DNA from: Rhizophagus irregularis
Lineage: Eukaryota
Assembly: GCF_026210795.1 (NCBI RefSeq)
Contig: NC_089429.1
Coordinates: 2,108,001 to 2,172,000 of the forward strand
Reading direction: 5' to 3'
Length of the DNA stretch: 64,000 bases
The translations under genes and the position numbers were made by a program. Positions 1 through 64,000 of the stretch are shown piece by piece; position 1 is the stretch's first letter, and the number at the start of each line of letters is the position of its first letter. The notes beneath the pieces are model-generated. The model saw only the letters and a list, made by a program, of their open reading frames with translations. It was not told the origin of the DNA and ran no database searches.

Positions 1-549
1 GAAGCATACCATTGTTTTTTTTTAAAGCAATCGATTAAACAATGACAAGAAAAATTCGCGCGAACTTTTCTTGCTATTGTTCAAAGTATATCATTGTTTT
101 TTTAAAGCAATTGATTAAACAATGGCAAGAAAAATTCGCTCGAACTTTTTTTGCTATTGTTCGAAGCATACCATTGTTTTTTAAAGCAATTGATTAAACA
201 ATAGCAAGTAAAATTCGCGCGAACTTTTCTTGCTATTATTCGAAGTATATCATTGTTTATTTAAAGCAATCAATTAAACAATGGCAAGAAAAATTCGCTC
301 AAACTTTTCTTATTGCTATTATTCAAAGTATACCATTGTTTTTTTTTTTTAAAGCAATTGATTAAACAATGGCAAGAAAAATTCGCACGAACTTTTCTTG
401 GATTGTTCAAAGTATACCATTGTTTTTTTCAAAGCAATCGATTAAACAATGACAAGAAAAGTTCGCGAATTTTCTTGATACTGCTTAAAAATTAAAAAAA
501 TTAAGCAGTACCAAGGAAAATTCGCGAACTTTTCTTGTCATTGTTTAAT
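1..549. repeat. Tandem array of ~88-90 bp units ending in a long inverted repeat
   Basis: Unit ...CATTGTTTTTTTAAAGCAATTGATTAAACAATGGCAAGAAAAATTCGCGCGAACTTTTCTTGCTATTGTTC recurs ~5 times; 441-488 and 501-549 are near-perfect inverted arms. Confidence 0.85.
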
Positions 550-1589
550 TTATCGATCATGCTTTCAACTATACAGTTAAAAAGTTAAACTGTTAAAGTT
601 GAGCGGTATCTTAACAATCGTAATTATCGGACTTAGAACTTTTTAATCATATTTCTGATCAAATTATGCACATTTGTGGTTATTGTATAGATTATTGTAT
701 AGGACTATAGGCTATTTACCGTCTCTTTCTGGGTTAATTAAATCTATAATGTAAGAACAAAATTATTGGCTGATCAGTGTTGATTACCACGTGAAAATTA
801 GCCAATAGATGATTGCAGATCATTCGTTTTTGTAACGTGAATAATATAAGTTTGAAAAATACAAACTCTTTCTTTTATTTTGTTTTTACTTTTTTAGTTA
901 TTATTATCTCAGATATTACATTTATTTGTTTCTTTTTATCATTGCTTTTTTACTCAAGTTATTATTATTTCAGATATTACATTTATTTGTTTTATTTTTA
1001 TTATTTAAGAAGAATTGTGAAGTTATAATAGTTTTTTATATTGGTTAACTTTCAGTTATTACTAATTATTTATTTTGACTTCTTGAACTTTTCTAATATA
1101 GACATGTTTATATACTTAATAAAGTAGGTACAGTCATTTATTTTCTTTTCTTTTTTTTGTCTTTATTTATCCTTTTCTTTTATTACTACTAGTTTTGTCT
1201 TCTTTTAATCATTACTAATTTTATTTTACTAATTTTATCTTTTTATTACTACTAATTGTATCTCCTTTTTATTGCTACTAATTTTATCGCTACTAATCTA
1301 ATCTTTAATAATTTCATTTTTTTGTTACTACTAATTCATCTTTAATTACTACTAACTACATCTTTTTATTACTACTAATTTCATCTTTTATTAATTTTTT
1401 ATTACTACTAATTTTATTTTTTTATCTTTTTTATCACTATTAAAATTGTACCTTCTAACTTTTCTATATCTGATTATAGTATTTTTAATTTAATAATAAA
1501 ATTTAATAATTATAATGACAAATTTTCATGTTAAATATATAAATATATAAATATATATTATATATAAAAATACCGTAGTAATAATACAT

Positions 1590-2600
1590 ACGTTGTACAC
1601 TGAGACATAATACTGTTCGCAAATAACCACCAGTGTAAAACATACGTTATTCGCAAATAACAACAAGTATAAAACATACGTTATAAGCTGAGGTATAATA
1701 CTGTTCGCAAATAATAACAAGTATAAAACATACGCTATAAACTGAGGCATCATGCTGTTCGCAAATAACAACAAGTATAAAACGTACGTTATAAACTGAG
1801 GCATAATACTGTTCGCAAATAACCACCAGTGTAAAACATACGCTATAAACTGAGGCATCATGCTGTTCGCAAATAACAACAAGTATAAAACGTACGTTAT
1901 AAACTGAGACATAATACTGTTCGCAAATAACCATCATGCTGTTTGTAAATAACCACCAGTATAAAACATACGTTATAAGCTGAGGTATAATACTGTTCGC
2001 AAATAATAACAAGTATAAAACATACGCTATAAACTGAGGCATCATGCTGTTCGCAAATAACAACAAGTATAAAACGTACGTTATAAACTGAGGCATAATA
2101 CTGTTCGCAAATAACCACCAGTGTAAAACATACACTATAAACTGAGGCATCATGCTGTTCGCAAATAACAACAAGTATAAAACGTACGTTATAAACTGAA
2201 ACATAATACTGTTCGCAAATAACCATCATGCTGTTCGTAAATAACCACCAGTATAAAACATACGTTATAAGCTGAGGTATAATACTGTTCGCAAATAATA
2301 ACAAGTATAAAACATACGCTATAAACTGAGGCATCATGCTGTTCGCAAATAACAACAAGTATAAAACGTACGTTATAAACTGAGGCATAATACTGTTCGC
2401 AAATAACCACCAGTGTAAAACATACGCTATAAACTGAGGCATCATGCTGTTCGCAAATAACCACCAGTATAAAACATATGTTATAAGCTGAGGTATAATA
2501 CTGTTCGCAAATAACAACAAGTATAAAACGTACGTTATAAACTGGAATACCATGATGCTGTTCGCAAATAATCACATACGTTATAAACCGAGATATAATA
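1590..2600. repeat. 54-bp minisatellite with higher-order (~290 bp) periodicity
   Basis: Unit CTGTTCGCAAATAACAACAAGTATAAAACGTACGTTATAAACTGAGGCATAATA with alternating variants; it produces the repetitive 18-aa ORFs in the track. Confidence 0.9.
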
Positions 2601-2788
2601 CTGTATATAAGTATAAAGTATACAAATCTTCACTATTTAAAAATACCGTGTATATAATACGGTGTGCAAAATACCGAATGTATATCGTATGTGAAAATAC
2701 TGTTAAAATACTTTAATGATACTGTAATGATACTGTTCGCAAAATACGGTAATACCGTATGTTAACCGTATCCATATTTTTTATAGGG

Positions 2789-4060
2789 CTATAAAAAAAA
2801 GAAAGAATGGTTAGTAAACCATTCATAATAATAATAAATAAAAAAAGATTAAAGATTCGTACTTACGAATCTTTGGGTTTTCGTTCTTCGGAAGACCACC
2901 CGAACCTATAAAAAAAAAAGAAAGAATGGTTAGTAAACCATTCGTAATAATAAATAAAAACAAAAATTAAAGATTCGTACTTACGAATCTTTGGGTTTTT
3001 ATTCTTTGGAAGCCCACCTGATCCTAAAAAAAAGAAAAGAATGGTTATTAGTAAACCGTTCATATATCTAAAAAAAACAAAAAAAAAAGAACCAAGATTC
3101 GTACTTACTTACGAATCTTGGTTTCTTGGTTTTCCATTCTTCGGAAGCCCGCCAGATCCTAAAAAAAAAGAAAAGAATGGTTAGAACCGTTCATATATTA
3201 AAAAAAAAAACAAAAAAATTAAACCAAAATTTGTACTTACTTACGAATCTTGGTTTCTTGGTTTTCTTTTCTTCGAAAGTCTGCCAGATCCTAAAAAAAG
3301 AAAGAACGGTTATTAGTAACCGTTCGTAATATTTTTTTTAAAAACAATAAAAAAAAATCCAAGATTCTTACGAATCTTTGGAATTTTCCCATTCTTCGGA
3401 ATACGGAAGCCCACCTGAACCTATAAAAAATAAAAGAACGGTTATTAGTAACTGTTCGTAATATTTTTTTTAAAAAAAATAAAAAAAATCCAAGATTCTT
3501 ACGAATCTTGGAATTTTCCCGTTCTTCAGAATACGGAAGCCCATCCGATCCTAAAAAAAAGAAAAAGAACGGTTATTAGTAACCGTTTATTAATATTTAA
3601 AAAAAAAATCAAAAAAAATAAAACCAAGATTTGTACTTACTTACGAATCTTGGTTTCTTGGTTTTCCTTTCTTCAGAACAAGCAAGCCTACCCGATCCTA
3701 AAAAAAAGAAAAAGAACGGTTATTAGTAACCGTTCATAATATTAAAAAAAAAATAAAAAAAAATAAGATTCGTACGTGAATCTTTGGGTTTTCGTTCTTC
3801 GGAAGCCCTCCCGAACCTATAAAAAAAATACAAGAACGGTTAGTAAACCGTTCGTAATAATAAAAAAATGACAAAAAAAAATTAAAGATTTGTACTTACG
3901 AATCTTTGGGTTTTCCGTTCTTCGGAAGCCCACCCGAACCTAAAAAAGAAAGAACGGTTAGTAAACCGTTCATAACGATAATATTTAAAAAAAAACAAAA
4001 AAAAAAAAAAATATTTGATTCGTAATATAATATTTACGAATCTTAAAATACTCTTTCGGA
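2789..4060. repeat. Degenerate ~115-125 bp tandem array
   Basis: Recurring CCTAAAAAAAAGAAAAGAACGGTTATTAGTAACCGTTC...AAGATTCGTACTTACGAATCTT...TTCTTCGGAAGCCC; each unit has two short palindromes. Confidence 0.8.
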
Positions 4061-4064
4061 AATC

Positions 4065-4625
4065 CATCTCCTTTCGTTTTACCCTTCCCCTTTCATTTTA
4101 CCCTTTCATTTTACCCTTTCGTTTTATCCTTCCGTTTTACCCTTTCGTTTTACCCTTTCGTTTTCCCCTTTCTTTTCCATTTTCCTTTTCCTTTCGTTTT
4201 ACCCTATCCCTTTCGTTTTTAGCTTCCCTTTCGTTTTTAGCTTCCCTTTCGTTTTTAGCTTCCCCTTTCATTTTTAGCTTCCCCTTTTGTTTTTAGCTTC
4301 CCTTTCGTTTTTAGCTTCCCCTTTCGTTTTTAGCTTCCTCTTTCATTTTTAGCTTACCCTTTCGTTTTTAGCTTACCCTTTCATTTTTAGCTTCCCCTTT
4401 CGTTTTTAGCTTCTCCTTTCGTTTTTAGCTTCTCCTTTCGTTTTTAGCTTCCCCTTTCGTTTTTAGCTTCCCCTTTCATTTTTAGCTTCCCCTTTCATTT
4501 TTAGCTTCCCCTTTCGTTTTTAGCTTCCCCTTTCGTTTTTAGCTTCCCCTTTCATTTTTTCGCTTCCCCTTTCATTTTTCGCTTCCCCTCTCGTTTTCTC
4601 TTCCCCTTTCGTTTTCACTTCCTCT
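4065..4625. repeat. ~18-19 bp pyrimidine-rich minisatellite
   Basis: (TTCGTTTTTAGCTTCCCCT)n, more than 20 copies. Confidence 0.9.
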
Positions 4626-5364
4626 TGAAACCTATAAAAAAACAAGAACGGCTGGGAAACCGTTCTATAATATTAAAAAAAATCCACTATTCGTAATAAT
4701 ACTTATGAATCTCAGTCACGTCTTGGATCTACAAAAGCAAAAAACGAAAATGTTAGTAAAACGTTTCGTTAAAAAACAACAAAATAAAATTTGAAGGTAT
4801 ATATATACCTTCGAAATAGGAGTCCGGCCTTCTAAATGGGCGTCTTGGACCTACAAAAGAAAAAAAACTGAGGGACAAAGGGAAAGGGGAAAGGGGAAAA
4901 GAATAAGAAAAGTAAAGGGACGAAGGGAAGTGAAAGGGGGGAAAGAGGAACGAAGGGAAAGGGGAAGGGGAAGAAAGAAAATTAAAAAAAGTTTAAAAAA
5001 GAATGCAATAAGATGATCCTTTTTTAAACTTTTAATATGCGTAACGCATAATGCGTAACGTTTATTCAACAAGATTGAATATATGTCTAATCATAGATCA
5101 TTACTAATTGAAGTGGAATTTTTTAATTTTAGTCGAATATAGGCCAAATTGTATTAAGGCCGAATATTCCTTTTTCGACTAGTGTCATCCCTTGATTATT
5201 TTCTATGTACAAATCTGGTTATCAATGCAAATACAATTATGAATCTGATTGTTTATTATTCTGATTGTTTGTTATTAATCTATTTGAATCACTATTTAAA
5301 ATATAATAAATAACATATAATTTTTTTTTCTTTTTTTCTTTGACCTTTGTCGTATAATTTGAAA

Positions 5365-6350
5365 ATGACGGGATGGAAAGAAACGAAAAAATATCTGGAT
5401 GAAAAGTTCAACCAAATAAATAAAAAAATCAAATAAAAATATAGATGAAGTTCGAACAGAAATTGGAGAACTATTCAAGCTATCAATTCGATCTGAACTT
5501 ACACAAATGTATGGTCTTCATTATACATCTAATTTTGAAATTTTTGATTTACATGGACTAATACGTCTTGTTTTGCCAAGAACACATTTTTCATATAAAA
5601 ATCCTACATTTGATAATCAAGCTTGCATCACTGAATTTTGCATAAACAAAATCGCTAACTTCATATACGTAAGTTATTATAAATGAATATCTCTTGCATT
5701 TGATTCTTATTGTAACACTTAATAACTCTAAAACAGGAACATAAGATGAGGGATCATCTCGATCGTTCAATTAATTACATTCGTAGATTACCGAAGTCAA
5801 CGAATTATAACCAAAGATTGCATGAACTTGCCGATAGAGCGGAAAATGCTGTCAAGAAGTGGAAAGAGTATGAAGGTAAATTTTGTTAATTTTGTCAAAG
5901 ATTGAAAATAAACAAAATGTAACCTAGTCTTAATTTATCCAATTAGACAATAGTACTTCTTCTGAAAAATGGAAATATTTATCAAACACAAGATCATTAT
6001 CAATAATGATCTTAACTGCTTATGTATTGGATGCCGAAACCGCAATAAAAATAAGCAGGTGCGTACACATGTGTTTTAAGTATGGAATTTGAGTATAATT
6101 TATTTGTTTTTTTTTGTTTTATTATAGTCTCCATTTTTAGAAGTTATCGATATTGACGTTCGAGGACGAGTAATGTGCCAATATTCAGACCTTATAACAA
6201 ACATTAATGTTGAAATAGGAGAGATCAAGAAATTGGTGGAAAAGATGCTATGAGCAAAGGATACTGACAACTCATGTTACGTTTGGCTTGTACTTAATTT
6301 GCCGTTCAAGCACTTTTCAAAAATTCTAAACGTAACATGCCAGGAATTCT
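5365..6350 (+). pseudogene. Multi-exon disrupted gene, possibly PD-(D/E)XK nuclease-like
   Basis: Three GT-AG introns (~5669-5736, ~5876-5946, ~6059-6127). Manual translation gives ...EVIDIDVRGRV...NVEIGEIK...GY*QLMLRL, with frameshifts and stops. Confidence 0.4.
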
Positions 6351-7566
6351 CTTCGTCTCAAAAAAGGACATGAAGTATCATCACCCGAGTGGGATGATGT
6401 CAAATTTCCTGATTTTCCTGAATCAAATTTCCATAAAAATATTATGTCGGTTACAGTTGGATCAAAATTGTAATATGACAGGAAAATCTTTATGTGTGCG
6501 TCGGTGATTATTTTATTTTAATATACAGCTTTCATGTACATATAGTAATTATCTTTTTTAAAAAAAATTATGTCTTCAACTAAATCATGATTCGCATTAC
6601 TAATCACTTTTTTAAGGTGGTTCATAAAATTGATTGGTTTGCAATAATTAGGCCAGCTGACTGTGTGATGGGAACAACAAAAAGAGTCAAATTTTTTTTG
6701 GTAAATAATTTTTGCAAATTTTCGCAGTTCTTTTAATCTTTTAATATTTTACAGATATTAATCTATAATTAATTAACAGCAAGCATTTAGAAATAAAACG
6801 CAAATAACTTCTCGTATAATGGAGGAATTGGCCGAACGAGAAGTGAAAGAAATTTATGTCGTAATATAATAATATAATAGCAGTATATAGAACTTTTTCA
6901 ATTGTATCTTTATAGCTTTATCAAGAAAACTTGTAATCTTAGTTAGCAGTTTGCATATAAATTTGAAATTTTAAAACTAATTTTTATGCATGCATCAGGA
7001 ATTTTTTCCGTATAAAGAAATTCACATTGAATCTCGAAAAATTTCATTTGCTTATTTTTGAAGTACCAAAGGCACAAACTAATAAGTAAATAGGGGTCTG
7101 AAAACGTTGTAGATAAATGTTAAAGTAAGAAAAATGGAAAAAATTTAAAGCTATGAATAATCTCTACTCATTAAGGTTTAATTAATTGTCAAGAACTTGA
7201 AACTTCTTGAGTTCTAAACATGGAAATATCAAGCATGAGACTGGGTATCAAGAGATTAAGTAAGAAAATATCAAATATGAGACTGGATATAATTATATCT
7301 TGTGACATAATATTTGAAAATTAGGCAAAATAGTTATTGTGAATTTGTAGCAACTCAGTAAATACAATATGATACTGCTATTTTTATCAACTTAAGAATA
7401 AATAATTTTAAATGATTTAGGTGGTGCATGTTCGGTAAGCTTATTTATTGCACGGCCCTATAGGACAAGTTCTTTAAATCAAGATTTATTGTACATACTG
7501 GTAAAAGTATAATAATATACAAGCAAAATTAAAAAATATCATGAAAAAATGAACTTTATTCACAAT

Positions 7567-9231
7567 TCAAAGTTCTTGTACAAATTCAAATAAATCTATT
7601 GACAAATCAAAATAATTTAAAACTTGAATACCATACAATTCAAATCCCTTCATCTCATACCACAGAGAATAAAAACGCCCAAATTTAATACTTTCTAAAA
7701 TAGCCAAATAATCAACCCTTTTCTTTTTCACAATATATTCCTTTATATAAGGAATAATATCTTCATCTGTTACTTCCTTTTTAATATTTTTGATTAACAA
7801 TTTTTTAATAAAGGTATTTTGAGAATTTTTTAAAAATGTTTCCAAATCACTTCCATTAATTGCAAGATACAATTCCAAATATTCTAATTTAAAAGGAAGA
7901 ATTTGTCCCAAATTTTGTAATATATTTGAACTTAATTCAATACAATCATCAATATTATCAATATAATCATCAATACTATCATAATAGCGAATGGTAACAT
8001 CAATTATAAGATAATTAAGATTTTGTTTAATATTTTCAATTAAGTTGAATTCTAAATAATTATTTTGAATATATCTCAAAGAAGAAGACAAAATTTTAAT
8101 TTTACTACAATATTTTATAATAAATTGTGGTAATGGTTGGGAATTATAGACAAGATTTTCTAAATAACTGCCAGACTTTTGTATTAATGGTTCTAATAAT
8201 TCATCCATTTCATTCAAAAATAAAGATTTTAATTTAAATGGTTTTGTAATATTAATAATCTGTTGAATAAATTTAGAATCTATAGATTTACAATAAAGAA
8301 TATGAATTGATTCTAAAACATTCAATTGATTAAATACTTCACTTAAAATATCCATATTTTCAAAATTAACATAACAAAATACAATTGTATTTAATGTATT
8401 TAAGCAATTAGAGTTTTTTAATGATAGTAAGGAATGGTTTAAGGAGTAGGAGAAACCTTTACAATCAAATGAAATCTTTTTAAGATTTTCTTGAGATTTA
8501 ATTATTTGTGATAAACTTTTTTCAACTATTGAATAATCCTTTTCATATTTTGGAAATAGAAAATAAAGTGATGAGATTGAATTGCAATTAGAATAGATTA
8601 ATGTTAAAAGTCTTGTTATATTATTATTCATCACATTACTGGCTAATTTAAAATTTTTGATATTAAAAATGAAATTTGGATTTTGTAAAGTTAATTCAAT
8701 AATCTTATCAACATCGCTATGTACAGAAATAACTTCAAAACTATGCAAATTGACTTCGGTTTCAATGAACAATAGGAATAATGATCTAAAAATAAGGTTT
8801 TTAAAATTTGACACTTGTGAATATGATAAATTTGCATTTTTCATAGAATAAACTGGCTTTTTGGTTGTTGAATACCTAACAGTTGCAAACCATTCTTCAA
8901 TAGAATTATAAACTTCATATGTATTTAAATGTTGAATGAATTTAGGATAATTAAATAATGTATTCGATTTTAATATGCCATTATGAATTACATATTCATT
9001 TAATTTTGTTTTATAATCATCATTTAAAAAATGTAAATAAATTTCAATAAAATGATGATTTTTAGTTGGACTTGAAAAAGGATCTTCCCATAATAATGGG
9101 ATTGCCAAACTACACCATAATCTATTAACCAATATACATGAATGTAACGTTTTATAATCATTATGAAAATATTGTATAATATCATCTATTAACTCTGGTA
9201 AATCTCCTGAAAATAACTTTGAACACGTCAT
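7567..9231 (-). CDS. F-box / LRR (RNI-like) protein, Glomeromycotina-expanded family
   Basis: 554-aa ORF; N-terminal F-box-like LPELIDDIIQYF...LHSCILVNRLWCSLAIPLLWEDPF followed by degenerate LRRs. Confidence 0.85.
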   Translation of the reverse strand: MTCSKLFSGDLPELIDDIIQYFHNDYKTLHSCILVNRLWCSLAIPLLWEDPFSSPTKNHHFIEIYLHFLNDDYKTKLNEYVIHNGILKSNTLFNYPKFIQHLNTYEVYNSIEEWFATVRYSTTKKPVYSMKNANLSYSQVSNFKNLIFRSLFLLFIETEVNLHSFEVISVHSDVDKIIELTLQNPNFIFNIKNFKLASNVMNNNITRLLTLIYSNCNSISSLYFLFPKYEKDYSIVEKSLSQIIKSQENLKKISFDCKGFSYSLNHSLLSLKNSNCLNTLNTIVFCYVNFENMDILSEVFNQLNVLESIHILYCKSIDSKFIQQIINITKPFKLKSLFLNEMDELLEPLIQKSGSYLENLVYNSQPLPQFIIKYCSKIKILSSSLRYIQNNYLEFNLIENIKQNLNYLIIDVTIRYYDSIDDYIDNIDDCIELSSNILQNLGQILPFKLEYLELYLAINGSDLETFLKNSQNTFIKKLLIKNIKKEVTDEDIIPYIKEYIVKKKRVDYLAILESIKFGRFYSLWYEMKGFELYGIQVLNYFDLSIDLFEFVQEL

Positions 9232-10678
9232 ATTGTCAAACGAAAAGAAAGAAAGAAAGAAAAGGGGGATACTGGAATTAGAAGTTACGCCATTTTATTT
9301 TTCATTTGTCAAACAAATATATTATAGTTTGATCGCTATATAAAAATGTTGTGCGACAAAATATCGGAACTACAAATACCGAAGCGATACAATCACGTGA
9401 CGACTTCCGGACGTTGAAATATGGTGGTGTCCCGAAAATTAAAACAGTCTACATAGAATTCATACAAGCTTCAATGTAGCACTAGCTTAGAGTTCTTGTG
9501 TTTTATAAGGAGTTTGCACTTATCTTTTTTTTTATTTTTTTTAGCTGTTTTTTTAATATTGTAAACGGGTAATTAATTTTTTGGCCTATAACCTTTTGTA
9601 TTGGAATTGGAGGTTTTGAGATTTCCGATAAAACGTTAGGTTAAATAAAGTTATTGCGTTGTTGTCATGAATTTTGGAAAAAAAAAAGTTATTAATCATA
9701 AACTAATAAAGTTAATATTATATTTTAAAGTATTTGTACATAAAAAAAAGGTGATCTTTTTATACTTTTTTTTAATATAAATATTTTTTTTTTTAAGCCT
9801 ATCAAAGTTATTTTTTGGTAAAGATTTTTGATAAATAATAGAATCTATTAAATTATTATTATTATTATTATTTTAATGGAGTTTTTTGATTTTTTTTTGA
9901 TATTAATTTGCTAAAAAATTTTTTTTTTTGGTAGATTTTATACTAGAAACCAACAATCCGTCGATTTCCTTCCTCTTATGTTCCGATATCCCATATAATG
10001 ACTTGTCAGTTTTGGTATTAAATCACATTGCGTAGTAAAATAATACTACAACTCAAGTACTTCACTTTTTAACATAGATATTATACATACTATCTTGATT
10101 AAATATAAATTCTGTTACATAAAAATTATCCTCCGTTTCGATGATTTTATTAATGTTATTTTTTCCTGTTTTTACAGAATTTTTCTTTATCGACTGATTT
10201 TAGTTTAGTGTAGGCGTATTACATAATCCGGCTAATCCGTTTATGGTTAAAATTTACAAATTTACAATGGTGCACATGCAAAGTCACGAGTTATGGCGTG
10301 CCGATATTCAAAATGATGTCCAATAATTTTTGACCTCATTTTTCTTTTTTCTTTTTTTTTTTTTATTTAAATTTTCAAGTTTGTTAATAAGTTCCTTAGT
10401 TCGGCAATTCTTATTAGCTATTTTTAGTATTCGTTTTAATAAATCTCGGAAATATTTATATAATTTTAGTTTAGTTGGCAAGCATTTTAGAAACTAGAAA
10501 ACTTTTTTCTTTGTTAGTAATATAAAAAAAAAATTTGCAAAAAGAAAAAAAATAGATTCACCTCCTTTAAAATTTGAATTTAAGGTGATTGAACTAGGAA
10601 CTAGGATTAAACGCAAAAAAAAAGAAAAAATACGAATATCCTGAAGAACAAGTCGAATTAAAATATTACATTATCATT

Positions 10679-11635
10679 ATGGTAAACGCTCAGGAATGGT
10701 TTGATGGAAAATACTCAACTGCTGAATCCAAAAGAGCAGTCGAAAGAATAGGTCCAAAAGAAGAGTTTAATAAAAGAATCGAAGACAATATAATTTCAAT
10801 ATTTGGCGGGGGTAGGCCTTTATCAACTCTTCTTCTCGGTATTGATGATATGAAAAGCAGAACACTCAATGAAAATATTAGTTTAGAAGGTTCTCTAACT
10901 TTAAAAGGATTCCTTAATTTAGAATTATTGGATATCAGTAACAAAAAAATTACTACATTAGACGTATCTGATTGTCCTCAACTCCGTGAATTGGATTGTT
11001 CTAATAATCAACTCACCAATTTGACCATATCTGGTTCAAATAAAATTGAAAAAATTCTTTGTGGTAATAACAGATTATCAAATTTAGATTTCTTAAAAAG
11101 TCAAAATCCTGCCAAATTAATTACCCTTCGCATGGACAACAACAATTTTCCTACTCAAAATTTGAAGTGTTTTACTCCTTTTATTAACTTACGTATATTA
11201 TGCATAAGTAACAATCCTTTTACTGGTTCTTTAAAACCATTAAGAAATTTATCTAGTTTAAAGGAAATAAATATCGCTGATACCAACATTGATGGTGGTT
11301 TAGAGTATTTACCTGATGAATTTTTTAACGTCAATGCCGTTGCTTCTGGCTTTAATTTTGGAAGAGGTCACTTTAATAGAAGACTTTTTTGTACTGGAAA
11401 CTTAGCTAAGCAATTAAGCGATTACAAAATCGAAGATGACTCCTATAGAAATTATGACTGGCAAGCCTGGAAGTTAGATAATCAAGAATTAATTAAAAAA
11501 GCTAGAGAAGAGATCGAAGTTAACGAACTTAACGAAGAATCAATTAAGTTGCAAGAATGGGAATCAATATCCAAAGAAATTAAAGAGTTATATGAACAAC
11601 TCCGATGTAATATTTATCTAAAAACTCATATCTGA
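10679..11635 (+). CDS. Leucine-rich repeat protein (MVNAQEW-type), intronless
   Basis: 318-aa ORF with LxxLDxSNNxLTxL repeats (LELLDISNKKITTL, LRELDCSNNQLTNL, LRILCISNNPFTGSLKPL) and a coiled C-terminus. Confidence 0.85.
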   Translation: MVNAQEWFDGKYSTAESKRAVERIGPKEEFNKRIEDNIISIFGGGRPLSTLLLGIDDMKSRTLNENISLEGSLTLKGFLNLELLDISNKKITTLDVSDCPQLRELDCSNNQLTNLTISGSNKIEKILCGNNRLSNLDFLKSQNPAKLITLRMDNNNFPTQNLKCFTPFINLRILCISNNPFTGSLKPLRNLSSLKEINIADTNIDGGLEYLPDEFFNVNAVASGFNFGRGHFNRRLFCTGNLAKQLSDYKIEDDSYRNYDWQAWKLDNQELIKKAREEIEVNELNEESIKLQEWESISKEIKELYEQLRCNIYLKTHI

Positions 11636-13399
11636 ATAAACAAACCTAAGTCATTTTTCAAGAACTTGAGTATTATTTCTTGGATTCGAAACGAAATTAA
11701 GCTTGAATTTTATTTTCAGATTTATTTTCGTTTAGAAATTAGGAGTTAGGGTTGTAAGTTTAATGTTTTATTTGATTTTATCATTATATTTTTCTTTTAT
11801 ATTGAAGAAAAGTAGCTTTTCAAAGTCAAATTTCAATTTTAAAATTTAAAAAAGCACAAAATATTATGGTTTAAAAAATTCTTTCCTAAAACCGTTTTAA
11901 ACTTATAGTTTATTTATAACCCCAATCCTTATTATTTCTAAATATTATTATTTTTTTTTATTATTTCTAAATTTATTTTTATTAAAGAATAAAAAATAAG
12001 TATAAAATCATGTGTAATATGGTTTTTATGGAAATGTATAATTTTGCGTTAACTAAACATGGTTACGTTTTGGCTATATTTAATCATAGTAATATATGAC
12101 TACATTTATTTATCTAACTATGCTTATCTGTAATTATATTATATTTAAATTCTGCAAAAAACCTCGTCACATAAATCAACACCAAAAATTCTGATCATTT
12201 TTTTCCAACCTTCCGAGGCTTCAATTATATATAAACAAACTTACTCCTAATGAAATTCTTAAGTATATCCATAATGGAATATTAGATGACCTTGCTTTTT
12301 ATTATTAATAGAGCATTTATGGACTTTATGTGAAAATTTTTTGTGCGACATTTAAATAAAATTTTATTAATTAAGATACGACAATATCTTAATATACTGT
12401 GATTGTTGAATTATTAATAGATACTCGTTATAAGAACTGCGTTAAGCTTTTAAAAATTCGTAAATGTCCCGAATGCTCAGAGAAATTATCCGTAAAAGAA
12501 TTAAGACTAATATCTTTAGACAATATTGGAAAGGCAAAACAACACAAAATATTAATGCAGCTGATGAGAATAGTAATACGAAAGAAATTTATGTTGTATC
12601 ATTAAATGGGCAAAAGTGCAATCAAATTAAAAATAGAAAAAAAATTAGAAAAAAATATGAAAGTAAACAAAAATTAATTTATAATGATGTTGAATTGCAG
12701 GTAATTTATTAAAATTATTTCGTCTTATGTGAGATGGAAACTGGTTATTAACTCAATTAATTTAAATTCATTTCGTTATATATTTAAGAATCAAATTACC
12801 ACACCTTGTACGTTACAAGATTATAAAATTTAGCCAGGAAGTCTCATATACAATTGTTTATTGTACTTTATGCAGAATCCATCAAGAATACCATCTTTGA
12901 TTTATTTTGGGGTTATCCCACAAGTGGAAATCAAGATTATTTGGAGGGAAGTTGTTTAATTTACAAGGGGTAGATATCACAATTTCCTTAAAGAAATATA
13001 ATTTAAATTGAACTACTATCTCTAAGATTAATTTTGTTATGTTATTTTAGTGATGTATTTTTTAGAAAATATATGATCATACGTCAGTATTCTATCCATC
13101 ATTTCCAGATATGAGACATTCAGGCGATATTGATGGATAATGTAAATAAAAGAGATATTAGAAAATAAAATGCTTTCAAATTCACACTTAACTAAACTAA
13201 ATAATAAAATATAAAAGAGAGATTAAGAAAATGAAGATACGAAAAAAAGAGAAAATGGTAGAAGACAAAGGGGAGATAAATAAAAAAATATAAATCCATA
13301 AAGTAAGTAACATAATAAGGAATGAAATACAAGAACGAAAATACGAAAGCAAATAGAAAAACAATGATGTCAATACGGAATGGAGATATAACTCATGCC

Positions 13400-13608
13400 T
13401 CGCCTCTTTTCTCACCACAACTATAGTCTGTACATGACTTAATGGAGATAGGTGCTCCAAGAACACAAAATTATATTGAAACTTGGCATCGTCGCTGAAC
13501 GCTGGGTAACTTTAAGTTAATCGAACACTATACTATAGTTAATGAGTTTTAAAGGAGCAACAATAAGCAGAACTTAAAAGTTGAAAATATTCTTCGTGGT
13601 GCTCAATG
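13400..13608 (+). pseudogene. MULE (Mutator-like) transposase relic, 5' part; continues at 28098-28175
   Basis: Translates ...APRTQNYIETWHRR*..., resembling the MULE RTxNxxExWH motif. ENILRGAQC joins PKQKKNLI...RIMTIFND across the hAT insertion. Confidence 0.55.
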
Positions 13609-14471
13609 TAGGGATTGGAATCGATTCCCATTATTGGAATCGATTTTAAAATTGATTAATCGCGATTAATCGTTTCGCAAATATCGATTTTAAGATTCGA
13701 TTTTCGATTTTTGATAATCGAAACTAATCGAATTTATATTTCACAAAAAATACAAATTACGGTGCAAATTTATAATTATACTTAAAAGATTATTTATAAT
13801 AATAGAATTTTTTTAAAAGTAATATAATTTGAGAATGTCAAATTCACCGATCACACCCACGTTTTTGATTGGTTACGCGATTACGTCATCATCAATAAAT
13901 GTTTATTTGTTTATTATTTCTAGTACTTTCCCAACTTTAAACCCTTCGCTCAGCTGGTATGTTTTTCTTTTTTTTTCTTTTATTGTTTTTATATTTTATT
14001 TCTTGCTAACTTTATTTTATTCTCTTTAAGTTCTTACTCCTTTCAGTCTTTTGCTCTTTGCAATTAAGGTGTGTTTAGTATTACATAGTCACGATTTTTT
14101 GAAGTTTTTGTTTTTTTTTTATTTTGTCTCTTACACTTCGTTTCTTATATTTTGTTCCTTACATTTCCTTTCTAACTTTATTTTGTTTTCTTTTAGGTCC
14201 TTAGTTCTTCCCGGTGTGTTCTTTCTTTTATTTTTTTTTATTATTTTTTTTATTTTGTCTATCATATTTCGTTTATTTTATGGTTTTTATTTGGTCGGTT
14301 GGTTTCCTTCATTTTTTTATTCCCTACTATTTTTTTATCTTTTGTTTCCATTGTTACTTTTATTTCCTTAATTTTTCATTTCTTTTTCACTCCACTTCAT
14401 TTTTTTTCGTTCCTTTTCGCTTGTCCCTCGTTTCTTTCACTCCTTTTCACTCCCCGTGTTTTATATCGCGT

Positions 14472-15120
14472 TGTCACCCACGTCTGCCACCCGTGGATAA
14501 ACACATCTTTCTCATTTAACTTATTTCTCGTTACTTTGCTTGGTTTAGATTTTATTTTTCTTTTAACTTCTCGCTTTCTTTCTCATATATCCATAGTATT
14601 TATTCTCAATACTACCACTCATTCATAATATTCTCACAATATTATGTTGCCTGTAATATTTATTCTTTCAAATATTACCATCTTATTTCTTATAAACTGC
14701 GAGAGTTCTCCTAACTTCTTATATTTCATACAATAAAACGAGAATAACTCCTTTTACTTTTACTTTTCTGGACTTAATAATAATATTAATTAATTCTCAA
14801 GCGTACAATGAGCATATTCAAGATAACTTTTAATAATTAATATTTAATTTATTAAATTTGAGTCAAAACTGACTGCGGAATTCCTAACGAATCCCACCTA
14901 TATTTATACATTTTTAAGAAAACTATTTCTACCACTTCTAACTTTTCTACTAATAAAAATTTAAGAACAATAAGAAAATAAAGATATATTATCATATGAC
15001 TATCTTGTGACTAAACTAAACTAAACTATAAATATTATTTTATCGGTTAATTATTTATCCTTGTTCCATTCGGTCTTTTATTCATCCGCTCACGTGATCA
15101 TCCTGATTTCTCGGGTTACA
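14472..15120 (-). repeat. 3' LTR
   Basis: Direct repeat of 26647-27295; two G/A differences seen by eye. Confidence 0.97.
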
Positions 15121-15132
15121 GCTATCCCCCCC
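15121..15132 (-). promoter_or_regulatory. Polypurine tract
   Basis: Minus strand GGGGGGGATAGC immediately before the 3' LTR start TGTAAC. Confidence 0.8.
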
Positions 15133-15151
15133 AAGAAAAATTTGAGTCCCA

Positions 15152-16339
15152 TCAAATTCTAATTATAACTTCGAAATTTGACCTGTCAATATATTCCTTC
15201 AATAATTCTCCATTTACTGGCGTTTTCTGTATCCTTCCCTCCATAGTTTTAATTTTATAAGATCCTTTAGAAATTATTTCATGTATATAATACGGTCCTT
15301 TCCATTTTTCTTCTAGTTTTCCAGACCATTGTTTTTCTTTTGCTGCATCATAATATAGCACTTTATCCCCTATTTGAAAATTCTTTTTCATCTTGTATTT
15401 CTTATCATGATATTTCTTCTGTTTTTCTTGAGATTTCTCTATATTTTCTTTAGCTTGACTTCTAATGTTCGGTAGATCTTCCATTAAACTATTAATTCTT
15501 TGTGTTATCGTAACATTTTCATCTTCTAAATTTAATAATGTCTTCATTTCTCTTCCATATATTAGATATCCTGGTTTTAACTTGGTTGAATCATTCTTCT
15601 TTGTTCTATATGCAAATAAAACTCCCGGTATTTTTAAATCCCAATCTTTAATGTTATTCAATTTTGCTAATGATTCACATAATGTTTTGTTGAACCTTTC
15701 TATTAATCCATTCGTCTTCGGGTGATAAGGTGTCGAAAAATTGTGTTTTATCTGAAATTCCTTCATTAATAGTTCTACTAATTTATTATTAAAATGACTT
15801 CCCCTATCACTTAATATCTTCTTTGGACATCCATGTCTACATATTATATCTTCATAAATGAATCTTGCAATTTCCTTAGCATCTGCTGTTTCTAGAGCTC
15901 TAGCTTCTGGCCATTTCGTAAAATAATCCATTGCCGTAACTATGTATCTATTATTTCTTTCTGTTATTGGTAACGGTCCCACAACATCTATTCCAATCTG
16001 ATAAAATGGTTCTTTAACTTTTATTACATTTAATTCGTGTTTTCCAATCGGTTTTCCTCTCCTTTGACAACTATCGCATGATTTAACATATCTTTCCATA
16101 TCTTGTTTCATTCCTTTCCAATAATATTTCTCTCTAATCCTTTCATATGTTGCATCTATTCCAAAATGTCCAGATAGTTCATGGTCGTGTGCAATATACA
16201 TTAATCCTTCGAACTCATATTTTCTTATTACTCTCAGTTCTCTATTATCCTTTATTCTATATAACAAACCATCTTTCATCCTATAGTGTTGTTCATTATC
16301 TACATTTTTAATTATCTCATTATATTTATCTTCTTCCAT
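15152..16339 (-). CDS. Retroviral-type integrase, stand-alone ORF
   Basis: HHCC finger (AHDHELSGHFG...CDSCQ), DDE core (IDVVGP, SDRGSHF, IERFN), GPY/F motif (WKGPY); no chromodomain seen. Confidence 0.95.
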   Translation of the reverse strand: MEEDKYNEIIKNVDNEQHYRMKDGLLYRIKDNRELRVIRKYEFEGLMYIAHDHELSGHFGIDATYERIREKYYWKGMKQDMERYVKSCDSCQRRGKPIGKHELNVIKVKEPFYQIGIDVVGPLPITERNNRYIVTAMDYFTKWPEARALETADAKEIARFIYEDIICRHGCPKKILSDRGSHFNNKLVELLMKEFQIKHNFSTPYHPKTNGLIERFNKTLCESLAKLNNIKDWDLKIPGVLFAYRTKKNDSTKLKPGYLIYGREMKTLLNLEDENVTITQRINSLMEDLPNIRSQAKENIEKSQEKQKKYHDKKYKMKKNFQIGDKVLYYDAAKEKQWSGKLEEKWKGPYYIHEIISKGSYKIKTMEGRIQKTPVNGELLKEYIDRSNFEVIIRI

Positions 16340-16478
16340 TAGCTAGTATTTCTTCTATTTCTTCTTCAAAAGGTAAAATAAACCTAATACTTTTATCTTC
16401 AAATAACACGCAGTGATAATTCGTATTCCTGTGTATGATGTAAATATATATTCCTATTCCAATATTTTCAGTAGTCAT
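16326..16478 (-). CDS. 50-aa small ORF between kinase and integrase
   Basis: MTTENIGIGIYIYIIHRNTNYHCVLFEDKSIRFILPFEEEIEEILANGRR*; fills the gap exactly, starting 2 nt after the RT-kinase stop and overlapping the integrase ATG. Confidence 0.4.
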   Translation of the reverse strand: MTTENIGIGIYIYIIHRNTNYHCVLFEDKSIRFILPFEEEIEEILANGRR

Positions 16479-16480
16479 TT

Positions 16481-18802
16481 TTATTTTTCCAATAGCTTTT
16501 CAACTCGTTTATATACTTTTTTCCAACTTTTGTCATCGTTTTTAATTCTAATCCTCTTATATTTTCCTTTATTCTTATAAATATTCTGATGTTCTTTAAA
16601 CATTTTCACCATGTCCATATATTCCTCTTCGTTCAACGTTTCATATGATGTTTTATGTCCTTCATTACTTTTCTTAGTTTCTCTTCCAATATAATTATTC
16701 CAACATTCTTTATTTTCTAAGAAAATTATTACCGCATTATCTATAATGTCTTTATATTTAAATATCTCTTTCTCCATTTTATGATTCCCATATGGAGTAA
16801 TATATCCTCTGTCAAAACTTTTGGTCTTTTGATAAAAGTATTCACAATATGGTGACTTATCCAGTATTATAATGTCTTCATCTGTAAATTCAACTATTCT
16901 CCTATTGATTTCTTCTACAACTTGTTTTCTAAATAACCATTCATATTCTTTTGAAGGTTCCTCAAATCTCTTATCATCATTTCTTCTTCTTTTAAACTTA
17001 TTAAATATTATTTTTAAATCATCCTTTTCTTTTAATCGTTTAATTATATTTTCCACTATGGTGGATTTCCCTACACCATCAACCCCATCAACAATAATAA
17101 TCTGTGGTTTACTCTTCCTTCCTAATTTCTTTAATAATTCTTTTTCTGTCTTTTCTTCTAAGTTCAGTAATATTGCTTCTTTATCATTAAAATATTTCAT
17201 ATCATCCCATTTTCCCTTAAATCTTCTAGCGTCGAACCATTCATTTCCTGATCTAACATATCTCAGCTTTTTCTCTTTATTATGTTCCATTTTCATTATT
17301 TCTTGACTTAAGCCTCCAGGGTCCCTTTTTATAACTTTCTCTTCAAATTCTAGTCTTGATAACGCATCTGCATTCTTATTTTCTTTACCACTTCTATGTA
17401 TTACTTCAAAATCATATTGTTGTAACTCCATTACCCATCTTGCTCTTCTTCCTGTAGGTACTTTAGCATTCATTAATCCTTTTAACGCAGCATGATCCGT
17501 TATAACCGTAAATTTTCTTCCTGCTAAGAACTTATGGAAATACTTGATCCCCCAGAATATCGCTAAACATTCTAATTCTGTTATTGCATAATTCTTTTCT
17601 GCTCCCACTAAACTTCTACTAGCATAGGCGATAACAAATTCTTTATTTTCTTCATTTTTCTGAGATAATACTGCTCCTAACCCTTCTCCTGATGCGTCTG
17701 TAATCAATATAAACTCCTTTTCGAAATTAGGGTGATCTAATACTGGTTTCTCCATTAATCTTATTTTTAATTCTTCAAATGCTTCCTGCTGTTTCTCTGT
17801 CCATTCAAATGGTACATCCTTTTTAACTAAGTGATATAAAGGCTTTGCTATTTTCGCAAAATTCTTTATAAATCTTCTATAATATGAGCACAATCCTAAA
17901 AATGATCTCACTTGTGTAACAGTTTCTGGTATCTTTATTTCTTTAATCTTCTCCACTTTCTTTGCATCTGGTTTCAAACCATCTCTTCCAACTATATGTC
18001 CTAAAAATTCTATATTTCGTTCACCAAACTTACATTTCTTCAATTTCACAATCAAGTTGTTTTTCTTTAATTTGTTCAACACTTTATCGATATGTTCCAC
18101 ATGTTCTTCAAAATTTTTTGAATAAATCATTATATCATCTAGATATACTATTACAAATTCTCCAATATATTCTTTTAATATCTCATCCATTATCCTCTGA
18201 AATGTTCCTGGTGCATTCTTTAAACCAAATGGCATAACATTATATTCATATAATCCTTGTGAACATATAAATGCTGTCTTTTCTTTATCTTCTTCTACCA
18301 TTTCTACTTGATGATACCCTGCCGCTAGATCCAAACTCGTAAACCATCTCGCTGTTCTATATTTTTCTAATAATTCGTCTATTCTTGGTAATGGGTATGC
18401 ATCCGACTTAGTTATATTATTCAATTTCCTATAATCAATGCAAAATCTATAATTTCCTGTTTTCTTTCCTGCTAGTGTTACTGGAGACGCCCATGGACTC
18501 CATGACTTTCTAATTTTCCCCATTTTTAATAACTGTTCAACTTCTTTCTTTATAAACTTTCCCTTTTCCTCGGTCTCTTTATACCTCTTCTGTGCTATTG
18601 GTTCTTGACCTTCTTTAATTTCTATTTTATGTCTAACAGTGTCTACCTTTCCTAATTTTTCTCCATCGTATTCAAATATCTCTTCATAACTTTTGATTAG
18701 CTTTATTATACCATCCTTTCTTTTACCTGTTACTTCTCCCAAATTTATCTTTTTATCGAACTTTTCCCATTTAGTTTCATTTTTATCATTTTCATTTATC
18801 AT
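16481..18802 (-). CDS. Reverse transcriptase - RNase H - dNMP/thymidylate-kinase-like fusion
   Basis: RT (RFCIDYRKLN, MPFGLKNAP, YLDD) and RNase H (TDAS, ELECLA, TDH, NADALSR), then P-loop IIIVDGVDGVGKST and ILDKSPYCEYFYQ. Confidence 0.92.
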   Translation of the reverse strand: MINENDKNETKWEKFDKKINLGEVTGKRKDGIIKLIKSYEEIFEYDGEKLGKVDTVRHKIEIKEGQEPIAQKRYKETEEKGKFIKKEVEQLLKMGKIRKSWSPWASPVTLAGKKTGNYRFCIDYRKLNNITKSDAYPLPRIDELLEKYRTARWFTSLDLAAGYHQVEMVEEDKEKTAFICSQGLYEYNVMPFGLKNAPGTFQRIMDEILKEYIGEFVIVYLDDIMIYSKNFEEHVEHIDKVLNKLKKNNLIVKLKKCKFGERNIEFLGHIVGRDGLKPDAKKVEKIKEIKIPETVTQVRSFLGLCSYYRRFIKNFAKIAKPLYHLVKKDVPFEWTEKQQEAFEELKIRLMEKPVLDHPNFEKEFILITDASGEGLGAVLSQKNEENKEFVIAYASRSLVGAEKNYAITELECLAIFWGIKYFHKFLAGRKFTVITDHAALKGLMNAKVPTGRRARWVMELQQYDFEVIHRSGKENKNADALSRLEFEEKVIKRDPGGLSQEIMKMEHNKEKKLRYVRSGNEWFDARRFKGKWDDMKYFNDKEAILLNLEEKTEKELLKKLGRKSKPQIIIVDGVDGVGKSTIVENIIKRLKEKDDLKIIFNKFKRRRNDDKRFEEPSKEYEWLFRKQVVEEINRRIVEFTDEDIIILDKSPYCEYFYQKTKSFDRGYITPYGNHKMEKEIFKYKDIIDNAVIIFLENKECWNNYIGRETKKSNEGHKTSYETLNEEEYMDMVKMFKEHQNIYKNKGKYKRIRIKNDDKSWKKVYKRVEKLLEK

Positions 18803-18886
18803 TTTAAAATTTATTTATTATTTTATTTCTTATTATTATTTCAACAATTTTACATTTTAGGACAATTTTAACCCTTTTTATATAAT

Positions 18887-19522
18887 TTAATCCTCATTTT
18901 CACTAGATATTTCACTATCATCAGACGAGCTTTCTTCACTGGAACTTTCACTATCTTCTTGAGACTCATTTTCTTTTACTACTTCCTTTTCTTTTATTGC
19001 TTCTTTTACTGTATATAACTTCTTTCCTTCTTCTTGTTCATAATCAGATTCTCCTGATTCACTTTCATAGTCGGATTCTTCTGACTCTTCCACTTGTTTA
19101 ATATACCACACTGGTATGTCTATTATTTCTTCATCATTTTCTAATTCCAATATCTTTTCTTTATAGTTGATATTTGCATTCCATTTATCCAATAAATCAT
19201 TTCCTATAATCATTTCTTTTTGCTTTGAATCTATTACATCTAATGTTACTGGTAATACTAATTCTTTATAAACTTTTATTTCTGTATTCACTTTTCCTAA
19301 TGAAGCAATCTTTCCTCCATCTGCTAATGTACACGTAATATTACTTTTTCCTTTTATTGGTATATTTAACTCTTTTCTTAATTTCTCTGTTATTACACTT
19401 ATTGCTGCTCCTGAATCTATTACAACTTCGATTTCCTTATCATTTATTATAAACTGTGTTTTCATTGCCGTTGTAACTTCTTTTTCTCCACTTATTTCAG
19501 TCTTTTTCACCTCCGAGTGTAG
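18887..19522 (-). CDS. Retropepsin aspartic protease with acidic tail, in frame with Gag behind a single UGA
   Basis: VVIDSGAAIS active site and IIGNDLL; Gag TGA is followed by CTA CAC TCG GAG GTG AAA in the same frame. Confidence 0.9.
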   Translation of the reverse strand, partial: LHSEVKKTEISGEKEVTTAMKTQFIINDKEIEVVIDSGAAISVITEKLRKELNIPIKGKSNITCTLADGGKIASLGKVNTEIKVYKELVLPVTLDVIDSKQKEMIIGNDLLDKWNANINYKEKILELENDEEIIDIPVWYIKQVEESEESDYESESGESDYEQEEGKKLYTVKEAIKEKEVVKENESQEDSESSSEESSSDDSEISSENED

Positions 19523-22500
19523 TCACTCTGTTTTATCTCCTTTTCTTATCATTTTCTTTATCATTCTTCCTTGTTGTTCCACAATATTAAGTAGATTTCC
19601 ATAATCTACTGGATCTTTTGATTTAACTCCTATAATTTTATCTTCTCTTGGTCTACGTTTTCCCCCTGCTTCTTTCCATCTATTTATTCCTTCCATTGTG
19701 TCATAATATTCTCCTCTCTTTTTACTCCATTTATATCTTTTTGGGATATTCGTATTGTCTGGTCCTATTGGTCTATTATACATTGGTTGCTCATCCTCCA
19801 CATATTCTTCCATCGGAACTTCTCTTCTATTTCTATATTTATATTCTTCTTTCCCTCTTTCCTCAATCTCTTTGTCTAAATTTGGCTTTCCAAAATTTTT
19901 CCATCCTTGTTTAGGATTTATTCTATTACTTCTCCTTCTTTCTTGTACTGGGTTATCTTTTTCATACAAATCACGATTGTAATTATACAATTGTGGATCA
20001 TCATATTCATTATTTTCATAGTCGTAATCATCATCTGATTCTTCATTTTCGTAGTCATAATCTTCTTCATGGTCTTCTATATCCATTAAATTAACTCTTC
20101 TCTCATTTCTTCTGATATTATTTCCTAATGGACATCTAGTCGCAAAATGACCTCTTCTATTACACCTAAAACAAGTTATTTCATCATAATTAATCGGTGC
20201 TCCATTATTTCTCCTCTGATTCAATTGGTTTCTATTCCCATTATTATTCAACTCCCTTTCCATATTTCGTACTTGTTTTTCCAATTTGGCAATTCTCATT
20301 TTCTCTAATTTTTCCACTAAATCATCCTCATAATCTTCCTTTAACGGTTTGTTAAACTTATTTTCTTGTTCATTTCTTTTATCACTGTTTTGTCTAATAT
20401 CTTGAATATTATTATTCTGAATATTATTCTGATTCAACAAACTTTGATTCATCATACTTTGTATCATCATTTGATTTCCTGTCTCTATAATTTTAGCTCT
20501 TTCAACAGCTGCATCCAACGTCGCTGGTGCTGTTTCCATTACTCTTGATATCATAACTGGATTCAGTCCCTGAATAAAATAGTTAATTTTATACATTTCT
20601 CCTAAATCATTAACTCCTGGTGCTACTTTTCTTATTAACTTTCTGAATCTGCTTGCATATGCTCCTACTTTCTCATTCATTTCTTGTTTAATCGTTTGTA
20701 ACTCTCTAATCCATTGATTCTTTCTAACATCGCTTGCATAATGTTCCTTCAGTATTTTAGTAAAATCATTATTCCCATGGTTATGACCATTGTCCTCCCA
20801 TCTTTGTATATCTCCTTGTTTGCCTTCATACCAATCAGCTGCTTCTCCTCGCATGCATGCTGCTGCTTTTCTTATTTTATCTATTTGATTAGCTCCTTCT
20901 TGATAACCATTTGCGTTCCAAACAACCTCAAAATCTCTAATCCACTCATATGGATCTTGATCTCCTCCATAATATAATGGTAAATCTCCTACTTTCGCTG
21001 CTCTATTCACTGGTCCTGTCAAATTTCCAATTCTTGTTTCAACTTGATTAATTCTTCCAAATATCGTATTTGCTGGTGGAACTAAAGCATTCCAATTATT
21101 TCCTATATCATGTCCTAACATTATATTTCCAAATACTCTCAAATCTTCTCTGATGTGATTTCTTTCTGCCATATTCAATAATATATTCTCTTGAAATAAA
21201 TCCTGTAAATTATAATCAGATAGTTCACTTTCTGTATCAGAATTTTCAATATCAGAATCCCTAATATTCAACGAATTATTCGAATCTGAATTTTGACTTA
21301 AGTCAAAACCTCCTGTATTTATAACATTTTCATTATTATTTTCAACTTCATTTTCATTGAGGTCTTTAGAATTTCCTTCCCAAATCTCGTATTCTTCTGG
21401 ATCTAATATTTCTCCAATCTTTTCTGAATTATCTGTATCATCATTTTCTTCTTCAACTTCCTCTTCACTTTCTTCAATTTCAAATTTCTTTAAGTATTCA
21501 TCTAATATTCTCTTTATTTCTTTTTCCGATTCATTTTTATATTCTTGAAATTTTCTTATAAAGTCTGCACTTAATATATCAACATCTCTATATCCCATAC
21601 TCATTAATCTTAATAATTCTCCACCGGAAACTTCAATTTCTAAAACTTTGATTAGATTTTTTAACTGTTCTAACCTTTTCTCTATTTCTGTTTCATCATC
21701 CAATTCATTCTCATCTTTTACATTTTCTGGTCCTTTTTCATAACAATTTTTACATATCTTTTCTATAAATTCTTTATTGTATTCTACCGCTTCTATTGCT
21801 TCTTTCTTTAATATTATTTTATTGCACATTGGGCATTCTATCGTATACATATAATGCCATATTCTTAACTCTTCTTCTATTCTTTCGTCATCTAATTCTT
21901 CAATAGTTTTGTAAAAACTCATAAATTCTTTAGTCTTCATTATTTCATATTCCACTCTGAAATTTATTATTCGCCTTATCTCTTCAGTATCAATTTCATA
22001 ACCATTTTCTAACCAATAATTTCTATATATTCTCTCTATATGTTCATCTCCTTCATTCGAACTTGATTCTCCCAAATCATCTGAATTTTCCAGTTCTCCT
22101 ACATCACTTTGTTCTTCAACAAAACCTTTTGCTTCTACAATTTTCTTTATTATCTTATCTGTTATGTCATCATCTATCCATGGTTTCGGGTATTTATTTC
22201 CATCCCACCATTGATATGTTATACTTTTCTGAAACTTTCTGACTTTCTCTCTATTCTCTTCTTCTACTATATTTTCTTCTAAATGCAATATTTCCTTGAA
22301 ATATCTCATTGTGCTATATCCTTTGTTTTTAATGGTTATTGGTTCTGTTTTTTCTAACCATTCCTCAAATTTTGCGAATCTCATATCTAATTCATCATCT
22401 TCTATAATATATCTATATGTTAACAATTCCCTATTTCCTAATAAATTCTCTTCTGTTTGTTCCTCTAATATAAGTTCATTATCTTCATTCAGTATGTAAT

Positions 22501-22918
22501 GTTCACATATTACTTTTATTACTGATATAATTCCTATTTTTCTGTAGTCCGGTTTATTTCTATACCTTATTGATCTTACGACTACATCCAACAGTTTTTC
22601 TCCTTCTTTTCTCATTCTCTCAAATTCTTTATTTCTTTTCTTTTTACTAGATGGATAATTTTCTTCCCCATCCTTTCTTGTTAGTATTATGTATTCCATT
22701 AATTTCATATACGTATTTCTGTTATAACTCATTGCTTCTAATATTACTTTTTGAAAAATTTTCCAAAATCTTTTAAACCAATCTTCTATCTTTATTTCAT
22801 CAATACTATAACATTTCAGGCATGAAGGATCTACTTGATATTCCTTCCTCGATTCATTATGTTTTTCTATTTCGTGTCTATTTTTGATCTCTTCTAATTC
22901 ATCGTATATTTCAGACAT
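19523..22918 (-). CDS. Gag with ~580-aa N-terminal extension
   Basis: Capsid-like region (LPLYYGGDQDPYEWIRDF...MRGEAADWY...FIQGL) and CCHC knuckle CFRCNRRGHFATRC; the extension has CLKC and CPMC...CKNC motifs. Confidence 0.92.
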   Translation of the reverse strand: MSEIYDELEEIKNRHEIEKHNESRKEYQVDPSCLKCYSIDEIKIEDWFKRFWKIFQKVILEAMSYNRNTYMKLMEYIILTRKDGEENYPSSKKKRNKEFERMRKEGEKLLDVVVRSIRYRNKPDYRKIGIISVIKVICEHYILNEDNELILEEQTEENLLGNRELLTYRYIIEDDELDMRFAKFEEWLEKTEPITIKNKGYSTMRYFKEILHLEENIVEEENREKVRKFQKSITYQWWDGNKYPKPWIDDDITDKIIKKIVEAKGFVEEQSDVGELENSDDLGESSSNEGDEHIERIYRNYWLENGYEIDTEEIRRIINFRVEYEIMKTKEFMSFYKTIEELDDERIEEELRIWHYMYTIECPMCNKIILKKEAIEAVEYNKEFIEKICKNCYEKGPENVKDENELDDETEIEKRLEQLKNLIKVLEIEVSGGELLRLMSMGYRDVDILSADFIRKFQEYKNESEKEIKRILDEYLKKFEIEESEEEVEEENDDTDNSEKIGEILDPEEYEIWEGNSKDLNENEVENNNENVINTGGFDLSQNSDSNNSLNIRDSDIENSDTESELSDYNLQDLFQENILLNMAERNHIREDLRVFGNIMLGHDIGNNWNALVPPANTIFGRINQVETRIGNLTGPVNRAAKVGDLPLYYGGDQDPYEWIRDFEVVWNANGYQEGANQIDKIRKAAACMRGEAADWYEGKQGDIQRWEDNGHNHGNNDFTKILKEHYASDVRKNQWIRELQTIKQEMNEKVGAYASRFRKLIRKVAPGVNDLGEMYKINYFIQGLNPVMISRVMETAPATLDAAVERAKIIETGNQMMIQSMMNQSLLNQNNIQNNNIQDIRQNSDKRNEQENKFNKPLKEDYEDDLVEKLEKMRIAKLEKQVRNMERELNNNGNRNQLNQRRNNGAPINYDEITCFRCNRRGHFATRCPLGNNIRRNERRVNLMDIEDHEEDYDYENEESDDDYDYENNEYDDPQLYNYNRDLYEKDNPVQERRRSNRINPKQGWKNFGKPNLDKEIEERGKEEYKYRNRREVPMEEYVEDEQPMYNRPIGPDNTNIPKRYKWSKKRGEYYDTMEGINRWKEAGGKRRPREDKIIGVKSKDPVDYGNLLNIVEQQGRMIKKMIRKGDKTE

Positions 22919-23334
22919 CTTGATTTATTTTATTTACCTATTTACTTGCAAAATGATTTCATTTCATATTTCCCGTCTATTTATATTTTTATTCATATAG
23001 TATTTATTCGTTTATCATTTCAATCTTTATTTCTTTTATATTTTCATGTTTACAACTTTCTACTACATTTCTTTATTATATTTTATATCACATAGTATTC
23101 TATTACTTATAACTTGATATTCTTCCAACTTCATTAATTCCTAATTAGTTTAACGTCTTTCTGGACAACTATTTGTCTCTAAATTCTTATTATTTACATT
23201 TTTCCTGTATTTCCATCTTAACCGCTTGATTTCTTCACGCTTATTATTCTTCTTATGATATTCTTTTATTCCACCCATTATCTTCTAACGTCTTTTTGTA
23301 TATTTATTTCATCCTTTAATATTCATCTTATTCT

Positions 23335-23674
23335 TCAATTCCTATATTCTGTCTGTTCATAAATTTTCTGATTATTCCTGTATGCGGCTATTTTACATTC
23401 TCCCATTCGCAATATATTCATATTTTTGTGTTCACATCTTTCTTCATATTCATTAAGGTATCCCATTCCTTTTCGAAAGTATTCTTTACATAACGTTTCT
23501 ATTTTATTTCTTAAACTTTCTTCGCTTTCTTCCCTAACTTCAAAATAATTAATTTCTTGTAATGTTACATTCTCTATTTTTTTTTTTTTTTTTTTTGCAA
23601 TATTTACATTTTACTTCGCTGTCTATTCTAATAAAACCTTTTTCGTTTATATTTTCAAATATCATTGTTTTCAT
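23335..23674 (-). pseudogene. ~110-aa accessory ORF frameshifted in an A20 run
   Basis: MKTMIFENINEKGFIRIDSEVKCKYCK(A20)IENVTLQEINYFEVREESEESLRNKIETLCKEYFRKG...; open if the A-run changes by one base. Confidence 0.4.
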
Positions 23675-23761
23675 TTCCTGTATTTTACTCAGAATTTCTC
23701 ATTTATTATTATTTTATTTTGTCATTATCCATTTCCTTCTACTTTTATAATAATTGATTAC

Positions 23762-24022
23762 TTAGCTTCTATTGTCACTCGAATATCTATCAATTATTCT
23801 AAATTTTAAATTCAACCATTTGATCTCATTTTTATCCCAATCTGTAATACACATTCCTTCATTTTCAAACCATTATAACGCATTTCCTAACAAATGTGTC
23901 TTTGCAATCTTAAATATTCTTCTATCGTCTTTAATTCCTATCTTTGACAGATATTTTTCTACTTGATTTGTCCATTCTTTTGGATTTTCTCCTATTACAC
24001 CATAAAATATTGGTATTTCCAT
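23762..24022 (-). pseudogene. Second, miniature Gag-capsid-like ORF (86 codons) with one internal stop
   Basis: MEIPIFYGVIGENPKEWTNQVEKYL...IAKTHLLGNAL*WFENEG...WLNLKFRIIDRY parallels Gag LPLYYGGDQDPYEW...MRGEAADWYE; TAA at 23873-23875. Confidence 0.7.
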
Positions 24023-24168
24023 TTTAATCTTTTGTATTACTTCTTAAAATATATATACTTCACATTCTTTTCACGGTACAAATTTTGCCCTTTTTATAAC
24101 TTTATTTTAAACATTTCAAGGTTCTCAGACTTTAATCTCTATATTTTGACCTTTCATTCCTCTATTTC

Positions 24169-25080
24169 TTATCCTCTTATAAGATCTTCCGCTATTTCTG
24201 TTATTTCTTTCTTAGTACAACTATCTACTGATGTAATATCACAATTACTTTCGAATACTCTTTTCTTTCCTATCTTATTAACTAATAAACAAACTTTTTC
24301 TGCTTTTTCCATCATTCTTTTTAATCCTTTTCTTGTTCTTACTACATCTGTTTCCAACATTTCCTTATATATCTTTTCTCGTTCCTCTTTATCTGTTCTC
24401 CTTTTTCTATTTTTCCCTTTTCGCCTATTAATTTCTTGTTCTAATCTTTCTTCAAACCTTTTTCCTAGATAATAATGTATTTCCAATAACATCTGATTAT
24501 TCCTTCTCATTTTATGACATAATTGTAATAACGATAGTCCTCCATTCTCCTTTTCTAACATTTCTTCGTCAATATCTTCCTTCTTATGTTTTAATCTAAT
24601 CATTAAAACTTGGTAATTTTCTGATCTAACTATTTCTTCATTTTCTTCACTATCATCAGTTCCATTTTTCTCACTACTATTATCTTCTTCCTTTTCTCTA
24701 ACCTTATCATTCTTGTCATCTATTTCCATTAATTCTGATCTTTCTTCATCAGCTATTCCATCATTATTTATTTCATCTACTACTATATTATCATTATCAT
24801 TCTCATCATTACTTTTGTTATTCTCATCTTTTTCTATATTAAATTCTGACTCATCATTAACATTCCTATTTCCTGAACTATTATCACTTTCTTCTATCAT
24901 ATCTTCATCAAGTTCAATTTTTTCTTCGTTAAATATTCTTTCAGTAACTATCTCGCATGTGACAATCCAATTCTTTAGTCTCATGTCATTTTCATCATAA
25001 AATTCCACTTCAATACAATCATTTAGTTTTTCTTCAACTTTTCTCAATTCTCCTTTTGATATTTTAACTTTTAATTTCAT
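24169..25080 (-). CDS. Accessory ORF of the retroelement, unknown function
   Basis: 303 aa with an acidic low-complexity middle and a basic/helical C-terminus (RRKGKNRKRR); same strand as gag/pol. Confidence 0.75.
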   Translation of the reverse strand: MKLKVKISKGELRKVEEKLNDCIEVEFYDENDMRLKNWIVTCEIVTERIFNEEKIELDEDMIEESDNSSGNRNVNDESEFNIEKDENNKSNDENDNDNIVVDEINNDGIADEERSELMEIDDKNDKVREKEEDNSSEKNGTDDSEENEEIVRSENYQVLMIRLKHKKEDIDEEMLEKENGGLSLLQLCHKMRRNNQMLLEIHYYLGKRFEERLEQEINRRKGKNRKRRTDKEEREKIYKEMLETDVVRTRKGLKRMMEKAEKVCLLVNKIGKKRVFESNCDITSVDSCTKKEITEIAEDLIRG

Positions 25081-25834
25081 GATTTATTATTTCTTATTTA
25101 TTTATTATTTTATTAGTCAGTCGTCCCTGCCCAGGGGCAACTATATATATACTCCTAATTTGATATTTTCCTATTATTCTATTGGTTATTCATTCTTATT
25201 GTTCCATCAACCGTTCTCAGTATTTCATTAAATTCTTTATTTCTTTTATAATTCTTTATTTCTCAACTTCAATCTCCTTTTCTCTAATTATTTCTTTCGT
25301 TCTTTAATTCCTTTCTACTTTCTTTCTTAACTTTTCTCTTACTGTGCCCTATACCATTCACATGATCTGTATCACTCACGTGACTTGTATAACATTCCAA
25401 TTCTTTTACTGTGCCTTGTACTACTCACATGATCTGTATTACTCACGTGACTTGCCGCAGTATAATCTCATTTTATTCACTCACATTTGTAATCGAACTG
25501 AAGATCATAAGCCCAATTGTTCAAACACTTACCATTATACCAACAACATATAGTTGTTACATTTAAACCTTGGACTCATATTTAATTTTTATAACTCCAT
25601 TCTTACAACATCAAATATTCAACAATACTATTTCTTTTTATTTCATACTTGATACAATTCTTTTATTATACTTCTCATAATCATTAACATCATTCTTTCT
25701 TTTATTATAGCTGGATAGCCACGGATTTTTAAGCGATCAACTTACTAAAATTTCTGTTGACTAACGCCCCTGGTGACACAACTATTTTTATTCTCTTACT
25801 TGACCAGCAAGTTTCTTCAAAAATAAATTAATAT

Positions 25835-26060
25835 GAGGGTTTAACACCGCTTTACCCACAACGTACAATAATAATAATGGGGGTTTTACAGCTTTACCCG
25901 CAACTTAAAATAACAACAATGGAGGGTTTATTACAGTTTAACCCACAACTTGCAATCTAGAGGGTTTATTACAGATTTACCCACAACTTACATCTTATAA
26001 TCTCATAGTGTTTTTCAAGGTTCTCACTTAACCCTTGGGTTTATAGTTTACCCGTAACTT
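25835..26060. repeat. Five GGGTTT...TTTACCCRCAAC units in the element 5' leader
   Basis: Units begin near 25837, 25881, 25924, 25962 and 26037, with variable linkers. Confidence 0.75.
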
Positions 26061-26627
26061 TTTGCATTATTAACTTTTATTAGATTTACTTTCTTACCGT
26101 GAAATCTCAATACGGTCTTATTTTCTTTTATAGTCGATTATCGTGACTAACTTAACTCCAATAATTCTTATAGAATTATCTCCTTTTATTTCCAATAACC
26201 TATACTAGGCTTATCTCTACCTTCATATCGAAGTATGATAGTTTCTAGGTTTGTCATTAACAACTTTTCATTTCTTATTTATCAGGCTTATACATCGTCT
26301 AGTGTATTTCTTTCATTTCATGTTAGTCCTTTTTCATACTAACATACACTTCTTGTTAGTCCTTTTTCATACTAACATATACTTCTTTCAACTTCTTATA
26401 ATAAACTTCATAATTTCCTGATAAATCTCCTAATCACAAGCAATACACGCTTTGATTATCCTTCATTACTTGTACTTCTTTTATTTCTCATTGTACACTT
26501 AATAATTTTTTCTTTTTATACTCAAGTCCAGATCCTCCAGGAATACCATACAGGTACCTAACTATATGAAGATAGTCAGAATGATCATATTTCATTTCTT
26601 TTAATCTTTATTGATCATTTCCTTTCT

Positions 26628-26646
26628 CGAGAGCATTGCACCAAAT
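26628..26646 (-). promoter_or_regulatory. Primer-binding site candidate
   Basis: Minus strand ATT-TGGTGCAATGCTCTCG right after the 5' LTR; TGG complements tRNA CCA. Confidence 0.7.
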
Positions 26647-27295
26647 TGTCACCCACGTCTGCCACCCGTGGATAAACACATCTTTCTCATTTAACTTATT
26701 TCTCGTTACTTTGCTTGGTTTAGATTTTATTTTTCTTTTAACTTCTCGCTTTCTTTCTCATATATCCGTAGTATTTATTCTCAATACTACCACTCATTCA
26801 TAATATTCTCACAATATTATGTTGCCTGTAATATTTATTCTTTCAAATATTACCATCTTATTTCTTATAAACTGCGAGAGTTCTCCTAACTTCTTATATT
26901 TCATACAATAAAACGAGAATAACTCCTTTTACTTTTACTTTTCTGGACTTAATAATAATATTAATTAATTCTCAAGCGTACAATGAGCATATTCAAGATA
27001 ACTTTTAATAATTAATATTTAATTTATTAAATTTGAGTCAAAACTGACTGCGAAATTCCTAACGAATCCCACCTATATTTATACATTTTTAAGAAAACTA
27101 TTTCTACCACTTCTAACTTTTCTACTAATAAAAATTTAAGAACAATAAGAAAATAAAGATATATTATCATATGACTATCTTGTGACTAAACTAAACTAAA
27201 CTATAAATATTATTTTATCGGTTAATTATTTATCCTTGTTCCATTCGGTCTTTTATTCATCCGCTCACGTGATCATCCTGATTTCTCGGGTTACA
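26647..27295 (-). repeat. 5' LTR
   Basis: Direct repeat of 14472-15120; contains TATAAATA on the minus strand. Confidence 0.97.
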
Positions 27296-28928
27296 GCGTA
27301 TGCAAATGATTAGAAATTGACAGAGAAGTTGGCAAATTTTTTTCTGTCTTTAAGTGGGCTGAAAATATGTTATAAAGGCCTTCATTTTCTTTTGTTCCTT
27401 TCGCTTCCCTTCGTTTTTTTCATTCCTTTTCACTCCTTCATTTTTTTCGTTCCTTTTTATCCCCTTCGTTTTTTTCATCCCTTTTTCACCTCTCTTTTGC
27501 TTCTTTCATTTTTTTTACTCCACCTTTGTTTCTTTCATTACTTTTTATTCCTCTTCATTTATTTTGTTCTTCCCTTCACTTCTTTTGTTGATCTTCATTC
27601 ATTATTTTTTTCATTATATTTTGTTTCTTACTCTTCTTTTTGTTATTGCACATTCTCTTCGTTTTATTTTCATTATTTCTGTTATTTCCATAAATAAATA
27701 AATAAATAAAAATTGTTAATATTTATATTTTTAATCAATAAAACGTATCTTTAATTAATAAATTATTATTATTATCATTATAAACGTGTAAGTATTTAGT
27801 TTGCAAATAAAAATTTCATTACATTTTAAAAGTTACTTTAAAAAAAATTTTTGATATTTTGATTACAAATGATGTAATACATATTATTCTAACAAAGAGT
27901 TCGTCTGCTTCATCACGTAATGACGTAATACTTCCTTGTTTAATACTGCAAAATGCTAACTTGTGTCATTAATAAACATTTATTAACGATACTGCGCCAC
28001 AATAAATAGATTCGATTTTTATTCGATAATCGATTTAAAATCGATTCTTGTCGATTTTCGATAGATACGATTTTAATCGAATCTTTTCCAATCCCTAGCT
28101 CAATGTCCAAAGCAAAAGAAAAATTTAATTGGCAGGGAAACAGAATTATGACAATTTTTAATGATGGCAAAATAATTTTCTTTGTAAGTTCTTCATATTT
28201 TAGTTTAGTATTTTCAAAATTATGTTTGGTTTTAATGTCAAATGCAGTAAGACATTAATATTTTGCGAAGTGTTTTAAAAAATCATAATATATTATTAAC
28301 TTTATTAATTTTTAAAATAAAATTTTAATTTTTAAAAACTTTACATGTTAATTAAAAATGTTTTATTGATAGATATATTTTTACATAAATTACTGTGTTC
28401 TGAGACTTATCAAAATTACATATATTTCTTGTGATTACAAATTTAACATAACAAAATCTCAACTAGCCAAATAAATCTTTGAATTAACACAAGGATTTTG
28501 AGGTAAAGAATTTTTCCAATAAATTATATTATTTTTAGTAGATTTCTCAAATAATTTTTTTTTAATACTGTATTCAAAACTAATAAAATTTTAAACTTTA
28601 TAATATTAAATCTAATTTTTGTAATTATTTATTTATAGATATCAAGAAATTAACGCAATATTTTAATAATTTAATTATTTTCTATTATTTATTGCGTTAA
28701 TTATATCGAAAATTTTGCATAGTATGAGTAAAAATTGTAAATTCATCTATAAAGGCTACGTATAAATATTTTGTTTAATAAACGCGTATTTTTACGTATA
28801 AATTTTTCAAATATATATTTACATAATTAAATTTTATTGGCTAAAAAATTTTTGATCTTATAAATAAAAATCCGGCCATATGAAGCAATTTTCAGATATC
28901 GAGCTAAATAAGGCACATATTAATCGTG

Positions 28929-29057
28929 GGTATCGGGACATTTCGCCGAAAAATAATCTCTGGCCTGAATTATTTATAATTCTGCATAATGTTGGCCCTA
29001 TTTTTCAGCGAAACGTCCTTTCGGCGAAATGGCTTTCAGAGAAATGTACCGTAACCT
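28929..29057. mobile_element. Mini-MITE related to 44239-45121
   Basis: GGTATCGGGACATTTCGCCGAAA ... GAAATGTACCGTAACC termini match the ends of the 44.2-45.1 kb element. Confidence 0.55.
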
Positions 29058-29779
29058 TAATCGGTTATGGTACATTCGTTGAGAAAGTTGATTCATCATG
29101 ATGATCGCAATCTGACCTTTACCCTCAATTTTCATTAAAAGAACTAAAATTCAAAATTAAACATAAAAAAAATAAATATATAAGTTATTATAAATATATT
29201 TAATGTTTAGATTAATAATTTTCAAAATATACAAATAAAAATTATTAATCCAAATACTTTAATGTAGTTAAATTTATCTAAATTTTAATGATTTTCGAGG
29301 ATTTTTGAGTCAATTTTAACTTAATTTACTGAAAAAATAACTGATTAAAATAGCAACAAATTTTTTAATAAATTAATTATGGATATTCTTTTATGTTTAT
29401 AATTTTTTATTATAGATATACAGGCAGATTGTTGATTTCTGAGTACAATATTAAAATCTTTATGAATTTTTCATTTCTTAAATTTTTAATTATTTTTTTT
29501 TTCAAATTAAAAAATTGATTGAGAGACAACTAAGTAAGACAAAAAGGCTGAGATTTAATAAACACAATGTTTACACATTTAACAACTAACTTGCAAAATT
29601 TGAAAAAATTCTAATCACTGGTTTTTTATTTTTTGCTCCTTTTGTAATTCCGATTACTTTTTTCGCGAACTGTACATCCCAAACGAAGCCAACTTACCAA
29701 GAGTTAAGAAAAACAAAGGAGAGCCAAATGAAATAACCACACTAAGATTAACAAAAATAAAAAAGACAATTTTTAAGTC

Positions 29780-30460
29780 CAGTTCAGTTATTTCTAAAAA
29801 AAGAGAGAACGTTAGAGACATTCCCGAATTAAAAAAAGATGAACAAATAAAACAAAACACCAACTCGTTTTACAATTCAAAATCCTCTGGGCCAAAGTCC
29901 AAGTTGTTCCTAAAAAAAAAAAAAAGGGAATGTTAGTAACATTCCAAAACCAAAAAAAGAAATGAAACTTCACGAAAAAATCAACCCATCCATCACCTTG
30001 CAATGTCAAAGTCCATTTCGAAGTTCAAGACCGTTCCTAGAAAAAAGAAAGAGAGAGGACATTAGTAACATTCCCGAACCAAAAAAAAAGAGAAGAAATC
30101 CACGAAAAAATCAACCCACCCACTCACCTTACAATAATGTCAAAGTCCAGGTCAAAGTTCAAGGCCGTTCCTAAAAAAAGAAAGAGAGAGAGACGTTAAT
30201 AACGTTCCCAACCAAAAAAAACCCACAAAAAAAATACACCCACCCACTCACCTTGTAATGTCAAAATCCAGGTCAAAGTCCAAGACCGTTCCTAAAAAAA
30301 AGAAAGGGAGAGAAGTTGATAACGTTCCTAAACCAGAAAAAGAAATGAAAATCACGAAAAAAAAAACTCACCTTGCAATGTCAAAGTCTAGGTCCAAGGC
30401 CATTCCTAAAAAAAAGAAAGAAAGGGAACGTTAGTAATGTTCCCAAACCAGAAAAACAAA
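29780..30460. repeat. Degenerate ~120-bp tandem array
   Basis: Recurring GTTCCTAAAAAAAGAAAGAGAG...GTTAGTAACATTCC...CTCACCTTGCAATGTCAAAGTCC. Confidence 0.7.
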
Positions 30461-31437
30461 GGAACGCGTTGCCGGCGTTGGTATGGTATTGTAAAATAAA
30501 TGATTACGTAATACTATGAATTAATATTACATGATGTGGTGTTCGAGTTCGTTTTATAATTTTCGATTTGAAATCAATTTTATTAACCTTTATCGAGATA
30601 AAAAATAAAATCCTTTGATAATTATTATTAATCAATTTTACCATTGAAAAAAATTTTTTATGGATTATAACAACTCCCCTGCTCTTACAAGCGAACCGCC
30701 ATAAAATGAGAAATTCTTAGATAATTACTGATTTAATTATTAATTAATAATCAAAAAATTTTAACAAATAATTAATATAATTGTTTTTAATCATAAAAAA
30801 ATTAAACTTTTATAGTTTGCTAAAATTGACTATCATCAAAAAAATAATTTACCTTTAATACTGATTTAAAATCACCATCCAACATTTTTTGCAAAGAAAA
30901 TGTCAGGCGGGTGGTTGTAACTCGTAAGGCAAGTATTGAAATGTAGTTCTTGGCCGATATCCTTTTTAGGATGCCTGATCCCCATGGTAATTTCGGTGTG
31001 TTTTTTCTTTTTTTTTTGTATGATGTAAGATTTTTATATTATAGTTTAAGATAATTAAATAATTTAAAATAAATATTAAAAAGGAAAATCGTTTTTTTAA
31101 AAAGCATATTTTCATTTGAGATTTCCTCATATATATGTACAACAAAAAAATAAATGTTGATCATTACTCAATTAATTTATAAAAAAGATTTTTTTTAGGC
31201 GAAATATTAAGTACAGCCATGCATATTTATTCATGTGTTACAAAATAAAAAAGCTCAATTAACCTTTTATGATAAAAAAAATTTTTTTTTTTATGCAATA
31301 GGAAATATTACGTACAGCCATGCATGTTTGCACATGTGTTTCAAAATAAAAATAAAAAAAAAAGTATATAAATAAATGGACGAGGTAAAAAAATAATTTA
31401 TTGGATATAAATTTATATATTTATAAGCGATTACCAG

Positions 31438-34400
31438 ATGGATGACATTTCAGTAAAAATTAACGATGATGCTAACAAAATCGAAATCGAAGTTGATAAA
31501 ATTGATGTTGATAAAATAGATTTTGATGAAATCGAAGTTGATAAAAATGATGTTCATAAAAATAATGATGAAATATTTACCTTCGATAATAAACTACATA
31601 ATGGTAACCCTATTACTAGGATAGAAATATCAACAAATGAAGACTACCTTATTACTTATAGTAAAGAAGATGGTTCAATTGTCGGTTGGAATGTTGAAGA
31701 TATAGATAAGGTTCAACTTAAATTTGATCAAACTGTTAAAATTAATGAAAGTATCTATAGTTTATGTGTTTCTGATGAGAAATTTATTTTTAATAATAAA
31801 AATGGTACTCATAATGGTAAGTAATATTATGTAATTATAAACTTATGATAATTGATATTTATTTTAATATTTTTTTTAGTACTCGATATGAATAATAAAG
31901 ACAAAAGAATTGCATTAAGTTTTGATGTAGTTAATCCAAACTATTGTACCTTTAATTTAAAAGGTGAATTTATTATATATAATAATAAGTTTTACGAACA
32001 TAGTACATTTGGAAAACATAAAATTATTTGGATTTATTCCACACAAACTAAAAATAACAAATGGGAATGTAAGAGATTTTACAGGATACCTGTAGATTAT
32101 GAATTAATTAGTATATCAAAATATGATAAAGTTTACCTGTTTTCAAATTATTACATTTATGAATGGGATATTAATACTGAGAAAAGTGTAAAAATATTTG
32201 GTAATAATAAGGATAAGAATAAGGTAATGAATACAATAAAATTATTTTCCGACCAATCAAATGTTAAATTACAATTAAATATATTAAATACTATTTATTA
32301 TTTTTTTTTAGTTTAAAACAAAAAATATAGGAATATTCAGTAATGAAAAGTTTATCTTTCTAAAAATCAATTATAAAATCATTGTTTATTCAAATGAATT
32401 GGGAATTCCTATTGCTTCGTTGGATATAAATAATGGTAACATTTTTAAAAAAATTTATTTATACTTTAATTATTAATCATATTAAATCATTAATTTTTTT
32501 ATTTAGATATTCAACTATATAAATTTATGAATCATACTGGTTCATTTCTTTTACCTTCTTTATTCTATTATACACCAGATAAAGAAATCAAATATTGCTG
32601 GAATAGTAAATACAAAAATATGTTTAATCAAACTTTATTTGATGAACCAATTGATAAACAAACAGGGTTTGTATTTGGAATTCAAAATAGGCATGTTTGG
32701 AAATCTAAACTTGATGAAAAGATGTCAAAACTGAACTTACCATCCAAAAATTCTGATGAATTAAATAAAGAAAATAATAAAATTATTGAATGTGATGATG
32801 ATGATAAATACTTAAATGTTCCTTCATTTAATCTATATATGGATGCTGTGTCTACATTATTGCAAAAAATCACAACAAATGGAGAATCAGCTGAATATAA
32901 AATTTTCAATGAATTAACTGAATCAACTGAGCATTTAATTAAATGGAATATACGTATTGGTGATAGTAAAATTAACCTGGAAGTTTTCAAAAAAGGAAAA
33001 TTAATTAACATGAGAATTGAGAATTTTCATTATCCTTATAAAGCTCATATTAATGATAATATCAGCAATTTTCATTATTTAATTGCAAGTTCATTATTTA
33101 ATAACAATGATATTGTTATATTGACAACATTTGGTATTCTTTTTTATACTTTTAATGAAAATAACAATTCTATTTCTTTAAACTATTTTTATTTTATAAA
33201 ATTCAATAATGTTGACTTTTTAATTTATAATATTAGAGGAAAATATATGGAAATGCTTCAACATTTCAAAAGAATACTTTCAAAATCTACCTTATCATTA
33301 CCAAATAATGATAGTTTTAGATTAAATGGATGGGTTTCACATGTAATGAATAATAAGTCAATTCTTTTGAAATATGGAATCAATTTATTAACATTTGCAA
33401 TTAAAGAACATAAGTTAGAATTAATTGATAATATTTATAAAAAATGTATGACTTATTTTAAAGATGATTTAATGAACAATAAGTCATTTTTAAGCATTAT
33501 CATTTCTGCAATGCCATTACTAAATGAATATTATCCAGAATATATTCTAAAATATTCATTAGAAACGAATATGATCATAGACTCTTCTTTTTATAGTATA
33601 AAGCATCAAAATAGAAATTTACATCTTTATTCTTTTTCTCAAGCTCCTCAAATAGCTAATTTATCTCAATCTCTTTTATGGTCAAAATACCATCATAAAT
33701 TTTATTGGACAATTTATGGTAGTGAACTATTATTGATGAAATTTATAACATTAATTATATACTTTATTCAAGTTTTAATAATACTTTTAACTTTACCCCT
33801 TTATTTGGCTACATTTTATATTTTATCAGAATACAATTTTATTAATAATGTTTACACTTCAGATGCATTTTCTCATGTTTATTTCTTTGCTGAACAAATT
33901 ATTTTTTATATTTTTAAAAAAAACATGACAACAACACCAATAATTACTTTTATTATTCCTTATATTAATTTTGTTAATTATTCAAAAGATTATAATTGGT
34001 TTTTAGAATTAATTAGACCTCAACCTAGTCCATTTACTCAAACAATAAATAGAAATATCTATAAAACATGGAATGGAGAAGCACTAGTTAATTTTAAATG
34101 GAATGCTTATGGAAAATATTATTATGCAATGATTTGGATTTTATTTATGGTTTTACTTGGATGCTTTACTGCTGCTGCAACAATTTCTCAGCAATATATC
34201 AGTGAAGAAGTTAGACAACAACTTTTTATTGTTTCAATTATACTTGGATTTATTCATCTGATTTTTGAAATTCGTCAATTTTTTTATAATATTATTAAGT
34301 GGTTCTATAATTTTTGGAATATCTTTGGTAAATATAAATGTTTAATTTAATTATTTTTATAATATTTTAAGAGAATGAAATTAATTAATATTTTAATAAT

Positions 34401-35652
34401 ATTTCAGATATAATTGCTTATGTACTTTCAATTTACACTTCTATTTATTGGCTTCAAACAAATGATAAGAACAATAATTATCTAATTCAATTGCTTTCTT
34501 TTTCATGCTTATTTTTGGATATAAAGTTTTTGTTATTTTTTAGAGCATTTGATTATTTTGGTGTATATTTTGCAATTATTATTAGTGTTGGTAAAAAGAT
34601 TTTTTCTTTTTTAGTAGTCTTATTCATTATTATAATAAGTTTTGCACACGCATTTTATATTTTATTATTACCAAGATCAGAATTTTCACTTGAACATAAT
34701 ACAAATAATGACGATCCAAATAATCCTTGGAATTTAGCTTCTAGTTATAGTGATGGAAATATAAACTTTAAACCATTGATGATACAAATTCCTGATAAAA
34801 ATACAAACATGTTTATAGATATCAGAACTTCTCTTTTCGCTATATATTTATTTTTAATAGGTATATTTAAATTTTTATAATTATATAAATATACATAAAT
34901 GTTTTTCTAATAATTTTAAGCAATTCTTTTATCAATAGGTGATTCAAGTGCATTATCCAATTGGCAATATGCAGATAATCCATCAATGGCAATATTGATT
35001 GTTTTATTTTCCCTCTTAATTGTTGTATATCTTATGAATTTGTTAATTGGGTTACTCAATAATGCAATTGAAGAAGATAATAATAGAGTATCATACTTGT
35101 TACAGAAGGCAGAGGTAAATAATACTAATATTAATCATTCCATCTCAGTAAATATACTAATATATCTCAATTTTTATTTTTTAGATTTTGGCAGAGATTG
35201 AGTTATTTTACCTATTACCACATCAGAGACGTTGGAATACATGGTTTCCTGAAGTAATGTATGTAATTTTACTTTTTTTTTAAAAAAAATCTAATGTTGT
35301 GATTTTATTAATTATTTAAATTTATTTTTCAAGACATTATTATGCTGATGCTGATAAGGCTCGAATGGAAATTAAAAGATTGATTGAAAAGAATGAATGG
35401 GATACTAAGGAATTCACAGATTTGCGAAAAAATTTATTAAAAGTGCTTGAAATTAAACATAAACATATTGACAATGAGGTAATATTGAAGAAATTAGAAA
35501 AATTAGAAGATTTAGAAAAAACTTATGATAAGAGATTCGAAAAGTTAGAGAAGTTAGAAAAATTAGAGAAATTAGAAAAATTAGAGAAGTTAGAAAAATT
35601 AGAGAAATTAGAAAAATTAGAGAAATTATTGGAAGAAATACATGCAAAATAG
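31438..35652 (+). CDS. TRP-like ion channel (ion-transport domain), 8 exons
   Basis: Spliced frame stays open across GT-AG introns (donors ~31818, 32224, 32436, 34329, 34861, 35115, 35239). Motifs ALVNFKWNAYG, FLLFFRAF, YLMNLLIGLLNNAI, QKAEILAEIELFYLLP; C-terminal (EKL)n. Confidence 0.88.
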
Positions 35653-36855
35653 TTCAAATATTACGTCTAGTTTTATCATTGGAATTATTGATAATGTATT
35701 AAATAGTTTGTAAGGGTCGTGACATAATATCGCTCTAATAGTAGCGTCTACCCCAGTACCCCATCCAGGTAAGATATTTGGTCACGTGCACAATGATCAC
35801 TTTCCTTTTTAGGCGTTATTAATTTAAATAGTTTAATATTTAAATAGTAAACTTTTTTCTCTAGTCTTTTTTTTATTTTTTCTTTTTTAACCTTTCCATT
35901 ATTACATTTTTTTATATTTTTAAAATGTACCATAAATTTATAATGTTCAATTATAAAAAATTTTTTATATTATTATTTTGATTTAAAACTGGTTTTTTTG
36001 ATCATCAATATGCACGTACGACAAGAAATACAACGATTATAAATGTGCTGCAGCATGCTGGCCCTCACTCAGATTGCTCACAATAATTATAAACATGCTG
36101 TGGAGTTTTTATGTCACGTTTAACTTATATTTCTACAAAAAATTTATTCATACAAAAAAACGCGTTAAGTCGTTAACCTTTTATACCAAATATTAATAAA
36201 TGAGCCACCAAATATTTTTATTTAGTCCTAAATTTAATAAGAAACCAATCTATAGTTCACAACAAATAAATATCAGGAATTTTCTAATGCTTATATATAT
36301 AGTATTATGGTTAAGACTGGAAATGACACCCTGAACCATAAAAAAAAAAGCATTAGAAGAATCCTGAACACACAATTTAGCTTATATAATATATAAACAA
36401 TGAGACTAAAGAATCCTGCGCCTATAGAGCCTAGAGAATCATGGACATGATCATGTAAGTCCAGATGTTTGAAAACATCAGGAAATTTTTTTGGGGATAA
36501 ATATCGATAATTATCACTTTATCGATAATTATCACATTTTATTGTACTAAATGAATCAATAATTAACGTATTATGATCATCATCGATAAACAACTGGAAA
36601 AATATAACAATATTTACATTAATGATATGTATTGATAATTATCTGAAAGATATTTTATGGTATTAAGTGTTAAAAATTTTATCGATGAATTTCTATAAGA
36701 TATTTAACATTAATGATATTTATTGACAATAATCTTAAAAATAAATAATGATATTAAATGCATGTTTAATTTTATCAATAAATTTCTGTAGTGATAAATT
36801 ATTAATCCTGCATAGATTTGCGTTATGTAACATGATATTATAATTAATTAAAATT

Positions 36856-39700
36856 TATTTTATTTTTATTTTTACTTTAGAAAGGTAGATACATTTGTGA
36901 GATACGAAGATACATTGAAATTTTACAAAAATCATATGCACTATTGATCTAAAACTAAATGTACAAAATCCAACCGGCGGACCCACCCTTCGTTAGAACG
37001 AACTGACTAATGGAAAACTAGTCGCCATAGCAGTGAACGAACAAAGGGAATTAGAAACAAAAGTAAAAATAGGGGGAGCACGAAGAGAAGAGAAATTAAA
37101 CGCACTAGTAACCAAATCCGAACTAAAAGAAAAATCTAAAAAGTGAAACCAAGGTAAAATTATGCAAAAAATTAGATGATGTAAAATAAATCCACATGAC
37201 TTTATTGTCACGTGCATGTCGATCGTCATCATACGGACATGATATTACGAACAGCGCGGAGAGAACGGGTATTTATAATCATTGAAGAATCAGATTTATT
37301 ATGTCATCGGTAAGAGGTGAAACTTTTTCGCGTAATATTATTATGAACTTTCCATTCTTTAAAATATAAACATCTAAGTTTCCAAATAGTAGTATATATA
37401 TCAACATGTAAGTCATGGACAAAATTCAATAATAGTCTTTTAATCTTCTTCTTCGATTTAATGGTCGCTTGAAAGGATACCAATAATTTTTGAGGGATGT
37501 AGTTGAGTAAAAATGTTAACAAAATTTGATGATGCGTAACATTGGTTTGTTGGTCACGTGTCCATGAAAAAAGTTGGCAGAAACGAATAGAATCTTGCCA
37601 TATACAAGGTGGTGAATCAGCATGTTCTGTAAGGATTGCGTGTAATTTTATAGCATGATTGTCAAAGATTGGTTTCAATAAACTTAACGTTTTGCTACAT
37701 TGCCATATATAATTATTAGATTCTGTCTCCTCATTACATAGGAAACATGTCGTTAGACCATTCATAATATCCAGAAATTTTCTGTTCATAATGTCTAATG
37801 TAGGAAGTTGTTGGGTAGACGCCTTCAGTTTCCAACTAGTAAATTTGGTATGTTGTTTGGATGTAGGGTGATCAAAAGAATCATATGTCATCCAGAATTT
37901 AGTAATTCCCAATTAATTAAATTGTCTAACGTGAAATCTTTGATGAGTTGTAAAGAGTTATGCGACAAATGAATTTTGAATTGTCTATATTGTAATGGTT
38001 TTGATAAAGTTTGACAAATATTTCTATTGATAGCAAACTCATTATTAAAAATTAAAGTTCCATTTTGTAATGATAGGTTAATGTCACAAATCAAATCACA
38101 ATATTCTCCCTGTTTTGCTAGTGTATCTGCCTGGTCATTAAATAAATCATTAGAATGAGCTTTCACTTTTTTCAAAAGGACCTTCAATTTGAGGGAAAAT
38201 ATAATTTGTTTAATTGCTTGCCAAATGTGACGATTGTTGATTTTTGTAGACGTCAGTCTGAAAGTGAATTATTAAAAATAGAATGGAATGTGTCTATAGT
38301 ACTTTGAGAATCTGTGAAAATTGTCACAGAACTTTAGAACGGACAAATAAGAAGGATATTAAAGATAGCAAAGGCTTCTGCCTTCGTAGTAGGGATCGGA
38401 AAAGATTTGATTAAAATCGAAACTATCGAAAATCGATAAGAATCGATTTTAAATCGAATCTCGAATAAAAATCGAATCTACTTATTGTGGCGCAGTTTCG
38501 TTAATTTGACCGTAAATTATTATTTGTTCATAATAGTTAATTTTGGCCAAATTCATAATTCCGCCCGCGAATCACGTGACGGAACACAAACTTCCTAAAA
38601 AGGAAATTTTATCTCCCAATAAAATTCAAGTTGCTATCGCACAAGGTTGTACAAATTTCCGAAAAAGGAAATTTGTTCGTCGATCACTGTATTTTGTAAT
38701 CACGTGATATGTGTTTAAACACACCTATTAAAAAAAAATCGGTATTTGCGAAACGATTAATCGCGATTAATCGATTTTAGAATCGATTCTAATAATGGGA
38801 ATCGATTCTAATCCCTACTTCGTAGAACTGGCCCACCTATCCAATCTTCCAAAGAACATCATTAATAATTTGTTGGGAGATGTGAGAAGCCAACCAAAAC
38901 CCATATTAGGAGGTAAAGGAGGATCTGGTCTATATAATGAACCATCGGAATAAATTCTAAAGTATATTCTAAATGTAGTTTAATAGCCATTCCTATAAAT
39001 TTGTTGTGAAGGTGTGTTGGTAATAACAAAGATTGTATGAGCGTTACATTACGCACGCATAACGATAAGATATCAGAAAAATTTACAATTTCGGATAATG
39101 TAATATTGCTGACTGCACGTCTTGTTAACTGATTAGAACGTAACAAATGGTCATTATATGCTAACGTACGATTAGTGATATGAGGTTTATTAAGAGCCCA
39201 CGATAATTGATTTCTAGAGCTAAGAGTTTCTGCTTTGAAGCCAATATATTCATCGAATGAGCAAGTGGATTACTGATTATACACTTCGGTCTTAAATCTC
39301 CCCCCATGTAAAAGGTCATATGTAAATTGCAACCTTGACATGGCTTGAGGTAATGGATACGGGATTTGGGTGTAGAATCTGGTGGTGATGGTAATGATAA
39401 ATCAACAACATAATGTTCTGCGTAGCCCAACGCTATGGAGTATGAATAATTTGTCACTGTCAATAATTTTCCATATACAATATCATTGGAAATCGAGCAC
39501 CAATAAGCAAATCCATGTGTTATGCAATTAAAATTTGTCTAGGATTAAGACCAAGGTTTAACATTAAAGTACCTCAACTAATTGTGAATTTAATTAAGAG
39601 ATGTTTGGATCGTGCTATAATGATAAACAAATGACAAGATATAATAATTCAAAGCGTTTATACTCGGTAAACAAACCAAATAATTTTCTATATAACTTTA
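36856..39700 (-). mobile_element. Degenerate 3' part of a non-LTR retrotransposon (RNase H + zinc-finger region)
   Basis: RNase H motifs SSTKAEAFAI, IFTDSQS, KVKAHSNDLFNDQADTLAK; CFLCNEETESNNYIWQC; (TAAAAA)n tail near 36856-36876; many stops and frameshifts; 5' limit uncertain. Confidence 0.8.
38390..38817. mobile_element. hAT MITE (428 bp), same family as 13609-28097, opposite orientation
   Basis: TIRs TAGGGATCGGAA / TTCTAATCCCTA; 8-bp TSD CTTCGTAG; splits the LINE RNase H at SSTK/AEA. Confidence 0.92.
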
Positions 39701-40358
39701 TTTTATAAAATAATCCAAATTCACGCTAATTTCTGTCAGTCGAACAGCTAAGGGTTGAAATGTTGTGAATGTCTAAAATTTTTTAATAGAATTCAGGGAG
39801 AATGGTATCAACGGTAGAGCGAATGTAAAATCACGTAAACTTATTAAGAATAAATTCTGTGTATTAAAGTTTTAATTGAATAAATAAAATTTCCTAATTT
39901 CTTTTTAATAAATTATTTAATTATTTCCAAGAATAAAGGAATTATTATAAAAATTCTTTCCAGTTGATTAAAAAGCTATTTTATCGAAGCATTTTATAAG
40001 ATCCAATTCATAATCTTCTTCCGATAAGATTCTACTTCATTCCATAATTCATTGGTCTTGACTATTCATCCTTTTATATTATTTCATATTACAAAGGATT
40101 TCAGTTACAGATATAAATAAGTATAGTACTATAGTAGGGTTATATTGGAGCAGACCTAATGATCAATTTTTTTATGATACGGTATTTTTAATAAAATCAG
40201 TTACATACTTATGATCCTACAAAATCCATTTCATATATAGCTCTTTTTTTTTATAGTAAAACGCATTTCTTTATTAATTATAATTATAGTACAGTAGAAA
40301 TACCTAACATTTTATAACTAGCCATACTATCAATACTAATACTATACTATAATAAAAT

Positions 40359-41995
40359 TTATAAAAAAAAAGAAATGAAATACAATAAACTATCTAATCT
40401 ATTTAGTTTTCTTTTTGCTATCCTTTTTTTTGTCTTTTTTCTGCACCATATTCCATTCATATTCTCACTTGCTAAAATGTGTTTCTTCCCTTCTTTTATG
40501 CCGTCCGTAAATTTAACTTCTTTTTTAGGCAGCGGGTTAAGTAACCTAGCGGAACAAGACGCATTAATTTGGTTATAGTTATTTAATTCCTCATTCGAAA
40601 TCCTTTTTTGAGCCAGCAAACTCCAAACTAGTAGTCGCTTCATTACTGTTTTATACCAAGTGACCGCCATTTTTTGTTTTTCATAAAAACTTTCATCGAA
40701 CAAATTTTTAGTCATTTCACATTCCTCTTTCTTGTCCGCATGTAAAGATGGAAAAAATCTGGCCACACCACAGATCCTGTCGGTCATAACATAATCCGTT
40801 ACTCTCACTTCCGGTTTATAGTCCCGCCAATTCCTAATGATTTCAACAACTCCCTCCGGTTGAGTATATTCTTTAATCGATTGTGAACTTATCGGACAAG
40901 GTGCCTCGTCTAATGTTCCCGAACGGAATTTATTGATCGTTTCCACTACCGTCTCAACAGGAGGGAGTGTATTTAGTGGTGTGTCCATTTTACTTCAGCC
41001 ATTAATTCGTTCATAAGATCGTCCGTGTTAATGTGAAGGTTAGGTCTTTGTGGTAAGGAGTTAGTACGCTTCGCGTTCCAATTAACGAACCGTTACGTTG
41101 AACTCGATGCCGACTATAAATGATTCAAGCCTTTTCTTTATCTTCTACTTATATTGATTTATTGATCGCTTTCTGTCTTTGCTTCTCATCTTTAAAGTTC
41201 GCCAAAAATATCAATTATTTTCCAAAACGTACAGTTTTTCCATATTCAAAAACTATAATCACCTTTACCCACGTCTTGAATGAAGCCGCATGAAGCACCT
41301 TATAGGATTTCCATCCGCAACGCTCTTTGATATCCTTGACTTTGAGCATCCAATAAACCATCTAATATGAAAATACTTTCTATTTTTTTGTTCAGGCCAA
41401 TCGTTAATGGAAAACTCCATTTTTGTCAATTCCAGCTCTGACTGTTTGGTGTTTCCGTTATTTTTAATGCTAATTTAAGTTGGAAATCAAAACTTTTTAT
41501 CGCCGAAATTACTTCATTCTCCATACTGAGCTGGAATATCGTAGAAAATTATGTCACGTGATACCACAGATAACTTTGCTTCATTTTCGATCATGTGGTC
41601 GGGTTTTTACTTTTACTTTTTGATTGGTCATTTTTCTGACAATCCCAAACGATGATAATTTTTTCCTTTCTTGTCCTAGTTTCTGTTTCACCGTATTCAG
41701 TTCTTTGTTTGAAGAATCTAATTCTTTTTTACGATTTTTAATTCGTTCTTCGACTTCAGTTGCCGTTTTTGTAATGTGTATGTTTTTTTGCTGCGCCTCC
41801 CGCAGCCAGCATCGAAATTTTTCGTTATCGGACCAAATTCTTTTCATATTGTTGTCATAAATTGTTAACGTTACTTCCTTACAAATCTATAACTAGTTCC
41901 ACTGTTTCGCTGTTTGGTGCTGTAGAAGAACTTATATCCTGAAAAAAAAAAGTTGTTTATTACAAAAACTTAATAATAAAGTTCAAAGATTTACC
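40359..41995 (-). pseudogene. Fragmented hypothetical gene(s)
   Basis: 209-aa and 88-aa (coiled-coil) ORFs on the same strand, a GT-AG intron near 41940-41995, intervening stops; no family recognised. Confidence 0.35.
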
Positions 41996-42253
41996 TGAAG
42001 GTAACTTAAAATAGTTAGTGAGCAAATATACAAATGGTATTTATATTCGCAAATCACCACATACTCTAGCACAATGGCACTTTTGTATTAGATTATTAGA
42101 TCAATACCAAATATACACAAATTACGCAATGGGTATACGTAATCTATAATACCATATAAATATTCATCCAATAATTTTTTATATGCACTTTACGTCTTTA
42201 CGTCTTTTACGTTTAAAAAAAAAACGATACATTTTTTTTTAAACTAAAATAAA

Positions 42254-43714
42254 ATGGAAAAATTAAATGTTGATTGTCTTATTCTTATTTTCAATGAATT
42301 AAAAGCAGAAATAAGAAATAAATACTTGTATTCATGTCTTTTAGTTAATAAGGAATGGTCTCATTTAGTAGTTCCTATCTTATGGGCAAATCCAGAATAC
42401 CTTAATAATGATTCAAAAAAAAAATTTTGTAATACAATAGTTTCCTGTCTACCACCTTCTTTAAAACAACTTTTATTTGATAATGATATTAGGTTACCCT
42501 CGACAATTTTTTCGAAATCCCTAACATTTAATTATATCAGCTTTTTTAAATATTTACATGCTAAAGTTATAAATAATATTATAGAATTTGTATTTGAAAA
42601 AGAAATTACAAAATCTATTGATTTTTTAGAAAAAAGAAAATTTTTAGAACAAGAAATTTACAAGTTATTAATTAGTCAATGTAAAAACGTTAGATATTTG
42701 GATTGGAATACTTCTCTACCTTTACAATCATTTCCAGGAGCTCAAACATGTTTCTCTCAACTTTGTAGTATAGATGTTAATCTAAAACACGTAAATTCCA
42801 ATAATCTTTATGAGTTGGCACAGATTTGCAGAGATATCAAAATGTTAAGTATTAATAATTATTCTCAAGATATCCCTGGATTAATTTCTTTAATTGATGC
42901 ACAGAGAGACTTACAAGGTGTAACATTTAGTTCTCATAATATGAAAAAGAAAGGAAATTTTAAAGAACTAGGTAGAGCAATAGCAAGAAAAAGTTGTACA
43001 ATTAAACATCTTACTTTATATAATTCAATTGGTGTTATTTCACATTCATTCTTAACATCGTTAATTAATCTAACCTATTTAATGGTTAGTAATAATGGTG
43101 GAATTTATGATGAAACTAAAGAAATTGTTGAATTTAAAAAATATTTAGAAAATTCAAATTTTCCAAATCTTTGTTCTCTTGAAATGGGCAATAATTTATC
43201 ATGCTTTAAGGAATTGGCAATATTAATTGAAAAAACCAAAGGAGAGATTGAGGATGTTCAAGTGTTTTGTAATTTTGCTGATAATACAGGAATATTAGTT
43301 CAAGCCATTTCTAATCGTTGTCCAAATATACAGTTCTTATCTACATATATTGGCATTAACGACTTGATTTATGTTGAAACATTATTAAAGAATTGCAAAG
43401 GTTTAGTACGTTTATATCTTGATAATGCGGATGAAATTAACGATATAGGAGATAAATTACTAGGCATTTTAGCAAAATTTTCTCCAGAATCTTTAACTAA
43501 TATAGGTATTAGTGGAAACTGGAAATATACAATTGATGCTTTTACAAATTTTCTTGAGAGTTATAGGGGACGAAAACTTACTAGTTTTGATATCAATGGT
43601 TATTATGGGGAACCTATGGTTGCTATTACAACAGAACATATAAATGTTATTAGAAAGTACTATAATGAAGAAATAGTAGAAAGTTCGAATATTTTGGATT
43701 CTTATTCATATTAA
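42254..43714 (+). CDS. F-box / LRR (RNI-like) protein
   Basis: 486 aa; LNVDCLILIFNEL...LYSCLLVNKEWSHLVVPILW followed by LRR-like repeats. Confidence 0.85.
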   Translation: MEKLNVDCLILIFNELKAEIRNKYLYSCLLVNKEWSHLVVPILWANPEYLNNDSKKKFCNTIVSCLPPSLKQLLFDNDIRLPSTIFSKSLTFNYISFFKYLHAKVINNIIEFVFEKEITKSIDFLEKRKFLEQEIYKLLISQCKNVRYLDWNTSLPLQSFPGAQTCFSQLCSIDVNLKHVNSNNLYELAQICRDIKMLSINNYSQDIPGLISLIDAQRDLQGVTFSSHNMKKKGNFKELGRAIARKSCTIKHLTLYNSIGVISHSFLTSLINLTYLMVSNNGGIYDETKEIVEFKKYLENSNFPNLCSLEMGNNLSCFKELAILIEKTKGEIEDVQVFCNFADNTGILVQAISNRCPNIQFLSTYIGINDLIYVETLLKNCKGLVRLYLDNADEINDIGDKLLGILAKFSPESLTNIGISGNWKYTIDAFTNFLESYRGRKLTSFDINGYYGEPMVAITTEHINVIRKYYNEEIVESSNILDSYSY

Positions 43715-44238
43715 ATTTAGATACTTTTAGTTAACTTTAAAATAAGTGTAAGATAAAGATGTGCATTTTTGAGCTTTCGAACCTATTATTTCAACGGATA
43801 TAACGAAAGTTCATTACGTTAATGGGTTGAACAAGGCTGAAGAAAAATTTTGAGCAAGCCTTAAAAGATAAAGTAAAAAATGAAAGTACGATATGTTATC
43901 GGATATGTATGATTTGTATTCATAATTTTAGTATATAACTTATGTACATGATTTTTATATATATATAACTTAAAGTATATGAGTTTTTTTGATTATAAAT
44001 AAACATGTTTTTTGATTATATTTTATAAAAATTATAAAAATTAAAAATGTTTTGAAAATTTAGCCAAATTAAACAAATAGAGGTGTATGGGTACGTAACG
44101 CCCTAATACTTAACTATTCCAGATGCAGATGGTTAAATTATACTGTAAATAAATTTCATTTAGCAAATTACGTTCTGTACCCTACATGAGTATAGTAAAC
44201 TTTGTGTCATTTAATAAGAAGGTAATCGCTATGCTATC

Positions 44239-45121
44239 GGTTACGGTACATTTCCATTTCACCGAAGTCATTTCGCCGAAGGGATGTTTCACTGAAGGGA
44301 CGTTTCACTGAAGGGACGTTTCACTGAAGGGACGTTTCACTGAAGGGACGTTTCACTGAAGGGACGTTTCGCCGAAGGGACGTTTTGTCGAAAGTGCATT
44401 TTATTGAATCAAATTCACCGAATCGCTCGTCCATTTTTCCAAATTCCATTTCACCGAATTCTATTTCGCCAAATGGACATTTCGCCGAAAGTGGGGAGTA
44501 TTCAAAGGACATAGAATTTTTTCGGTTAGTAAAAACCTATTTGTCACGAATTATTTGTCCAAATCTGCCCCGCTTTAGAGATTAAAATTTTTATAAAAAT
44601 ATTCATCACGCCATGAAAATAAAAATTAAATTATTTTTTGTTTTTTTTTTCCAGGATATTATCAAGTAACTGATATTAATTGTTAGGAAATAAATAAATA
44701 ACTTTATTTTTCTGAAAACATTTATTCTCGAAAAAGTGAGTAAAAAAAAGATTAATGTATTATAAATAAGGAGATAAATTTAATAAAATCATCTAATTCA
44801 AAAATTTTTCTAGAAAAGATTTCTTTATGTACAGTATATAGTATAAAAACAATAAAATAACCAAATGGAATAAATAATATTTTCGGTGAAATGTTCATTC
44901 GGCAAAATTTCCATTCGGTGAAATGCATTCGATAAAATGGCTTCGGTGAAATGGAATTCGGTGAAATGGAATTCGGTGAAATGTGGTTTCGGTGAAATGG
45001 TATTTTAGCGAAACATCCGTCCTTTCAACGAAATATCCCTTCGTTGAAATATTCCTTCGGCAAAATGGCTTCGGTGAAACGGGTTTCAGTGAAATGGATT
45101 TCGGCGAAAAGTACCGATACC
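44239..45121. mobile_element. Non-autonomous TIR element with inverted subterminal TTTCRCCGAA arrays
   Basis: Imperfect TIRs GGTTACGGTACATTTC / GAAAAGTACCGATACC flanked by ATC on both sides; 16-bp tandem TTCACTGAAGGGACGT. Confidence 0.7.
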
Positions 45122-46213
45122 ATCGCGGGTTATCTCAATTACGGTACATTTCGCATCGCTATCTACTGAGATTAATAAATGTATTTTTTCTCATTATAGA
45201 GGTATATTATATGTAGGTAAAAAATTTCATAAATCATTACCCCACTAAAGATCGATTTTAATATATAAAAGGAAAAGTCCAAATCTGAGATAATAGAAAT
45301 GTATTACATAATGTGTAAATCAATGCCGAATATAGAAGATCAGCATCCTAAAAAGGAAACCGCTCAGAGACAAATTTTATATATATGTCGTTTCGTACAG
45401 TTCAATACTTGTCCTGACGTCACCCGTTAGACAAGAGACATTCATATAAAGTTTTTATTTTTGTAAAAATTGTAGGATAGTGATTCTAAGCTAACTTTAA
45501 TAAGTTAATTAAAAGAAAGTAATATTACAAAATAAAACAATTGTATTTTTTTTATTAATAAGAAATTATCTAATTTTTTTTCGTCAAAAATTACTAAGCT
45601 AAAAAAAGATCATTGATTGAATACCAGATATGATTATACCAATATAATTTTACTTCGTATAAATTTTGCCAAAAATTTTACTAACTAAATTAGGTAATCA
45701 AATTATTTTTTAATAGCCAAATTAACTAAACCAAAAAAAATATGAATTCTAATGCCATAAAAAATGATCATTAAACGATCAAATTTAAATCCTTTCGCTT
45801 AAATCATAAGAACAGATTTAATTTTTTCACTAATAAAAAATAAATAAAAATTGACTAAAAAACTTATGTGTTTAGAAAGTATATGATTTTTTCTTAGTCT
45901 TAATACGATTATTAAGATTTATTATTGTTAAGAAATGTATTTAGAAGATACTGTAGCTATTTTTGAATGTTTCAATACTAATAAAAAAAGTACAATAGCA
46001 TAGATTCCTTTTACTATTTTTTTCTGCAGAATTAATAATAAATAACTATCTAAGATTCTCTTTATTAATTAAATAAAATAAACAAAGGCATAATTATGAT
46101 TGTCCAAGATTTTTTTTTCGTCAGAAATCATACCAAAATGATCAGCAATTACGAAAGATTTTTTTTTTCTTTGAAACAAGAAAATATTTTTTTTTTATAC
46201 TTTAAAAGTATGA

Positions 46214-49142
46214 CTAATTATAAATACATTCAAGAAAATATTGTTTTCTAATCACTTGAAAAACTTCATAATCATTTACATTAAATCTTCCTCTTGGCAT
46301 CCCTATGAAAAAAAATCATCCAATTTTTGTACGATATTTGTTCAAGTCCGTGTGGAAATTGTACAATTATTGCAGATTTTTGGATAAAATTAGCTATGAA
46401 GTTTTTCAAAGCATATTAAAAGTATGCAATTTTTGTACAACTTAAATTTAGAATATAGAAAATGTTCAATTTTTGTGTGATCTTTATACAACTTAACAGA
46501 AAACATTCAATTTTTGTACAATAAAAATTGTGATTATTGTACAACTTGAAAATAGACTTAAATTTAGGATACAGAAAGCAATTTTTGAGTAATCCTACTA
46601 TACTACTTTCCATCTTACCTGTATGGTTACATTTGACCACTTTTAGGGTCAAATAGACCACTTTTAACCATTACAAATAGATTTTCCTAAGTAAAGTGAT
46701 TTATGCAGTAAGGTTACACAAATTTCAACTGCATATTTGCTTATAAACGGGCATCTTTCGGACCCATTGGTGAAATTTTTGTATCATCTTGTAACTAAAA
46801 AAAAGTCAAAAACTTTTTATTAGGTTACACAATTAGTTCTGACTGGAATTATAATTTGGCCAGAATTATGCGGTAAAAATTAACTCTTAAATTATATATA
46901 TTGATCACGTGATATGATCGTCAAAATAAATATGATGACGCGAAATGTTTTTGTTTATGTTTTTTTAACCTTTTAACTTTTCTTCAACTTTCTTTTAAAA
47001 TATCATGTAAGAAAAACTTGTGTTCTTTATCTTTTTATTTTCCTAACTTTTTACATTTTAATGTTACTAACTTGCTTTCTTCACTAACTTCATACTTTTT
47101 TTTATTACTAACACTAATAATTTACTTTTTAACACACTAATTTGCTTTCTTCACTAACTTCATACTTTTTTATTACTAACACTAATAATTTACTTTTTAA
47201 CACTACTAATTTGCTTTCTTCACTAACTTCATACTTTTTTATTTATTTAATACTAATAATTTACTTACACTAATAATTTACTTTCTTCTTTGATACTACT
47301 AATTTACTTTCATGTTATTAACATACTTTATTTTATTTTATTTTCTTACAAATTTTTATATTTATGATTATATCAAATTTAGTATGTATTTTATTTATGA
47401 AATATTGTGTATATTTTTTATATTTTAAGTCAATAAAAATTCATAATTTCACTTTATAAATTGCCTGTTATTACTGTAAAATTTAACCTATAATTCCTAA
47501 AATATGGCCTAAAATTTGGCTCAGAAATCACACAATAATTGTATAAATTCAGGTCAAAAATAGGATAATTATTGAATGAATTACCATGCAATAATTGTGT
47601 GATTTATTGCAATTTTTAGCACAATTATTGTATGGTCAAATATACAGAAATCGTAGTAAATTTAATTGAATGATTTTTCAACAAAAATCACACAGACTTT
47701 TTTCATAGGGCATACCATCAATTTCAGAATAAGAACTTTGACTACCTCTATAACAACACATTATACCATCGCCACAATAAACTAAATCGTAACCACCACC
47801 AAATATTGGTCCATAATTCAGCCTATTAAATATAGAATATTCATTGCCATTACTATAACTTACTTTTGCAGTTACTATATTCTTCACATCTGCAAAAAAA
47901 TATATGAAACTATCAAATGTGGACATATTACAACTACTTAAATTCCAATAAAGTGGATTATATCCCCCAACTATTTGTTCTGAATTTTCAATTTTCGCAA
48001 CAATAATAGTAGCTCCTTTATTATCACATTTAGCATGAAATTTGGCAGGTGCATTACCATCTCTACTAGCACGATAAAGTAAATTGAAATTATAAGGAAT
48101 ATTTCTTACATTATAATGTAAATTTTCTTTTTTATCGATCCAACTAGCTAGAATAGCAAAATGTTGACGTTCAATTAACGTTGAATCATAAATAAATTTT
48201 GATTGTCGGGGAAGTCCAATCTTATCATTTGTTAATTTTTTATTTGGTGTAATATGAAATTTTACCAAGTCATCAACTAAATCTTCCGGTAATAATTTTT
48301 TTAAAGGATAAACTTTTTCAATAAAATCATCTGAGGAAATATGATAAAATCTAACAAGTGGAACAAATCCATGAAGAGATCTTTCCATAATTATAATATC
48401 CTCCTTGCTCCATTTTGTTAAGTCTTGTGAAATGGAAGGATTTTGTGCAAGACCCCATTTCAATAAATTATCCCAAATTATAATTTCTTCTAAATCCAAG
48501 TCATCCCGGTTTAAAAGTAATTTTAATAAAGGCGCTTTTAAATTGGTAAACTTATTAGAATTAAATAACGTTTCAGGATCTTCACAAATTTTCTCAAGAA
48601 AATAATTCCATAAATCTGTAAATGATTCATGCTGATAAACTGTTTCAAGGATTTCTATAGGATTCTGTTGCAAAAGCTTAAGCTTATCTTCATTTTTAAT
48701 CAAATATTTTTGAATACAAGAGATTAAAGATTGAATATTAAGTTCATCCACTACAATCAAAAGTTTTAATACTTCAGGACCTTGTAATTTTGTTAAATCA
48801 ATCTTCCCACAATAAATATATCTAAATAATTAAAAATATTTTTAACTATTAAAGTACTAAACAATAAATTTTTATAATTTTATGTTACCTTAAAATAATT
48901 TTAAATAATTCAGGAGAAATGTTTGGTTTCTTGAAAATAAATTTTTCATCTTTTTTATTGGCCCATTCATTAGAGAAAGCTGAACAGAAATACTGCGACC
49001 TTGTACATAAAATACTCGAATGAGCATGAAATTCTTTTATATTTTCATTTTCTCCAACGTAAATAATGACATCATATCCCTTTTCAGTTGTAAGTAATTT
49101 TTCCAAATCATTAGAAAGTTCTTGAAAATATTCAAAAGACAT
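46214..49142 (-). pseudogene. BTB-BACK-TLDc protein gene interrupted near its 3' end
   Basis: BTB (DVIIYVG...FHAHSSILCTRSQYF), intron 48822-48888, TLDc (LLYRASRDG...FHAKCDNKG...GGYNP...GPIFGGG). The terminal FNVNDYEVFQV lies beyond the insertion, at 46214-46300. Confidence 0.88.
46301..47710. mobile_element. 1410-bp non-autonomous CACTA/CMC-like DNA transposon
   Basis: TIRs CCCTATGAAAAAA at both ends, 3-bp TSD CAT, internal ~70-bp tandem repeats (47070-47300). Confidence 0.88.
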
Positions 49143-52100
49143 ATTTTTTAGCAATAAAATTAAAACAAAGTTTAAAAAAGAATAACTCATTGAAACGATA
49201 GGTTACTACTGAAATTTATAAAGATTTTTGCATGATCAGCAAAAATAATTTCTATTTTTATGGGATATGATTTTTACAAAAATCCGATCATGTGACTAAA
49301 AATTCAACGTAAACATTTTAACATTCTGATAAAGGTTTTTTTTTATCCGTAAAAACTTGTTTTGTTAACCATTTTTCCGCTTTAATTTTTTGATACAATA
49401 GGGAGATCAAAAAAGTCAAACAGAAAGTTTCTTGAACGAAATTTATTCGGTCCGCCTATGTTGGCGTGAAAGATTTATCGACTGCATCATTATTTAAAGC
49501 GAAAATATTTATTAAAGCTTATTAAGACGAAAGTTGAAAATAAGACAAAAATAGAAACATTTGGTCATGAAATTTAGCGTTTATACTTTTGTTTATCTCA
49601 TTTTATTTTAACTTGTGGAATTGATTGCTAGTGTATATTTATAATCATATTATTATTTTTATTCTATTACTTTTATATTACTATATTATATAAACACTTA
49701 TTTTATGATATTCAGAAAAAATTTATCCTATCTGATATTACATACTTACTGTACGTAAAATAATAAAATAATGTTAATCAAATGTAGAAATATAGTTGAA
49801 ATTTTTAAATTAAACTTTATATTTTTGAAGCAATGCGTAACTCTTTTAACATATTTATATTGACGACTTTATTTTGATGAAATACTTTATTGAAAAATAT
49901 AATTAGGAGGTAGTAATGACTCACTCCTTAAAATAATCAAGATTTCACATTTGAAATTTTTCATTCGGGGATAAAAAAAAAGCTTTTAAAGCACTTATTT
50001 TTCAATTTTTTTTAACTTTTTTTCACTTTTTTGTAATAAATAAAATATTAGGGTCTATTTTTTAATTGTTTTTTTTTTAGTAGAACAGTAAATAATCAAA
50101 ATATAAATATGGTTTTCACTTTTTTATTATAAAGAAAATATAAAATTTCATTTTTTATTTTTTTATTTTTTTTTATTTATTGATCCCTTTTATAAAATAT
50201 GACAATGACGCAGTAAATATTCAAAAAAGAAACGTGGCGCTACGTTTTACCAAGAAAAAAAAGATAAAATAAGCAAAAATCATAAATATCAATAATAAGG
50301 AAAAAAAGAGGATAAAGAATTTTTTAAGATTAATTTCATCGAGATTTTCAGTTTTTATTTTTTATCAAAAGAAAAAAAAAATGGGATTGAGAAAATTGAA
50401 AAAAGAATAGCCCAAAAATCCAGGGTCATCATCATAATATGATTTGAACATTATGACGTACCTAGAAGTGTTTGATATTTGTTAAAACACGTGATGGAAA
50501 AGCAAAAAACTCAATAATCGAAAGAACATTTTAAGTTTAATAAGCACTATTTAAAATTAGTGTGTATCATTTAACAATTATCCTTTCATTTAATCAACTG
50601 GACTCCACACATCAAATTATAACTCTTCGTAGGGAGTAAAAGCCTAGCAATCAAAAGGATGTTTTAGGAGACCAACTATCAGAAATCTATGGAGAAAATG
50701 AGCTCAATAAATTATTCAATGACGTATCTTACTAAAAAACCAAAGCCCAACAACTTTCAAGTTCGTGTATATTTTTTTCTTGCCGTTATTTCTCAAATTT
50801 TATATTTTTCGTGAATAGTTTGATATGCTCACAACAAATTATGCATGATAATTTAAATTTAATCACGGTCGTACAAAAATCCAAATTATTATATAGATAC
50901 TTCCAACATTTTCTCGAAAACTTTTTATTATAAAAATATGTCTCAATTGTCTCATGAATACTGTCAAGTAGTAGTACTTGACTTTTTTGAAAAATTACTT
51001 TTAGTTATTATCTACGCTGGGGTGAAAATATGAAAGAATTTCATCACATTCGGTATTTTATGTGCTAGAACGCAATATTTTTTGTACTTCCCTCTCTAAT
51101 AAATGGGTCAATAAAAAGGATGGAAGATTTACTGTTAAAAAACTTAATACTTCTTCCCAATTGTTTAATATTAGTATTTTAAGGAACTATACTAGTAATG
51201 ATTGATTTAATATAATTACAAGGCCCTAGAAAGTTACAGTCGCCACTGGTTATAAAGAACCGAAATCTCGCTATACTGAACCGGAATTTCCAGAACCGAT
51301 TTTTTATAAATAATTTCACCGGATATAACGAACTTTTATAATAAAACACTATATAACGCATCCGAACGAACTTAACCACATAAAATCAATTTGCATCTTT
51401 ATTTATTTAGAGTGATAAAATAAATATATTGATTGTTTGTTTAAAAATAAATAGCACTATTGAACTGAAAGCTGAAGCAGGTATCACAAATCAAATAATT
51501 TTTACAAGTCTGCAACTCTTCTTTGTCATTCATACTTGCAGTTTTAGAATTAATTTTAGAACCAACAAGTAACTACTAAAGTTATATAATATTATATGAA
51601 CTATTCAGGTTTCTTCAAATACTTGTGAAGAGGTTTTCTCTTCTTCGCAGCGTTACGAGATAGTCCTGGAGAAAATAATATTTTTCGAGGATTGTTTTCA
51701 TTGTTATCATGTTTAATGATGTTTTGTGTTTCACTTGCTTCGTTTAGTGTGATGTCTCTTACTTTTTCCACAGGTTGACCATTGACCATCTATGAAGAAA
51801 ATCCTGAAAAGATTCGATTCGATTCCAATCCTTATTGACATGCTACAAAGCGTCTTTGTTAGACACTACAAACTCTTTGACTATTGTAAGGAAGGAACAT
51901 AGCCAATTCCTCCTCCAGAATCAACAGACCTTACGATAGGTGCAACTCAAAGAACTTTTATATTGTAACTGAAGAGCTCCAGCTGAAACCATAAAATTTG
52001 TGCATGTACATTAAATAAAAAATTTTATATGTCTTAATGCCCTTAAATAATAGTCTTACATTTATTTGCTCCTCCTTCTCATCATTTTTATTTACAAGAG

Positions 52101-52522
52101 TGTTTAGTATTTCTTCTAGTCAATGAGATTCTTCTGTAAAGGATATTCTGAAATCTCCAGTTAATAGTCGATATTTGTAATAAGAGACATATCACCATTT
52201 GGATGGGCAGTTTTGCCAAAAATAACTGAAAAAAGAAAAAAATATTTAGGATGTATCCTATTTATACTATGAAAAATTATACTATTTATTATGGCGTTTT
52301 TGATTAACGTGATTGATTTAAACTTTACGCTATGCATGATTTGCGTTGCGTCATATGATTGATATAAACATTATTTACTCATTGAATTTTTTGATCCGAT
52401 TCAGTCAGATGATTCTTACAAATTTATTTATGCCAAGTTGTAATAATTAGTGATGTTTACTTAACTGAAACCAAATGTTAAAGTTAATTTTACATTTATT
52501 GTATTTACTGTTTTAGTTTTAG

Positions 52523-52737
52523 CAGGACCCCGAAATATACATAAAAGGGTCAGGTCAGAGTTTGCGTATAATGAGTCAAAAAAATCATGTAGATCATTCC
52601 TTTTATGGATAATCCCAGCCAAAATAATATTTCCTAATTTAGATAATGGCTGAAATTATCGTAATTCCGGCCCTGAAAGAATGCGTATTTTGGACCACTT
52701 CTGGACCTGACCTCTACATATATATTTCGGGGTCCTG
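52523..52737. mobile_element. MITE (215 bp)
   Basis: TIRs CAGGACCCCGAAATATA / TATATTTCGGGGTCCTG; TTTTAG duplicated at both flanks. Confidence 0.75.
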
Positions 52738-55700
52738 TTTTAGCTAGTTTATTTTCAATAACTTGAAATACTTCACAATAAGAAGGTATACACTATTAAG
52801 TAATCTGAATGATATATCTTAATATGATATACATTTGCAGTTTGAATTAAAATATATCTATCTTTTATGGACTTTCGCCATATCCTCTATACCCTGTAAA
52901 AAAAGTCAATCTATAGGATCATATTTCCAGAATTAATAACCTTATATCACGGAATTTATTGAATTATTTACATTTTACGTGAATGGATCTGTAAAAAGCT
53001 CATTTTTACGGAGTTTTTACAAAAATAACGGACAAAATTTTTTATAAGGATAATTCTGTTCTGAATTTGCTTTTATTATATTTTCATCATGATAAATAGC
53101 AATTCATCTAAAAAATGGCAAATTTTGGTATATCATTGAAAGTATATTTATAAAGGTAGCTTATAACTTAAACTTTCAATTCATTTTACCTTAAAATTAT
53201 TGAAGTTGGCAAAATTTTTTATAAATAAGGAGAATGAATATTACTTAGACATATATTTTATGTGAGCAAAAAATATTTTTATGTGAACTATACGAACCGG
53301 ACTTTGAGCAATTGGGTGAAGGAAGGGAGTTCCTATTTATTTTTTTTAGTAACGTTTTTAACGTTACTTTTTTTTCTTTTACCAGTAAGAATTTCCGGGA
53401 CGAATTATGCGAACTAGAAATTTTTTGTAAATAAGGAGAATGATTACTTAAATAAAATATTGTCAAATCATTTTAAATGTTAAATAAAAATATAATTTCA
53501 TAGTCTTTATTATTCGATTCAAAAATATTAAAAAGGAATTCTTCAATTTTAATAATTAAATTATTTCTTTTTTTGAAATTATCATATTATTTACTGCATA
53601 TATCATCCTTTTTTTTATTTTGCGTAATAGCGTAATAATGATAATTTTTATGTATAATTTATGAGTATATAGTAAATCATTACGGTGTGATAGGTACGGT
53701 ACAATCAATAATGTACAGGTACGAATAGGTGTGATCTAATTAATGTTGTTATTGAGTTAGTATTTATGTCACGATTGATTTATCTTAATTTCAATTTAGT
53801 TGAATTCGATTGAGAAGCATTAGAGCTTGATCCATTTTAGTGTTTCGGGCAAAACCGAAACTAGACCCCGGCGAAACTTCTGCAGCCAAACGAAACTAGT
53901 TTCGCCACCAAGAGCAAAATCCGAAACTGATAAAACTGACGAAACCGGGCGCAATTTCCGAAACTGAGTGAAACTTGCAAAACATTTTTTTATATTATTT
54001 TTTGAACTTTTGTGATACATTATTATATTTTATAATAGTACAAACATAAATTTATTAATGAATCGCAACTTTTACAATTTACATTGTATCAACTATTTCA
54101 ACAGCTTCAGCAGCTGGGTCCCATTCAATATTATTATCTTCATTTTCATTCATAGGTTCATCCACTTCTTCATTTTCACTCTCTATAATATCTATACTAT
54201 ATATTCTAAAGTATCAATAAATGCGTTTAAATTCAAAACTTTACCAACCATTACTATTTCCTCCTCATTAACATAATACATTGTTAGGCAAATCGTCATT
54301 TAATTCAAAAAGGTCTTGGTCGGGATTCAAATGAGTATCAATAAAAATTTGATGAATTTCTTCAGCAGATTTTTCCACACTGTAATGTGGTAATTCTTTT
54401 TTAGTCCTCCTCTTACCATATATCAACCAAGACTTGACCAAAAACATCCAACTGCATAAGGCGTGACAGTTAAGTGGTAATCCTTGTCCTCAGGAAAGCT
54501 ATCCTCAATGAATCAATGGAAGACCACCATTCATCTGGAGTTTCAGCTTCACCTACTTCAAGATTTTCTCTTTTACGATATTTTTTCATCTGATGCATTA
54601 ATTTTTTACGTTCGCTATTTTCCCCATCTTTATAAAAATTTCATCTGCTATCATATTAATAACAAATTTCCTCATGCTTTGTAAATACCTATTTTATTTT
54701 AATATAAAAAAATTTATAGATATTATAAAAAACTATTATACGAAACTATGAATACAATATAATAATATTCAAACCTACCGGTATAAGATGGTTTTAAAAA
54801 AAAGGCATAATAAATATAGATAAACAAGTTCATCAGAGCGGCGATTAAAAGTACGATATCATTGATTGGCAATTATTTCAATTGCTTTTGCAAGTCCAAG
54901 GAAACAATCGGCAAGAGTACAAGATTGTGACTCTAATGCTGCAATTGATTGTTTAATGGGGCGTAATGTAAATACCAATACACGCACGTCATCAAAAAAT
55001 GTAACACTGATAATACTGCTGTTGAAAGAATTCCGGGGTTTTCAGATTTTAACTAGATAAAAATCTAAAAAGTGAATATAGTTAATAAATGAAAAGTTCT
55101 AATCAAATAAATTTCATAATCTTACATTTTCTAAGGGTATTTTATGACGCATCTGCACAATCATACATCTTGTATCTACCCATTTTTTTAGTCCTCCACC
55201 ACTAATATCACAAGCCTTGGCCTCGTCTTTTAATGAAGATCCTTTTTTTTGTATTTAATTGAGAATAATATTAACAAAATAAACGAAAATAGATTTAAAT
55301 TACCTCCTTGATGGCTTTTTTTAAAATATGTTACTATAGTATTACATTTTGTTAAGATCTGATTTGCAAATGAAGTAGAGCAAATATCTTTTGAAATCAG
55401 ATTACTAGCATGTGCTATACAACGCACATTAAAGAATCTTCTTATATTTATCTACAACCATTTGTCGTGCATTTTGAACCTGAATCCGATACAATTGCCG
55501 AAAAATTTGCAGGTCCAATTTGGATATTATTTCATCAATTGTTTTGGCTAAAAATTCACCAGAATGACTAGAATGACTTTCGCTTGGTAGGCCCTTTAAA
55601 CACCACAGATATTCCTCATGATCAGGCGTATGAATCAAAAAATTCCAAATTGATTCATTTGCTGAGTTCGTCCATCCATCACAAGCCTATAAATTAAGAA

Positions 55701-56479
55701 TAAAAAATAAATTTAGTTTTATTAAATATTAATTGAATAATGTTATAATAAATAATAAATCTCACATAATGTTAGATTAGTTGTATTTTTTAATATCTTG
55801 ATAACTCGTGTGTTTAAAACTGTGATAAGAATTTACTGGAAAGTACTTCTTTGATGGAAGAGTGTGTCCTGGGCGTAAAGTCTTCAAAAACTTGATGAAA
55901 AACGGATTTTCAATTACATGCCATGCAATACCACATACTACAAAGCCTTTACACAAGCCCGATCAATTTCATGAATCCTTGCCTCAATAAACGTGACATT
56001 TCATGGAAATCAGATATTTTTGTCTGGATACCCAGTACTATCATTAAGTTTCGTTTTTTAGCTGCTACTTGTTCAAAATTAGTTTGGCTTTTGCAGCAAG
56101 ACGATTTTAAAAAAATTGTCTTGTATTAGCTGATACTCATTAGCAAAGTGTGCTTCCAAATCTTGTGGTGAGCCTTTTTTCCAAAAGTAATTACAGTATG
56201 CGCAAGTTGTTTCGTAATGGCTTTCTGATACTTTTGCACCTTGAATAGCATGAACTCCCCATACAAAGACTTAAAAAAGTAAAATTTGATTTTGTTGTTT
56301 AAATGAAAGGGGGAAAATAGGGGTTTATTTGCAATTAAACATGTGTATAAATACGAAAGATCTTTCGTGAGAAAATCATGAGCAAATGCATAAATTTAAC
56401 CACCAATAAAAATAATGCACGTGACAATTTCCACGTTTCGGTAGTTTCGCCAAGTTTCAGAAATTTCGCCAAGTTTAGG

Positions 56480-59111
56480 ATAAAAAAAAAAACTCTTTCC
56501 CCCTTTTTATTTTCTGTTAGTTTTCCGCAGTAATATTGCGATAGTTTTAATTTTTTAGTTTCTATTTGAAACGCTAAAGGGGACGAGGCCCAAGCGGGCG
56601 CCTTGGTCTCATACAAGGTTTTTAGTTCTCATTTTATCCCATACTAAGGGACTATGTCATCTTCACAATACAAGCAACCCAACTCTTCCTTGGCTTCATA
56701 CGAACCTTCGAAACCTTATCCGCAGTTGGACGGACACTCCGATAGCAGACGAAATATTCCTGAAGGCGGACTTGCTAAAGATAATGTTTCAGAGACGACT
56801 ATTAAACCACAGGATAACACACTTCCGACTATCATAGTCAAAGCTCCTTTACCTTCACCAATACTTTCGACCTTTTCTTTTTTGGTCTCTTTTGAAAAAT
56901 TTCACGTGACCGCTGCGTCCAAAGCAGGTTATAACAAGATCTACGAATGTAGGCGTTCAAAAAGTTTCTTTTTTGAGGTTGTCGATCAAATACCAGACAC
57001 CAATGAAATTCACCTGAAAATATACACAAATGATCATCATATGTCATCTACCCCAATTCGGTATTATTCCACAAGCAAATTACCTAATCATCGATTTCAA
57101 ATATCGAAATGCCTCACGCACTTTTTTTTACATCAACGAGTTATTCCTCGGCGTATTCAAAACAAATTTTTTAACATGATACGACTCAAGTTGTTGGATA
57201 GAATCAATTTGATAGCATCACGTGAAGGCAAAATCACGTGTAGCAATAATATCACCAAAACTTTTTTCAACTTCTCTTACAAACGATACAGATTTCACTT
57301 TGGTATCTATGTAGCTTGTAACCATCTACCTACAAAGAAGTTTCCCTATCAGAAGACAACACCATGCTGCATACCGTGCCCTTTTGTTAGAAATTTTAAT
57401 CGACACGCTTGTACTCAACACCATTCGGCTATCGTTCAAGTAACCGATACTCCTTCAGAAAATCAGGAGATTTCTGCACCTGTGAATAATATTATTCACC
57501 ATAAAAGTTTTCACGCCAATATCATTTATGAGAAATATAATAATAACTCGAGGTAAAAGATTTTTTCAAATCGATTGGGCATTTCCTATACAACGCGTTA
57601 TGAAGCGCACAACCTTGACTCAATTTTACCCCCTTATAAGGCTACCGGTCCTATGTACACCAAGATTTATGAAAATTTCTCTCGCACGTTAAGTTCTAAT
57701 CCACGTACGGCTGCACGGCAAAAAGCTCGTTTTGACCGATCTTGTCAACGTGTCTTTAATGTTAATAAACCTAAATCTGGAAGGGCTCTTAAACTCCGCC
57801 ATAAGATTAAACTTGCGAATCAAAGGAAGTTCCTTTTCTATCCACATCATAAGATTTCTAGACGGATTCCTCATTTAAAATTTAACATGGGATTGTTTAA
57901 ACGTTCCCCAACCGTTCCGTTATTCCGTTTTCCATATGATCGGAATTGTATTCTTTTACATCTTCCCAAAGATAGGATTTTTCCTCCTCATATTACTCCT
58001 GCATTACGCAGTGTCATCAACAATCAGGACTCAGATGAAGAGGATGCCTCTTCAGCCAATAACGGTCAGGATGATACATCAGAAAACTCCTATAGGGATT
58101 GGTATATTGCAAATCTTATTGATGAACATTGTGGTAAAGGTGCATCAGAGTACATGGATGCCATACACTTATTACAGGACTCTACAATTCAACTTTCCTT
58201 GAGAGACGCACATATGTTAGGTTTAGATGAAGATCGTATGAGTGAGATCAGAGCTCGTGATCGTCTTAACGAAAGGTTAAATGTCATCAAGGACATCAGG
58301 GACCACAATACTTCTGCCAAACATTATCTTAGGCGTACTAATGCTATGGAATTTTTCACTCAAATGAATGATAATTTTGATGACCGTATGGCTAGTATTC
58401 GCAAATTTGCGTATGGAATTTCTACGAAGAAAAGTGATGACAAACGTACAGTCGCATCAAGACGTCTTAACAAATTGATGACGAATTTTGGACAACAATT
58501 CCGGGATGAACACTACCCCTTTAAACCGTACCGCGCTATTATTCGTTCGAACGATATCCAATACGTAAAAGATGATTTCGGTGATACTTCCAATGACACC
58601 AAAATAATAGAACGTCGCCTAAAAAAGCGTCATGCCAGACTTAATCATTATAACAATTATGGCGATTTTATGCCTCTAACAAAGAAACTTTGTATTTTCG
58701 ATTGTAGGGACACTAAAGAAGAAGACTTCTTACCCGCTAATATAGATTTAATTTTTCAATTTCGTATTTGAATTAGTTTAGTTTCTATATTTTGTAATTC
58801 ATTTTTTGAATTTTTAGGTTCGTATTATGATAGATATTAACAATTACAAACAGTGTGAATCATTCCACCTATGACAGTACTTACAGGTGGCGACCTTGAT
58901 GGTTGAAAGAAAAGTACGGGTTAATTAGTTCGCTTTTTAATTGAGTTCATTGGTTCCTTTCTGGTAGGGGAGGGGATCATCCTGGTTCGTTGGATTTAAA
59001 GAAGTTCGGGTCCGTCTTCGGGGGGATGATAGCTAGAAGTAGGATAGCACGGTTACGTATATGTCCTGTTAATAGTCTGTCCGTCTTCACATAAAATAAA
59101 ATAAATAAAAT
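56480..59111 (+). mobile_element. 2.6-kb retroposed-type insertion with orphan ORF
   Basis: 19-bp flanking direct repeat AAATTTCRCCAAGTTTAGG (56461-56479, 59112-59130); (AAAAT)n 3' tail; higher GC than the flanks. Confidence 0.7.
56654..58771 (+). CDS. ~705-codon hypothetical ORF split by a single in-frame TAA
   Basis: The 300-aa and 398-aa ORFs are in the same frame: ...NNNSR*KIFSNRLGISY...; basic, with a Cys/His cluster; no introns, no RT motif. Confidence 0.65.
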
Positions 59112-59526
59112 AAATTTCACCAAGTTTAGGCAGTTTCGAAATGGCCGAAACTGGAACTAAAAATTGACGAAACGTTTCGCCAGTCATAAAACAGTTTCGG
59201 CTTTCGCTTTCGCCCGAAACATTAATATAACATACTCTATGATTTCAAAAGATTTCCGAACAGTAAACTTTACATTCGTAATAATTATCATTATATTTTA
59301 CAATTAAAAAAATAAATGGGAGCGTTCAAAATAAAATATTAAAATTCAAATATTTTTTTTTTAATAAAACAACTAATAAGTTTAATAAATTGAAAATTTC
59401 AAAATTATTTTGGAGATAAATATAAAAAATTTAAAAATTTAACAGTAAGATTTAAAAGTATTTAAAGCTAACTTTATTTATAGTGATAATATAAAATAAA
59501 ATAAATTAAATAAATAACTAATAAGT

Positions 59527-61173
59527 TTATTTTATAATAAAATCATAAACATCAATAACCGAATCATTATAATTTAGAACTTGAATATCATATAATTGAA
59601 ATTCCTTTACTTCATCTTTCAAAGAAAACAAATCAACACTTTTTTCATGAAAAATACCTGAAATAGCTAAATATTTAACTCTTTTCTTTTTCATTATATA
59701 TTCTTTTATATAGGGTAAAATATCTTGACTTCCATCATCCTTTGCATTTCTAATTGCCAATTTTTTAATAAAAGTATTTTGAGAATTTTTTAAGAATATT
59801 TCTAAATCACTTTCATTAATTATAAGATTTAAATATTCTAATTTAAGAGGAAGAATTTGTCCTAAATTTTGTAATACAGTTGAATTAAATTTAATATCAC
59901 CAAAAACTTGAAAGATAATAGAGGAATCAATAATAAGATAATCAAGATTTTGCTTAATATTTTTAATTAAATCGAATATTAAATTAATATTCTTATAATG
60001 TAGTTGAATAGATAAAAATTTAATATTGCTACAATATAATTTGATTGGTTGTAATAATTGTTGTAATCCAAATTTTGGAATTCTAAAATTTTCTAAATAA
60101 TTGCCAGATTTTTGTATTAATGGATCTAACAATTCATCTATGTGATTCAAAATTAAAGATTTTAATTTAAATGGTTTTGTAACATTATTAATTTGTTGAA
60201 TAAATTTAGAATCTAGGAAATAACAATAAACAATATGAATTGATTCTAAAACATTCAAATGATTAAATAATTCACTTAGAATATTTATATTTCTAAAATC
60301 AATAGAATAAAATATAATTGTATTTAATGTGTTTGAACAATTAGGATTTTTTAATGATAATAATAGAGATAAAGGGGTACTATAATCATAACCAAATGTA
60401 ATCTTTTTAAGATTTTCTTGAAGTTTAATCATTTGTGATAAAATTTTTTCGATTATTGGATGACTATTATTTATAATTGGAAGTAGAAAATGAAATGATG
60501 AAATTGAATTACAATTAGAGCAGAGAAATTCCAAAAATTTTGTTATATTATCAGTTATTTCAATCAAATCAAGTGTTAAATTTTTAATATTAAAAAAGAA
60601 ATTTGTATTTTGTAAAATTAATTCAAAAGTCGTATCAAAACATTCAGTTTCTTTATAACTATCTATTGTAATTCCAAAACTATGCAAATTAACTTCATTT
60701 TTAATGAATATTAGAAAAAATGATTTAAAAATTAGGTTTGTAAAGTTTGATATTTGTGAAGCTGATAAATTAATATTTCGCATAGAATAATTGGAATGTT
60801 GCCCTCTTGTTATTGAAATACTGGTAATCCATTTACCAATAGTATTACAAACTTTATATGTATCTAAATGTTGAATAAATTTAGGATAATTAAATAATGT
60901 ATTTGAAGGAAATATGTCATTATGAATTACATATTCATTTAATTTTGTTTTATCATCATTACTGAAATTACTCAAATAAATTTCAATAAAACGATAATTT
61001 TTAGGGGATTTAATTGAAAATGGATCTTCCCATAATAATGGGATTGCTAAACGACACCATAATCTATTAACTAATATGCATGAATGTAATGTTTTATAAT
61101 CATAATGAAAATATTGTATGACTTCGTTTAATAACTCAGGCAAATCTCCTGAAAAAAATTTTAAACATGCCAT
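59527..61173 (-). CDS. F-box / LRR protein, close paralogue of 7567-9231
   Basis: 548 aa; shares long motifs (YKTLHSCILVNRLWC, SNTLFNYPKFIQHL, FLKNSQNTFIKKL). Confidence 0.85.
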   Translation of the reverse strand: MACLKFFSGDLPELLNEVIQYFHYDYKTLHSCILVNRLWCRLAIPLLWEDPFSIKSPKNYRFIEIYLSNFSNDDKTKLNEYVIHNDIFPSNTLFNYPKFIQHLDTYKVCNTIGKWITSISITRGQHSNYSMRNINLSASQISNFTNLIFKSFFLIFIKNEVNLHSFGITIDSYKETECFDTTFELILQNTNFFFNIKNLTLDLIEITDNITKFLEFLCSNCNSISSFHFLLPIINNSHPIIEKILSQMIKLQENLKKITFGYDYSTPLSLLLSLKNPNCSNTLNTIIFYSIDFRNINILSELFNHLNVLESIHIVYCYFLDSKFIQQINNVTKPFKLKSLILNHIDELLDPLIQKSGNYLENFRIPKFGLQQLLQPIKLYCSNIKFLSIQLHYKNINLIFDLIKNIKQNLDYLIIDSSIIFQVFGDIKFNSTVLQNLGQILPLKLEYLNLIINESDLEIFLKNSQNTFIKKLAIRNAKDDGSQDILPYIKEYIMKKKRVKYLAISGIFHEKSVDLFSLKDEVKEFQLYDIQVLNYNDSVIDVYDFIIK

Positions 61174-61931
61174 GTTAAATGAAAAGAGAAAGGAAAGAAA
61201 AGGGATGTTGAAATTAACTAGAAGTTACGTTAAGTTTATTATGTGAATTTCGGAGCAGCACTCCGTTTGTCGCACAAATTATGTCAAGCTTACATTTGCA
61301 CATGATGACATGATCACTATATATGAACTTCTTTGTAAATCATGTGATAATCACATATCACATGTTTATGATTTAAATGGACATAATTTGCCTTTAAGGA
61401 ATTAGCGTAACTTCCTTTTTTCTATGCACCTGCCACATGTTTCTGACGTAATTTGAAAAATAAAAATAAAAATTTGGTTCGATATAGACATTAAGCATTT
61501 TATTCAAATGCATTTTACTTTTGAAAATCACTATCTCATCCATGAAGTAAATCACTTTTTGATCGGCATCATTTTGTCGAATTTACAATTACTCATTTAA
61601 TACATTGTCTAAATAAATTGTTAATATTAGTATACATAACTGATAAGATAATTATTACTATTTACCTTTAATTAGAAAATGGATTTTGAATTTCTGATAA
61701 AAATATAAACGTTCTGTGATCATATCTTTTCGTTACGAAAATCGATCTCGTAGGTATCCATATCATAAAAGTTTCTTTTAAAAAACAAAAAGTGGAGGTT
61801 TACTACATGGAGAAGCTATTTCCTTGACTACTCCAAAGAATACCGTTCTAGGATAGAAATAAAGGCATGTTCATAAACGAGTCTTTTTGGAGTTGTTTAA
61901 GTTAGATCGGATTTATGCAGAATTTTAATAA

Positions 61932-62416
61932 TAGGACCCAGAAATATATATATAAGGATTAGGTGGCGAAAATTTTTTTACTATGAGCAGTACGCAGAGA
62001 CTTTTTAAATGAGTAGTACGCATAATTGACACCTGGTATTGAAAATCCTGCAAAAATACGCAAATAAAATTTCAGACATTAAGTTATTAATTATTTTATC
62101 ATTACTTCTATATTATTTATAAAACAAAATACTTTTAAATGTGAGAAAATAGAATTTATTCTAATTTACCATTTTTTCAATAATATTTTTCTAAAATTTT
62201 ACTTTTTAACCCTTAGAATTTCTTCAATTAATACTAAATATTACAATGCGGTTAACGTACAGTAAATATATAGATTAGCCAAATTTAGGCCAAAAATACG
62301 CAAACTAATTTTTTATATATAAAAAATTTCGGTAAAAAATACACAATTTTGATGACCTAACTATGGATGGAAAAATACTCTGTCTAATTTCACTATATAT
62401 ATATTTCTGGGTCCTA
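61932..62416. mobile_element. MITE related to 52523-52737
   Basis: TIRs TAGGACCCAGAAATATATATATA / TATATATATATTTCTGGGTCCTA; no clear TSD. Confidence 0.65.
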
Positions 62417-63279
62417 TCTTAATTGGAAGTGGAAGACTGAAAAAAAACCCATCGTAAAAGTTTAATTTATGATACGGGATAATCATATGATTTATGCAGA
62501 TATTTCATATTTCTGGGTTGCAATGTGACTTATTTTTTTCGCTTTTTGACTAAAAGTCCAAGTACAATCATATATCTATGATACAGGAAAGTTTGAGTTA
62601 AATCACAGTAAAACAAAATAAGTTTATATTCAGATTATTAAAAAAATGAACACAAACTTATTTGTTCTCTGAAACACAAATTTTCACAGTTCTTTACATG
62701 AGAAAAATAAATAAATATCTGACTATTTCATATAATTTATTTATAATGAATTTTTAGCATGTTAAAAATTAGAATCTTTTTAACAGGAACGAATACTTTC
62801 ACTTTTTGAGAATATAATGTTTATATGAATCAAAAATATCACATGAACCAAATTGATTAACTGCACATCTTGTATATATTTATTAAAAATTGAAACATCA
62901 AAGCGTTTTTTAAAAACTCGGCATGACACGATCACTTCACCACTCCGATCCCTCCAACCTCACAAATATTGGACTTCTCATTAAATAAAAATGAATGATT
63001 ACGGCTAATTGTTTATATGAATTTTTTGAATATTTAGAGGAATATGAAACATTTTACATTCAAATTTGTTTTGATTATCTTTGGTGTAAGAGTTCTGCGA
63101 AAATTTAGCGGAGATATTATTTGGAAATCCTGGAAGCTTTTATCAGCAAAATTCATTGAAGGTGACAACATCAATTCCGAGTACATTAATCGCTTGTATT
63201 TCAAACTTAAAAATCCTGATACTTGCCCTAATAACTGGAACTAAATATAATTAATTGACTTTATGAAAAACGTTTAACC

Positions 63280-64000
63280 TTGTCGGACCATTTTCTGAAT
63301 ACCATTTTCCTGAATATACCTTTTCCTGAATCCAATTTTCTGAATGCCTATTTCCAGAAATTGATCATTTCCTGAAACTCTATTTTACCGAATGCCAATT
63401 TCCCGAATCTCAATTTCTGGAATTATATGAAACATCCAATTTCCCGAATTCTTTTATCCTGAATTATTTTATCCCAAATTCCAATATCATGAACCCTGAT
63501 ATTCTGAATAGACATTTTACTGAATTTAATATTATTTTATATAATTTTACATCATAAATTAGAATTATTAATTTCATAAACTCAACCTTTATTTTATTTA
63601 GTATACTAATCAATAAATTATATATAATGTATATAAATATAATATGTAATAAACTAACTTGTATTAAAACAAATACTTAAAATAAATAATGTAATCCAAA
63701 ATCAATGTATATGGATATTTGTATACAAAAGAAAAAAAATATAAACCAAAGATATTATTGGTCTTGTGAGTTCAGAAAAAAGTATAACTGACTTAGAGGG
63801 TGAGGAACACATATTGATAAGTACTAAAGAACATAGTCATGCACCTAAAGCTAACAGAGTTGATGTAGTCAAAACACTTGATATAATAAAGGAATATTTT
63901 TAATGCTTTCTATTGCAACAAATTGATGTGTGGAAATTTTAACTATACTAGCTAGATAATTATTCATAGTATGTAAAAGTAATAAATTAGTGTAAAATTT
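63280..64000 (+). mobile_element. Left end of a degenerate MULE-like element
   Basis: TTTCCYGAAT subterminal repeats (63290-63525), then a FLYWCH-like relic ...EHILISTKEHSHAPKANRVDVVK. Confidence 0.5.

Follow-up and report, generated by a model that had tools for sequence, protein, structure and literature searches.

By the textbook account, LTR elements package and dose their reverse transcriptase (RT) and integrase (IN) through a covalent link with Gag. To our knowledge, foamy viruses are the known exception to this linkage, and they still make one Pol. The ICTV profile of the Metaviridae describes one pol gene with protease (PR), RT, RNase H (RH) and IN, translated as a polyprotein (PMC7879559). 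Here we describe a 12.8-kb LTR retrotransposon of the Ty3/Gypsy type from the root-symbiotic fungus Rhizophagus irregularis, in which PR, RT-RH and IN occupy three frames. It lies on the minus strand of the window, the whole 64,000-nucleotide stretch of DNA that was analysed, within the following boundaries.

26647..27295, minus strand: 5' LTR, TGTAAC...GTGACA, 649 nt
14472..15120, minus strand: 3' LTR, 2 mismatches to the 5' LTR
27296..27299, plus strand: right target-site duplication, GCGT, 4 bp
14468..14471, plus strand: left target-site duplication, GCGT, 4 bp
26626..26643, minus strand: primer-binding site, first letters TGG, 3 nt past the 5' LTR
15122..15132, minus strand: polypurine tract

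The LTR pair is identical at 647 of 649 positions, and an empty-site joint from 14467 to 27296, with 4 letters shared, is present in sequencing runs X7, X18 and X19. The element inserted recently, and its family is active and multi-copy. It has the two LTRs, primer-binding site and polypurine tract of the Metaviridae, a gag with capsid and nucleocapsid, and the domain order PR-RT-RH-IN; the single polyprotein pol gene is absent at the DNA level. Among the ORFs scanned there was no env family match and no single PR-RT-IN ORF. A tRNA gene search of the window found none. Along the element the order is ORF1, gag, UGA-CUA, PR, stop, 84 nt, RT-RH-kinase, UAA-AA-AUG, a 50-codon ORF and IN:

25098..25114, minus strand: A-rich word, 17 nt, shortly 5' of the ORF1 ATG; the same word precedes the RT ATG
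24169..25080, minus strand: ORF1, 303 aa, also in sister copies (10-member cluster)
23762..24022, minus strand: additional frame of 86 codons resembling a capsid N-terminus, interrupted in this copy by one stop
19523..22918, minus strand: gag ORF, 1131 aa; N-terminal part of ~580 aa without known family, Ty3-type capsid, CCHC knuckle
19520..19525, minus strand: gag stop TGA, then CTA; PR continues in the same frame; likely readthrough site
18887..19522, minus strand: aspartic protease, 211 codons, ending in an acidic tail; codon 20 is the first Met
18803..18886, minus strand: PR-RT spacer, 84 nt, 12% G+C, 7 stops in the RT frame
16481..18802, minus strand: RT-RNase H-kinase ORF, 773 aa, own ATG
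16484..17110, minus strand: C-terminal P-loop domain (GVDGVGKS), predicted thymidylate/deoxynucleoside-kinase fold
16326..16478, minus strand: 50-codon ORF between RT and IN; begins 2 nt past the RT stop, as TAA-AA-ATG, and overlaps the start of IN
15152..16339, minus strand: integrase ORF, 395 aa, own ATG, with HHCC, D-D-E and GPY

An earlier sequence-only reading of this locus had reported LTRs differing at only 2 of 649 positions, catalytic motifs that were all intact, a PR stop followed by an 84-nt gap with in-frame stops before the RT ATG, and an IN with its own ATG and a TAG two codons upstream. All of this was confirmed by LTR comparison, by motif reading (PR DSGA; RT YLDD; RH D-E-D-D; IN HHCC, D-D-E and GPY; Gag CCHC) and by position: the PR stop is TAA 18889-18887, after the acidic tail, the gap of 7 stops is 18886-18803, the RT ATG is at 18802, and the IN ATG at 16339 has its TAG at 16345-16343. 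The same reading overlooked the single frame of gag and PR across TGA-CTA, the 50-codon ORF and a small ATG-TAA frame in the spacer at 18855-18850. It also missed the predicted kinase domain that follows RNase H in the RT frame.

No Pfam family matched ORF1, whose Atlas matches were all below 0.9; in 6 of the 10 proteins of its cluster the frame runs 5 codons further than here. The capsid-like frame likewise had no Pfam family, and it matched the Gag-containing P0044 at E 3e-9 and the element's own Gag at 29%. Gag itself matched the Ty3_capsid (E 1e-11) and Retrotrans_gag profiles. The leaders hold 42 AUGs before ORF1 and 33 before gag. Readthrough at UGA-CU(A) has been demonstrated in Ustilago and human cells (PMC4207609), and TGA-CTA occurs at 5 of the 366 TGA triplets of the element, the context having been read at the DNA level in this copy. 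Because PR is in frame with gag behind this known readthrough context, it is probably a readthrough extension of Gag and not an independent ORF, although many PR relatives start at a Met equivalent to codon 20, so that PR could initiate on its own. Pol thus probably has two real breaks and one leaky stop. The earlier claim of three independent pol ORFs holds for the RT and IN breaks and probably fails for PR.

The RT ORF extends ~290 residues beyond RNase H, into the P-loop domain. The predicted structure of this domain (pLDDT 86) has a P-loop NMP-kinase fold, and Foldseek aligned the model to Giardia dAK (E 2e-6, TM 0.69) and to S. aureus TMK (E 3e-6). By Atlas it scored 0.96 to viral clusters, 17-19% of whose members carry PF02223; the domain itself reached 22 bits against PF02223, under the cut-off of 27, and a PDB sequence search with it gave a best E of 0.06 or worse. 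TMKs carry a DR motif, at the position of which this domain has DKS.

Within the PR-RT spacer, the A-rich 17-mer at 18827-18811 is identical to the word before the ORF1 ATG. Two matches stand against 0.11 expected, and the word is weak evidence because it is low-complexity. An open third frame across the spacer was not significant (p=0.1). The PR/RT break varies within the clade of IN-separate RTs. In sister subfamilies, 8 of 150 PR matches end in V[LF]A-x3-5-ER[HQRLP]; with junction DNA deduced from two protein frames, 4 of 5 RT starts tested could be the same DNA one frame over, 3 of which then give stop-NN-AUG.

The IN AUG lies 13 nt upstream of the stop of the 50-codon ORF. Of 2000 dinucleotide shuffles, 3 gave an ATG-led open frame as long as this ORF (p=0.0015). 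Locus L090 (52% RT identity), read at the DNA level, also has an RH stop, a 52-codon ORF and an IN AUG overlapping it; at L160 (52% IN identity) no ATG-led ORF lies ahead of IN. The sequence of the small ORF is not conserved, and it matched no Pfam family. In an X7 contig the TAG before the IN ATG is TAA, so the stop is kept and the AG is gone, and the small ORF is still open at the listed differences. The IN ORF had no Chromo match, and this chromovirus feature is absent.

Sister copies break at the same positions; copies and relatives were compared through protein clusters, metagenome calls and locus frames. A stand-alone PR of 192 aa is identical on 8 contigs, none of the 15 members listed of 28 in the RT cluster exceeds 773 aa, none of the 15 listed of 37 in the IN cluster exceeds 395 aa, and a sister RT and IN have the consecutive accessions GBC16654.1 and GBC16655.1. 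IN was fused to RT-RH in 0 of 42 metagenome-called near-full relatives (54-86% identity), 34 of which start RT-RH within ~40 residues of the element's Met. IN starts at the homologous Met in 102 of 119 relatives (54-93% identity; the pattern gave 107, and 5 false matches were taken out by eye). Among longer IN relatives the best fused forms had at most 47% identity, bar one NCBI model with RT in three pieces; in some NCBI gene models PR does run on into RT, or the kinase into IN. As a control, IN follows RH in the same frame in 78 of 98 more distant locus frames.

Scans of metagenomes and prokaryote genomes returned mostly ordinary Gypsy elements (33-50% identity), which served as controls, and two close loci, L087 (61%) and L090; scans of IMG/VR gave nothing close. 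Ten loci that looked split at first (L024, L029, L042, L046, L053, L057, L060, L066, L075 and L076) were rejected as a group, because the nine examined (all but L060) were decayed copies with scattered stops. In the RT tree, 41 IN-separate rows fall on one side of a branch with SH-aLRT 99 (quick search). The clade, the frames, their conservation and the kinase fold are what the analysis shows, and as far as the sequences tell, separate reading frames are the state of most near relatives. The earlier views that the split is not decay and that the lineage is distinct are therefore upheld, with breaks shared by sister copies and by relatives down to ~54% identity and with no continuous pol seen in any close relative. 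The RT phylogeny, built from unnamed Gypsy-type RTs, places the element in a clade of its own among them.

Because separate frames are kept in most near relatives, RT-RH-kinase and IN are likely free proteins made from their own AUGs. The reading that we favour, with confidence a little short of even, is that each initiates at an AUG of its own, in the case of IN through stop-restart coupling, and reaches the RNA or particle non-covalently. A minority of ribosomes would pass UGA-CUA to make Gag-PR, which would process Gag, and an A-rich leader would precede the AUG at which RT-RH-kinase initiates. Ribosomes finishing RT would resume 2 nt on, at the 50-codon ORF, and from there reach the IN AUG by a further restart or by leakage, in a coupling like that of victoriviruses. 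Free RT and IN would attach to genomic RNA or Gag as foamy-virus Pol does, and the kinase would help to provide dNTPs for reverse transcription. The earlier inference that RT and IN need another route into the particle is one possibility: rare splicing may occur, and IN may encounter the cDNA elsewhere than in the particle. Victorivirus stop-restart sites have the form AUGA, AUGnnUAG or UAGnnAUG, and in RSV M2 restart occurs up to 29 nt upstream of the stop (both from an excerpt of PMC3542737). No UGGGA TURBS motif was found within 120 nt upstream of any of four stops, and no junction folding was more stable than shuffles. At PR/RT the 84 nt between stop and AUG exceed what tight coupling would allow, and an RT coupled to a rare readthrough product would be made in very small amounts, which counts against coupling there.

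Free RT and IN could instead come from separate mRNAs, through internal promoters or spliced leaders, as for foamy-virus Pol, a possibility that we hold as somewhat less likely. The 42 and 33 leader AUGs rule out plain scanning, so that internal entry or shorter RNAs would be needed in any case, and this speaks for such mRNAs; the 17-nt word shared by the ORF1 and RT ATGs, AG dinucleotides near the gag, ORF1 and IN ATGs, and the spliced mRNA that gives foamy Pol (excerpt of PMC3705302) point the same way. However, the word is of low complexity, the AG adjoining the IN ATG is gone in the X7 contig, and the tight stop/start geometry (UAA-AA-AUG and the overlapping IN AUG, L090, the sister PR/RT junctions) is left unexplained. 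Partial splicing of the Ogre kind, dropping the spacers and restoring a Gag-PR-RT-IN polyprotein, appears improbable. In-frame GT..AG pairs do exist, such as GTATAT 16516 to TAG 16343 (174 nt), and several NCBI models have PR and RT, or the kinase and IN, as one protein. But each of the 38 in-frame PR-to-RT pairs has as its acceptor AAG or GAG, or in one case CAG, within the RT coding start, in purine-rich context, and deletes 14-34 RT residues; the sole YAG acceptor for an in-frame RT-to-IN join is missing in a sister contig; the NCBI joins are inconsistent between near-identical copies and in some cases remove catalytic cores; and the conserved IN start Met would be unnecessary. None of the 15 joints listed of 22 in four runs has CT..AC ends, a result that is neutral on splicing, as these runs are contigs and cover is thin in three of them.

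Programmed frameshifting or hopping that rejoins the frames, at least PR-RT in sister subfamilies (re-pairing of the P-site Glu tRNA, GAG-AGA-C), is more improbable still. It would fit the cleavage-like V[LF]A or YLA that stand-alone PR relatives keep a few residues before the stop, as PR-RT-joined relatives do before RT, and the finding of only C-starting codons after ER in the 8 V[LF]A cases. Here it is impossible, as the RT frame has stops five and six codons ahead of the RT ATG, the IN frame has one two codons ahead of its own ATG, and the element lacks the motif; the sister evidence is itself deduced DNA. That the copy is decayed or non-autonomous, its breaks being mutations, is scarcely credible: the likely fresh stops in accessory frames (the shortened ORF1, the capsid-like frame) suit it, whereas the near-identical LTRs, the breaks shared far into the relatives, the intact motifs in long open frames and the lack of any fused form among close relatives oppose it.

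Neither this layout nor an LTR element carrying a kinase was described in the literature searched, which excluded Repbase reports, subscription journals and supplements. A family that is active and multi-copy, and whose RT and IN are likely free, opens to test how such enzymes reach RNA when they are not fused to Gag, whether IN has to be inside the particle, and what relationship integrase-only transposons have with Gypsy elements. To TE pipelines split elements seem defective, and gene callers bridge the gaps with introns. Among nucleotide-supply passengers of retrotransposons, the predicted kinase would form a new type. More speculatively, and in our view doubtfully, this soil-fungal LTR clade may have a polycistronic pol, with free RT and IN linked by stop-restart, the RH-IN gap taking in passengers, of which a virus-like nucleotide kinase is one, and free IN acting on cDNA as a Ginger-type transposase, which would make the clade a present-day link from integrase-only DNA transposons to Gypsy elements.

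Compared with known systems, the element shares with Metaviridae/Ty3-Gypsy its LTRs, primer-binding site, polypurine tract, Ty3-type capsid with CCHC, PR-RT-RH-IN order and GPY integrase, and differs in its three frames and in the kinase and small ORF between RH and IN. In Ogre, of the plant Tat clade, the extra ORF sits upstream of gag, as it does here. Ogre has one or two such ORFs (excerpt of PMC6431247), and a non-coding spacer parts its Gag-PR frame from RT; in contrast to our element, its RT-RH-IN is joined and the spacer, 274 bp on average, is a spliced intron (excerpt of PMC6317226). Here the spacer has only poor in-frame acceptors, IN is separate, and RH is followed by a kinase and not by the second RNase H of an RT-RH-aRH-IN ORF. 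In foamy viruses, as may hold here, Pol enzymes without Gag need non-covalent packaging through genomic RNA and Gag contacts, but there a spliced mRNA yields a single PR-RT-IN precursor, of which neither PR-RT nor IN enters the particle by itself (excerpt of PMC3705302); in the element PR probably stays with Gag, RT and IN are apart, and the Spumaretrovirinae features of a single PR-RT-IN Pol and env are absent. Stop-restart in victorivirus HvV190S and reinitiation in Caulimovirus yield, as is likely here, a free polymerase from consecutive ORFs with stop and start close together (excerpt of PMC3542737), in unrelated virus groups, and no upstream element or TAV-like factor has been identified here.

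Ginger1 DNA transposons resemble the element in a free-standing Gypsy-type integrase of ~400 aa with HHCC, DDE and GPY, a 4-bp target-site duplication and TGTNR ends (excerpt of PMC2836005), and longer IN relatives start with a Y..P..F..Y stretch that by eye resembles YPYY. Ginger1, unlike the element with its LTRs and RT, is bounded by TIRs without RT, and has CCGG/CCGT targets and C-terminal protease domains (same excerpt). Fungal Gypsy elements bearing a dUTPase also carry a nucleotide-metabolism enzyme within pol (excerpt of PMC2864245), whereas the passenger here is a predicted P-loop thymidylate/deoxynucleoside-kinase fold placed after RNase H.

The element occupies 27295 to 14472 of the window on the minus strand, including its two 649-nt LTRs, which differ from each other at 2 positions and have TGT...ACA termini; GCGT stands on either side. 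The PBS, of TGG type, and the G-rich PPT were present in the expected places. The empty site, a joint of 14467 to 27296 with 4 shared letters, was seen in three of the four sequencing runs compared, and near-identical proteins in the databases carry the source label Rhizophagus irregularis. All coordinates of the sequence-only reading were correct, and every catalytic motif that it had called intact was found. The layout, in element order, was as follows:

ORF1, minus strand, 303 aa, first in the element
Capsid-like frame with one internal stop, after ORF1 and before gag
gag, 1131 aa, after the capsid-like frame
Protease (PR), behind the gag stop TGA-CTA, in the same frame as gag
PR-RT spacer, 84 nt
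Reverse transcriptase, RNase H and kinase (RT-RH-kinase) ORF, 773 aa, then TAA-AA-ATG
Small ORF, 50 codons, opening at TAA-AA-ATG and preceding the integrase
Integrase (IN), 395 aa, own ATG 13 nt upstream of the small ORF stop

The Gag N-terminal extension (21175-22918, minus strand, about 580 aa) matched no Pfam family, and the alignment with Gag models of related families begins no earlier than about residue 583. The capsid-like frame upstream of gag (23762-24022, minus strand) covers the capsid N-terminal part only and resembles the Gag of another family more than that of the element itself. Truncated Ty1 Gag is a copy-number inhibitor; by analogy, this frame could be such an inhibitor, or a relic. 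On either side of the element lie inverted repeats, 84-116 nt long and related to one another (13608-13691, 27982-28097, 38390-38505 and 38735-38818), which suggests that its position is among or inside other transposons. The window also holds a dispersed repeat of 84-87% identity and tandem arrays whose units measure 54 nt and 19 nt (1542-2633, 4063-4642, 8152-9234 versus 60085-61176), as well as a leucine-rich-repeat-like frame, judged by eye, upstream of the insertion (10598-11635, plus strand).

The split of pol, which the sequence-only reading had thought unlikely to be decay, is real, conserved and unusual. Among sister copies, defined as members of 90% clusters, an identical stand-alone PR occurred on eight contigs; none of the 15 RT members listed (of 28) exceeded 773 aa, and none of the 15 IN members listed (of 37) exceeded 395 aa, eight having exactly that length. 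Among the 120 of 1210 RT matches listed (lengths 425-1353 searched), IN was found on 0 of 72 near-full RT-RH proteins. Outside that filtered set, IN is fused to the kinase or to RT in five NCBI models (P0025, P0032, P0033, P0055 and P0084), whose junctions differ. Metagenome gene calls, which we take to be intron-blind, made up 48 of the RT matches listed; of the 42 near-full ones, none contains IN, 34 start near the element's RT Met, and the other eight reach further upstream, as far as PR or in its direction. The IN search (lengths 217-692) gave 119 new matches, 102 of which start at the homologous Met. Among longer IN relatives (120 of 682 matches listed; a blank in this search is weak evidence), P0055 reached 56% and all others at most 47%. 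As a control, IN stood in the RT frame in 78 of 98 distant locus frames. In the contig of locus L090, as in the element, a stop ends the RH frame and is followed by a small ORF that IN overlaps; at locus L160 IN is separate, but no ATG-led ORF lies ahead of it. Integrase-only proteins P0252-P0259 (714-722 aa, 37-38% to the element's IN, some labelled Rhizopus) are possibly Ginger-like.

RT-RH sequences were placed in two trees, a FastTree of 248 rows and a smaller one from the IQ-TREE quick search. The smaller tree was built on 61 chosen rows, namely 20 outgroups, 38 metagenome-called proteins, P0120, L090 and the window element, and left out NCBI models of the ingroup. Both trees were rooted at midpoint, with ingroup and outgroup from separate searches and rows without named Gypsy clades. 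All IN-separate rows formed one group in both (support 0.997 in FastTree, SH-aLRT 99 in IQ-TREE). The basal branches are among the PR-joined forms, and at least two changes of the PR/RT state occur. The break between RH and IN is therefore likely old, and that between PR and RT labile and of later date. One basal subclade (P0102, P0105, P0116, P0118, P0120; L087) has about 250-300 aa behind RNase H, a tail that includes a conserved His/Cys-rich stretch, and no IN; the P0120 tail matched no Pfam family.

The domain C-terminal to RNase H (16484-17110, minus strand) contains the P-loop GVDGVGKS. Its score against Pfam thymidylate kinase was under the cut-off; its fold was predicted confidently (pLDDT 86) and in structure comparison resembles thymidylate and deoxynucleoside kinases. 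The closest Atlas clusters are viral, which is no proof of origin. In the RT trees, kinase-bearing RTs are spread over several branches, interleaved with kinase-less relatives, and a linker of about 80 aa is present or absent, which suggests repeated loss or gain.

At the gag/PR junction, the UGA-CUA context occurs at only 5 of the element's 366 TGA triplets; PMC4207609 describes it as promoting readthrough in Ustilago and human cells. Gene models of the 91% and 67% relatives omit the stretch around this stop, which is consistent with a shared stop. PR translation may instead start at Met20. Recoding from PR to RT is excluded in the window element by the stops that lie just ahead of the RT ATG, and in-frame PR-to-RT splice acceptors are poor. 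NCBI models joining PR to RT in sister families leave out the PR tail, which other gene calls (P0456, P0366) show ending in a stop. In sister subfamilies, PR ends and RT starts imply, at the protein level, stop-NN-AUG, the geometry of the element's RT stop. PR ends and RT starts of the sister proteins (P0363, P0364, P0368, P0372, P0383, P0386, P0393 and P0440 set against P0042, P0055, P0056 and P0082) point to a fixed motif about 30 nt long, with GAG-AGA-C-NN-TAA-AR-ATG at its end. It is a candidate signal for restart or frameshifting and is absent from the window element.

Taking stop-restart translation and separate mRNAs jointly, RT and IN are quite probably free proteins; the route is less certain. 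The RT/IN junction combines UAA-AA-AUG with an IN AUG shortly upstream of the small ORF stop, and known restart geometries include both types (PMC3542737). The small ORF is longer than expected by chance (p=0.0015) and contains two AUGs only, its own and that of IN, with about 3 per 100 nt in other ORFs. A contig from sequencing run X7 has lost the AG ahead of the IN ATG and kept the stop. Two observations speak against stop-restart: the element's junctions showed neither a TURBS motif nor a structure, and the AUG-rich leaders show a need for internal entry or shorter RNAs anyway. In the proposed stop-restart model, a minority of ribosomes would read through UGA-CUA from gag into PR, and those finishing RT would restart at UAA-AA-AUG and then reach the IN AUG, which overlaps the small ORF end, by restart or leakage. 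Free RT and IN might be packaged in a way analogous to foamy-virus Pol (PMC3705302).

No published description of this layout was found in the literature searched outside supplements and Repbase, and it is absent from the available portions of PMC8647823, PMC11075540, PMC3248453, PMC6431247, PMC13468544, PMC10224137 and PMC5911963. The element has one feature in common with each of Ogre (PMC6317226), foamy viruses (PMC3705302), victoriviruses (PMC3542737), Ginger1 (PMC2836005) and dUTPase-bearing elements (PMC2864245). It works like Ty3/Gypsy retrotransposons, but its pol is not the single gene of the ICTV Metaviridae profile (PMC7879559), and it is therefore filed as Metaviridae-like.

Follow-up and report, generated by a model that had tools for sequence, protein, structure and literature searches.

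A 12.8-kb Ty3/gypsy retrotransposon of Rhizophagus irregularis likely expresses its proteins from several shorter mRNAs, started at predicted internal promoters, in place of one long polyprotein. In the textbook view, LTR elements make reverse transcriptase (RT) and integrase within a Gag-Pol polyprotein, which settles the stoichiometry and packaging of these enzymes. Where RT and integrase have genes of their own and are served by internal promoters, the enzymes would need another packaging route, and such an element would act largely in trans and could acquire cargo genes as cassettes. All coordinates are positions within the window, i.e., the 64,000-nt stretch of DNA analysed (NC_089429.1, 2,108,001-2,172,000, forward strand); the LTRs, priming sites, reading frames and boxes given below with their first and last positions all lie on the minus strand.

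Layout of the element

The element is bounded by paired LTRs of 649 nt that begin with TG and end with CA (5' LTR, 26647..27295; 3' LTR, 14472..15120), with 2 differences between them. A 4-bp target duplication, ACGC, is found at 14468-14471 and 27296-27299, and the empty site of the insertion is present in assembled contigs from three of four sequencing runs. The insertion is recent and the family recently mobile. By sequence, a polypurine tract lies at 15121..15134 and a candidate primer-binding-site-like stretch, beginning TGG 3 nt past the LTR, at 26631..26643; the 5' LTR carries a TATA-like TATAAATA from 27083. Capsid and RT are Ty3-like, the domains follow the order protease-RT-RNase H-integrase, and the best PDB sequence match to the RT is Ty3 RT (E 3e-110). 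Relatives of the element's proteins carry Rhizophagus annotations. Lacking is the one continuous Pol frame from protease to integrase that is typical, though not strictly defining, of Ty3/gypsy: stops separate protease from RT in the window copy, L010 and L012, and a stop precedes integrase in 12/12 loci.

Extra reading frames stand ahead of gag. The 303-aa ORF (24169..25080) has no Pfam match and 18 homologues, most of which begin at the same Met; top matches in an atlas search were unnamed Mucoromycota clusters only. A stand-alone mini-capsid ORF of 86 codons (23762..24022) is interrupted in the window copy by a stop at 23873-23875. It is about 86 aa long in most relatives, which give a weak Arc capsid-domain match, and it matches the element's own Gag only weakly (E 0.026). 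The 23674 ORF, of 41 codons, is a relic. Gag itself (19523..22918, 1131 aa) holds a Ty3 capsid and a zinc knuckle in its C-terminal half, and is preceded by 128 ATGs on an RNA started in the LTR. Its stop context, TGA CTA CAC TCG G (19513..19525), is in frame with the protease and is a candidate readthrough site found also in L010 and L012. The protease frame (18887..19522) has an acidic tail and closes with a stop, while RT, RNase H and a kinase share a 773-aa ORF that starts at its own ATG (16481..18802). Two nt past the kinase stop begins a small ORF (16326..16478, 50 aa, homologous in L001, L003, L005 and L009), which overlaps by 14 nt the start of the integrase, a separate ORF of 395 aa with its own ATG (15152..16339).

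The kinase matched profiles of thymidylate kinases (E 1.6e-7), and Foldseek searches with its model returned dAK, TMK and dCK (TMq ~0.45-0.55); identity to solved enzymes was 9-19%, and the Pfam cut-off was not reached. The single-sequence fold was poor (pLDDT 47.9), and an alignment-based model from ATG 17290 was used in its place (mean pLDDT 92.8, below 50 at residues 1-4 only). By these profile and structure matches, the kinase is a member of the thymidylate/deoxynucleoside kinase superfamily with a P-loop NMP/dNK fold. If active, such a gene, fused or free, would be a new kind of retrotransposon accessory enzyme.

A scan of viral contigs found no relatives of the element, and of the 21 loci from a prokaryote genome collection, only L030 was informative and none matched the kinase. 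We found no description of the family, its kinase or its layout in the titles, abstract openings and passages of the literature covered, with most subscription journals, Repbase and supplements outside this scope; PMC8647823 and PMC11075540 have supplementary TE libraries in which the family may be present.

TATA-like boxes in the window copy

The first-pass annotation had read a recurrent 11-mer, TATAAAAAGGG, as a set of internal promoters. We found exact matches at its three sites and at the ATG distances it gave, all on the minus strand and within the element. One lies in the RNase H/kinase linker (17323..17333), a predicted internal promoter 37 and 43 nt ahead of two in-frame ATGs. Another (18872-18882, 80 nt from the RT ATG) is held within TATATAAAAAGGG (18872..18884), in the 84-nt gap between protease and RT and 80-82 nt ahead of the RT ATG. 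The third (24088..24098) is 76 nt ahead of the mini-capsid ATG, with a second TATATAT 33-35 nt ahead of the same codon. The other TATA-like boxes were also present where they had been placed: TATAAATAG (22977..22985) 67 nt ahead of the Gag ATG, TATATATATA (25142..25151) 69-71 nt ahead of the 303-aa ORF, TATAAAAG at 23749 for the 23674 ORF, TATATAAA (16508..16515) within codons of the kinase C-terminal helix, where it may reflect protein constraint, and 37 nt ahead of the small ORF, and TATATAT at 16450. Box-to-ATG spacing is 67-82 nt at four ORFs of the window copy besides the kinase. A leader sequence common to the RT and 303-aa ORFs was likewise recovered as a 19-mer, AATAAAATAATAAATAAAT, starting at 18827 and 25114 (18809..18827 and 25096-25114); simulations produced a repeated 19-mer in 3 and 11 cases out of 200. 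Assembled-contig pieces X19 and X20 span the boxes at 25151 and 16515, and such contigs show neither starts, ends nor strand.

When the element was simulated with Markov models of orders 1-4, three exact copies of TATAAAAAGGG arose in 0/300 runs per order, a figure that concerns an 11-mer picked post hoc. At least one TATA-starting 11-mer reached three copies in 11-22% of the simulations, and 40 different 11-mers, TATAAAAGAAA among them, have at least 3 copies in the element; because such repeats are common, the three copies are not significant by recurrence alone. The position of the boxes, unlike their recurrence, is significant. The TATA-box consensus is TATAWAWR, and TATAWAW lies 28-90 nt upstream of four of the five main ORFs that have independent starts (present for the 303-aa ORF, mini-capsid, Gag and RT, absent for integrase); the corresponding figures are 17% for windows of non-coding DNA from the element itself (P ~0.004) and 86/1195 for other ATGs. 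Among 10 host ORFs in the window, no TATAWAW lay 28-90 nt upstream of the first ATG, which may not be the true start.

Boxes and gene junctions in relatives

At the RNase H end, a box with 0-2 mismatches from the 11-mer was found in 7/7 long-linker or split relatives (TATAWAW in 6/7), compared with 0/2 short-linker fused relatives, 1/19 kinase-less gypsy loci and 2.7% of 10135 background windows, the linker groups having been assigned after the sequences were seen. Independent lineages number about 5-6, because L014 and L016 are near-duplicates. The linker copy shows two properties of a Pol II TATA box. The TATAWAWR consensus is kept irrespective of reading frame: the box occupies codon phases 2, 0 and 1 across relatives and lies outside any ORF in L011, and the variants TATAAAAA, TATATAAA and TATAAATA all fit, while the L006 linker carries AATAAAAAGGG. 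Spacing to the downstream start codon is fixed, with an in-frame ATG 37-48 nt away in 9/9 kinase loci, window copy counted, and 46 nt away in L030, unlike the placement of the box relative to the upstream stop, which is variable (before, after or no stop). This spacing leaves a leader of just 0-18 nt and, given very short leaders, agrees with the fungal TATA-to-start distances of 35-46 nt in an excerpt of PMC9604717. Residue types unable to end in T preceded the linker I-K/N in 0/15 rows, which are related, versus 46% of linkers; column conservation (0.92 vs 0.67 and 0.59) is inflated by best-match alignment.

A separate kinase ORF stands downstream of the box in L011, L014 and L016, as it does in L007, where the ORF upstream is unrelated. 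With a kinase that ends at 146 aa and a fused sister, L006, the L011 locus may be a decayed copy. In a kinase-less relative, the box precedes the small ORF/integrase pair. The conservation of the linker box, its low background, and the split-kinase and kinase-less loci therefore favour a real internal TATA promoter, and of all the predicted promoters the RNase H-end box appears the best supported. The free-standing kinase ORFs also argue well for the earlier suggestion that the kinase is produced in two forms, free and as an RT fusion, the free form being predicted at 16481..17296 from ATG 17296 or 17290, with a folded N-terminal extension.

Positional conservation in relatives held for the linker copy, and far less clearly for the RT box: TATAWAW occurred at 28-90 nt in 0/3 relatives covering the region, L010 having AATAAAAAG ~54 nt upstream of RT, L012 no box, and L030 TATATAAA just 21 nt ahead of the first RT ATG. 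This box, weak in the three relatives, is not clearly kept. Ahead of the L012 Gag, several boxes lie 57-129 nt upstream. As a route from protease to RT in the window copy, frameshifting or readthrough was ruled out by stops in all three frames; the gap holds more in-frame stops and no YAG between -70 and +30.

Further downstream, 11/13 junctions from the kinase to the next ORF fall within -11 to +3 nt, with overlaps of ATGA in L003, L006 and L009 and of TAATG in L012 and L014, and 6/7 junctions from the small ORF to integrase fall within -28 to +8 nt; in L014 and L016, RNase H is joined to the kinase via ATGA. Both kinase junctions with wide gaps (33 and 38 nt) have TATAWAW 28-38 nt before the ATG. 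The adjoining of integrase to upstream stop codons suggests reinitiation. The strict gene-by-gene expression of the first-pass annotation is not supported, in view of these stop-start junctions, TATAWAW at 28-90 nt in only 1/12 integrase starts, and a protease in frame after Gag via a conserved TGA-CTA-CAC.

The tight junctions would also fit polycistronic translation of one or two long RNAs through termination-reinitiation and readthrough, the A-rich motif being an RNA reinitiation signal, and an excerpt of PMC2699510 has a fungal hypovirus and the SART1 retrotransposon using such junction types. Yet the box is kept without a stop before the internal ATG in the window copy, L001, L003, L006 and L010, the wide-gap kinase junctions both carry TATAWAW, and the scheme accounts neither for gaps as wide as 84, 146 and 51 nt nor for Gag past its upstream ATGs; we consider it unlikely. 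Expression of the downstream ORFs from spliced LTR transcripts, for which the plant Ogre intron between Gag-protease and RT (excerpt of PMC6317226) and foamy virus Pol (excerpt of PMC7828637) are precedents, seems to us quite improbable. In L012, a 47-nt GT...AG interval fuses protease to RT in frame and has the most pyrimidine-rich acceptor found (0.53); gene model P0041 shares this junction, and P0014, P0018, P0024 and P0030 also link protease to RT, but the gene-model junctions disagree among themselves and are possibly prediction artefacts. The sole in-frame RT acceptor of the window copy lies 76 nt inside the ORF and is purine-rich (0.24), its donors are all weak, and splicing predicts no TATA-shaped motif at fixed spacing. 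On inspection, an in-frame protease-RT intron is plausible in L012 and poor in the window copy and L010; subfamilies may differ, with splicing real just in the short-linker one.

That the motif is a TATATA/AATAAA-like 3'-end processing signal, terminating Gag-protease or RT-RNase H transcripts, is very unlikely. We take it to resemble fungal efficiency and positioning elements, it stands right behind the stop codon at the protease end in the window copy and L010, and also in L011 and L007, and AATAAA variants occur in L006 and L010. Its spacing nevertheless follows the downstream ATG; it precedes the stop in L014, L016 and L030, and it lies within an open frame in five loci, where cleavage would yield a non-stop mRNA. 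Promoters would still be required for the downstream ORFs. Least credible is the view that the motif arose incidentally from A-rich composition together with protein constraint on the linker residues I-K-R. The post hoc recurrence is unremarkable, five loci share a codon phase, and the kinase-end TATA overlaps a conserved W-x-x-V-Y/F helix and is missing in several relatives, but the linker motif persists across three codon phases and also outside any ORF, with fixed ATG spacing and against its low background.

Expression model and known systems

We think it fairly probable that Pol II TATA boxes act as internal core promoters from which a few nested mRNAs are made; protease would likely be reached by readthrough of the Gag stop and integrase by stop-start reinitiation. 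Transcription would start ~30-40 nt downstream of each box. The resulting mRNAs, each running to the 3' LTR and ending there, would serve the 303-aa ORF, the mini-capsid, Gag(-protease), RT-RNase H-kinase and kinase-small ORF-integrase. Of the nested subgenomic mRNAs proposed earlier, a few with translational coupling are thus favoured, and one promoter per gene is not. The RNase H-end box would drive the kinase-small ORF-integrase unit, and may predate capture of the kinase, because it is already found ahead of the small ORF/integrase pair in the relative that has no kinase. In the window copy, the kinase would exist both RT-fused and free, plausibly boosting dNTP supply for reverse transcription, while the LTR-started RNA would act mainly as packaged genome. 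More tentatively, it is possible that the lineage abandoned the Pol polyprotein altogether: LTR RNA would be an untranslated genome, Gag, RT and the kinase/integrase unit would have their own TATA-driven mRNAs, RT and integrase would be packaged unfused to Gag, and genes captured by the element (nucleotide kinase, small ORFs, F-box and coiled-coil ORFs) would be expressed from a slot at the RNase H-end promoter. The layout suggests that many database gene models splicing such ORFs together may be wrong.

The element resembles Ty3/gypsy (Metaviridae; yeast Ty3) in its TG...CA LTRs, target duplication, polypurine tract and Gag-protease-RT-RNase H-integrase order. Ty3 Pol is made by a +1 frameshift as one polyprotein (excerpt of PMC5911963), whereas in the element RT and integrase each have an ORF and an ATG of their own, extra ORFs lie ahead of gag, and a kinase lies behind RNase H. 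Like the UAAUG and AUGA termination-reinitiation junctions of the CHV1 hypovirus and SART1 (PMC2699510, in whose excerpted text LTR elements are not shown to use the mechanism), the kinase-to-integrase junctions of relatives have UAAUG and AUGA, and are candidate reinitiation sites. In foamy viruses (Spumaretrovirinae), Pol is separate from Gag and an internal promoter is present (excerpt of PMC7828637), but their Pol, in which protease and integrase are included, is translated from a spliced LTR transcript; in the element, Gag keeps the protease, integrase has its own ORF, the core enzyme genes have boxes ahead of them, and there is no env. Ogre (Tat clade) has extra ORFs, a stop-containing gap between Gag-protease and RT that is an intron averaging 274 bp, and RT-RNase H-integrase in one ORF (excerpt of PMC6317226). 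The element shares the extra ORFs and stop-containing gap, although its 84-nt gap holds a TATA box and no good acceptor. Lastly, an internal promoter in yeast Ty1 gives a Gag-derived capsid fragment that restricts transposition (excerpt of PMC5911963), and this restriction factor may have an analogue in the stand-alone capsid-like ORF of 86 aa. Ty1 makes a single internal transcript from within gag, whereas the element has a separate capsid-fragment gene and several boxes before essential genes.

The element and its split reading frames

The boxes lie within an LTR retrotransposon on the minus strand (14472-27295), which has LTRs of 649 nt each that differ at 2 positions and an ACGC duplication on both flanks. 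Because a joint skipping the whole element (the empty site) was present in three of the four sequencing runs examined, we regard the insertion as polymorphic and recent. The gene order is 303-aa ORF, mini-capsid, a 41-codon relic, Gag (1131 aa), protease, RT-RNase H-kinase (773 aa), a 50-aa small ORF and integrase (395 aa). By structure the element is a Ty3/gypsy member; Ty3 RT is the nearest to its RT among solved structures, and the predicted kinase model (pLDDT 92.8) has a thymidylate/deoxynucleoside kinase fold. Those of its protein relatives that have a named source belong to Rhizophagus irregularis, R. clarus and R. diaphanus, which makes an arbuscular mycorrhizal fungus the very likely host. 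Two database proteins, P0068 and P0070, are distant kinase relatives fused behind a NUDIX hydrolase and possibly represent the donor family of the captured kinase.

The 303-aa ORF and the mini-capsid have 18 and 22 homologues, mostly intact stand-alone ORFs (~86 aa for the mini-capsid) sharing the first Met, so both are genuine family genes. The mini-capsid (23762-24022, 86 aa, capsid-domain) is conserved among family members and disrupted here; by analogy with Ty1 it is a candidate copy-number-control or capsid-modifying factor. The relic coding region (23335-23674) lies in short ORFs and contains a 20-nt A run, and gene model P0117 fuses it to the mini-capsid. The 5' leader (25830-26060), where contig depth is high, carries about six imperfect GGGT(A/T)AA...AAACCC palindromic repeats, possibly a packaging, dimerisation or enhancer array; similar repeats occur in the leader of the metagenome locus L012. 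Elsewhere in the window are two related ~550-aa ORFs (7567-9231 and 59527-61173; 78-87% identity in parts), one weakly F-box-like, and tandem or dispersed repeat arrays typical of transposon ends (1542-2633, 2790-3993, 4072-4642, 29791-30478 and 44255-45112; units of 54/76, 19, 13 and 16 nt).

On an RNA from the LTR TATA-like box, 50 ATGs precede the 303-aa ORF, 128 Gag, 264 RT and 334 integrase. The protease frame closes with a stop, and the 84-nt gap before RT holds stops in all three frames. With so many upstream ATGs, and stops between protease and RT, the element would need a non-standard expression strategy. Decay of this particular copy does not account for the split: L010 and L012 also keep protease and RT apart, all 12 loci examined, counting the window, encode integrase in an ORF of its own, and many database RT proteins start at the equivalent Met. 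Gag and protease are in frame across TGA CTA CAC TCG G in all three family loci covering the junction (window, L010, L012); this stop context is one that favours readthrough. A separate integrase ORF also occurs in other gypsy families, which lack the kinase (L020:1063-1132, L021:2769, L018:815-954, L041:4484-4604), and split pol may be widespread in such elements; in L020 an TATATATA run lies 65-69 nt upstream of this ORF. Ty3/gypsy-like RT matches within bacterial and archaeal genome records (L028-L047) most likely stem from misbinned eukaryotic contigs.

Placement and conservation of the boxes

The first-pass annotation had noted a TATA-type 11-mer at the RNase H/kinase linker (17323-17333), before RT (18872-18882) and before the mini-capsid (24088-24098), and its coordinates and box-to-ATG distances were all correct on re-measurement. 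Four Markov orders were simulated 300 times each, and none of the runs produced three copies of the exact 11-mer. The recurrence is not the evidence, because some TATA-starting 11-mer occurs three times in 11-22% of simulations. Better evidence is box placement: TATAWAW lies 28-90 nt upstream of four of the five independently started main ORFs, compared with 17% of non-coding windows (P ~0.004). Taken as a whole, the internal box feature is real.

Scanning metagenomes yielded 27 loci; the kinase is present in 16, and nine of these cover the RNase H end, where we scored the best 11-mer match within 45 nt. The expected positional conservation was borne out: all seven relatives with a long linker or split kinase have 0-2 mismatches (TATAWAW in six), whereas the best match in both short-linker fused relatives has 4. 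These counts represent ~5-6 independent lineages, the grouping was made once the sequences had been inspected, and L011 may be a decayed copy; RNase H identity among box-bearing loci in the tree is 58-91%. The background rate of a box with at most 2 mismatches is 2.7%, and among kinase-less gypsy loci it was found in 1 of 19 (L027 was too short, and loci without the anchor motif were unscored). Codon phase is 2 in the window, L001, L003, L006 and L010 and 1 in L014 and L016, and the box is outside any ORF in L011; by sequence comparison, it is conserved as DNA. In L011, L014 and L016, RNase H closes with a stop and the kinase begins at its own ATG; in L007 an unrelated ORF precedes the kinase, and TATAAAT is still 48 nt upstream. 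In each of the nine kinase loci the box lies 37-48 nt ahead of the ATG, whereas its placement with respect to the upstream stop varies. The only positive kinase-less locus, L030, has TATATAAAGGG 46 nt upstream of a small ORF overlapping integrase and groups in the same RNase H clade (support 94/97, not starred), which suggests that the box may have belonged to the integrase unit before kinase capture.

Probable internal promoters and their alternatives

Judged from these patterns, the boxes would most likely be TATA core promoters producing nested mRNAs that end in the 3' LTR. The RNase H-end box has the strongest support; for the boxes ahead of Gag, RT and the upstream ORFs it is moderate. 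The predicted mRNAs would serve the 303-aa ORF, the mini-capsid, Gag, RT-RNase H-kinase, and kinase plus small ORF plus integrase; protease would be made by readthrough from Gag. The fungal TATA-to-start distance is reported as 35-46 nt (PMC9604717), and leaders at the kinase would therefore be very short. With no primer-binding site, internal mRNAs would presumably not be copied on their own.

The proposal of one promoter per gene, best supported at the RNase H-end box, fails for integrase, with TATAWAW at 28-90 nt in 1 of 12 starts. In five loci TATATAT lies 109-124 nt before integrase, within the small ORF (four) or the kinase (L004). TATATAAA in the kinase's final helix is 37-53 nt upstream of the following start codon in six loci (the window, L003, L004, L005, L009 and L013) and altered in L002, L006, L007, L012, L014 and L015; the site overlaps conserved residues. 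That composition or protein constraint explains the boxes is the least probable alternative of all. Of 13 junctions between the kinase and the next ORF, 11 fall within -11 to +3 nt, with ATGA and TAATG overlaps among them, and six of the seven between small ORF and integrase fall within -28 to +8 nt. Junctions of these types are used in termination-reinitiation (PMC2699510); pure reinitiation is an unlikely account of the whole element, and under the promoter reading small ORF and integrase would be translated after the kinase by stop-start coupling. Relatives carry differing cargo ORFs between kinase and integrase, a position that looks exchangeable: F-box-like, joined by TAATG (L014:945-1127; Pfam E 1e-4), coiled-coil-like of ~80 aa (L013:1046-1291, L002:895-1140) and an unrelated 33-aa ORF (L008:746-847).

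The scheme also falters at the RT box, which is an AATAAAAAG variant in L010, just 21 nt upstream in L030 and absent in L012. In L012 a 47-nt GT...AG interval would link protease to RT, the same junction as in gene model P0041; no comparable acceptor was found in the window's protease-RT region, and splicing is a rather improbable explanation. Less probable again is that the boxes act as poly(A) signals. L012, a short-linker relative, also has TATAAAA 43 nt upstream of a protease-frame ATG (356-399), and three GCTATATAAA repeats with a further TATATAAA upstream of a Gag-like ORF (5738-5966).

Relation to known systems

No published description of this layout was found in the literature searched (including PMC8647823, PMC11075540, PMC6431247 and PMC10309623), whose coverage is limited. 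In the text available, two Rhizophagus transposon papers describe Gypsy elements as expressed and recently expanded and contain nothing on this layout, and a giant-transposon review gives captured dUTPase and other ORFs without the word 'kinase'. Ogre has a similar protease-RT gap, but there it is an intron (PMC6317226). The element is partly like Ty1, in which an internal transcript yields a capsid fragment (PMC5911963), and like foamy viruses, which have Pol separate from Gag and an internal promoter (PMC7828637). As far as these sources extend, none of the three carries a nucleotide kinase or has RT and integrase as genes that start separately behind TATA boxes. If internal promoters are used, RT and integrase would have to be packaged by some means other than fusion to Gag, as is foamy virus Pol (PMC7828637).
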